Virus record (IMG/VR): IMGVR_UViG_3300036987_000328
Coordinates: 1-30,598 of that record
Strand: one strand, 5' to 3'
DNA length: 30,598 nucleotides
Source: a virus
Taxonomy: Duplodnaviria; Caudoviricetes
Every line of letters begins with the position of its first letter. Positions within the stretch are counted from its first letter, which is position 1. Of the stretch, positions 1 to 30,598 are shown in pieces. Position numbers and translations under genes: made by a program. The notes below the pieces were generated by a model, which had not been told where the DNA came from, made no database searches, and saw only the letters and a program-made list of their open reading frames with translations.

Positions 1-874
1 CAGTGTTTTCTGAACCAGTAGCACCTGCAACAATGGAATCGCCAGTTGAATTATAAGCTTCACCACGACCACCACCGACCATGGGCTGACCACCCAGAAG
101 TCCTTTCCCGCTCACGTCAATGGTTCCACCCGGATTAATGTCCAATGTATCAAGCACATTCAAGCGTAATCCAGCAAGCAAACGTGATGAATGTGTCAGC
201 ACGCCGCCATTTAGGATTGTGAGTGTGTGAATCGAATCAGATTCTCCAAATGTTCCATCCTTCACAAAGGTAACACCAGCACCGATTGTTGCATTTTTAG
301 ATGCAATGTATAACCGACAACCTTCTTGTAGGTTGATTGTACCTGACTTAATGTTCATCGTATCTAACACACCAACACTCAGCGTGCTATTGTTCTTTAT
401 GTTGAATGTTCCACCGCTTGTCATTCGAAGATCAGTTCCAACCGGAAATGCTCTATCGACATTAGTCGTAAGTGTAGCACCATCGATGTTAACAACAGGT
501 GTTTGCGCAGCTGTGTTTGTATCCAAGAGAAGAGTAGAGATACTCTCAACGTGCACTTCATTAAATGTTACATTGTCGGATGCGATAGTCTGTAGTCGTG
601 CGCGGTTTCTGAGAGTAAGTGTTTGGAAACTTGGAAGTGCTGACTTCCATGGCGTGAAAAGCGGACAATCGATGCCGTTGTTTGATAGAACGACACTGCC
701 GAGGGGTTGTGCATTATCCTTCAGATAGATTGTTCCAGCCGATGCCGCTACTCCACCCGTACCACTGCGGATATAAAGGTTTGCATCTGGCAAGCTCATT
801 GAATCATAGAAAATTGCAATGCGTCCACCTCCGCCGCAGCCGCCAACATCCCAACTGTAAGCTGCACCGCCTAT
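1..874 (-). pseudogene. Downstream part of an interrupted host gene: large Gly-rich, beta-rich surface/secreted protein
   Basis: The minus frame is open from 874 to the window edge (GGAAYSWDVGGCGGGGRIAIFYDS...AGTIYLKD...GGVLTHS...GGTIDVSGKGLLGG). It continues in frame from 30472-30598 once the prophage and one CTAT are removed. Confidence 0.85.
871..874 (+). repeat. Target-site duplication CTAT, left copy (right copy 30472-30475)
   Basis: ccgc-CTAT-TG...CA-CTAT-cgct; the 5-bp flanks differ (CCTAT vs CTATC). Confidence 0.9.
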
Positions 875-954
875 TGAATATACACACGATAAATGAGAAA
901 ATGACCTACGCAAATTAAGGACTTACAGCCACGATTGCCGAGATAAATGAGAAA
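875..954 (+). repeat. Left end with two putative transposase-binding sites (GATAAATGAGAAA at 888-900 and 942-954)
   Basis: Left end TGAATATACACACGATAAATGAGAAA aligns without gaps to the reverse complement of the right end, TGTATCGTGACGCGATAAATGAGAAA. Confidence 0.9.
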
Positions 955-1044
955 GACGACATTTTTGCCTTTACATAACTTGACTTTTTGAGAAATCACC
1001 GCTCAAAATAAACTAATTTTAACAATTTGACATTTAAAAAAACA

Positions 1045-1122
1045 ACCACGGACATACCACGGACATGACCACGGACATTTTTATTGCGTTTTTAGAGTGC
1101 ATTTGATACCTACCACGGACAT
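1045..1122 (+). repeat. Four direct repeats ACCACGGACAT (1045, 1056, 1068, 1112)
   Basis: Exact 11-bp copies read directly; non-coding region between the left end and the repressor stop codon. Confidence 0.9.
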
Positions 1123-1248
1123 TTTTCGTCTGACATTATTGCAGACTTAAATTGACATACCCAAAACAAGCCAATTTTCGATAGTTTTAAACGTGATATT
1201 ACTCAAATAAACAATAAAACCTAACTCATTAGCTATAAAGGACTTATA

Positions 1249-1671
1249 TTAAGTTTTAGTGTTTTGCCAGCTACTTTTCTTACTAAAACTATCCTTCAGT
1301 TTTTTAAAAGCTTTACCCATTTCGTCCTTCGCTTTATGAAGTTCCATTGCCGACCTTAAATATTCTATTAGTTCGTTGGTATCTGCCGGATAATCCATAA
1401 TCTCTTTTATAAAAACCTGGACTTCTTCTGGTAGCTCCTGGGGGGTATCACTATTATAGTATATAGTACCTTTTCCCGTGAGCAACCAATTAACATTTAC
1501 TCCTTTGTCTGCTAGTTTTTTTAAAAAGTCGGCTGCGGGGATACGATCTCCTCCTAAATAATTGTTTATTCTCGCGGGAGATTCATTATATAAAATGGCG
1601 AAATCCTTCTGTTTTTGCGCTCCAATAAGTAATAGTATACGTTGTGAAATATTTTTTAAACTATCGTTCAC
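1249..1671 (-). CDS. Prophage repressor, XRE-type HTH, no visible S24 peptidase domain
   Basis: QKDFAILYNESPARINNYLGGDRIPAADFLKKLADKGVNVNWLLTGKG; leftmost gene, divergent from a Ner/Cro-like gene as in Mu. Confidence 0.85.
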   Translation of the reverse strand: MNDSLKNISQRILLLIGAQKQKDFAILYNESPARINNYLGGDRIPAADFLKKLADKGVNVNWLLTGKGTIYYNSDTPQELPEEVQVFIKEIMDYPADTNELIEYLRSAMELHKAKDEMGKAFKKLKDSFSKKSSWQNTKT

Positions 1672-1678
1672 TTTTTGC

Positions 1679-1707
1679 TTGACAAATCAACAAAAGTTTA
1701 TTATATT
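1679..1707 (+). promoter_or_regulatory. Early lytic promoter, TTGACA-17-TATATT
   Basis: Near-consensus hexamers 40 bp upstream of the Ner-like gene; imperfect palindrome GGTGATAATTTTACC at 1711-1725 is a candidate operator. Confidence 0.7.
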
Positions 1708-1746
1708 GCTGGTGATAATTTTACCCATTAATTTTAAAGCTTTTTT

Positions 1747-2076
1747 ATGATAGATATTAATCTCATTAACAAGTCTGAACTTTCGCGGCGACTGGGAATC
1801 TCTGTTATGTACACTCACAACCTGCTTAACGGCTTCCGGCACAGTAAAAAACGGCTGCAGCAAATTGCCGATATGCTGCACTTACCAATCGAAAACTTAA
1901 AGCACCAAATTAAACAATACGGGCGGACTCACGCCGAGCGGACGCATAAAATCCGTAAGGTGAATGTTCTTTCTAAACCTCGAAAAACATACTCGATCAA
2001 TCAAAGACACGTACCCCGCGTTAAACAGGGAGAGTCCGTCCATAATTTAACAAAATCGAAAGCTATTGTCAATTAA
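1747..2076 (+). CDS. Ner/Cro-like HTH regulator
   Basis: INKSELSRRLGISVMYTHNLLNG HTH; first gene of the early operon. Confidence 0.75.
   Translation: MIDINLINKSELSRRLGISVMYTHNLLNGFRHSKKRLQQIADMLHLPIENLKHQIKQYGRTHAERTHKIRKVNVLSKPRKTYSINQRHVPRVKQGESVHNLTKSKAIVN
2044..2072 (-). promoter_or_regulatory. Leftward promoter TTGACA-17-TAAATT with extended TG; candidate repressor promoter
   Basis: Minus strand ttgaca atagctttcgattttgt taaatt; points through the Ner-like gene toward the repressor. Confidence 0.55.
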
Positions 2077-2114
2077 AATAAGCTTAAAAGATTATAACAG
2101 GGTTAACTGAGCTT

Positions 2115-2552
2115 ATGAAAACACAAATACTTGATCTCAGAGGTTTTGGCCAAACGGAATTAATTATTCCCGAGGATTATTTTACAGATACCATTATTCC
2201 CATGATAAGGGAACAAGACAAAAAAATAGCAGCATTATATAGCTCATTAAGACCGAGATTGCCAGAGACCGTCACATCTCAAACTTCGTGTATAGTTCTT
2301 GTTCTAGAACCTCTAACGTTTTTTGAACGTCTTGTAATAAAACGTCATACGTTAAATGTTCGTATCCCGGTCGAGACACCCACAGGATCTCTTGAATTAA
2401 ATGGCGTACTTTTTTACGCCCCTCCGCCGCCAAAAGGTACTCGTTATCAAAAAAAATATCCAGGATTTTTTGCCTTCGTTCTTCAAAAACTTCAGGCATG
2501 TTTAAAACTGATATGGTCCTTTCTGTCGGGGACTTTCCTCCGGTCAAATTAA
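2115..2552 (+). CDS. Hypothetical protein; 3' part overlaps the antisense gene 2272-2727
   Basis: 145-codon ORF in operon orientation; weak RBS. Confidence 0.4.
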   Translation: MKTQILDLRGFGQTELIIPEDYFTDTIIPMIREQDKKIAALYSSLRPRLPETVTSQTSCIVLVLEPLTFFERLVIKRHTLNVRIPVETPTGSLELNGVLFYAPPPPKGTRYQKKYPGFFAFVLQKLQACLKLIWSFLSGTFLRSN

Positions 2553-2727
2553 ATCGATTCAGTATGCTTAACAACCCTAAATATAAATCTAATTGTCTGG
2601 CGGCTACGTCTCTGCTTATCTCATACTTGTGTTGTTTTTTGAGTTTAATTAAATCGAACTGGCTTTGTAAATATGAACCTATCATGCCGCTTACAAGTCC
2701 TATAATAATTAAAACTATTGGTTCCAT
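2272..2727 (-). CDS. Antisense accessory (moron) gene: N-terminal TM helix plus helical domain, 151 aa
   Basis: Start reassigned to ATG 2727 (MEPIVLIIIGLVSGMIGSYL) after an AGGAGAAG RBS; has its own promoter. Confidence 0.75.
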   Translation of the reverse strand: MEPIVLIIIGLVSGMIGSYLQSQFDLIKLKKQHKYEISRDVAARQLDLYLGLLSILNRFNLTGGKSPTERTISVLNMPEVFEERRQKILDIFFDNEYLLAAEGRKKVRHLIQEILWVSRPGYEHLTYDVLLQDVQKTLEVLEQELYTKFEM

Positions 2728-2772
2728 AACTTCTCCTATGGTTTGTGAAATATGATTAACCACTACAGTTAT

Positions 2773-2801
2773 AAAGTAACAAACCATAGCGAGAATTTCA
2801 A
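2773..2801 (-). promoter_or_regulatory. Promoter TTGAAA-17-TACTTT for 2272-2727
   Basis: The -10 region and leader are shared with the 11118-11146 promoter. Confidence 0.65.
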
Positions 2802-2810
2802 GGAGGGTAA

Positions 2811-3266
2811 ATGAACACCATTAAAACACATCTTTACAAATCGATTCACCGCTCAAAAAAGAGCGCCGCGCAAATTGCCGACGAGATCGGTATATCATAC
2901 AGTTATTTATGCCGCGCCGGACTGCCGACTGATGAGAACGGAGTACGTTTCCCGGTTGAGTTGATGGTCCCGCTTATGAAGTCATGCGGCAACTACGATT
3001 TACTAAAACACATCGCCGGACTTGCGGGCTATCTTACCGTAAAAATTCCACACGCATTCAACGATAAAAAGGATGAGGTATCGGCTCTCAACGAATACAA
3101 CGAGCTATGTACCGAAGCCGCAAAAAATATGATGAAGTTTTTTAAAAAACCATCCGACACGCAGATGCAATTAACTATAGATTCGCTTCAAAGAGTAATG
3201 GAGATTTCAGCCGGACTCCAGAAGCGAATTAAAAACTTTAACCAATACGATTTGGAGTTAGAATGA
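2811..3266 (+). CDS. Phage regulatory CII (186/CP76-like) family protein
   Basis: AAQIADEIGISYSYLCR HTH followed by RFPVELMVPLMKSCGNYDLLKHIA; AGGAGG RBS. Confidence 0.7.
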   Translation: MNTIKTHLYKSIHRSKKSAAQIADEIGISYSYLCRAGLPTDENGVRFPVELMVPLMKSCGNYDLLKHIAGLAGYLTVKIPHAFNDKKDEVSALNEYNELCTEAAKNMMKFFKKPSDTQMQLTIDSLQRVMEISAGLQKRIKNFNQYDLELE

Positions 3267-3574
3267 TTATGAATAAATCTCTTGCAAATAAGGTAGCTCG
3301 AAATAATCGTCGGGCCGAATCAAACAAGCAAAGCCAGCAAGAAGTATCTGATCGTCAGAAGATGACCGAGCAGAATGCTGCAACATTAAAAGAATATCAT
3401 GCACTTGAGAAATCTTGTCGTAAGCTAAGGATAAAACACGGACTTGATCCTTCGCATCCAGAGACAATGGATTCATATATGCGTATGCGTCTTCGGCGCG
3501 CAAAACAAAGAGAACGTAATCGCGTAAACGCCCGAAAGCGACGTGCTTCCTCTTCCCAAGCAAAGAAGGGATAA
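3263..3574 (+). CDS. Basic Arg-rich hypothetical protein overlapping the antisense gene 3267-3674
   Basis: ATGA coupling with the CII-like stop codon; helical, charged sequence. Confidence 0.5.
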   Translation: MIMNKSLANKVARNNRRAESNKQSQQEVSDRQKMTEQNAATLKEYHALEKSCRKLRIKHGLDPSHPETMDSYMRMRLRRAKQRERNRVNARKRRASSSQAKKG

Positions 3575-3674
3575 CTACATGATGCTTTTTTGCAACTTTT
3601 GTCATAACAGTTTTAATATTTTTCGATTTGCGATCTGCGAGGTCTATCAACGCCTTGAGTCTTTTATCGTCCAT
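3267..3674 (-). CDS. Antisense hypothetical protein, 135 aa
   Basis: ATG start with AAAGGGTG upstream; promoter TTGTGA-17-TATATT at 3723-3695. Confidence 0.55.
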   Translation of the reverse strand: MDDKRLKALIDLADRKSKNIKTVMTKVAKKHHVVIPSLLGKRKHVAFGRLRDYVLFVLRAEDAYAYMNPLSLDAKDQVRVLSLAYDKISQVHDILLMLQHSARSSSDDQILLAGFACLIRPDDYFELPYLQEIYS

Positions 3675-3694
3675 ACTGCACCCTTTTTAATCGT

Positions 3695-3723
3695 AATATA
3701 CTAATGAACAACGATTCTCACAA
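3695..3723 (-). promoter_or_regulatory. Promoter TTGTGA-17-TATATT for 3267-3674
   Basis: Hexamers and 17-bp spacer read directly. Confidence 0.5.
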
Positions 3724-3742
3724 ATATAGAAAGTAACGGGTA

Positions 3743-5524
3743 TTGATGCTAACATTCCAACAATTTGCCGAAAAAAATAATCTGAGCCTGCGCCACGTGC
3801 GGAGATTAGCCGACCAAAACGGTTACAAACTTATAGTGCATAAAGGTATAGAATATCACTTAACCCGCATCGGCAGGCACGCTAATAATCAGTATGATAA
3901 TTTTGTGGTCGATGAGCGCGACGGTTTAAACAAAAAACATCTCTCCGCGGACGAGAAGCTGCAGTTAAAATTTAAACTCGAACGCGGCGATGACCCGAAA
4001 AATTTAGCCGTTGAGTTTGGGATTTCGATCGCGTCCATCTATCGCGTAAAAAAGAACACCGAACGTAAGGTACGCGCCGATGCCGGCGAAAAGAAATACG
4101 GCTTGCCTCCGAACGCTAAAGGTATTTTTGAAAGCGCGTATTTATCGAACGCACAGCATAATGCGCGTCTTGCTTACGAGTATGCCGTTAAACATATCGG
4201 CGGTATATATTTTCCGTACCGCTACGCTCTTGAATGGGCTAACGAGCTAAAGTCGCTGCATTCCTTCACTCACTATGCGAGCAAGTTTGAATCCGAATTT
4301 AACTTCCACATCAGGCGCGACCTGTGGGCAGAGTTCGAGTTTATGCAGTGTGTTGTTTGGGACGTATGGAAAGCCGACGACTGGGTAATTTACAAAGGCA
4401 AAGATGTGCAGCCGCGCGTTGTGGTTGGCGTCGAGTTGAAGACCGGAATACCGGTTACCTGGAAAGCATTCCCGCACGAGCCAAATGGCGAAGACATAAA
4501 TAGTGTTATGCTTGAGTTTGTTTTCAAGTGGGGAGTCCCGGAAACGATACTTTTAGATAATGGTCGTGAATTTAAAAATGAACAGGTCTTGCGCTTTGTT
4601 TCCGGTTGGTGGGATACGGAACAGCATGAGCGCAAGCGCCGCATTATATTCTCTGAAGCTTACAACCCGCGCTCGAAGGGACGGCTTGAGAGATTATTTA
4701 AAATAATGAAGGATGAACATTGTGCATTTTCAGCCGCTTACTCTCCTAATCCTAAGGAAAGTCGTAAACCTACACTACAGCTTTCACACGTCAAAGCCGA
4801 TAAAACTCTCAAAGAATTCTGCGCCGGCCTGGACGATTTTATGAATAACGGATTGTTAGACCGTCAGAGAACTATGTGGTTCAACAATAATTATACCCGG
4901 AGTCACGCGATAAATGAGAACCGTCCCAGGACAATGAGAGAAGCGGTGGATAGATGTTACAGCTCTTATGAACCGCGTAAAATTGAGAGCACAAAACTCG
5001 CATTCCTCTACGCCAAAAAATTCACAAAGAATTTACGCAACGCTGCTTTTAAAGTAACTTATGCCGGCGAGCGCTTTATGTATTTGCCCGATGATTTACC
5101 GTTCGAGCGCTTCCATGAAACGTTCGATATACTGCTCGATCCTGTAAATGTCGGTCACGCTTATGTCTGCGATTTAAAAGGTGTAATGGTTTGCGAAGCT
5201 TGGGATTTGCGTTATAAGAATGTAGGTCTAAGTCGTGAACAAGCAGCGGAAGCCAAGAAATACAATTATCGGATAAAAAAAGCAGCAAAACATCGCTCAG
5301 AGCTGATAAACGATTTAAACAAAGTGGCTCCGTCTGTTGCGAAAAGACATATCGTCAAGGAGACAGTACCGGTTGATAACATCGAGGAATCATTGTACGG
5401 CGGATTAAAAGTGGAACCCAGTGCAATTGAGATGGACTCCGAATACCAAGAAATTTATGAACAGGTGTATTCAAATATCTATAAACAAACAGGAGATGGT
5501 GATGAACAATTTAGTGAAAACTAA
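3743..5524 (+). CDS. MuA-like DDE transposase
   Basis: N-terminal HTH motifs and RKVRADAG linker; catalytic VVWDVW, ILLDNGREF and SKGRLERLF motifs; start TTG 3743 or ATG 3746. Confidence 0.92.
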   Translation: MMLTFQQFAEKNNLSLRHVRRLADQNGYKLIVHKGIEYHLTRIGRHANNQYDNFVVDERDGLNKKHLSADEKLQLKFKLERGDDPKNLAVEFGISIASIYRVKKNTERKVRADAGEKKYGLPPNAKGIFESAYLSNAQHNARLAYEYAVKHIGGIYFPYRYALEWANELKSLHSFTHYASKFESEFNFHIRRDLWAEFEFMQCVVWDVWKADDWVIYKGKDVQPRVVVGVELKTGIPVTWKAFPHEPNGEDINSVMLEFVFKWGVPETILLDNGREFKNEQVLRFVSGWWDTEQHERKRRIIFSEAYNPRSKGRLERLFKIMKDEHCAFSAAYSPNPKESRKPTLQLSHVKADKTLKEFCAGLDDFMNNGLLDRQRTMWFNNNYTRSHAINENRPRTMREAVDRCYSSYEPRKIESTKLAFLYAKKFTKNLRNAAFKVTYAGERFMYLPDDLPFERFHETFDILLDPVNVGHAYVCDLKGVMVCEAWDLRYKNVGLSREQAAEAKKYNYRIKKAAKHRSELINDLNKVAPSVAKRHIVKETVPVDNIEESLYGGLKVEPSAIEMDSEYQEIYEQVYSNIYKQTGDGDEQFSEN

Positions 5525-5843
5525 CGGCAGTAAAAAAGAGTTGATGTCAGAATTAATCGGCATCGAGAATAAACTCGCTACAATAATCGAGCGCGTGGTT
5601 GATTTAGACGACGAAAAGAAAGCCCTGCAGCTGGAGCTTAAAGCTACGCGCCAAGCTAAACGCCTTAAAGAGAATAGAATGGAAGCGAGAGGTTTAAATG
5701 AAGTATTACAACAGGCGGTCGGTGCGCAGAGAGTTTTAAAACGAGCGTTAAAAAAAATCGGCATTGAGATACAGCCGACAAAGCTTGACCAAATAATGCA
5801 GGATGGAACAAAAGCCAAACTGCTTGAACATGTAACAATATAA
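5502..5843 (+). CDS. Coiled-coil hypothetical protein in the position MuB normally occupies
   Basis: AGGAG at 5491, ATG 5502; heptad-rich; no Walker A motif. Confidence 0.7.
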   Translation: MNNLVKTNGSKKELMSELIGIENKLATIIERVVDLDDEKKALQLELKATRQAKRLKENRMEARGLNEVLQQAVGAQRVLKRALKKIGIEIQPTKLDQIMQDGTKAKLLEHVTI

Positions 5844-5854
5844 GGAGAACAACC

Positions 5855-6130
5855 ATGAGTGACGGCACACTCGAAACGGTAGTAAAAAAAATGAGAGACG
5901 AGGTTAATGAAATGAACGCCTTAATTTCTCACACATCGGAAAAAGCGGCAGCACTAAAGGAAAGCGTAGCCACATACAACCGGCTTAAGTTCGAAGAGGG
6001 CAGGTTAAAAAAAGAAATGAAGCGCATCAATGGACATGTCGAATTTATTATAGACATGCACAAAAAAATCACTGGTAACTTCCCCGATGGGATATTCCCG
6101 TTATTTAACCAACCGGAATCGGGCCGTTGA
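5855..6130 (+). CDS. Coiled-coil hypothetical protein
   Basis: TAAGGAG RBS; operon packing. Confidence 0.75.
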   Translation: MSDGTLETVVKKMRDEVNEMNALISHTSEKAAALKESVATYNRLKFEEGRLKKEMKRINGHVEFIIDMHKKITGNFPDGIFPLFNQPESGR

Positions 6131-6654
6131 AAATCCAAATAGAAAATACCGAGGCAGGAAAGGTTTATGTTGGCATGACGCTAAGCGGACGCAAGTATCG
6201 CGGCGCATCGATGGATGAAGTCAACCGCAAATACCTGCTCGCGATCCTTCACATGCATAAAAAACAAATCGGAGACGAAGTATTCACAGACCTCTGCGCA
6301 AGTATGTTCAGTGGCAGAACACATCTCTCCGATTTGACGATTGCAGAAATGTATAAATTAAAATCTACACTGGTGGATGCGGTTAGGTTCGGCGAGAAGA
6401 TAGAGAATTCACAACAGATAGAGCCGATGATAACCGTTCGCCAAAGGAAAAGTATTATCCGGTTAGGTCGTTATGTACTCGGCGAGCATTACGGTAAAGA
6501 TTGGTTCTGGAAAAAGCTGAACGAATGGACGAAAAAATCAAAATTAGACGACCTGACGGTTGCAGAAGCGCGTTATGTTATTGAAAGGCTTGAAAAAATT
6601 GAGAAACGTCTTGGTATTGAAAAGCAGAGAGCGGCAAATGGCAAAGAAATCTAA
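6127..6654 (+). CDS. GemA / Mu gp16-like (DUF1018-like) protein
   Basis: Two related motifs, HLSDLTIAEMYKL and KLDDLTVAEARYVIERL; position in the early operon. Confidence 0.65.
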   Translation: MKIQIENTEAGKVYVGMTLSGRKYRGASMDEVNRKYLLAILHMHKKQIGDEVFTDLCASMFSGRTHLSDLTIAEMYKLKSTLVDAVRFGEKIENSQQIEPMITVRQRKSIIRLGRYVLGEHYGKDWFWKKLNEWTKKSKLDDLTVAEARYVIERLEKIEKRLGIEKQRAANGKEI

Positions 6655-6859
6655 AACGAAAAGACAAAACACCCGGCGCTTACGTCCGGTTAAATGTGTT
6701 GGTTGCGGTTGCACCCAGAGTAAGCCGTGCATAATAGCCGGGAAGGCTTGTAGATGGATTTTTATCTCTACAAAATTCTCCGCTGGGATATGCAGCTCAT
6801 GTGTTCATGTCCCCGGAATAATGGAAAAATTTATTAAAAAGGCAATCTCGAATATTTAA
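6638..6859 (+). CDS. Small Cys-rich, probably Zn-binding protein
   Basis: CVGCGCT...PC...CRW...GICSSC; start reassigned to ATG 6638. Confidence 0.65.
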   Translation: MAKKSKTKRQNTRRLRPVKCVGCGCTQSKPCIIAGKACRWIFISTKFSAGICSSCVHVPGIMEKFIKKAISNI

Positions 6860-6861
6860 CC

Positions 6862-7380
6862 ATGAAAACGAGTTCTAAAATAATCTGGAAGAGCAAAATA
6901 TTCCCTGACATGGTTTTTACCGAGCAGATGCTCGCAGTTTATAAAACTGCTTATCCGAATATCAAGTCGTTTCAACCTGAACTTCTCAAGGCTGAGGCAT
7001 GGCTTGTCTCTAACCCGGAGAGAGTGCCTGAAAGCCGTTGGGGACGTTTCGTGAATAACTGGATGCGCATAGCCAATCAAATTGCGGAAGAGTATAAGAA
7101 TAAAACTCCCGGCGCTTACAGAGAGCCTTCACGCCGCACCGGTGGAAACAATAAAGAAGTATTATCGTTGGGACAAATTTTAAACAAGGCACGTGGACAC
7201 GACCTACAAACAACTTCCCCGCCGGATAACGGTCAGTCGATAGACCGGTCCGGTAATGCAGATGCGCCCGGAGATACACGGGCTTCTATCACCTCCTCCA
7301 TCGCGCCCGGAGCCACTATATCCGGGCGTGGTATATTCAACAACAACTATTCATTATTTATTAAACCCAAAATCAATTAG
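6862..7380 (+). CDS. Hypothetical protein resembling the C-terminal domain of phage replication initiators, with a low-complexity tail
   Basis: AYPNI...ELLKAEAWLVSNPER...WGRFVNNWM motif. Confidence 0.55.
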   Translation: MKTSSKIIWKSKIFPDMVFTEQMLAVYKTAYPNIKSFQPELLKAEAWLVSNPERVPESRWGRFVNNWMRIANQIAEEYKNKTPGAYREPSRRTGGNNKEVLSLGQILNKARGHDLQTTSPPDNGQSIDRSGNADAPGDTRASITSSIAPGATISGRGIFNNNYSLFIKPKIN

Positions 7381-7388
7381 GAGATACA

Positions 7389-7898
7389 ATGGCAAAACAA
7401 AAAACAGCTACAAAATCAAACCTTACGTCTTTCACTGACGTTGATAACAATCTCAGACTTATAGCTCTGAATCAAAGCTTCACAAAAAAGAAAGAAGCGG
7501 AGATGAATAAGCAGATGCTCGAGATACAAAAACGTTTCGAGGAAGATACACGCGAAGCTCGCGAACAGGTAATGGCTATGGAGAAAGACATCGAGCTTTA
7601 TTGCAACGAGCATCGAGATGAATTCGTGGAATCCAAAACCATTACGCTCAACTTTGGGATAGTAAGTTTCCGGTTGACACCTCCAAAACTTACAACACTC
7701 AGGGGCTTTACGTGGGATACGGTTCTCGCGCTGATGAAAAAACTGAAGCTTACAGACTACATTAAAATTTCAGAAGGCGTGGATAAGGAAAAGCTCAAAA
7801 CTGAAATTACCGATGCGAAAGACCTTGCTACGATCGGATTACAGCTCGCACAGTCGGAACAGTTTTACTACGAAGTAAACGAGACGCCGATTATCTAA
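7389..7898 (+). CDS. gam: Mu Gam-like host-nuclease inhibitor
   Basis: Long N-terminal coiled coil, then SKTITLNFGIVSFRLTPP...VDKEKLK...IGLQLAQSEQFYYE; AGGAG RBS. Confidence 0.88.
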   Translation: MAKQKTATKSNLTSFTDVDNNLRLIALNQSFTKKKEAEMNKQMLEIQKRFEEDTREAREQVMAMEKDIELYCNEHRDEFVESKTITLNFGIVSFRLTPPKLTTLRGFTWDTVLALMKKLKLTDYIKISEGVDKEKLKTEITDAKDLATIGLQLAQSEQFYYEVNETPII

Positions 7899-8305
7899 TG
7901 GCTCGTTACCGAAAAGGCAGGCTCATAGGAGAAATCATCAAGCAGTTGCCGACTGCCGGCATGCCTTTATTCGAATTTTCTCGTAACGATGTGCGGGATT
8001 CTAAAATCAAGGTCGCACCAAAACAGATCGAAACCGGAGCAGACCGGCGCGATGAAAGCTATAAAATCGTTTGCAACAATTTACCGATTAGCCAGAAAAT
8101 AGTTTACGATGCTTTTAAAGAATTAGGCTTTGCAACTGACCGTGAAGTATCAGTCTATTTTAATATACCGGTTAACAAAGTAACGGCGCGCCGGAATGAG
8201 CTGCTGGAGTTAGGACTTATGGTTAAAGCCGGAGAAATATTTGACGAAGAAACTAAACGCGAAGTGAACACATGGAAAATAAAAGGAGACAAAACTAATG
8301 GATAA
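7898..8305 (+). CDS. Winged-helix DNA-binding protein
   Basis: ATDREVSVYFNIPVNKVTARRNELLELGLM. Confidence 0.7.
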   Translation: MARYRKGRLIGEIIKQLPTAGMPLFEFSRNDVRDSKIKVAPKQIETGADRRDESYKIVCNNLPISQKIVYDAFKELGFATDREVSVYFNIPVNKVTARRNELLELGLMVKAGEIFDEETKREVNTWKIKGDKTNG

Positions 8306-8870
8306 AACTCAAAAGTTGTTGGAGCAAATCGGAGAAACAGGTTTACAAATTATGACCGTATTAATAGCTTTATACGTTAGCATAGTTGGCACGCTTACAT
8401 TGCTTCACAGTTACAACCCCGAAACGATTATCAAATCACTCTCGAAATACTTCATATCCCTCCTAGTATTATTTATCGGCTGTGCGCCGAGCATCCAGGA
8501 AAGGTTTGTGATTACTGAGCGCGTAGATTCAGTTTACATCCCCGGCGATACAGTCTTTGTGCAATCATTAAGTGATACGCTGTACATCGTACGCGACTCA
8601 ACCGGCAGCATTGTAGACGTTAGCGCATCGCTCGATACAACAGTGGATAAAACATCTCTCAGGCTTAACTACCAATTAAGTCTGGACCGCTGGACTGTTA
8701 ATATTACAAAGAAAGACACAGTAATAAAGTATAACATCATCGATACGAGCAAAACAATTATCGTTGACAGGATAATTGAGAAGACGCCGATCTGGATTTA
8801 TCCCTTACTTGCCGCGGTAGCATTAGTCATAATTCTCGGCATCGTATTGGCGATAAAGGGAAAGATATGA
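8298..8870 (+). CDS. Membrane/lipoprotein with internal lipobox and C-terminal TM helix; candidate unimolecular spanin
   Basis: KYFISLLVLFIGC lipobox, beta-rich middle, C-terminal TM (WIYPLLAAVALVIILGIVLAI); AAGGAG RBS. Confidence 0.6.
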   Translation: MDKTQKLLEQIGETGLQIMTVLIALYVSIVGTLTLLHSYNPETIIKSLSKYFISLLVLFIGCAPSIQERFVITERVDSVYIPGDTVFVQSLSDTLYIVRDSTGSIVDVSASLDTTVDKTSLRLNYQLSLDRWTVNITKKDTVIKYNIIDTSKTIIVDRIIEKTPIWIYPLLAAVALVIILGIVLAIKGKI

Positions 8871-9058
8871 TTTGTCCGAAGTGTGGCAAAGATAATAATT
8901 TTGTCCGAACGACGGAAGATAATTTTTATGAAAAGCAGATTATCAGAATCCGATTCTGTAAAACCTGCGCACACATGTACCAAACAATGGAGACAGCAAT
9001 AACCAATGAAACCTATAACAAAATCAAAAAGGAGCAACAAAATGAAAAACGAACCTAA
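8867..9058 (+). CDS. Zinc-ribbon protein (NrdR N-terminal / Ogr-Delta-like)
   Basis: CPKC...IIRIRFCKTCAHMYQTME; ATGA coupling. Confidence 0.7.
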   Translation: MICPKCGKDNNFVRTTEDNFYEKQIIRIRFCKTCAHMYQTMETAITNETYNKIKKEQQNEKRT

Positions 9059-9392
9059 AACTCAACCTCAATATCCACCGGATATGGACCCACCAGAACT
9101 AGATCCACCAGTTCAGGAGCCACCTGTTCAAGATCCACCGGCAGACGACCCGCCGGCAGAGGCATTATCAACCGAGGCGCCTATAACCGCAAAGGCAAAT
9201 AAGTATGAAATCAATTATAAACTACTGCGCGCCGGAAAAGAGAATGAATCCGTTACCATAAAAGTCAGCGCAAATACGGAAGAAGAAGCATTCGACATAG
9301 CGGCAAAGATGTTGGAAGATATGTGTACCGAAGCGGACCCGTTCACATGGCGCTATCTTGGACACTTCAAGGTAACTCCAAATGAAGGATAA
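9042..9392 (+). CDS. Protein with N-terminal Pro/Asp pentapeptide repeats
   Basis: AAGGAG RBS, ATG 9042; six degenerate 15-bp units at 9075-9164. Confidence 0.7.
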   Translation: MKNEPKTQPQYPPDMDPPELDPPVQEPPVQDPPADDPPAEALSTEAPITAKANKYEINYKLLRAGKENESVTIKVSANTEEEAFDIAAKMLEDMCTEADPFTWRYLGHFKVTPNEG

Positions 9393-9879
9393 AATAAAAT
9401 ATTTTATCCTTCTATTCAAGAAGGACTATTCATTTGCCGGCACTTTGGTGTCGGCAATTTTACTTACCGCATCCATCGCGTTTAAATCTCCGTTCCTCGG
9501 CTATCTGTTTTTTATTTTCGCATTCACTTCCTTCGATGTGCTCGGGTTTTTGAGAGTGCTTCAAGCGCAGGATGGCGTTCCGCGCGCTGCATACCGTGTG
9601 GTTCAAACTTCATTTCAAATAATGCTAATGCTCGTTATTTATCTACTGTTCGGTTGGAAACTTGTCCTCGCTTGCTTTATTGCTTGGTGGTTCACCGTTT
9701 GCGATTTATTATTCCACCCGATGGCTAAAGTAGAACTCCCCGAAGGCGAAATTAATTATCTAAACTGGTCTGTATTAGGGTTAGTTAAATTATCCGGGAC
9801 GGTAATAGACACGGAATGGTTTTTACTCGCATCGGTATTAGGTTTTTGTGCTGGCGGAGCTATAGCACTGTGGATGTAG
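9382..9879 (+). CDS. Multi-pass membrane protein
   Basis: Four to five hydrophobic segments. Confidence 0.7.
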   Translation: MKDKIKYFILLFKKDYSFAGTLVSAILLTASIAFKSPFLGYLFFIFAFTSFDVLGFLRVLQAQDGVPRAAYRVVQTSFQIMLMLVIYLLFGWKLVLACFIAWWFTVCDLLFHPMAKVELPEGEINYLNWSVLGLVKLSGTVIDTEWFLLASVLGFCAGGAIALWM

Positions 9880-9896
9880 AATTTAAACACAAACGC

Positions 9897-10061
9897 ATGT
9901 CTGCGAAGCCGAAGATTTTATTAATGAGGTCATGCGGTCATAAATCGGCAAAAGTTATAGCCGATAAATGCCCTGCTTGTTATTTTAAGAAACGCCAGGC
10001 AATTCTAAATAAGAAACGCAGAGAATTTAAGTACGGATTTTTCACAAACAAAAAAAGATGA
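9897..10061 (+). CDS. Small basic Zn-finger-like protein
   Basis: CGH...CPAC; stop codon coupled to the next ATG. Confidence 0.5.
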   Translation: MSAKPKILLMRSCGHKSAKVIADKCPACYFKKRQAILNKKRREFKYGFFTNKKR

Positions 10062-10711
10062 TACCAAAGGAAGTTGAAAACAGAATACTGCGCTCCGCCG
10101 ACAGCCTCGTGAGGTCGGTGCGAAAAGAGATACTCGCATTTATACGGCAGGGCAAAACTTTGGATGAGATATATGAATTTTTAAAACGGTTTCAACTGCC
10201 ATCGCTGGAAGTTACAAAACTGCGGTCTGCTTTAGAAAAATCTATGGAAGAAATTGCGAGGGCGCGAGGCGTAAGCGCTTATGCTGGCGCGGCAGAGTTG
10301 ATAGATGTCGATTCTCTCATAGCTTCATCTCGGATTAATTTTCCGAGGCTGAGAAAAGAAATACGCACTACGCTGTTAAACGAAACGCGCCGCGCTATTG
10401 CCTCAGGAGCCGGCGTTGAGCACCTGGCAAAACAGTTAAGAGAAAAAGAATTAAACAACGTTCAAACGCTTGCCGAGACTGCCGTTGCTGGATTCAATAA
10501 CGAGCTTACGTTTGCACAAGCAGATGACGGCGATAAGTATTTGTACTCGGGACCCGTTACGGATATTACGAGACCTTTTTGCAGAGCACACGCCGGCAAA
10601 ATTTACACGCTCGAACAAATAGAGAACATGGATAACGGGCAGGGACTTCCTGTCCGTTCTAACTTAGGCGGCTACCGATGCCGGCACAGTTGGGAGATTT
10701 ATATAAAATGA
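10058..10711 (+). CDS. Minor head morphogenesis protein (Mu gpF / SPP1 gp7-like)
   Basis: YSGPVTDITRPFCRAHAGKIYT...GGYRCRHSW. Confidence 0.75.
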   Translation: MIPKEVENRILRSADSLVRSVRKEILAFIRQGKTLDEIYEFLKRFQLPSLEVTKLRSALEKSMEEIARARGVSAYAGAAELIDVDSLIASSRINFPRLRKEIRTTLLNETRRAIASGAGVEHLAKQLREKELNNVQTLAETAVAGFNNELTFAQADDGDKYLYSGPVTDITRPFCRAHAGKIYTLEQIENMDNGQGLPVRSNLGGYRCRHSWEIYIK

Positions 10712-11052
10712 ATAACAAAACTGAAACTCAAGCTGATGTCTATGTACGGTGGCTTATTTCTTCCGGTTACGCTGAACCGGGGGACTACTCTTCACTGATT
10801 CAGCAATTTCTATACCGAAACTCTTTTTATTGGATCCGTGAAAAATATACAAAACAAAATGTTGTGGCAACCACAACTCAAACCCTTCTTCGACTCCTCG
10901 AAGATCTTGAATCTTCTTTAAAGAAATGTAGGAATAATCCATGTGAATATCCCCACAAAAAAGGAGCCCCTCAGGGTGAACCAGAAAATTATAAAATGAT
11001 TCAGACTTTAAGATTAATTGAGCTTCAACTGTTAGCTTTATCTCGTAGGTAG
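10708..11052 (+). CDS. Hypothetical protein overlapping the antisense gene 10754-11068
   Basis: ATGA coupling at 10708 with the gpF-like stop codon; GGGAG upstream. Confidence 0.5.
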   Translation: MNNKTETQADVYVRWLISSGYAEPGDYSSLIQQFLYRNSFYWIREKYTKQNVVATTTQTLLRLLEDLESSLKKCRNNPCEYPHKKGAPQGEPENYKMIQTLRLIELQLLALSRR

Positions 11053-11068
11053 GAACTTTTTGAGACAT
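10754..11068 (-). CDS. Antisense accessory gene, 104 aa, beta-rich
   Basis: Start reassigned to ATG 11068 after AGGAGAAG; has its own promoter. Confidence 0.7.
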   Translation of the reverse strand: MSQKVPTYEIKLTVEAQLILKSESFYNFLVHPEGLLFCGDIHMDYSYISLKKIQDLRGVEEGFELWLPQHFVLYIFHGSNKKSFGIEIAESVKSSPPVQRNRKK

Positions 11069-11117
11069 AATTCTTCTCCTGGTGGTTTGTGAAATTGTTG
11101 TTATGTTTAGCACATAT

Positions 11118-11146
11118 AAAGTAACAAATCACCCGGAGTTTTACAA
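11118..11146 (-). promoter_or_regulatory. Promoter TTGTAA-17-TACTTT for 10754-11068
   Basis: Shares TTTGTTACTTTATA and the downstream TTTCACAAACCA..AGGAGAAG with the 2773-2801 promoter. Confidence 0.65.
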
Positions 11147-11180
11147 TAAATTTAAAAAGATAACCACATATCGTTCTAAC

Positions 11181-11209
11181 TTGACTTTATCAATTCCAAA
11201 TAGTATATT
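11181..11209 (+). promoter_or_regulatory. Promoter TTGACT-17-TATATT upstream of the structured leader
   Basis: Hexamers and spacer read directly. Confidence 0.7.
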
Positions 11210-11271
11210 TCGCCTGTCCAAAGATCTCAACGGCGGTAATTCATCCGCCCCGACAGGCGGCATTTTATTTT

Positions 11272-11338
11272 TGCCCCTCTGCATCCCGCTTTTTGTCGGG
11301 GTGATAGCTTCCGTTGAGGCTATTGGACCAGAGGGGCA
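11272..11338 (+). ncRNA. Putative C4/CI-like antisense RNA
   Basis: Perfect 10-bp closing stem TGCCCCTCTG/CAGAGGGGCA; internal CCGTTGA and TTGGAC are complementary to TCAACGG and GTCCAA, which occur both upstream and downstream. Confidence 0.7.
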
Positions 11339-11385
11339 CTTTATTTTTAATTCACTAATGTCCAATTAATTTCAACGGAGCCAAA

Positions 11386-11595
11386 ATGGCTAAACAAACC
11401 ATCACCCACCAAATTGTATCACTACAGGATAAAATCGAAAGGATACTCTCACTTTTAAACGTCCTATCACGGTCTATCCTTTATAATGAGGATACTTACT
11501 TCCACTCAGATGCGGTCCTCATCGACCATGTAATAGGCGAGTTAAAACTAATCGACACAAATCTTACCAAAATTAGAAAGGAGAATTTTATATGA
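11386..11595 (+). CDS. Small helical protein, first gene behind the antisense switch
   Basis: GGAG RBS overlaps the antisense target. Confidence 0.7.
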   Translation: MAKQTITHQIVSLQDKIERILSLLNVLSRSILYNEDTYFHSDAVLIDHVIGELKLIDTNLTKIRKENFI

Positions 11596-12122
11596 AGCAG
11601 ATATTTGAATACGACAAAGTGCATGGCGTTAAATGTGCGGTATGGAAGAACGCTCCTTTCGAATCAAGGAGTCGACACTCGGGCGCGCTCGTGCAGCACG
11701 AGACCAGTGACGGCAAAAAGATATTGGTATGCCCGCGGTGTAAGGTGGATATGCAAAACTTGAAAAATTTCCTAAACGCCGAGCAGGCTGGTCCGCACCA
11801 ATACCGCTGCCAAATTATTGACTACGATGCAGAGCAGAAAAAAAAGAAAGACGAGCTTACGGTATTCAACGAGGCTAAACGGAAGGAGATGAATAAAAAA
11901 ATATCGCACGAACACATGAGAGCGATATTTGTGAAGTTCGAAGCTCTTTCTATCAAAACCGGTATGACATTAAAAAAAGTTGCTAAAAATGCCGGGCTTC
12001 CTAGAGGAGTATCTGAACGTATATCAAATCCTGCCGAGTGGTACAGTCTTCATCCGCGTAAATGGAAAATGGCTGAGCGAACTTTAGACGATTATGCAAT
12101 GCGCATTAAAAATAAAACATAG
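11592..12122 (+). CDS. Putative regulator (CxxC, C-terminal HTH)
   Basis: AAGGAG RBS, ATGA coupling; TGMTLKKVAKNAGLPRGVSERISN HTH-like. Confidence 0.6.
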   Translation: MKQIFEYDKVHGVKCAVWKNAPFESRSRHSGALVQHETSDGKKILVCPRCKVDMQNLKNFLNAEQAGPHQYRCQIIDYDAEQKKKKDELTVFNEAKRKEMNKKISHEHMRAIFVKFEALSIKTGMTLKKVAKNAGLPRGVSERISNPAEWYSLHPRKWKMAERTLDDYAMRIKNKT

Positions 12123-12126
12123 CCCG

Positions 12127-12146
12127 TTGCCGAGATAAATGAGAAA
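12127..12146 (+). repeat. Internal copy of the left-end site TTGCCGAGATAAATGAGAAA
   Basis: 20/20 identity to 935-954. Confidence 0.9.
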
Positions 12147-12226
12147 ACACGGCTTGTACCGAAAAGTGGTTATTCAAATTTCTTCCATATATCGTTTATA
12201 AGCCATTTTATTTTGTTAATTTTGGT

Positions 12227-12259
12227 AGGGGGTGGAAACATACCACCCCCTGTTTTTAT
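12227..12259 (+). terminator. Intrinsic terminator
   Basis: AGGGGGTGG-aaacata-CCACCCCCT followed by GTTTTTAT. Confidence 0.6.
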
Positions 12260-12380
12260 AAAAAATGTGGCACTAAAACAAGCAGGAAACACCACTTTTT
12301 TATATCACTTTTTAGTTCCTCGGAGTAGTTAAACTAGCAAATCAGGTATATATGCAAAAATAATAGTTTTGCGCACTTTT

Positions 12381-12406
12381 AAAAAGCCGGTCATGTGATC
12401 GGCTTT
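12381..12406 (-). terminator. Intrinsic terminator of the leftward head operon
   Basis: Minus strand AAAGCCGATCACATGACCGGCTTTTT right at the stop codon. Confidence 0.7.
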
Positions 12407-12974
12407 AGTTTTTTAGTCCCGCTTTCTCAATTATCGTAGCAATCTCCGGTTGTGATAAACCAATAAACACGCGTTTAACTTTACTACGCCCAGCGCCGGC
12501 ATGGTGGAAACCGGCTATCTCCGCAGCGCGGTTATCCGTAAAAGATATTGTAACGGACCTCTCAGCTTCGTTCACTCCTGTGACTTTGAGCGCGCGCAAC
12601 ATTCCGCCCGCCCAGTTTAAAGTTACTCTATCGGTTTCGCGCCCTGTTAATTCTCTCAGTCGTTTGTAACCGCCCTGTAAAAGTATCCAGGTCATTTTAT
12701 TGTTTGTGTAGATAAAGTCCTTACCTTGCATATCTTTCCAAATTTCTCTCGCTCTGGTAACTCCGACCTTTGCTTTGAAACTCCCCAAAGGCATCGGAGC
12801 GGGCTTAGTAGAATATTTGTTTGATCCGCTTGACGAACCCGCCAAGAATATCCCTTGCAGAGTTCGAGCTTTTATAACAGCGAGCGTGTGTTTACCGAAA
12901 TTAAGCAGCAGCGAGCGTGTTACTATTTTTTTTATAAGCTCATCGGCGTTAATATTTATTACATTCTCGCTCAG
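12405..12974 (-). CDS. Virion morphogenesis protein (Mu gpG-like), probable CTG start
   Basis: VTLNWAGGMLRAL...AEIAGFHHAGAG...RVFIGLS motifs; the frame stays open upstream of 12845 to CTG 12974, which overlaps the portal TGA. Confidence 0.75.
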   Translation of the reverse strand: MSENVININADELIKKIVTRSLLLNFGKHTLAVIKARTLQGIFLAGSSSGSNKYSTKPAPMPLGSFKAKVGVTRAREIWKDMQGKDFIYTNNKMTWILLQGGYKRLRELTGRETDRVTLNWAGGMLRALKVTGVNEAERSVTISFTDNRAAEIAGFHHAGAGRSKVKRVFIGLSQPEIATIIEKAGLKN

Positions 12975-14140
12975 ATTATTTTATCCCCTTCTTCCGGGAT
13001 ATTAAAACCTAACTTTTGGTACACTTCATTTCTAACGAGAGGTATGTCCGCGGCGCGGGCTTCGCTTATTATACGCGCGTTCTTTTCGTAATCCACGACT
13101 TCATCCGTATTAAATCTAAAGCTTGGTCGGAGTGTAACATCCTCGCCGTAATTTAATTTATAATCCACAGCGATATACTGTTCGTTCACTGTCCGTTCAA
13201 TAGTCTGCAAATCAGACCACATAATATCGTTACGCACAAGGTTGTGAATCTGCGCTGCGGCTTTACTGCCAGTATTGCCGGCAAGTTCAGTTGTTAGCGT
13301 TTGCCCTAAAAATAAAATTGACATCTCGTCGTTTACTGCGTGCAATAAATCCTTATATGCCTGAATAGATCCGGCTCTCGTTGCTTCAATAAATTCAAGC
13401 TTAACGTCTTCACTCACGGCAGCCCAAGCATCCGTGCCTATTTGCTCGGCGGCTTGTTTAGCCACGGCTTTATCCTCGTCGCTGGCTCCGCGCTTCCATT
13501 GCGCCCATCGCAGCGGCTGTGCGAACAACTCGTTAAATTTTCCCCAATCCTGCCAGTTGAAGTTTTTAATGTGTGCCAACCAAAGTGCCAAGCGTAAGAG
13601 TCCGCCGATATAATTTGGGTCGACCGATTCGAAGGGGTTGTATCTTAAAACTATAAATTGCTCTTCAGGCGCCATTTCTTCGGTGGCTATAATATCCTGG
13701 TCTTTTATCCGTACTACCGTATTGTTTTTTGACATCAACTCCACGCATGGAATAATGGAAAATTTCGCGATGGTTTCTTTTCCGATATTTTGCCACTCCT
13801 GTTTTAACGCACTGGTCCCGAAGAACACAGAACTTAAGAGTGGTCCAAAATAATGATGAAGCCCTGAGCGTATTAACCTATCTTTGGTTTTTATCGCAAT
13901 CTCCACTGCTTTTGCGTTTTCACTGTCAGCCGGTAGAATATCGAATGGATAGCCGGTAACGGCAAGCGTTCGCGTTTGCATCAACCCTGCGATCCTCATA
14001 TCCGCTTGAGGCAGGCGCGATAGTATCGAGAGCAGCGGACGCGGATCCGGATCAATCTCGGATTCTGCAAGCCGTATCGCTTTTTTTGTTTCTTCTATAG
14101 TCGGTAAGAGTTTTTTACGCAGTGGTGGGTAGATATACAT
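12971..14140 (-). CDS. Portal protein (Mu gp29 / DUF935-like)
   Basis: GLMQTRTLAV, WGKFNELFAQP and MSILFLGQTLTT...GSKAAAQIHNLVR motifs. Confidence 0.88.
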   Translation of the reverse strand: MYIYPPLRKKLLPTIEETKKAIRLAESEIDPDPRPLLSILSRLPQADMRIAGLMQTRTLAVTGYPFDILPADSENAKAVEIAIKTKDRLIRSGLHHYFGPLLSSVFFGTSALKQEWQNIGKETIAKFSIIPCVELMSKNNTVVRIKDQDIIATEEMAPEEQFIVLRYNPFESVDPNYIGGLLRLALWLAHIKNFNWQDWGKFNELFAQPLRWAQWKRGASDEDKAVAKQAAEQIGTDAWAAVSEDVKLEFIEATRAGSIQAYKDLLHAVNDEMSILFLGQTLTTELAGNTGSKAAAQIHNLVRNDIMWSDLQTIERTVNEQYIAVDYKLNYGEDVTLRPSFRFNTDEVVDYEKNARIISEARAADIPLVRNEVYQKLGFNIPEEGDKII

Positions 14141-14142
14141 AA

Positions 14143-15729
14143 TTAAAACCTTTCAGAAAATTTTCTTTTTTGTCCGCCGATGTAGGAAGACTCAGAGCTG
14201 TTCATTGAATTTGCCATAAACCACACTTCCTTGTATGCTGAAGCAAGTGCATCGGGAAAATCTTTGTGCGGATAATTTCCGTAACCTATAAGCTGTGCCT
14301 GTGCCTCGATACCGTCCCGATTTTTGAGAAAATCCTCAGCGAATATAATGTCTTTCATCGAGTATGGAGTTTCAACGGTTTCTATCCTCCATTCCTTTTT
14401 ACCTTCAACGCGGATTTCGCGTATAGGTAAACGAGGACGGTCAGCGGTGGAAACGAACAGTCTTTGAAAATCTAAGAACTGCGCCTGGAAGAAATTAGAT
14501 TCCCAACCGAAGAACACAATGTGGTCTTTATATCTTTCATAAAGAGAGTAAAGCCCGAGAAAATAATCTTCCCAGCCGCATTTACGGCAGAACGCATCGG
14601 GTGAATAAAACCTGCGTGTAGTTTTTGAATAGAATAAAACCGCGGCGGCTTTATAGCAGGATGTTTCGCCCATAGCCGGATCGCAGAAAACAATTCCACG
14701 CGCGTCTTTTGGCAGAGTCTTAAAAGTAGTCCAATCCTTCATTAGGAACCTGGTCCCCTCAGGCGGTGTCGGCTTTTGCTGGTATTCAGAATTCCAAACG
14801 GATTTTGATACTCCAACGCCGAGACGCATTTCTTCCTCGGTCTTATACTTATAGCGTTCGGACCAGGTGGGCTTTTGTTTCTTATCATCCCATGCAGGTA
14901 TGATATTTAACTCGATAGAGGGATGGAGCGCTGCCCGGTCTGTATCGAACATCTCGGCAATGATGTTAAAGATACAGGTTGTCCGCGCGTTGTTACCCAG
15001 CATAACGGCAGCTCCATCGTCGGCAAGCGCTGGGAGGAAGTCTCTCTCGATTACTTCGAGTTTAAATTTTGAAATTTCAATATTGATAGAAGTTGAAAAA
15101 TCTTCGAAGTCGTCGAACTCAAAAAAGTCCGGTCGTGTTTTGCCAAGCTCGCCGCGTGCTGTAACCTTCGCCGAGTAGGATGAGAAGAGAGTGCCGAGCG
15201 CGTTATACTTATGCGGTAAAACGTAAAACGCTGCCATAGCATTCCAGCCCGGGTCAATCAGCTCTCCGAAATCAGCCCGTATCTTTGCGTTGTACTCCAT
15301 CTCCATGCGAACATACTTAAAATCTTTATATACGAGGTCTATCGTGTCGGATACTTTACCGTAAAAATGCCGCTTACCAAAACAAGCGCACCATATTTTG
15401 AAAATTCTGAATATCAAAGTTTTGCCGAAAGTTCGCGGACCTGCTATGAATACGCACTTCTTATCCGTGCGCTGTGCCTGTTCTATCATCCATTTATGCT
15501 TAGCGTTAAAAGGATGGTTAAAGTAATAATCCGGAAAGTAGGTTTTTGCAAAATAGAAAAAATCGCTCTGAGCTTTCAGGATCCGTTTTTCTTTTTGCTC
15601 GGCCCATTCCTTTGGAAGCTCTTTATCTCCGCGCTCGCGGAGGGCTTGCATAAGCAGCTCACGCTCGCGTCGTGCAAACTGATGTTCGAGCAGAGAGAAG
15701 GAGTTATTTATTACTTCTCTGATTTCCAC
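14143..15729 (-). CDS. Terminase large subunit
   Basis: Walker A GPRTFGKT, Walker B FFEFDDFED, nuclease motifs VFCDPAMG and HKDFPDALA. Confidence 0.9.
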   Translation of the reverse strand: MEIREVINNSFSLLEHQFARRERELLMQALRERGDKELPKEWAEQKEKRILKAQSDFFYFAKTYFPDYYFNHPFNAKHKWMIEQAQRTDKKCVFIAGPRTFGKTLIFRIFKIWCACFGKRHFYGKVSDTIDLVYKDFKYVRMEMEYNAKIRADFGELIDPGWNAMAAFYVLPHKYNALGTLFSSYSAKVTARGELGKTRPDFFEFDDFEDFSTSINIEISKFKLEVIERDFLPALADDGAAVMLGNNARTTCIFNIIAEMFDTDRAALHPSIELNIIPAWDDKKQKPTWSERYKYKTEEEMRLGVGVSKSVWNSEYQQKPTPPEGTRFLMKDWTTFKTLPKDARGIVFCDPAMGETSCYKAAAVLFYSKTTRRFYSPDAFCRKCGWEDYFLGLYSLYERYKDHIVFFGWESNFFQAQFLDFQRLFVSTADRPRLPIREIRVEGKKEWRIETVETPYSMKDIIFAEDFLKNRDGIEAQAQLIGYGNYPHKDFPDALASAYKEVWFMANSMNSSESSYIGGQKRKFSERF

Positions 15730-16223
15730 TTTTCAAGTTCCTCTCTAAATATTTTTATAACGTCAGCTTCCGATGCCTCAGGCATAAACCTGCGAACGAT
15801 ACGGGCAATTACTTGAGCATCCGGGCGTTTAAGATGGTTCTCGATCTTCTGCTCGTGTATTTGTTTTTGAATCCGCGCGACCGTTTCGAGTATCTTTGCC
15901 TTCTCAACTATTGTTAGTTTTGCTTTTTCAATAGCTATCAATGTATTGGCTGCCTGAATTTCCAGTAGCGTTTCGATGGGCTCACCGTCTCTTATTAATT
16001 TATCGGTGGTAGGCAGCTTGGGAAGTTGTATTCCTTTCTTACTGCCCTTGTCCGCTCGTGGTGATTTATCGAGTTTGACACGCTGCTGTAGGATATTATA
16101 TATAGTCCCAGGCGGTACTTTGTAAGTATCTGCTATAGATTCAACGCTGATTTTTTCCTGATTATACAGCCGGAAAATTTCGCGGCGTGTTTTTATTCCT
16201 AAACGTTTCCCTTTGCGTATCAT
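15711..16223 (-). CDS. Probable terminase small subunit
   Basis: N-terminal HTH plus helical oligomerisation region; directly upstream of the large subunit. Confidence 0.65.
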   Translation of the reverse strand: MIRKGKRLGIKTRREIFRLYNQEKISVESIADTYKVPPGTIYNILQQRVKLDKSPRADKGSKKGIQLPKLPTTDKLIRDGEPIETLLEIQAANTLIAIEKAKLTIVEKAKILETVARIQKQIHEQKIENHLKRPDAQVIARIVRRFMPEASEADVIKIFREELEKWKSEK

Positions 16224-16630
16224 AAATTGACCTTGGTTTTAAATTGCACAACTACCACTGCGCTGGTGGATGAAGAATCTATTACCTCTATCGGTTCACT
16301 TGATAACTCAATGGCGCAAGTTGAAATTGTTTTATCAGCCAATGCGCTTACCACATTCGTTGCAACATCAAGTGCTGCATCGATAGCAGAGACGCTTTTA
16401 TGTTGAGCCGACGCTAAACAAAAAACAGAAATATTGATCGGAAGGGATATGCCGGCGCCTCCGCTCGCGACTACTGCCGATTCAAATTCTAACCAAACGA
16501 GACAGCCGGGAGTTTTTGTGGTTGTAGCTTTGCCAACCTCTGCGCGCTCGGCAGTAAGTATACCTATTGTCGTTTTGTTGTCCTCAAGATATTTTCTGAT
16601 TGCTTCCCATAATGTACTGACTGAATTCAT
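16220..16630 (-). CDS. Probable neck / tail-terminator protein (Mu gp37-like)
   Basis: Size, TPGCLVWLEF motif, position after the gp36-like gene. Confidence 0.5.
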   Translation of the reverse strand: MNSVSTLWEAIRKYLEDNKTTIGILTAERAEVGKATTTKTPGCLVWLEFESAVVASGGAGISLPINISVFCLASAQHKSVSAIDAALDVATNVVSALADKTISTCAIELSSEPIEVIDSSSTSAVVVVQFKTKVNL

Positions 16631-17017
16631 TTACCATTCCTCCACTCTTCTAGGCATAGCAGAAAATGCGGGTGTCGTTGGCTCGGCGGGTTCTTCTGTA
16701 ACGAGATCGCCGTTTTTAAATTTTTCGAGTGTCATTATAGCATCGTCGTATTGTGTTTTACGCCTGTCGAGTTCTTCTTCCGCTACAGACGCTTGTCTGC
16801 CTGATAAAATCCAAATCACTATGCTTGTAGCGACATTAACTAATATTTTTTTTGCATCCTCGGCACTAACCGGCGGCGCAATGCCGGTGTAGGTAGTAAC
16901 AATATCGTCAGCTTGTGCAATTGCTTCCGTTAGTTTTTCACCATCTTCTCCTTTGAGTATAGTGAGCTGCGCTTCATCTAAAGCGGCTGTAATTAATTGT
17001 TCACTCGTAAACGGCAT
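16631..17017 (-). CDS. Head-tail connector (Mu gp36 / DUF1320-like)
   Basis: EAIAQADDIVTTY...RKTQYDDAIMTLEKFKNGDL. Confidence 0.75.
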   Translation of the reverse strand: MPFTSEQLITAALDEAQLTILKGEDGEKLTEAIAQADDIVTTYTGIAPPVSAEDAKKILVNVATSIVIWILSGRQASVAEEELDRRKTQYDDAIMTLEKFKNGDLVTEEPAEPTTPAFSAMPRRVEEW

Positions 17018-17093
17018 ATGATCCTTTTAATAGTTATGGGTAAGATAGAAGTTATCCCTTTAAAATCTACTCATAAGTATATGTATCTATGGC

Positions 17094-17123
17094 TTGCAGA
17101 TATTTTGACAATAATTATATTTG
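17094..17123 (+). promoter_or_regulatory. Candidate rightward late promoter in the divergent intergenic region 17018-17145
   Basis: TTG-19-TATATTTG, matching the Bacteroidota-type TAnnTTTG element. Confidence 0.45.
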
Positions 17124-17145
17124 AATCAAAAGTTAGAATAGGATT

Positions 17146-17697
17146 ATGAAAGAAAAGCTAATTGCGATTTTAAAATCACTCGGTTTATACACCGACGACA
17201 AGAAGGTTGAAATAGATAAAGCCTTAGAGGCAATCGAGGAACCGAAGCCGGCTCCGAAAATAGCATCCACACCGACTGATGAGTCGATAGAGTTAAAAAC
17301 TATGGTCGATTCCTTGAAAGAGCAAAACAAACAGCTCTTTACCGCGATAGCTGAGGAGAAAAAGGCGCGTGAGGCATCGCAGAAAGCAGTTGCCGACCAA
17401 ATGAAAGCCGATAAAGATAAGAAAATAACAGACGCTTTAGTAAAAGCGGAAGCGGATGGAAAGATAAGCAAAGCCCAAACCGACGGTTGGAAAAAAATAT
17501 TGGAATTAGATTATGAAACAGGATCCGCGCAGCTTACCGCTTTGCCCGTTAACCCTGCTTTCAAAAAAGCAGATGATAAAAAAGCAGACGATAAAAAAGG
17601 AGATCCGCCGTCAAATAAAAACTTAGGCTTAGCCAGTTCGGCTGAACCGAAAATTCTTGATAGTATAATGAAAATGGCGAATATAACAGATAACTAA
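17146..17697 (+). CDS. Capsid scaffolding protein
   Basis: Charged coiled coil, ALVKAEADGKISKAQ motif, KKADD repeats; directly upstream of the capsid gene. Confidence 0.7.
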   Translation: MKEKLIAILKSLGLYTDDKKVEIDKALEAIEEPKPAPKIASTPTDESIELKTMVDSLKEQNKQLFTAIAEEKKAREASQKAVADQMKADKDKKITDALVKAEADGKISKAQTDGWKKILELDYETGSAQLTALPVNPAFKKADDKKADDKKGDPPSNKNLGLASSAEPKILDSIMKMANITDN

Positions 17698-17732
17698 TTA
17701 ATCCGCCTCAGGCGGGAAGGAGAAAAACAATA

Positions 17733-18686
17733 ATGTTACTACCACAAATTTCAAACTTATCGGGCAGAGGAGCACAACTGCTCGCAGTTATAATGCAAAA
17801 CGTACCGGTATCGCAGTACTTACATTTTAAACAGGATCCATCTACACATTTTGTCGGTGCGGATAAGAGTACATTCAGTGGCAGCGCTGCGCGCGCAGTG
17901 AATGCGGCTATTCAGCGGGATGCTCAAGCTCCAACCCTCACAGCGCGGTCACTCGCTCTGTATGGAAGAGAGATCTCCGTTGACGATGTTTATAAGTTGG
18001 ACGCTAATGTAGGTCTTTCCCCTGAAGGATTAAAGATGTTAGCCGACCGCCAGCTTAAATCGCTCGCCGCCAAACTTGGGGTCGAAATCGAGACCGAATT
18101 ATTTACCGGCACCGACGCATCCAGCCGGATGTTAGGCATAGCCATCTTCGTAAAAGATGCTGCCTCCGGCGGACAAACGGCAGCATTAGGTTTTACTACT
18201 GCCGAACTCGCGGCTATGAACACGCAAGTGTCACTGCAAATAAACACTTCCGCTAACCAGGATGCTTTCATAGAGTTGCTCGAAAAAGAAATAGCCAAAG
18301 TGCCGGGTGCGAACCTCATAGTTTGCAACCCGAACCTTAAAGCTCGCCTCTCCACAGTGGCACGTCGATTAGGAGCTGCCGGCGAAACGATCAATTCATT
18401 TGGACAGCAAGTCCAGACTTTTAACGGCATACCGATTGTGCCGGTAAATTTAACATCTATTACGCAGACCGAATCGGACGGAACGAATTCCGATTGCACG
18501 TCGCTCTACGTCATACGTTCTGCCGAAGACCTCGGCGTAGCTTTCAGTACGAACTCTGGTTTCTACTTCACGGATTTCGACCTGAGCGAAGTTAAACCGA
18601 ACGGAATTGCGCGCTTGCAATTTTTCCTCAATCTCACGGTCGAACGTACCGATGCGATGCGCAGGCTTTCAAGAATACGTTTATAA
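17733..18686 (+). CDS. Major capsid protein (HK97 fold)
   Basis: 317 aa; NSFGQQVQTFNGIPIV...CTSLYVIR motifs; AAGGAG RBS. Confidence 0.85.
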   Translation: MLLPQISNLSGRGAQLLAVIMQNVPVSQYLHFKQDPSTHFVGADKSTFSGSAARAVNAAIQRDAQAPTLTARSLALYGREISVDDVYKLDANVGLSPEGLKMLADRQLKSLAAKLGVEIETELFTGTDASSRMLGIAIFVKDAASGGQTAALGFTTAELAAMNTQVSLQINTSANQDAFIELLEKEIAKVPGANLIVCNPNLKARLSTVARRLGAAGETINSFGQQVQTFNGIPIVPVNLTSITQTESDGTNSDCTSLYVIRSAEDLGVAFSTNSGFYFTDFDLSEVKPNGIARLQFFLNLTVERTDAMRRLSRIRL

Positions 18687-18710
18687 TTAATTCATAATTA
18701 ATTCATGAGC

Positions 18711-18741
18711 GGGTCCCGGTAGTAATATCGGGGCCTACTTT
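18711..18741 (+). terminator. Hairpin after the capsid gene (weak terminator or stabiliser)
   Basis: GGGTCCCGGTA-GTAA-TATCGGGGCCT with G-U pairs and a short U tract. Confidence 0.5.
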
Positions 18742-18770
18742 AAAAAAAACAAAACTGAATCCCACAGGAA

Positions 18771-18986
18771 ATGAACGCTGAAATGATATTGTCACAATTG
18801 CAAACAGACGTAGCTGTGATAAAAGAACGTCTCGAAACGTTTATTAAAATACACGATAGTTCGGTAATTCAAAACGCAAAAAAAATCGAGGACCATGAGC
18901 GCCGCTTACGCTTCCTTGAAAGATATGCCGCTATACTGATTGGCGCCATTGTAGTAATTAACTTAGTCGTTTCATTTATAAAATAA
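18771..18986 (+). CDS. Holin-like / XhlA-like protein (coiled coil plus C-terminal TM)
   Basis: IEDHERRLRFLE followed by a TM helix; lysis cassette. Confidence 0.65.
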   Translation: MNAEMILSQLQTDVAVIKERLETFIKIHDSSVIQNAKKIEDHERRLRFLERYAAILIGAIVVINLVVSFIK

Positions 18987-18997
18987 GGATTATTCAA

Positions 18998-19378
18998 ATG
19001 TTAAAAAAAATCATGCAAATATTCTTACTAACATTATTGATGTTGGTAATCGTCAACACGGCATTGTCACAGGAGCCGGTAGTCCAGTCGTTTCCGTCTG
19101 CTATCCTGTTGATACCTTTAGCGCTTGGTATGTTCGCGCATTGGCTTAAAGGCTTTACACGCGGAACAATTCCTGCAAGCTGGGGCGGTTGGTTAATAGA
19201 TAATATCGGCTTTACTATCGCCGCATTGGTTGCCGGCGTTGGGCAGCTTGTTGGTTTTTACCAGCTCAGTCCGGAAATACTTAATTCCGGTGGTGTTGGC
19301 GCTTGGTGGATAGTATTTATGATGGGCTATGCTTCAGATTCCGTGATGAACACTAACGGAAAGTTTGTTAAAAGTTGA
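18998..19378 (+). CDS. Holin-like membrane protein with a signal-peptide-like N-terminus
   Basis: Three TM segments after ...NTALS|Q; adjacent to the lysozyme. Confidence 0.6.
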   Translation: MLKKIMQIFLLTLLMLVIVNTALSQEPVVQSFPSAILLIPLALGMFAHWLKGFTRGTIPASWGGWLIDNIGFTIAALVAGVGQLVGFYQLSPEILNSGGVGAWWIVFMMGYASDSVMNTNGKFVKS

Positions 19379-19803
19379 AAACTTCTCCTGCCGGCATATC
19401 GCTAATTAAAAAGTTTGAGGGATTGTCATTAGTCCCTTACTTTTGTCCGGGTAGAGTACTAACTATCGGTTACGGACACACCGTAACCGCAAAACCTGGG
19501 ATGAAGATTACAGCGAAACAGGCTGAAGAGTTGTTAAAAGACGATTTAAAGTTTTTCGAGAAAGCAGTGAATGATTTAGTGAAATCACCTCTTACTCAAA
19601 ATCAATTCGACGCCATAATATGCTTTTGTTATAACGTAGGCGTCGGCAATTTTAAAAAATCCACGATGTTAAGGATGTTGAATCAGAAAAAATATTACGA
19701 TGCCGCCGATCAATTCTTAGTATGGAATAAGATAAAAGATAAAGAATCGCTCGGTTTAACTAACCGTCGTGCGGCTGAAAGAAACCTGTTTTTAGGATTA
19801 TAA
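19375..19803 (+). CDS. Endolysin, GH24 lysozyme
   Basis: LIKKFEG...TIGYGHT...LTQNQFDA...YNVG...GLTNRRAAE. Confidence 0.93.
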   Translation: MKTSPAGISLIKKFEGLSLVPYFCPGRVLTIGYGHTVTAKPGMKITAKQAEELLKDDLKFFEKAVNDLVKSPLTQNQFDAIICFCYNVGVGNFKKSTMLRMLNQKKYYDAADQFLVWNKIKDKESLGLTNRRAAERNLFLGL

Positions 19804-19818
19804 AGGAGAAAATTTTAT

Positions 19819-20280
19819 ATGGCACTAGACAAAACAAAAATATTCGGCGCGGCCGCGGATTTATTCATAGCTGTTCGTACAGAACCTGATACCCCTGTAG
19901 CCCACGCTACTTTCCCGGGCACTGCCTGGAAAGATTGTGGTTACCTCAAAGCGAAAACTGCAAAGATCGATTCCGAGAACCATGAGATCGATTTACACAC
20001 CGGAGAGAAACACCAGTTAGGTGTAACGTTAAAATTCGAAGCAGAAGGGCTTGAATGTGATTCGACCAAGTTTACACAGCTCGAGAGTTTTCTTAACGCT
20101 CGCTGCGATGTGATCTTAAAAGCCCGGGGATCTGCCAGGCACTGGAAACTTCTCGGTATGAATATCTCCCATGGATTCAAGGGAGTGTTCGCCGCCGATG
20201 ATGTCCTGAGTATTCCGATAAAAGGTCAGGTTATGGGTTCTAAAGTCGGGGACTGTTTCGATGAAATAACAATCACTTAA
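19819..20280 (+). CDS. Probable major tail tube protein, copy 1
   Basis: 153 aa, beta-rich, strong RBS, upstream of chaperone and tape measure. Confidence 0.7.
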   Translation: MALDKTKIFGAAADLFIAVRTEPDTPVAHATFPGTAWKDCGYLKAKTAKIDSENHEIDLHTGEKHQLGVTLKFEAEGLECDSTKFTQLESFLNARCDVILKARGSARHWKLLGMNISHGFKGVFAADDVLSIPIKGQVMGSKVGDCFDEITIT

Positions 20281-20294
20281 TAAAGGATACGCTT

Positions 20295-20756
20295 GTGGCT
20301 TTAGATAAAACAAAAATATTCGGCGCGGCTGCCGACCTTTATATAGCTATTCGAGAGTCTGCGGACACGCCGGTTTCTCATGTATCGTTTCCCGGCGACG
20401 ATTGGTATCATTGTGGTTACATCAAAGCGAAAACTGCGAAGCTCGATTCCGAGAACCATGAGATAGATTTACACACCGGCGAGAAACATCAATTAGGCGT
20501 AACGTTAAAATTTGAAGCAGAGGGTCTGCAATGCGATGTAGGAAATATTCAATTTCTTGAAAACTGTCTAAACAGTCGCTGCGATGTAATCCTAAAAGCC
20601 CGGGGATCCTCCCGGCATTGGAAACTACTCGGTATGAATATCTCTCACGGATTCAAAGGTGTGTTTGCTGCCGACGATGTCCTTAGTATTCCGATAAAAG
20701 GTCAGGTTATGGGTCCTAAGGTTGGCGACTGTTTCGATGAAATTACTATCACTTAA
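20295..20756 (+). CDS. Probable major tail tube protein, copy 2 (GTG start)
   Basis: 127/153 residues identical to copy 1 by manual count. Confidence 0.7.
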   Translation: MALDKTKIFGAAADLYIAIRESADTPVSHVSFPGDDWYHCGYIKAKTAKLDSENHEIDLHTGEKHQLGVTLKFEAEGLQCDVGNIQFLENCLNSRCDVILKARGSSRHWKLLGMNISHGFKGVFAADDVLSIPIKGQVMGPKVGDCFDEITIT

Positions 20757-20759
20757 TCA

Positions 20760-21056
20760 ATGAGCGACCAGAAAAAATATAACATTGGCGATAAGGAGGT
20801 GCAGCTTGCACCTCCTACACCAAGACGCCTCTCTTCTTTCCTGAAAACTGCCGGCATAGACGACCCTAATACCATCGCGGACAAAGAACAACATGCGGCA
20901 ATCGGGATGAAGTTGTTTCAGGTCCAAATTGAGCCAGATAAATTAAAAGCGATGATGAATGTGTGTATTCAAGACGATGCTAATGTTGATTGGTACGATG
21001 TGGACTCCCGGGCAATCATGGAAATAATCTCGGATTTTTTTTCTCAATTCAGTTAG
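20760..21056 (+). CDS. Tail assembly chaperone (lambda G analogue)
   Basis: Lies between tube and tape measure; ends just after a T8 slippery run. Confidence 0.75.
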   Translation: MSDQKKYNIGDKEVQLAPPTPRRLSSFLKTAGIDDPNTIADKEQHAAIGMKLFQVQIEPDKLKAMMNVCIQDDANVDWYDVDSRAIMEIISDFFSQFS

Positions 21057-21262
21057 AGTTTAAGAAAACTGATGAATATTTTTCAGACTTCGGATCAGCA
21101 AAATCGCACGATGGAGAATATGAGTCGGGCTGGGTTGAAAAGTTCGTTTTCGCGTCTTCAGGTAGAATCGCTACCGAGTTTTTAAAATTATTCAATGAAG
21201 TGCGTTGGAGCGATGTTGTTCTGATTGCTCTTCTGAGAAGTGAGTCGGGAAAACAAGATTAA
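21035..21262 (+). CDS. -1 frameshift extension of the chaperone (GT analogue)
   Basis: GAT TTT TTT TCT at 21033-21044; the -1 frame is open to 21262. Confidence 0.75.
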   Translation, partial: FFFSIQLEFKKTDEYFSDFGSAKSHDGEYESGWVEKFVFASSGRIATEFLKLFNEVRWSDVVLIALLRSESGKQD

Positions 21263-21431
21263 CGAATGAAATCCAAAGTATGAATGGTAATAAGCAGATA
21301 CCTAACCCAAAATATACTACGATAATCGAATACAACAATTCCGGTGTAGGGGTATAAATGAAAATCAAAACAGCGATGATAAGGTATCCCGCTGTGTATA
21401 TTAAATAATATTTCCTTAATTCTTTAATCAT
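21192..21431 (-). CDS. Antisense small two-TM membrane protein, 79 aa
   Basis: MIKELRKYYLIYTAGYLIIAVLIFIY...; fills the chaperone-tape measure gap; has its own promoter. Confidence 0.6.
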   Translation of the reverse strand: MIKELRKYYLIYTAGYLIIAVLIFIYTPTPELLYSIIVVYFGLGICLLPFILWISFVNLVFPTHFSEEQSEQHRSNALH

Positions 21432-24075
21432 GGCAGATATAACTCTTAAACTAATTATAGACCCTTCCGGTGCTGTAAAAGCTATCCAGCAAGTGGAAGG
21501 CTCTGTTAATAATTTAGGCAAAGAATTATCAAATGTCAAACAGCCCGCTAATGCGCTCACTGGTGTTCTTGCTAACGTTGCTGGGCGTGCCGCCGGTTTA
21601 TTTTCCATTTTTAGCGCAGTCAAATCTACCTTCGGTGATTACGTTTCAGCGTTTAACCAATCCGAAAAAGCCGCCGCATCGCTCACTCAAGCATTAAAGC
21701 AGCAAGGACAATTTACTCAATCCACTTTGGAGGACATGAAGGCTTATGCTACACAATTGCAAGAGCTGACAGGATTCGAAGATGATGCAACAGTCCAAAC
21801 TATGGCGCAACTCACGGCTATGGGTTTACAAGGCGACCAATTAAAACAAGCCACATTACTTTCTCAGGATTTAGCAACTGTAATGGGTACAGATATGAAA
21901 TCCGCAGCCCGCGTCATGGCTGATGCTTTTAGCGGTAACGCCTCGATGCTCGGAAGGTATATAAAAGGTTTGAACGAAGCCGACATTAAACAGCGCGGCG
22001 CTGTTTCAATTATCGAACAGCTTACAAGAGCGGTCGGCGGACAAGCTGAAGCTGTTGGCAATACTGGATATGGTTCAATCAAAAAATTTGAAGCTGCTTG
22101 GGGCGACTTAAAAGAAAAATGGGGCGAGTTGATAAGCAATGTTTTGGCTCCTCTATTACAAAGTTTGTCGTGGATAATAAAAGGAATAATAGACGCTCCT
22201 CCCTATGTGCACGCGCTTACTCTTGGATTCGTAGCTCTGGCTGGGGCTTTAGCGCTTGTCAATACCTCGATGGGTGGACTGCCATTGATATTAGGGGCAA
22301 TAGTTACCGGCGGTGCAATATTAGGCGCATGGATCGGCACGATGAATAAAACGGCGGACTCTACGAGGTCTGCGTCGGACGAAATCAAAGTCCTCCAAGA
22401 TAGAATTAAAAACCTCAAAGTTGAAGCCGGGCAAACTAAAGAGATAGACGATCTGCAAAAAAAACTTGACTCGTTAGGGAAGCCGACTGAATTTACGCTT
22501 AAAGAAGAGATAATTAAATCAAAAAAAGAGGTAGAGGAATATACCTCAAAGCTCGAAGACGGGAAAATAGTGCTTAACCAGGTGCTTGAATTAGAAAAAC
22601 AAGGCAAAGACGTTAGGTCTGAAAATCCTGAACTTGCTGAAAAATATTTCCAAATATTCTCTGATGGCAATAAGGAGGCACTCCTGCAACTAACAGAGTA
22701 TGAAAATAAAGCGTCGGCAGCATCAAGCCTTCTTAAGGAGAATGAGCTTCAATTAAAAATATTCCAGAAGCAAAAATCTCTTGAGCGGGCTGAAGCGGAT
22801 AAGAAAAATATTGCAGACCAGAAAAAAGATTATGCTGATTTAATGGCATACAAAAAAAACGTAGCCAACGAATCTGAACTCCTCACCGCTCAATCGGCAG
22901 AAGAAGAAACACAAATCCGTAGGCGCCAACTTGAAAATCAAATTAATGATTTGCGGTTATTGGGTGCACTAACTATAGCTCAAGAAAAAGAATTGGCTGG
23001 CGCTGAACTCGAACTTAAAAAAGTGAATGCCGACGAAGAAAAACGCATAAAAGAAGAGATCCTCTACGTAAGTATGCGTCTCAAGAAATTGGAACTTAGG
23101 ACTATTGCCGACGCTAACGAGCGAGAGATTGCCGAGATAAATGAGAAATACCAAATAGAAATTGAAGCTGCCGGTCGAAACACTGAGCTGAGGAGTCTTT
23201 TAGAGAACGAACTCGATAGAGAGATAAGATCGATCCGTGAAAGACAACAGGATGAAGCGCTTGATGCGAATATATTTTACCAGACTTTAAACCAATCTTT
23301 ACAGGCTTCATTCCGAACCGGCTGGGCATCCATAATTGACGCCTCAATGAGCGGTGCTGAAAAATGGAAAGCGATATGGAACTCGATGAAACAAGCCGCA
23401 TGGAATGTTATAGGTAGCGTAGTACAAAAATTTATTGAAGGTAAAATTGCTGAATTATTTATAACAAAGACGGTTGAAACAGGGAAGACGGCTGCAACCA
23501 TCGAGGGTGAAGCCGCTCGTACCAGTGCAACACAAGCCGGCGTGTTGGCGCGTATTGCCTCTACAGGTTTAGAAATAATTTCATCTCTTGCTGGAGCTGC
23601 GGCATCTATAGTGGCAGCCATATCTAACGCGATTCGCTGGGTGTTTACGACTATACCTTTCCCATTATCACTTGGTATGGCCGGTGGCGCCGTGGCTGCA
23701 ATAGGCGGATTGTATTCAGGAATTAAATCAGCTTTCGGCTTTAAGGAAGGCGGAGTGTTCAAAAAAGGACAGCGCGGATTTATTGAAGGCACAAAAACAG
23801 AAATCATACAGCCGGAAGAAACCTTTATCTCTTATCTGAATAAAAAGATTATACCGACTATCGTAAACACAACCCGCATCATAACTATGCAGCAGCCTCA
23901 ATTAGCATACGCGGGCGGTGGCAGCGATGCGCTTCTTCGCGAAATGCAGGAACTCAAAACAGTTTTGAAGCGTAAAGATTTTAAAATTGGAATTAGCGGC
24001 ACACTTAACGGACAGCGGTTTGCTAGGGATGAAAATCCCAAAGCGGAACGGTTTAGGAAGTCTATAACGAAGTGA
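21430..24075 (+). CDS. Tail tape measure protein
   Basis: 881 aa; Ala/Gln-rich helices, coiled coil, hydrophobic segments, FKEGG near the C-terminus. Confidence 0.92.
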   Translation: MADITLKLIIDPSGAVKAIQQVEGSVNNLGKELSNVKQPANALTGVLANVAGRAAGLFSIFSAVKSTFGDYVSAFNQSEKAAASLTQALKQQGQFTQSTLEDMKAYATQLQELTGFEDDATVQTMAQLTAMGLQGDQLKQATLLSQDLATVMGTDMKSAARVMADAFSGNASMLGRYIKGLNEADIKQRGAVSIIEQLTRAVGGQAEAVGNTGYGSIKKFEAAWGDLKEKWGELISNVLAPLLQSLSWIIKGIIDAPPYVHALTLGFVALAGALALVNTSMGGLPLILGAIVTGGAILGAWIGTMNKTADSTRSASDEIKVLQDRIKNLKVEAGQTKEIDDLQKKLDSLGKPTEFTLKEEIIKSKKEVEEYTSKLEDGKIVLNQVLELEKQGKDVRSENPELAEKYFQIFSDGNKEALLQLTEYENKASAASSLLKENELQLKIFQKQKSLERAEADKKNIADQKKDYADLMAYKKNVANESELLTAQSAEEETQIRRRQLENQINDLRLLGALTIAQEKELAGAELELKKVNADEEKRIKEEILYVSMRLKKLELRTIADANEREIAEINEKYQIEIEAAGRNTELRSLLENELDREIRSIRERQQDEALDANIFYQTLNQSLQASFRTGWASIIDASMSGAEKWKAIWNSMKQAAWNVIGSVVQKFIEGKIAELFITKTVETGKTAATIEGEAARTSATQAGVLARIASTGLEIISSLAGAAASIVAAISNAIRWVFTTIPFPLSLGMAGGAVAAIGGLYSGIKSAFGFKEGGVFKKGQRGFIEGTKTEIIQPEETFISYLNKKIIPTIVNTTRIITMQQPQLAYAGGGSDALLREMQELKTVLKRKDFKIGISGTLNGQRFARDENPKAERFRKSITK
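21511..21539 (-). promoter_or_regulatory. Promoter TTGACA-17-TAAATT inside the tape measure gene
   Basis: Same hexamers as 2044-2072; 80 bp upstream of ATG 21431. Confidence 0.55.
23127..23148 (+). repeat. Internal copy of the left-end site GATTGCCGAGATAAATGAGAAA within the tape measure gene
   Basis: 22/22 identity to 933-954. Confidence 0.9.
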
Positions 24076-25289
24076 GAAAAGATATTTACATAGATGGTGT
24101 AAACTACAATGCCGAACCTCAACGCTGCTTACTTAAAAATGGCTTGGATCGTCTGACATTTCAAATGGAAGATGAAGACGGCAAGGGGACCATTTCCTCT
24201 GCTAAGTTAAGATTTACGAACATCGGGAATAAATTTGATGCAATGCTGAAGGGATATTCGAAACCAAAAGTCAATATTTCGCTTGGTGGATTCAATGTGT
24301 TTAGCGGAGTTGTCTCTGGAGACGGGATAAATTACGACTTCGATAATAAATTAATAGATACAGAAGTAGTAAGCGATGAAAAAACATTCATAGAAAACGC
24401 AAAGATTACTAAGCTCAATGATATTAATTTAACCGGCATCCCGGTGGAGATATACCGAATATCAAATCCGATAGCCGGACAAGCGGAAACGGCGTTAAGG
24501 ACTATGTTCCCGATCGATAGTTTGCTATCCCAGATATTTCATCACTTTGGGTATAATTTTAAAATTGCCACCCCAAACAGCTATGAATATATGTTAGGAG
24601 GTACAGCTGTGTCTAAGCCTTTCTTCCCTGATATTAATTGTTACGATATGATTGTCGACCTTGTAAAACTATATAATGCTATATGGTGGATAGAGAAGAA
24701 TGGCGATGTATACTTCGTGCCTAAAGTATGGTACCTCGAGGGAATGAAACAGTCGGTTTCACTTTCCGTGATGATGCTAAAAAACACACACAAGGTTACT
24801 GGTGTAAAAGTGGGAAAAGATATTATTAGTTTTAGTTATGCAAATATCGACTATAAACATCCAAATCTGTGGGATACAGACCTGCGCGCAACAATTAAAA
24901 GATATACACCCTTGGTAACCGAAGACGCAATTGTATCTTTAATCAAATTTCCAAATTTGAGATCGACTCTGATACGGAGCATAAGCGCTGTTATTTATGA
25001 TGACGATCCCGGGTGTTTTGTCGTCAAATACGATGGCAACCCACCATGGGGAATTGTTGTTGAACCGGCTATTAATATCCTCCAAAAATATTATAACATG
25101 GAGCTGCTTGGCACATCTGAAATTGAGGCTGAATATTCGCTAATGAATGATTACAGTGTTATCCCTGAATTAATTAAACCATATAGGAAGTTGTCTACGT
25201 CTGGAGATAATACTCATTTTATACGATCGGTAGAAATCGACGCTACTGATGATAAGGCAAAAATTAACGCGATCGGGTATCAGCTATGA
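24072..25289 (+). CDS. Tail tip / hub protein
   Basis: Follows tape measure; CYDMIVDLVKLYNAIWWIEKNGDVYF hub-like motif. Confidence 0.6.
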   Translation: MRKDIYIDGVNYNAEPQRCLLKNGLDRLTFQMEDEDGKGTISSAKLRFTNIGNKFDAMLKGYSKPKVNISLGGFNVFSGVVSGDGINYDFDNKLIDTEVVSDEKTFIENAKITKLNDINLTGIPVEIYRISNPIAGQAETALRTMFPIDSLLSQIFHHFGYNFKIATPNSYEYMLGGTAVSKPFFPDINCYDMIVDLVKLYNAIWWIEKNGDVYFVPKVWYLEGMKQSVSLSVMMLKNTHKVTGVKVGKDIISFSYANIDYKHPNLWDTDLRATIKRYTPLVTEDAIVSLIKFPNLRSTLIRSISAVIYDDDPGCFVVKYDGNPPWGIVVEPAINILQKYYNMELLGTSEIEAEYSLMNDYSVIPELIKPYRKLSTSGDNTHFIRSVEIDATDDKAKINAIGYQL

Positions 25290-25783
25290 GTTTAATAAAG
25301 GGCAAACCCGATTTAAGATTTAAGGTTTACAAAGGGGGAACACTTGTGCACGACTTTACGCTCGATGGATATACCGAATTCGATGAGGACTATGAACCGG
25401 TATTCCTATCGCACGAATTAGATAACAACGAATTGGTACGCAGGTTGGATGGATTCCGCTACCGAGCGCGTGTTTATTTTGAGAAAGTAGATGGAACGAA
25501 ACTGTTAGCTCTTGCAACAATAGTAACTGTTGGCGATTATGATAAAATATTGTTCTACCCAAACTCGATAGATAAGCCTTTGTACTATCTGGATGTAACT
25601 ATTGACGACGATACGGTTAAGCTTGCCACGTTTTATTTGTTGGCTCAGAAGGAATTTGAATTAAAACTGCTTAGTAGAAAATTGGAGGACTGGATTCCTC
25701 TTACGCTTGCAGACTTTACGCATTGGGGTAATATCAGCATTGCGATACAGGATATTACAAAAACATTCTCACAGCTTAATTAG
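25286..25783 (+). CDS. Distal tail-like protein
   Basis: Size, beta-rich composition and position only. Confidence 0.45.
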   Translation: MSLIKGKPDLRFKVYKGGTLVHDFTLDGYTEFDEDYEPVFLSHELDNNELVRRLDGFRYRARVYFEKVDGTKLLALATIVTVGDYDKILFYPNSIDKPLYYLDVTIDDDTVKLATFYLLAQKEFELKLLSRKLEDWIPLTLADFTHWGNISIAIQDITKTFSQLN

Positions 25784-25795
25784 AAAGAAAAAATT

Positions 25796-26767
25796 ATGGC
25801 AGAAATAACATTAGTTCCAGGAACCGACACTCCCAACCAGGGACGTAACAAATGGAATACAAACGACACAAACCTCAATGCGGAACTTGGTGCGGTGTCG
25901 GCGGCGCTAACAGCGCATAAAACCAGCGCGGACCATGATGGCAGGTACTCCACGGAAGACGAAGTCGATGCTAAAGATGCGGTTATTCAAACCAATCTGA
26001 ATAATCATAAAGCCAGCGCCGACCATGACGGCTCGTACGTGAAGAAGGCCGGTGCCGAGACTATTGCCGGGGCAAAAACATTCTCGGAATCCGTGAAAAT
26101 TGTTAAGGCAACGAACACCGCCGATTGCGACATCACCGCAAACACCGCTCAAGTACGTGTGCGCGCAAATGCCTATACTGATTATAAAGCATTATCGATC
26201 GAGCTGAATAAAAATACAATAGCGGACCCGAGTTGGGATTTTGTTTTATTTGCGGCGTCAAATGATGAAAGACTCATTTGCAGTAGAGACGTTTATGCCA
26301 AAGGAAAAAAGCTCGCAACTGAAGAATATGTCCAGGACAGGGTAAAGACTGGAATCAATAACATTCCATTAGCTCTCTATATTGCCTCACCGGCGCAAAA
26401 CACTACTTACACTTTTCCTATTATCGGTGGCGGTACTGTGAAAATCCCGATAGTTCGTGCGATCAATATTCGAGAATACAAAATATTGACCGAGGGAGTT
26501 CTGGTCACCATGGACGACGGCGTCGTGTCTTATCAATTTTCACAGTCAGAGATTAATAATGTTTTGGGCAATAACATATTAGTGCCTAAGATAATCACGG
26601 GACCGGCGACCCCGAATATGCAAATCAAACTTAAATTATTTGCTCTCAAAATTACCGGCGGCGCACTTGTGGAAACACAAATATATGATAGCGGATTCCT
26701 AATGAATGCTTCTCTAAGTTCAGGGACACCAACCACAATTAATATGAACATTATAACAAGTTTGTAG
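25796..26767 (+). CDS. Tail fibre / baseplate protein, no signal peptide
   Basis: N-terminal DTPNQGRNKWNTN, two HKxSADHDGxY repeats, ETIAGAKTF and LATEEYV fibre motifs. Confidence 0.7.
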   Translation: MAEITLVPGTDTPNQGRNKWNTNDTNLNAELGAVSAALTAHKTSADHDGRYSTEDEVDAKDAVIQTNLNNHKASADHDGSYVKKAGAETIAGAKTFSESVKIVKATNTADCDITANTAQVRVRANAYTDYKALSIELNKNTIADPSWDFVLFAASNDERLICSRDVYAKGKKLATEEYVQDRVKTGINNIPLALYIASPAQNTTYTFPIIGGGTVKIPIVRAINIREYKILTEGVLVTMDDGVVSYQFSQSEINNVLGNNILVPKIITGPATPNMQIKLKLFALKITGGALVETQIYDSGFLMNASLSSGTPTTINMNIITSL

Positions 26768-27303
26768 TGGATAGAATATTCTTAAATAATTCAGCCGAAA
26801 TTATGCTCGATGCGCTTGAGCGGATCGTCCATATTTTTATTAACCTTCCTGGAGAAACGACGCTGTCAGAGGTTTATATAAACAAAGGTAACGGCTGGAT
26901 GCCGTACAACGGAACAATTCAGGTGAATGGTATTGATGCAGATTTACCGGGACTCTTGCAACCCGGGCAAAACGTTATAACACTTATTGAGCCATTCGTA
27001 GGAGTTGGAATTTATCTCAAGGGTTATGATTTTCTAAATAGTCTCGATCTAAAAATCCTTAATGTCCCCGGTGTTTCAGGTAAAGATGTAATAATTAGAG
27101 GAGTTAAAGATATTACAACCGACGGTACCGAAATATTATTCCCATCGCCAATAATGGGTAGCTACGAGGTTGCAAAACTCTGGTGTATCGATTCCACCGG
27201 TGTAGACCGTTCTGTTCAATTTTACAATAAAACTCAAAACAGTTTCTGGGCAAAGTCTCTTCGCTCAAACGCAAAGCTTTGTTGGATTGGGTTCCAAACA
27301 TGA
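26767..27303 (+). CDS. Tail-associated protein with C-terminal small beta-sandwich, no signal peptide
   Basis: Coupled GTG start; ILFPSP...YNKTQNSF...CWIGF pattern seen at fibre C-termini. Confidence 0.55.
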   Translation: MDRIFLNNSAEIMLDALERIVHIFINLPGETTLSEVYINKGNGWMPYNGTIQVNGIDADLPGLLQPGQNVITLIEPFVGVGIYLKGYDFLNSLDLKILNVPGVSGKDVIIRGVKDITTDGTEILFPSPIMGSYEVAKLWCIDSTGVDRSVQFYNKTQNSFWAKSLRSNAKLCWIGFQT

Positions 27304-27677
27304 GCTTAAGATTATTTATACTACTCTCGTGTCTGTTGTTTATGTCTTTTGTGTCTTATTCTCAGTCCGATGAGGTCATTGATAAAACCAAAATAATGTC
27401 CGATACAACCATTGTTTTAAAAGTACTACAATTGCCGTCGGGTAGTTATGGAACTGCGACGCTAAGCTCCACCGGCGACAGTATCCGGGTATATGTCATT
27501 GGAGGGATGAACCAAAATGCAAAAATATTAGTAAGTTGGCACGGTGTAAATTTTTTAGGAGAACTTGGCGTTCGTAACCGCTCGCCGGATGGTTTTACTA
27601 TCTTTTCAAACACAGATGAAGTAACTAATATTGAAGTGATATACTTAATTTTGGACAATAAAATAATGTTACCATAA
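27300..27677 (+). CDS. Signal-peptide-bearing small tail-module protein
   Basis: ATGA-coupled start 27300; MSLRLFILLSCLLFMSFVSYS|Q. Confidence 0.7.
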   Translation: MSLRLFILLSCLLFMSFVSYSQSDEVIDKTKIMSDTTIVLKVLQLPSGSYGTATLSSTGDSIRVYVIGGMNQNAKILVSWHGVNFLGELGVRNRSPDGFTIFSNTDEVTNIEVIYLILDNKIMLP

Positions 27678-27689
27678 GGAGAAAAACAA

Positions 27690-29150
27690 ATGAAAAATTT
27701 AAATAGAATCGCTACACTGATGCTGCTTTTCGTATCATTAAGTTTCGCACAATCGGACAAATCAATCAAATGGTGGGATGTCGGTAGTAATCAGTTTAAA
27801 ATACTACCTATACCATTTATACCGATGGACTCTACGCTCGCCGCTAACGTAACCACACCCGTGGCTGGGAAGGGAAATATTTTTATAGGGCTCGACAGGA
27901 GGATGTATGTTAAATGGGTTGGTGGAACAGTTACAGAGATTGGCGGAGCCAATACTGCTCTGAGTAATGTAGCTAATACTGCAGTACCTGTTAACCTCAA
28001 TCCTAATGCTAGTAACTCAGTTCAGTTAGGACAACGTGAGTATTATTGGAAAGGGGTGTACACTAACTTCGGCAATGGTGTAGCATTTAATTATGATGTA
28101 AGTAATGCTATTTTTATGCGCCCCTTAGCGGGGAGTATTGCAGAAGATAGGTCGGTTTTTGTACCCAGCAGCGCAACTGGGTCGGTAGTGCTTTGCGGTT
28201 CTGCATCTGCACCATTGGCATTAAACGGTGGAACCGGAGATATGACGATTAGTAATATTCCGCTATCAACGCTAGGTCAATCCAGTGCTACTACCGGACA
28301 GATTCCGAAATGGAACGGTACGGTATGGGCAGCCGCAAACGATGAGACCGGTAGCGGAGGATTGTCTAGTTTAAACGGACTAACTGCATCTACTCAAACT
28401 TTTGCAACTGGGACAGCAGGCACAGATTTTGGAATTACGAGTACAACGTCTACTCACACATTCAATATCCCAACCGCTTCTGCCACTGCGCGAGGTTTAA
28501 TGTCAACCAGCACTCAAACAATAGCCGGGGCGAAAACGTGGAATGATAACCAGACATTAGCTGCTGGTAAATATACGATATACAAGGGTTCGTCTAACAA
28601 CTACGGAATCAATGCCAACAACAGCACAGGCTCATTAGAGTTCACTAATGATTTGGGCGGTGGAAGCGAGTCAGTGCAGTTACGCCTAGCCAGTGCAGGC
28701 ATCTCCACAATGCCCATATTTCCATTTGGCAATAATCTTTACGATGTTGGAACGTCAAGTTTACGTTATAAGGACGGTTGGTTTGCCGGCAACGTGTATG
28801 GTACATGGGCTGGTAGCACTGTGACGGTCGCAAAAGGCGGGACAGGGTTCACTTCAGCTGGCTCGTTGCATTCGATTCTAGTTAATACTGATGGAGCAAA
28901 TTGGTCGATTAAAATACCGCATCGGAATGGCACTCTGCAAGCAGCGGGCGATACAGCATTTATTGCAGTTACAGGATTAGAGTCTGGAGGGAAGGCGTTT
29001 GCAAGTTGGGGAGTTGTCGGAGGTACAGATGTTCCACTCGGAACCTTATACATTAAAGAAATTGGCAATGGTTATGTTAGAGTAAGGAGTAATGCAGACG
29101 AACAAGTAAACCTACCTATCATCGTCACAATTACTGAGTGGGCAAACTGA
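27690..29150 (+). CDS. Tail-fibre-like protein with Sec signal peptide
   Basis: MKNLNRIATLMLLFVSLSFA|Q; fibre motifs GQIPKWNGTVW, QTIAGAKTW, YDVGTSSLRYKD, VTVAKGGTG; TAAGGAG RBS. Confidence 0.75.
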   Translation: MKNLNRIATLMLLFVSLSFAQSDKSIKWWDVGSNQFKILPIPFIPMDSTLAANVTTPVAGKGNIFIGLDRRMYVKWVGGTVTEIGGANTALSNVANTAVPVNLNPNASNSVQLGQREYYWKGVYTNFGNGVAFNYDVSNAIFMRPLAGSIAEDRSVFVPSSATGSVVLCGSASAPLALNGGTGDMTISNIPLSTLGQSSATTGQIPKWNGTVWAAANDETGSGGLSSLNGLTASTQTFATGTAGTDFGITSTTSTHTFNIPTASATARGLMSTSTQTIAGAKTWNDNQTLAAGKYTIYKGSSNNYGINANNSTGSLEFTNDLGGGSESVQLRLASAGISTMPIFPFGNNLYDVGTSSLRYKDGWFAGNVYGTWAGSTVTVAKGGTGFTSAGSLHSILVNTDGANWSIKIPHRNGTLQAAGDTAFIAVTGLESGGKAFASWGVVGGTDVPLGTLYIKEIGNGYVRVRSNADEQVNLPIIVTITEWAN

Positions 29151-29851
29151 TGAGATTAATATTTTGGCTAATGTTGTTTATGATCATTTGGTGTAGCGTC
29201 TCCTATTGCCAGACATCGGGAGACGTGTCACTATGGCGTACTAACCAATGGAAGCCATCACCTATTACTGGGGACAACAATATTACTGTGACGTATCAAG
29301 CAACCCCGCCGGTATCATTACGATTTGCACTCAAAAACACTGTGCTTGCTGATACGTTAAAGGCTAATAGTGGACAACTTACTTTAGTTTCCTTAACTTA
29401 CAATGGAGAGACACCTGTGATGCATTCTATGCGCACAACATTCACAGGCACAACAAGCAAGTCGCTCAATTACCCAGACGCAACCATGTCTACACTTTCT
29501 GTGGTAGCTGGGGTAGACGGTGCAATACGAGATACTCTTACATACGCAATTAGTTTTCGCAAACCGACAGTCGCAGATAGCTGTTTTGTATGGCGTGTAA
29601 AAAAGAGCGGACTCACGATTATCGCCGGTGAAGCTAAACGAGAAAGTGGAACATCAGCTACTGTTAACATCAAGAAAAATGGTGTTGATATGTTTACCAA
29701 TTATGCAAGCACGGCTGCATTTGCATCTATGGGAAGTGTATCGAACGGAACGCTTACTATTGGCGACAGTATTATGGCCACGGTGAGAGCTGTAGCAGGA
29801 ACACCTAACGCTGTCTTTATCCAACTAACGTACGTGAAGGTGTTGAGATGA
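29150..29851 (+). CDS. Signal-peptide-bearing beta-rich tail-module protein
   Basis: TGATG-coupled start 29150; MRLIFWLMLFMIIWCSVSYC|Q. Confidence 0.7.
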   Translation: MRLIFWLMLFMIIWCSVSYCQTSGDVSLWRTNQWKPSPITGDNNITVTYQATPPVSLRFALKNTVLADTLKANSGQLTLVSLTYNGETPVMHSMRTTFTGTTSKSLNYPDATMSTLSVVAGVDGAIRDTLTYAISFRKPTVADSCFVWRVKKSGLTIIAGEAKRESGTSATVNIKKNGVDMFTNYASTAAFASMGSVSNGTLTIGDSIMATVRAVAGTPNAVFIQLTYVKVLR

Positions 29852-30390
29852 GGTTGTTGTTAATTATATTATTGTTATTACCGATACCGTCGTTTGGGCA
29901 ACAATACTTACGCCCAGACGGCAATGTATTACAAGGATGGACAAGTTGTACCTATACTACTATTGACGAAGTAACGCCAAGTGACGCTGATTATGCTACC
30001 AATAATGATTTATGCACTGCATCGTTAGTAGTTAAAGTATACGAAGGCGTTAATGTTAAAAATACTTGGAGCGGCAGTCTTACATCTTCATACACAACAT
30101 ATTCTTTCACGTTCTCAAGACCAGATGATTTTAATAACTTGTCGCTTAGGTTTACGGTGAATGGAAATAACTGTGACGAAGAAGACCCACAATCACTTAG
30201 CAATGATTTTTGGGTAAGTATGTCTAACCCAAGTAATACTCCAGCTACTGGAACGTACACATGTAGATTTCGAGCAAGAATGTCGGTTAATATTATACCT
30301 GACCCAAACGACGTTCGATTATCGTGGGCAGAAATCGAAGTCCCAAGTGGAGAGTCAAGCACAAACGTTATGATTTTTGGGGACCAGTGA
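29848..30390 (+). CDS. Signal-peptide-bearing beta-sandwich protein, last prophage gene
   Basis: MRLLLIILLLLPIPSFG|Q; four Cys; ATGA coupling. Confidence 0.7.
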   Translation: MRLLLIILLLLPIPSFGQQYLRPDGNVLQGWTSCTYTTIDEVTPSDADYATNNDLCTASLVVKVYEGVNVKNTWSGSLTSSYTTYSFTFSRPDDFNNLSLRFTVNGNNCDEEDPQSLSNDFWVSMSNPSNTPATGTYTCRFRARMSVNIIPDPNDVRLSWAEIEVPSGESSTNVMIFGDQ

Positions 30391-30423
30391 TTATTTGTGA
30401 TATATTACGTGTCATATTGTCCA

Positions 30424-30471
30424 TTCTCATTTATCGTGTAAATACTTTCTCATTTATCGCGTCACGATACA
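30424..30471 (-). repeat. Right end with two tandem putative transposase-binding sites (30424-30436, 30446-30459) and terminal CA
   Basis: TTCTCATTTATCG twice, the inverse of the left-end motif. Confidence 0.9.
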
Positions 30472-30598
30472 CTATCGCTTCAATCCTTCCTGCACCTGAC
30501 AAGCTTCCCACCTGCATTCGAATCCCACCACCTGAGCCACCGCCACTGTTATCGAACCCACCAGAACCTTCTCCACCGTTGGCACGAATAACTCCGTC
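30472..30598 (-). pseudogene. Upstream part of the interrupted host gene
   Basis: DGVIRANGGEGSGGFDNSGGGSGGGIRMQVGSLSGAGRIEAI joins in frame to GGAAYSW at 870. Confidence 0.85.

Follow-up and report, generated by a model that had tools for sequence, protein, structure and literature searches.

The window, that is, the whole 30,598-nt stretch of DNA analysed, contains a complete Mu-like prophage. A Pfam and PHROGs scan identified genes for a Mu-type transposase, repressor/Ner, Gam, a Mu portal protein and gp36. The prophage ends, at positions 875 and 30471, have the form TG...CA and carry terminal repeats with inverted repeat I18; both are flanked by CTAT, a 4-bp target duplication, that of Mu being 5 bp. 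No match to a MuB-type ATPase after the transposase was found among the 48 proteins scanned with Pfam and PHROGs. A cII (CP76)-like gene (2811-3266, plus strand; PF06892, phrog_101) separates sites 1 and 2 described below, and the essential transposase gene (3743-5524, plus strand; phrog_310) lies downstream of site 2. No sequence variants were seen in any of the four DNA runs compared, one of which is possibly the source while the others cover the stretch in pieces.

Three pairs of long ORFs overlap in antisense. In pair 1, a plus-strand ORF (2115-2552, 145 aa), which begins 39 nt past a ner-like gene and whose exact sequence is absent from the protein collection, faces a minus-strand gene (2272-2727, 151 aa). 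Pair 2 consists of a plus ORF at 3263-3574 (103 aa) and a minus gene at 3267-3674 (135 aa), and pair 3 of a plus ORF at 10708-11052 (114 aa) and a minus gene at 10754-11068 (104 aa). The overlaps of 281, 308 and 299 bp reported for pairs 1, 2 and 3 in the earlier note were confirmed, as were the common 1-1 register of all three pairs (codon position 2 of one strand facing position 3 of the other) and the 3-3 register of the shadow ORFs that it had cited (17133-17471 and 17990-18499). The ATGA coupling described for two of the plus ORFs also holds, with 3263 overlapping the stop codon of the cII-like gene and 10708 that of a gpF-like gene.

The minus-strand ORFs have the appearance of real accessory genes, each with its own signals. 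That of pair 1, called as a gene, encodes a protein with a hydrophobic N-terminus and an Atlas feature score of 0.96, for which no common Pfam family was found. That of pair 3, also called as a gene, encodes a predicted all-beta protein; single-sequence models of the pair 3 products (pLDDT 57 for plus and 63 for minus) are not discriminating, and the minus model has no PDB match at E ≤ 0.001. Homologue searches with these two minus proteins returned only themselves. The pair 2 minus protein (W2) belongs to a small conserved family with an LAGF..RPD motif, including a 34% identical homologue in locus L007 (E 1e-12) and a third member, P0024 (E 2e-19); W2 and its L007 homologue are the sole similar pair among the 14 minus proteins compared. 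All Atlas matches for W2 are below 0.9, and its alignment found no match in 401 class genomes, a locus scan with the same alignment being empty as well. The RBS-like sequences noticed previously were recovered, namely SD-like AGGAG before minus genes 1 (2737-2733) and 3 and AAGGG before minus gene 2. Of the 17-bp-spacer promoters attributed to all three genes, the consensus scan (25 sites vs 25.4 expected) lists that of pair 2 (TTGTGA-17-TATATT, 3695-3723, minus strand), whereas those of pairs 1 and 3 are unlisted and their support is comparative. Judging from gene orientation, the minus genes would be expressed in the lysogen and the plus ORFs during the lytic cycle. The suggestion that the two strands encode toxin/antidote-like partners found no support, as none of the six ORFs has a significant match in Pfam, PHROGs or PADLOC.

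In the related loci L002, L009 and L011, cII directly abuts the transposase gene, and the gap between ner and cII is 29-35 nt in L002 and L003. From this junction and this short gap, we infer that the pair sites are insertion points. Locus scans with single proteins returned nothing with cII or transposase, and a portal-based scan returned one weak locus. Contig P0008 has a 70% identical transposase. The minus gene of L071 belongs to a known phage family, phrog_1244 (E 7e-32), and its nested 169-aa plus ORF has no family. In D3112, a cultured phage, orf25 is covered by an unannotated ORF of 150 codons.

Pairs 1 and 3 share a leader that combines a minus-strand TTG-N17-TACTTT promoter pattern with a covarying predicted RNA hairpin on the plus strand. 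Copy 1 of the hairpin (2733-2793, plus strand) comprises an outer stem, a GAAA/AAGUA internal loop and an inner stem, and the promoter pattern of minus gene 1 (TTGAAA-17-TACTTT, 2773-2801, minus strand) lies within its 3' arm. The second window copy (11076-11138, plus strand) accompanies the pattern of minus gene 3 (TTGTAA-17-TACTTT, 11118-11146, minus strand). Minus-strand transcription is predicted to start about 7 nt after TACTTT. Altogether we identified 10 copies, 2 in the window and 8 at other phage loci, the reverse gene that follows being a different one each time; the 10 are not fully independent lineages. The TTG is found exactly 17 nt before TACTTT in 9 of the 10 copies vs none of 34 chance matches obtained with a looser pattern (whose 50 loci are mostly chance and served as controls), the -35 not being part of any search pattern used for the leader. 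In the stems, 85.6% of 160 cells are paired, with 23 double changes, and none of 500 shuffles scored as high. Wobble cells fit the plus strand in 19 cases and the minus strand in 3, and the plus fold is lower than the minus fold in all 10 copies, in one of them by only 0.1 kcal. The sequence AGUA opposite GAA, flanked by helices, corresponds to the bulged-G (loop E) pattern and is invariant in the 10 rows. The element always points at the reverse gene, whose SD is 18-24 nt away, and it follows from this layout that the opposite-strand RNA would complement the 5' end and RBS of the reverse gene. Spacer length modulo 3 is alike in 7 of 10 copies, which is only suggestive.

No Rfam family reached the gathering threshold for the leader, the exact window motif had no viral match, and blastn against annotated phages gave no useful match. 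The leader model recovered the copies of L004 and L071 although they are not in it. It matched 2 of 151 genomes, one of them being a training copy, and none of five cII-bearing genomes; it revealed no extra copies in five phage records and had no match at the pair 2 site, which like four site-only cassettes is devoid of the element. A 15-bit match in L006 was not counted as an element, and L018 was rejected as a copy, its outer pairs, -35 and SD all being missing. Two other identities were discarded for the element. Covariation of the arms and their variable spacing of 15 to 23 nt spoke against an operator for a dimeric protein, and a generic host translation enhancer was dismissed, with TTTCACAAACC occurring 5 times in each of two genomes vs 3 and 8 times for the reversed control.

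The plus strand over the inserts consists of a chain of start/stop-coupled ORFs up to the next lytic gene. At site 1, the 145-aa first link is followed 11 nt past its stop by a second link (2564-2755, 63 aa, 3-3 register), and then by a third (2752-2814, 20 aa), with ATGA coupling at both ends, which leads into the cII-like gene. At site 2, links at 3579-3704 (41 aa) and 3704-3736 (10 aa, TAATG-coupled) end 10 nt before the transposase ATG. The chain of site 3 is weaker, without an all-ATG path; its later links, 11060-11092 (TTG start) and 11082-11369 (GTG start), end 17 nt before the next plus gene. The small further ORFs that complete each chain are absent from the earlier note, as is the shared promoter-hairpin. 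Chains switch frame and include links of 10-63 codons. The single register described for the window is valid there but is no rule in relatives, since the first links of 10 non-window cassettes are in the 1-1 register in six cases, 2-2 in three and 3-3 in one.

We assessed how frequently such open frames arise by chance. Among synonymous randomisations that keep the minus protein, 3.2%, 7.3% and 1.8% leave the overlap free of stops (pairs 1, 2 and 3, respectively); among 5000 codon shuffles, the corresponding figures are 0.5%, 0.7% and 0. Each pair alone is only mildly unusual. Of the eight element-bearing loci outside the window, selected by the leader and not by ORF length, seven have at least 84% of the insert covered by two coupled ORFs, and over all eight chain length exceeds the synonymous null with Fisher p of 3.7e-5 to 2.3e-4, the coupling windows having been chosen after the window's chains were seen and without a matched control set. 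Without L004 and L007, p is 0.0013. The reverse ORF of L077 was excluded from the tests because its boundaries are not fixed, and in the 2-2 register the codon-order shuffle carries no information, giving p=1 by construction (L071 and L008). For the longest open antisense run, Fisher p is 0.91 in 46 control genes vs 0.010 in cassette genes, and a rank test of cassettes vs controls gives 2.6e-4. As a set, the plus frames stay open and coupled more than chance would give, and their open lengths are not those that the codons of the real gene predict for neutral shadow ORFs; single cases are not decisive.

One DNA homologue, L007, allowed selection to be evaluated in both frames of pair 2, where the signal is strong for minus and weak for plus (p about 0.02). 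Identity between W2 and L007 over the overlap is 37/54/32 of 87 by minus codon position, which is the pattern of selection on the minus protein. The plus frame, also open in L007 over 93 codons, has 17 of 84 identical residues vs 10.6 expected from the minus protein alone (p 0.017), and 31 of 84 identical third positions vs 22.8 expected (p 0.02).

With slightly better than even confidence, we propose that accessory genes inserted backwards are accompanied by a plus chain acting as a ribosome bridge and by a leader acting as an antisense silencer. At each site, a small accessory gene would have been inserted backwards into the phage early operon, with likely expression in the lysogen driven by a predicted promoter of its own. 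Through the plus chain, ribosomes likely remain on the lytic mRNA over the insert; they would stop Rho ending transcription before the transposase and later genes, polarity being the presumed selective force. All five genomes that were examined from the likely host class contain rho. The predicted hairpin, present at two of the three sites and complementary to the accessory mRNA over its RBS and first ~35 nt, might serve as a built-in antisense silencer once lytic transcription begins. What was observed directly is the layout, the fact that it recurs with unrelated genes, the surplus of coupled open frames and the covariation of the stem. Translation bridges are the better fitting of the two options for the plus ORFs in the earlier note. 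Frame changes, the other registers in relatives and the minus-following conservation of pair 2 point to a probable role of the plus ORFs as ribosome bridges that counter polarity, rather than as conserved proteins, but the mild excess of plus-frame conservation may reflect true dual coding. Several observations count against bridges: a coupled chain is missing from L019 despite its element, L004 has no full chain at site 1, the chain of L007 needs five links, and results were mixed for four Proteobacterial phages that carry a phrog_1244 gene in reverse. So does the over-representation of the 1-1 register (6 of 10 non-window cassettes vs 11 of 46 controls), described as leaving most freedom for two proteins in the portion of PMC2268670 consulted.

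That register enrichment and the plus-frame excess between W2 and L007 favour true dual coding, in which the first long plus ORF of each site would specify a functional protein of the lytic phase on DNA shared with a lysogen-phase gene, and only the short later links would be filler. The first 52 codons of plus ORF 1 match phage genes in codon use (0.10), the plus ORFs of L006, L008 and L015 are called by gene callers, and there is a precedent in Fc02 gene 10/olg1, with activity on both strands according to the main text of PMC9936078. We nevertheless regard dual coding as unlikely: codon-position conservation tracks the minus frame (alignment z of 2.7 for plus vs 21 for minus), chains switch frame within the insert, and neither Pfam nor PHROGs gives a family for the window plus ORFs, nor tblastn a relative among the fetched loci, a weak blank. 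Of the dual coding claimed earlier, the real minus genes and the open plus frames stand, but the plus ORFs as functional proteins have no family match to back them. Bridges might also hold with a hairpin of another nature, an RNase III or antitermination signal that uncouples the next gene by processing or protein binding. The hairpin presumably resembles an RNase III site; its stem and loop, the internal loop being an invariant 4x5 one, extend over about two helical turns, AAAGTA lies 37-60 nt upstream of the next plus start in 9 of 10 copies, GAAAU is invariant though required by neither promoter nor pairing, and GAA/AGUA fits the bulged-G sequence pattern (as given in the part of PMC4227780 seen). 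This is improbable in view of the constant direction of the element towards the nearby SD of the reverse gene, its absence from L002, whose sites are empty, and the 268 nt that separate the pair 3 copy from the next annotated-type gene. Finally, it is very improbable that the reverse genes are real morons and the plus ORFs just ordinary shadows of them, the ATGA coupling having survived from the ancestral junction between cII and transposase. In favour of this reading, the synonymous null gives single pairs p values of only 0.02-0.07, 40 ordinary genes of the same phage include three 1-1 runs of 91-97 codons, the same ATGA is found at the empty L002 junction, and L019 has no chain. However, cassettes picked by their leader show the same excess while the 46 control genes do not, and the later links are coupled too.

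Should the plus ORFs be ribosome bridges, they would offer a testable, non-protein reason for long antisense ORFs in prokaryotes, selected for translation and not for their product, which bears on the old dispute over whether shadow ORFs are genes. The new structured leader marks candidate lysogen-expressed accessory genes, possibly for exclusion or defence, in a barely studied phage group, and the layout is a compact design for a reverse gene within an operon. More tentatively, and short of even confidence, the cassettes may be portable plug-ins whose leader would work as a lysogeny promoter on one strand and as a self-silencing structured RNA on the other, a protein-meaningless ORF chain escorting the ribosomes. 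If so, any gene could be inserted backwards in a lytic operon, active in the lysogen and silenced upon induction with no polarity, and the filler ORFs would also be a source of new genes, pair 2 being partway there.

In the IS10 RNA-OUT/RNA-IN system, a stem-loop complements the opposite mRNA at its 5' end and RBS, as the hairpin in the window would, and in P22 the sas RNA derives from the lytic pL transcript. As described in the excerpts consulted of PMC12197685 and PMC7067206, sas is a 105-nt antisense RNA that controls translation of the prophage exclusion gene sieB by pairing. The opposite-strand RNA predicted here is similarly complementary to its target's 5' end and RBS, but sas is one RNA for one gene, whereas our leader, known from sequence alone, is portable and precedes unrelated genes. 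The AGUA/GAA internal loop resembles the bulged-G (loop E, sarcin-ricin) motif, with the SRL sequence as in the part of PMC4227780 seen, its geometry being deduced from sequence.

Convergent overlaps are biased to the 123/132 phase for 3' overlaps >15 nt (as cited in the portion of PMC2268670 available). All three window pairs are in this same register, but they overlap over 281-308 nt, are nearly nested, and their chains continue in other frames. Reverse-oriented prophage morons have their own promoter and lie antisense to lytic genes, as do the window minus genes with their predicted promoters; unlike the morons described in the part of PMC7067206 seen, the latter are covered by coupled ORFs and share a leader structure. 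No paper on such a layout was found in the main texts of the literature searched, which comprised few subscription papers. In Fc02, a B3-like transposable Pseudomonas phage, the main text of that paper, in which the word hairpin is absent, reports exclusion activity on both strands for olg1/olg2 vs gene 10 (PMC9936078). Like Fc02, our prophage is a transposable phage with a long antisense overlap between a promoter-bearing gene, likely lysogen-expressed, and an early-operon lytic ORF right after ner, the position of pair 1. Compared by layout with that main text, it differs from Fc02 by its three sites, exchangeable cargo, multi-ORF coupled chains and shared promoter-hairpin.

The window, a single virus record, contains a whole Mu-like prophage (875-30471), in which Pfam and PHROGs family scans identified a repressor, ner, a cII-like gene, the transposase, Gam, the Mu portal and tail genes. 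It is inserted within a large host gene and has TG...CA ends with CTAT on both flanks (871-876 and 30470-30475), an apparent 4-bp target duplication; that of Mu is 5 bp. The host is likely a member of the class Ignavibacteria, because relatives by transposase (31-42% identity) include prophages in genomes of the Melioribacteraceae. Directly after the transposase, 5502-5843 codes for no MuB-type ATPase but for a 113-aa protein without a family, with relatives in three of the other phage loci compared (L002, L004 and L007). The end-repeat sequence is copied inside the genome at 933-962, 4904-4920, 12125-12154 and 23127-23156, one copy directly following the last early gene. The tandem duplicates 19819-20280 and 20295-20756 (153 aa each, DNA ~80-85% identical) probably code for the tail tube, judging by their position.

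The earlier note described three sense/antisense pairs, 2115-2552(+)/2272-2727(-), 3263-3574(+)/3267-3674(-) and 10708-11052(+)/10754-11068(-), and their coordinates, overlap lengths and register all agreed upon recomputation. Four DNA runs gave no sequence differences over the window. For the long overlaps, synonymous nulls gave p values of 0.03, 0.07 and 0.02 for pairs 1, 2 and 3, respectively, but 3 comparable open antisense runs were found among 40 ordinary genes of the prophage; a single overlap, taken alone, is thus mildly unusual.

The minus ORFs are real genes, and that part of the proposed dual coding stands. In each pair, the gene callers picked the minus ORF. A homologue of minus gene 2 (34% identical) occupies the same place in L007, identities over the pair 2 overlap track its codons (37/54/32 of 87 by minus codon position), and a third family member was found. 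Minus protein 1 scored 0.96 in the Atlas feature search, and minus gene 3 is supported by its own signals and the gene call. No known family matched any of the three proteins in Pfam, PHROGs or PADLOC. The sites are empty in L002, as is site 2 in L009 and L011, and further relatives carry different genes there; the cassettes are thus exchangeable inserts. Between the 20760-21056 gene and that for the tape measure lies a reverse ORF (21192-21623, -) with a hydrophobic C-terminal half and devoid of the leader described below, possibly a fourth reverse insert. In L012 (14917-18129), several reverse accessory genes lie past gpF, close to the operon end; two of the three tested have no excess of open antisense frame, and one does (p 0.018).

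Two blocks, of 14 and 13 nt, are identical between the leaders of minus genes 1 and 3 and recur in L003 and L007. A strict-pattern search returned four viral stretches, three of them new, all with the same layout, and a scan of 401 genomes gave two matches, one of which was accepted. A covariance model trained on 8 copies then detected L004 and L071. On the minus strand, TTG..-N17-TACTTT is found in 9/10 copies, whereas none of 34 chance pattern matches has TTG at that position, and the SD and start codon lie 18-24 nt beyond the second block. The element is absent from pair 2, where a different promoter pattern is predicted. Because near-whole 5' leaders, through the SD to the start codon, are common to unrelated minus genes in L003 (2374-2400) and L007 (886-915), the sequences suggest that cargo is exchanged at the start codon.

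On the plus strand, the leader is predicted to fold into two stems separated by a 4x5 GAAA/AAGUA loop, a structure matching no Rfam family. Of 160 stem cells, 85.6% are paired, and 23 double changes occur, a level equalled in 0/500 shuffles. Kinship among sequences can beat shuffles of this type; the maximum in slid controls is 51%. Counts of wobble pairs are 19 to 3 in favour of the plus strand. The minus transcript would begin within the hairpin and lack one arm, and the folded form would therefore also point to lytic RNA.

The plus ORFs are links in coupled chains. At site 1, ORFs of 145, 63 and 20 codons lead into cII, and at site 2 ORFs of 103, 41 and 10 codons lead up to the transposase; the chain at site 3 has 114, 10 and 95 codons and uses TTG and GTG as starts. 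A terminator-like hairpin (11245-11260, +) lies within the last link at site 3; translation across it could control read-through into the genes at 11386 and 11592. When any of three start codons is permitted, chains cross the insert in at most three links in 12 of the 15 cassettes tested (three of the window's own, eight element-bearing and four chosen by position); five links are required in L007, and there is no chain in L019 or at L004 site 1. As the coupling windows were fixed after inspection of the window, only outside loci constitute a test. For the eight element-bearing loci, picked irrespective of ORF length, the synonymous null gave Fisher p values of 3.7e-5 with all three starts and 2.3e-4 with ATG alone. 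Removing L007, which is homologous to pair 2, and L004, in which the second minus ORF could itself be a shadow, left a p value of 0.0013. By a simpler measure, the maximal length of open antisense frame, 46 control genes showed no excess (p 0.91) and the cassettes did (p 0.010; rank test, 2.6e-4).

The plus ORFs might encode proteins or serve as translation bridges, both of which the earlier note raised. In favour of proteins, the plus frame of pair 2 shows slightly more conservation than expected (p about 0.02), and the 1-1 register, in which codon position 2 faces position 3, is enriched; this phase is reported as leaving two proteins most freedom (PMC2268670). However, conservation in pair 2 tracks minus codon positions, the chains switch frame, some links are very short and relatives use three different registers. 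In L071, a known phage gene is wholly nested in a plus ORF without a family, which also counts for a bridge. Bridges are the more probable reading, and a mixed state is possible.

The L071 cargo family, phrog_1244, occurs in 54 annotated phage records and runs backwards within an operon in 4/6 inspected. Unannotated operon-strand ORFs of 150 and 177 codons cover the reverse gene in D3112 (orf25) and RcWaterboi (gene 10), respectively, the former terminating across the terminase start. Both cover it fully, HK446 has a four-link chain and VW-6B none; open-frame p values range from 0.03 to 1 over these four phages, the D3112 and RcWaterboi ORFs being unremarkable because of high GC. None of the four has the leader element. 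In L007 (6936-8424), a gpF-like gene lengthened to 398 aa is followed by a coupled 96-aa gene, a layout presumably resembling the MuF toxin/immunity arrangement.

To reach cII, the transposase and the genes beyond, lytic transcription from a putative early promoter (TTGACA-17-TATATT at 1679) would have to pass an antisense insert of 300-500 nt. RNA free of ribosomes invites Rho termination, and rho was found in 5/5 genomes tested from the likely host class. Inserts whose chain stays coupled would be retained. At site 2, the first ATGA was probably inherited from the cII-transposase junction, as in L002, and selection would be needed for the open frames beyond it. Being complementary to the 5' end and SD of the accessory mRNA, the hairpin would likely silence the accessory gene at induction; the main alternative is a processing or protein-binding site.

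The arrangement is real and testable, its function a proposal. Lysogen/lytic antisense overlaps in a transposable phage have already been described (PMC9936078); our literature search found no published account of the shared promoter-hairpin or the coupled filler chains. Silencing by the hairpin would resemble the action of IS10 RNA-OUT. It would likewise be similar to P22 sas acting on sieB (PMC12197685, PMC7067206).

Follow-up and report, generated by a model that had tools for sequence, protein, structure and literature searches.

A leader-bearing gene cassette at the end of a Mu-like siphoprophage, a probable Sec-exported tail appendage

We studied a stretch of viral DNA of 30,598 nucleotides (the window), corresponding to positions 1 to 30,598 of the IMG/VR record IMGVR_UViG_3300036987_000328, which contains a complete Mu-like siphoprophage (Table 1). 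The last four genes of the prophage, SP125, SP486, SP233 and SP180, form the cassette analyzed here. End repeats TTCTCATTTATCG were located at 887, 941, 30424 and 30447. In silico excision of the element with one duplicate left a host ORF without stops, and the empty insertion site was present in other contigs (runs X1-X3); the four DNA runs compared showed no sequence variants. Since the four genes lie inside exact prophage ends, the possibility that host genes had been misread as phage genes was rejected. Pfam and PHROG scans matched Mu hallmarks (Mu-type transposase, Gam, Mu portal and the gp36 head gene), and among the 43 ORFs scanned neither collection gave a match to a MuB-type ATPase. 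The target duplication of Mu is 5 bp; that of the present element is 4 bp. Capsid relatives (50-67% identity) fell in clusters named Ignavibacteriaceae, Ignavibacteriales and Melioribacteraceae, which points to a likely host among the Ignavibacteria. Neither the capsid nor the Dit-like protein had a relative in two scans of genome contigs, and a metagenome scan returned the L002 contig alone.

Table 1 Features of the prophage and its tail region in the window
Feature	Position	Strand	Remarks
Complete Mu-like siphoprophage	875..30471	.	TG...CA ends, 4-bp target duplication CTAT
Holin-slot membrane protein, the fifth gene with a leader + Gln (ALS|Q)	18998..19378	+	Putative holin, from its place before the lysozyme gene
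Tail core without leaders: tape measure (881 aa), hub-like (405 aa), distal-tail-like (165 aa)	21430..25783	+	Tape measure by PHROG match; hub/Dit names from position
Leaderless 323-aa fibre, TIAGAKT motif	25796..26767	+	Weak BppL_N and PHROG tail matches
178-aa protein without a leader, candidate adaptor on which the exported cassette would dock	26767..27303	+	29% orthologue in L002
SP125, 125 aa, leader 21 aa + Gln (SYS|Q)	27300..27677	+	Short stalk + beta domain
SP486, 486 aa, leader 20 aa + Gln (SFA|Q)	27690..29150	+	N-terminal domain, fibre shaft, C-terminal beta domain
SP233, 233 aa, leader 20 aa + Gln (SYC|Q)	29150..29851	+	QT-G--I/V--W start motif, C-terminal beta domain
SP180, 180 aa, leader 17 aa + Gln (SFG|Q)	29848..30390	+	Beta-sandwich of large phage family
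Right prophage end, two transposase-site-like repeats	30424..30471	+	End-repeat search, excision ORF, empty-site contigs

The original prediction, made from the letters of the sequence, had described four consecutive tail-module ORFs with a signal peptide followed by Gln; their positions and cleavage motifs were as claimed. All four present the Q-rule layout, i.e., a short n-region, a hydrophobic h-region, a small residue at -1 and Gln at +1, as called by an in-house hydropathy heuristic rather than SignalP. The peak 10-residue hydropathy within the first 28 residues was 3.08 in SP125, 2.53 in SP486, 2.96 in SP233 and 3.47 in SP180, whereas it did not exceed 2.09 in the 33 genes assigned to the cytoplasm or the virion. 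A run of four leader genes among 41 genes, five of them leader-bearing, has a probability of p=0.002. The fifth, at 18998, was absent from the original prediction; its leader is retained in L002 (=L004), and L005 has a similar gene. The four mature proteins showed no Pfam family above the cut-off, the S74 chaperone included, and PHROGs gave no match for any cassette protein.

The coupled or closely packed starts that had been proposed were likewise found: three of the four overlap the preceding stop (ATGA at 27300, TGATG at 29150 and ATGA at 29848), and the 27690 gene follows a 12-nt gap containing AGGAG. Upstream, the tail core is syntenic in L002, where the orthologue of the 323-aa fibre also lacks a leader, and the predicted sharing of TIAGAKT between this fibre and the 486-aa protein held. 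The slot of the 178-aa protein is filled in L053 by an unrelated leaderless gene of ~180 aa; a suspected kinship of the 178-aa protein with the SP125 C-terminal domain was unsupported (hhalign probability 0.4%). Promoter-like sites were no commoner than by chance (27 vs 31.5), no terminator-like site was found on the + strand from the tape-measure gene to the cassette, and beyond 19445 the Bacteroidetes-type promoter pattern did not occur; promoters of Ignavibacteria may look different. The coupling to the upstream tail gene and, with this reservation, the lack of excess sites speak against reading the cassette as lysogenic-conversion cargo, in which case it would encode a secreted adhesin or fibre of host type that the lysogen displays or releases and that never becomes part of the virion. 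Cargo does often occupy the end of a prophage.

Two other phages carry cassette genes at their tail end: all four in L002, a non-Mu phage with RecT/YqaJ-type genes adjacent, and three in L053, a siphophage with an unrelated tail. The identical slot in three phages also speaks against cargo. Gln+1 and the small -1 residue were each kept in 18/18 aligned leader-bearing members (four from the window and 14 relatives, with three leaderless rows left out of the count), so the survey of homologues proposed with the original prediction gave a leader with Gln in 14/14 leader-bearing relatives aligned. The leaders themselves were 32% identical (24/75) vs 54% (390/717) for the mature parts. Because the leaders are conserved among relatives, chance hydrophobic N-termini were rejected, and since related phages retain these predicted secretion signals, maturation of the four products probably takes place outside the cytoplasm. 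None of five fragmentary records of capsid relatives matched the cassette, nor did four further stretches, so not all capsid relatives have it.

SP180 belongs to a phage family whose members are mostly leaderless. Its domain occurred in 31 other phage loci (some of them near-duplicates), N-terminal without a leader in 25/31 and internal in 6/31. Among the best 150 of 2,923 family representatives, 129 were leaderless with the domain N-terminal, 14 had it internal, 5 carried a leader, and the other 2 bore a short extension. Position 1 of the family profile aligns to SP180 residue 19, directly after the cleavage site, and two members are fused to minor-tail-protein domains. Given that most relatives are leaderless and start at the predicted cleavage point, the SP180 leader appears to be an add-on to a virion-type domain; the phage family of this domain is a further point against cargo. 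SP180 itself has two internal segments swapped and a C-terminal hydrophobic strand. Foldseek searches of PDB and viral structures gave nothing at E<=0.001 for it, and a VIA fold search gave nothing clear (best Z 5.8, to Hsp110).

These alignments also bear on whether the leaders are working export signals at all. They could instead be uncleaved anchors that hold the proteins on the inner membrane until lysis, as in the signal-anchor-release known in endolysins, or be bypassed by internal starts that yield cytoplasmic forms; the database gene call P0172 indeed starts SP233 at Val26 (GTG), past the leader. This position is Ile in 3/3 relatives, however, Gln+1 and the small size of the -1 residue persist in all 18 members despite leader drift, and predicted cleavage would restore the natural N-terminus of the SP180 family, all of which makes non-functional leaders very unlikely.

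The fibre-like protein SP486 has 7 orthologues of 310-486 aa, whose ends are fixed and whose shafts differ; on this pattern it appears to consist of a conserved N-terminal domain, an exchangeable fibre shaft and a conserved C-terminal beta domain. The six best fold matches of the latter were phage tailspikes or pyocin fibres, all weak (Z 5.1-5.7), and the L053 orthologue matched PHROG tail spike and virion structural families. The SP125 beta domain is paralogous to this C-terminal domain (hhalign probability 85.7%, E 5.5e-6). For SP233, the nearest Atlas clusters were 86-100% viral (score 0.87-0.88), which is a lead only. Two structure models were poor, with pLDDT 60.7 and 38.6, the latter from a monomer model that bears on the trimeric fibre fold. 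The SP486 shaft repeat also turned up in proteins with leaders whose names refer to Filimonas and Ferruginibacter and is hence not phage-specific, a point in favor of cargo. Bacteria are also able to export phage-like fibres: the Bdellovibrio MAT proteins, with a signal peptide in 21/21, have phage-fibre-like modules as the cassette does (PMC10769870). They are, however, cellular surface adhesins of chromosomal, non-phage genes, marked by a conserved beta domain of ~130 aa that follows the signal peptide, whereas the cassette lies inside a prophage. Weighing both sides, we consider cargo improbable.

The rule of Gln+1 after signal peptidase I cleavage was described for cellular proteins of Bacteroidota, with which the cassette shares leader layout and Gln+1, and reaches 77% in Ignavibacterium album (PMC5837995); the likely host group, judged from capsid relatives, would have a high Gln+1 rate. 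Bacteroidota general O-glycosylation, likewise known from cellular proteins, takes place at D-(S/T)-(A/I/L/M/T/V), sites which the cassette also has; the sections available of that source do not address Ignavibacteria (PMC10897501). As predicted, three of the four proteins carry the motif, with D-[ST]-[AILMVT] counts of 2, 2, 3 and 0 in SP125, SP486, SP233 and SP180. The 7 sites observed compare with 4.1 expected (p=0.11), and neither of the two genomes showed a significant excess (p=0.11 and 0.15), so motif enrichment was rejected as proof of glycosylation. At the family level 30 sites compare with 17.3, an excess drawn from sequences that are related and hence not independent. On the supporting side, the motif was enriched in the host gene (5 vs 1.4) and in the spanin-like gene (6 vs 1.2), and all 6/6 alignable cassette motifs are retained in L002, with Asp kept in 6/6 vs 16/31 (p=0.03). 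Glycosylation of the cassette is only suggested, a weaker case than originally proposed. The four Cys of the last protein are present (34, 56, 109 and 139), as had been noticed; three are kept in the two closest orthologues, and leaderless domains also carry 0-3, so that paired Cys were rejected and the case for disulfide bonding of SP180 is weak.

A precedent comes from cultured Cellulophaga phages. In phi10:1, a siphophage (gp091-gp095; KC821618), and phi18:3, a podophage (gp085-gp087; KC821620), consecutive genes encode a leader with Gln as here, and those of phi10:1 close the siphophage tail operon behind a short gene that lacks a leader. Seven of the products (gp091-094 and gp085-087) are labelled 'structural protein, experimental MS/MS' in GenBank, the annotations from which we take their virion status; the other MS/MS-annotated proteins examined in both phages were leaderless. 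The host class differs, and the annotations examined say nothing of leaders. Because phi10:1 gp091-095 have negligible similarity to the cassette (best E 0.019) and a tblastn search of a phage collection detected no homologue of three cassette proteins in cultured phages, this precedent is one by analogy.

Late coupling and export would equally well fit decoys or receptor blockers that are exported in the lytic phase and freed at lysis to mask receptors on debris and neighbours or to block superinfection, without entering the particle. T5 Llp is such a late, exported blocker, and the leaderless fibre would be present for adsorption. Against blockers, a set of four parts in which the shaft varies and the end domains stay fixed resembles a constructed appendage, a lipobox is absent from all four predicted cleavage sites, and analogous proteins are annotated from purified virions of two cultured phages; we therefore hold this explanation to be improbable as well, to the same degree as cargo.

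With T4 long fibres, pyocin fibres and AP22 gp53/gp54 the cassette shares tail-end position and fibre shaft motifs. T4 fibres are built separately and join late. Canonical fibres are made and attached in the cytoplasm and carry no export signal, whereas the cassette products have leaders while lying in a tail operon and having fibre or virion-type domains (fold matches weak). Virion proteins with cleavable leaders are known in the filamentous phage M13 (pIII and pVIII); these coat proteins stay membrane-anchored and are added during extrusion, whereas the mature cassette proteins look soluble and the phage has terminase, portal, tail and lysozyme. No account of Sec-exported virion parts in tailed phages turned up in the literature listings searched. 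A term search of the available text of a Tunturi phage paper gave no match to 'signal peptide' (PMC11924767), and a rumen phage paper notes signal peptides without naming tail proteins in the portion available (PMC5723332).

The best reading of these data, which we consider likely, is that of a Sec-exported tail-appendage cassette loading at lysis. Its export is very likely: the conserved but diverged leaders with Gln+1, a likely host group with a high Gln+1 rate and leaderless homologues starting at the mature N-terminus support this part of the original prediction strongly. That the proteins belong to the virion is quite probable given the location, the coupling, the relatedness of the mature parts to phage virion domains and the cultured-phage precedent; that they join it at or after lysis we infer, as reasonably likely. 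Sec would export the four products and signal peptidase I would cut the leaders, giving mature proteins that start with Gln, presumably turned into pyroglutamate by the rule of the host group; SP125, SP486 and SP233 may be partially O-glycosylated. The fibre and its small accessory domains would be built in the periplasm and, upon membrane failure at lysis, the appendage would load onto the tail built in the cytoplasm. Docking might proceed from the leaderless 323/178-aa tail tip to SP125 as adaptor and SP486 as trimeric fibre, while SP233 and SP180 would be receptor-binding or accessory domains attached through short terminal motifs. A counterpoint is that the leaderless 323-aa fibre could be the receptor-binding protein.

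In the textbook account, the particles of tailed phages are finished in the cytoplasm before lysis. If the cassette is on the virion, adsorption gear matures in a second compartment and may carry host glycans, and lysis becomes part of assembly. With odds a little better than even, tailed phages of Bacteroidota-type hosts would use two-compartment assembly, in which host Sec, signal peptidase, glutaminyl cyclase and O-glycosylation build a portable receptor-binding appendage coated with host glycans in the periplasm that is snapped on at lysis, leaderless virion domains having been recruited more than once by leader gain at a free N-terminus. If the cassette products are on the virion, they would also escape cytoplasmic defence sensors, host range would depend on the export and glycosylation machinery of the previous host, and annotation pipelines that take a signal peptide as proof against virion status would overlook receptor-binding proteins.

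The window is a single contig holding a complete transposable prophage, in which repressor, Mu-type transposase, Gam, Mu portal, terminase, gp36, capsid, lysozyme and tape measure were matched with Pfam and PHROGs. The same searches detected no sheath in the prophage, and the tail was therefore taken as non-contractile; a MuB-like gene was not detected in the prophage either. The element starts with TG, ends with CA, and is bordered on both sides by a 4-bp duplication, in contrast to the 5 bp of Mu. A 13-base repeat is present in two copies at each end (10 matches in the window, 1.3 expected). Removal of the element restores a stop-free host frame, and the empty site was present in contigs of three of the four sequencing runs. 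Since they lie within these exact ends, with the host frame restored and empty sites read, the four leader-bearing genes (the cassette) are phage genes; the cassette stops 81 bases short of the right end. The insertion is polymorphic: in runs X1 and X2, which may be where this DNA came from, the depth of empty-site contigs was ~4-6 times that of the prophage contig (X1 depth: prophage contig 108, flank contig 638). Further copies of the end repeat occur inside the genome: one, a perfect copy, falls in the transposase gene, and two occupy the stretch that separates the early region from the inverted head cassette. The minus strand carries the terminase, portal and neck genes, which diverge from those for capsid and tail. 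The related locus L002 shows the same inversion of its neck genes and has one tail-tube-like gene where the window has two closely similar 153-aa ones in tandem.

Coordinates of features in the window and in related viral loci
Feature	Record	Position	Strand
Prophage	window	875-30471	
Target duplication	window	871-874, 30472-30475	
Internal end repeats	window	4908, 12133, 12424, 23135	
Two of these repeats	window	12133-12436	
Spanin-like gene	window	8298-8870	
Terminase, portal, neck	window	12405-17017	-
Holin-slot membrane protein	window	18998-19378	
Tail-tube-like pair	window	19819-20756	
Leaderless 323-aa fibre	window	25796-26767	+
Leaderless 178-aa protein	window	26767-27303	+
SP125 (125 aa)	window	27300-27677	+
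SP486 (486 aa)	window	27690-29150	+
SP233 (233 aa)	window	29150-29851	+
SP180 (180 aa)	window	29848-30390	+
Holin-slot gene	L002	3021-3422	
Similar gene	L005	11366-11785	
Capsid neighbour	L006	9370-9798	
Capsid neighbour	L013	about 11070-11588	
Fibre, Avd-like and reverse-transcriptase-like genes	L016	773-5213	
SP180 homologue, leader+Gln gene, lysis genes	L046	7995-10053	
Tape measure	L053	1-5735	
Homing-endonuclease-like gene	L053	8547-9020	

Direct reading of the window bore out the original prediction that all four genes encode a leader (predicted Sec signal peptide) with Gln right after the predicted cleavage site (Gln+1) and are tightly joined; the number of Cys and the presence of TIAGAKT also agreed with the description. 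By our hydropathy heuristic the four scored 2.5-3.5, versus <=2.1 in 33 cytoplasmic and virion genes. A fifth gene with a cleavable-looking leader and Gln encodes a membrane protein in the holin slot, ahead of the lysozyme gene; it is kept in L002, and L005 has a similar gene. The cassette could alternatively be cargo displayed on the lysogen surface, but its starts are coupled to the upstream gene and promoter and terminator scans also argue against this, so that we consider it unlikely.

The proposed survey of homologues showed Gln after the leader in 18/18 aligned leader-bearing members, counting orthologues from protein searches and leaving aside the three rows without a leader in the SP180 alignment. 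Identity between window and L002 is 24/75 in the leaders versus 390/717 in the mature parts: the leader sequence drifts, and the signal pattern is kept. That leaders are left uncleaved or bypassed is highly improbable, as the conserved cleavage pattern argues against it. The location, coupling, leaders and domain kinship of the cassette are direct observations. L002 has the tail order of the window and all four leader genes, with RecT/YqaJ-type genes adjoining the tail end. L053, a siphophage whose tape measure and tail tip are unrelated to those of the window phage, carries orthologues of SP125 (72% over the mature part) and SP486; a third leader gene there shares the start motif of SP233, and all three follow a leaderless gene different from the window's. 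Both end domains are retained in the SP486 orthologues (310-486 aa), whose shafts have been exchanged; SP125 is a short paralogue of the C-terminal domain of SP486. Among the records compared, all fragments, some capsid relatives lack the cassette; in its place L016 ends with a leaderless fibre (909 aa) and a reverse-transcriptase-like gene. With the small Avd-like gene between these two, the set resembles, by eye, a diversity-generating retroelement. Also by eye, L053 has intein-like stretches in its tape measure and a homing-endonuclease-like gene between the SP125 and SP486 orthologues.

The SP180 domain had 2,923 representatives at E<=0.001. Of the 150 best, 129 open with the domain and lack a leader (79 of these start MAQ), 14 have it internally, 2 carry a short extension and 5 a leader (two of them query members, one doubtful). 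It opens the protein in 25 of 31 other viral loci and is internal in 6; in the 15 loci examined the surroundings were mostly head, neck or tail-like genes, often with the domain heading long repeat shafts, and in two family members a fusion joins it to minor-tail-protein domains. When 24 leaderless domains were combined into a profile, this began at SP180 residue 19, which directly follows the predicted first residue of the mature protein, so predicted cleavage would restore the family's normal N-terminus; the leader is an addition to a normally leaderless domain. Many short members close with a hydrophobic strand (RRIYVIS, RRVIVIS; NVMIFGDQ in the window) that may be a docking element, which would leave the N-terminus free for a leader. 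Two internal segments have changed places, giving N-B-A-C in SP180 and its database relatives P0121 and P0122 versus N-A-B-C in P0123 and leaderless homologues, a non-circular permutation. In the low-GC phage L046, a leaderless SP180 homologue precedes a leader+Gln protein of ~500 aa and lysis genes.

The predicted modifications are less well supported than first proposed. For O-glycosylation (motif D-[ST]-[AILMVT], as given in PMC10897501), all six alignable cassette sites are kept in L002, but motif counts were 7 versus 4.1 expected in the cassette (p=0.11) and 6 versus 3.7 in that of L002 (p=0.15). The motif is enriched in the host gene (5 versus 1.4) and not in leaderless virion proteins (6 versus 10.6); glycosylation of three cassette proteins is plausible. 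A spanin-like gene in the early/middle region, apart from the lysis genes, encodes a protein with a hydrophobic stretch at each end; it is likewise enriched for the motif, with six copies (1.2 expected). The major capsid gene of L006 and that of L013 each directly adjoin a gene for a leader-bearing protein containing several D-[ST]-x motifs, a candidate exported capsid decoration protein. Disulfide bonds are doubtful: SP180 has three conserved Cys, and SP486 and SP233 have one unpaired Cys each. Fold models were poor; the sole structural lead is that the C-terminal domain of SP486 had tailspikes and pyocin fibres as its six top hits, at Z 5.1-5.7, below the tool's reliable level.

Judging from capsid relatives, the host is likely one of the Ignavibacteria: three of nine related-capsid clusters (50-67% identity) contain members assigned by name to Ignavibacteriaceae, Ignavibacteriales or Melioribacteraceae, one of the three also holding a member labelled archaeon. 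The predicted Gln+1 rate given for Ignavibacterium album is 77% (PMC5837995, section 16).

Two cultured Cellulophaga phages offer analogues, not homologues, of the cassette. In the siphophage phi10:1 (KC821618), gp091-094, behind a short leaderless gene, all have leader and Gln and are structural by MS/MS according to the GenBank annotation; gp095 has such a leader too. The same holds for gp085-087 of phi18:3 (KC821620), in which nine other MS/MS-annotated proteins are leaderless. By analogy, these virion annotations argue against the cassette products being late receptor blockers or decoys, a reading to which we give little credence.

The following course is the most likely, and for cleavage, modification, docking order and timing it is what we infer. 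A single late transcript would yield a tail in the cytoplasm, with the leaderless 323-aa and 178-aa proteins at its end. The products of the four coupled genes downstream would pass through Sec; after cleavage to a Gln N-terminus, cyclisation and partial glycosylation they would be assembled in the periplasm. The appendage would meet the tail when the inner membrane gives way at lysis, or in the lysate.

In our searches of the open-licence literature we came across no account of tailed-phage virion parts exported by Sec. Filamentous phage coat proteins are among the nearest systems, as is the Bacteroidota-type preference for Gln+1 (the Q-rule). Bdellovibrio MAT fibres are also among the nearest published systems (PMC10769870). 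As a tail appendage, the cassette would represent a variant whose biogenesis route is undescribed. The locus contributes a transposable siphophage that has exact ends and a likely Ignavibacteria host, a cassette recurring in unrelated tails, and a direct comparison of leaderless and leader-bearing proteins inside one domain family.
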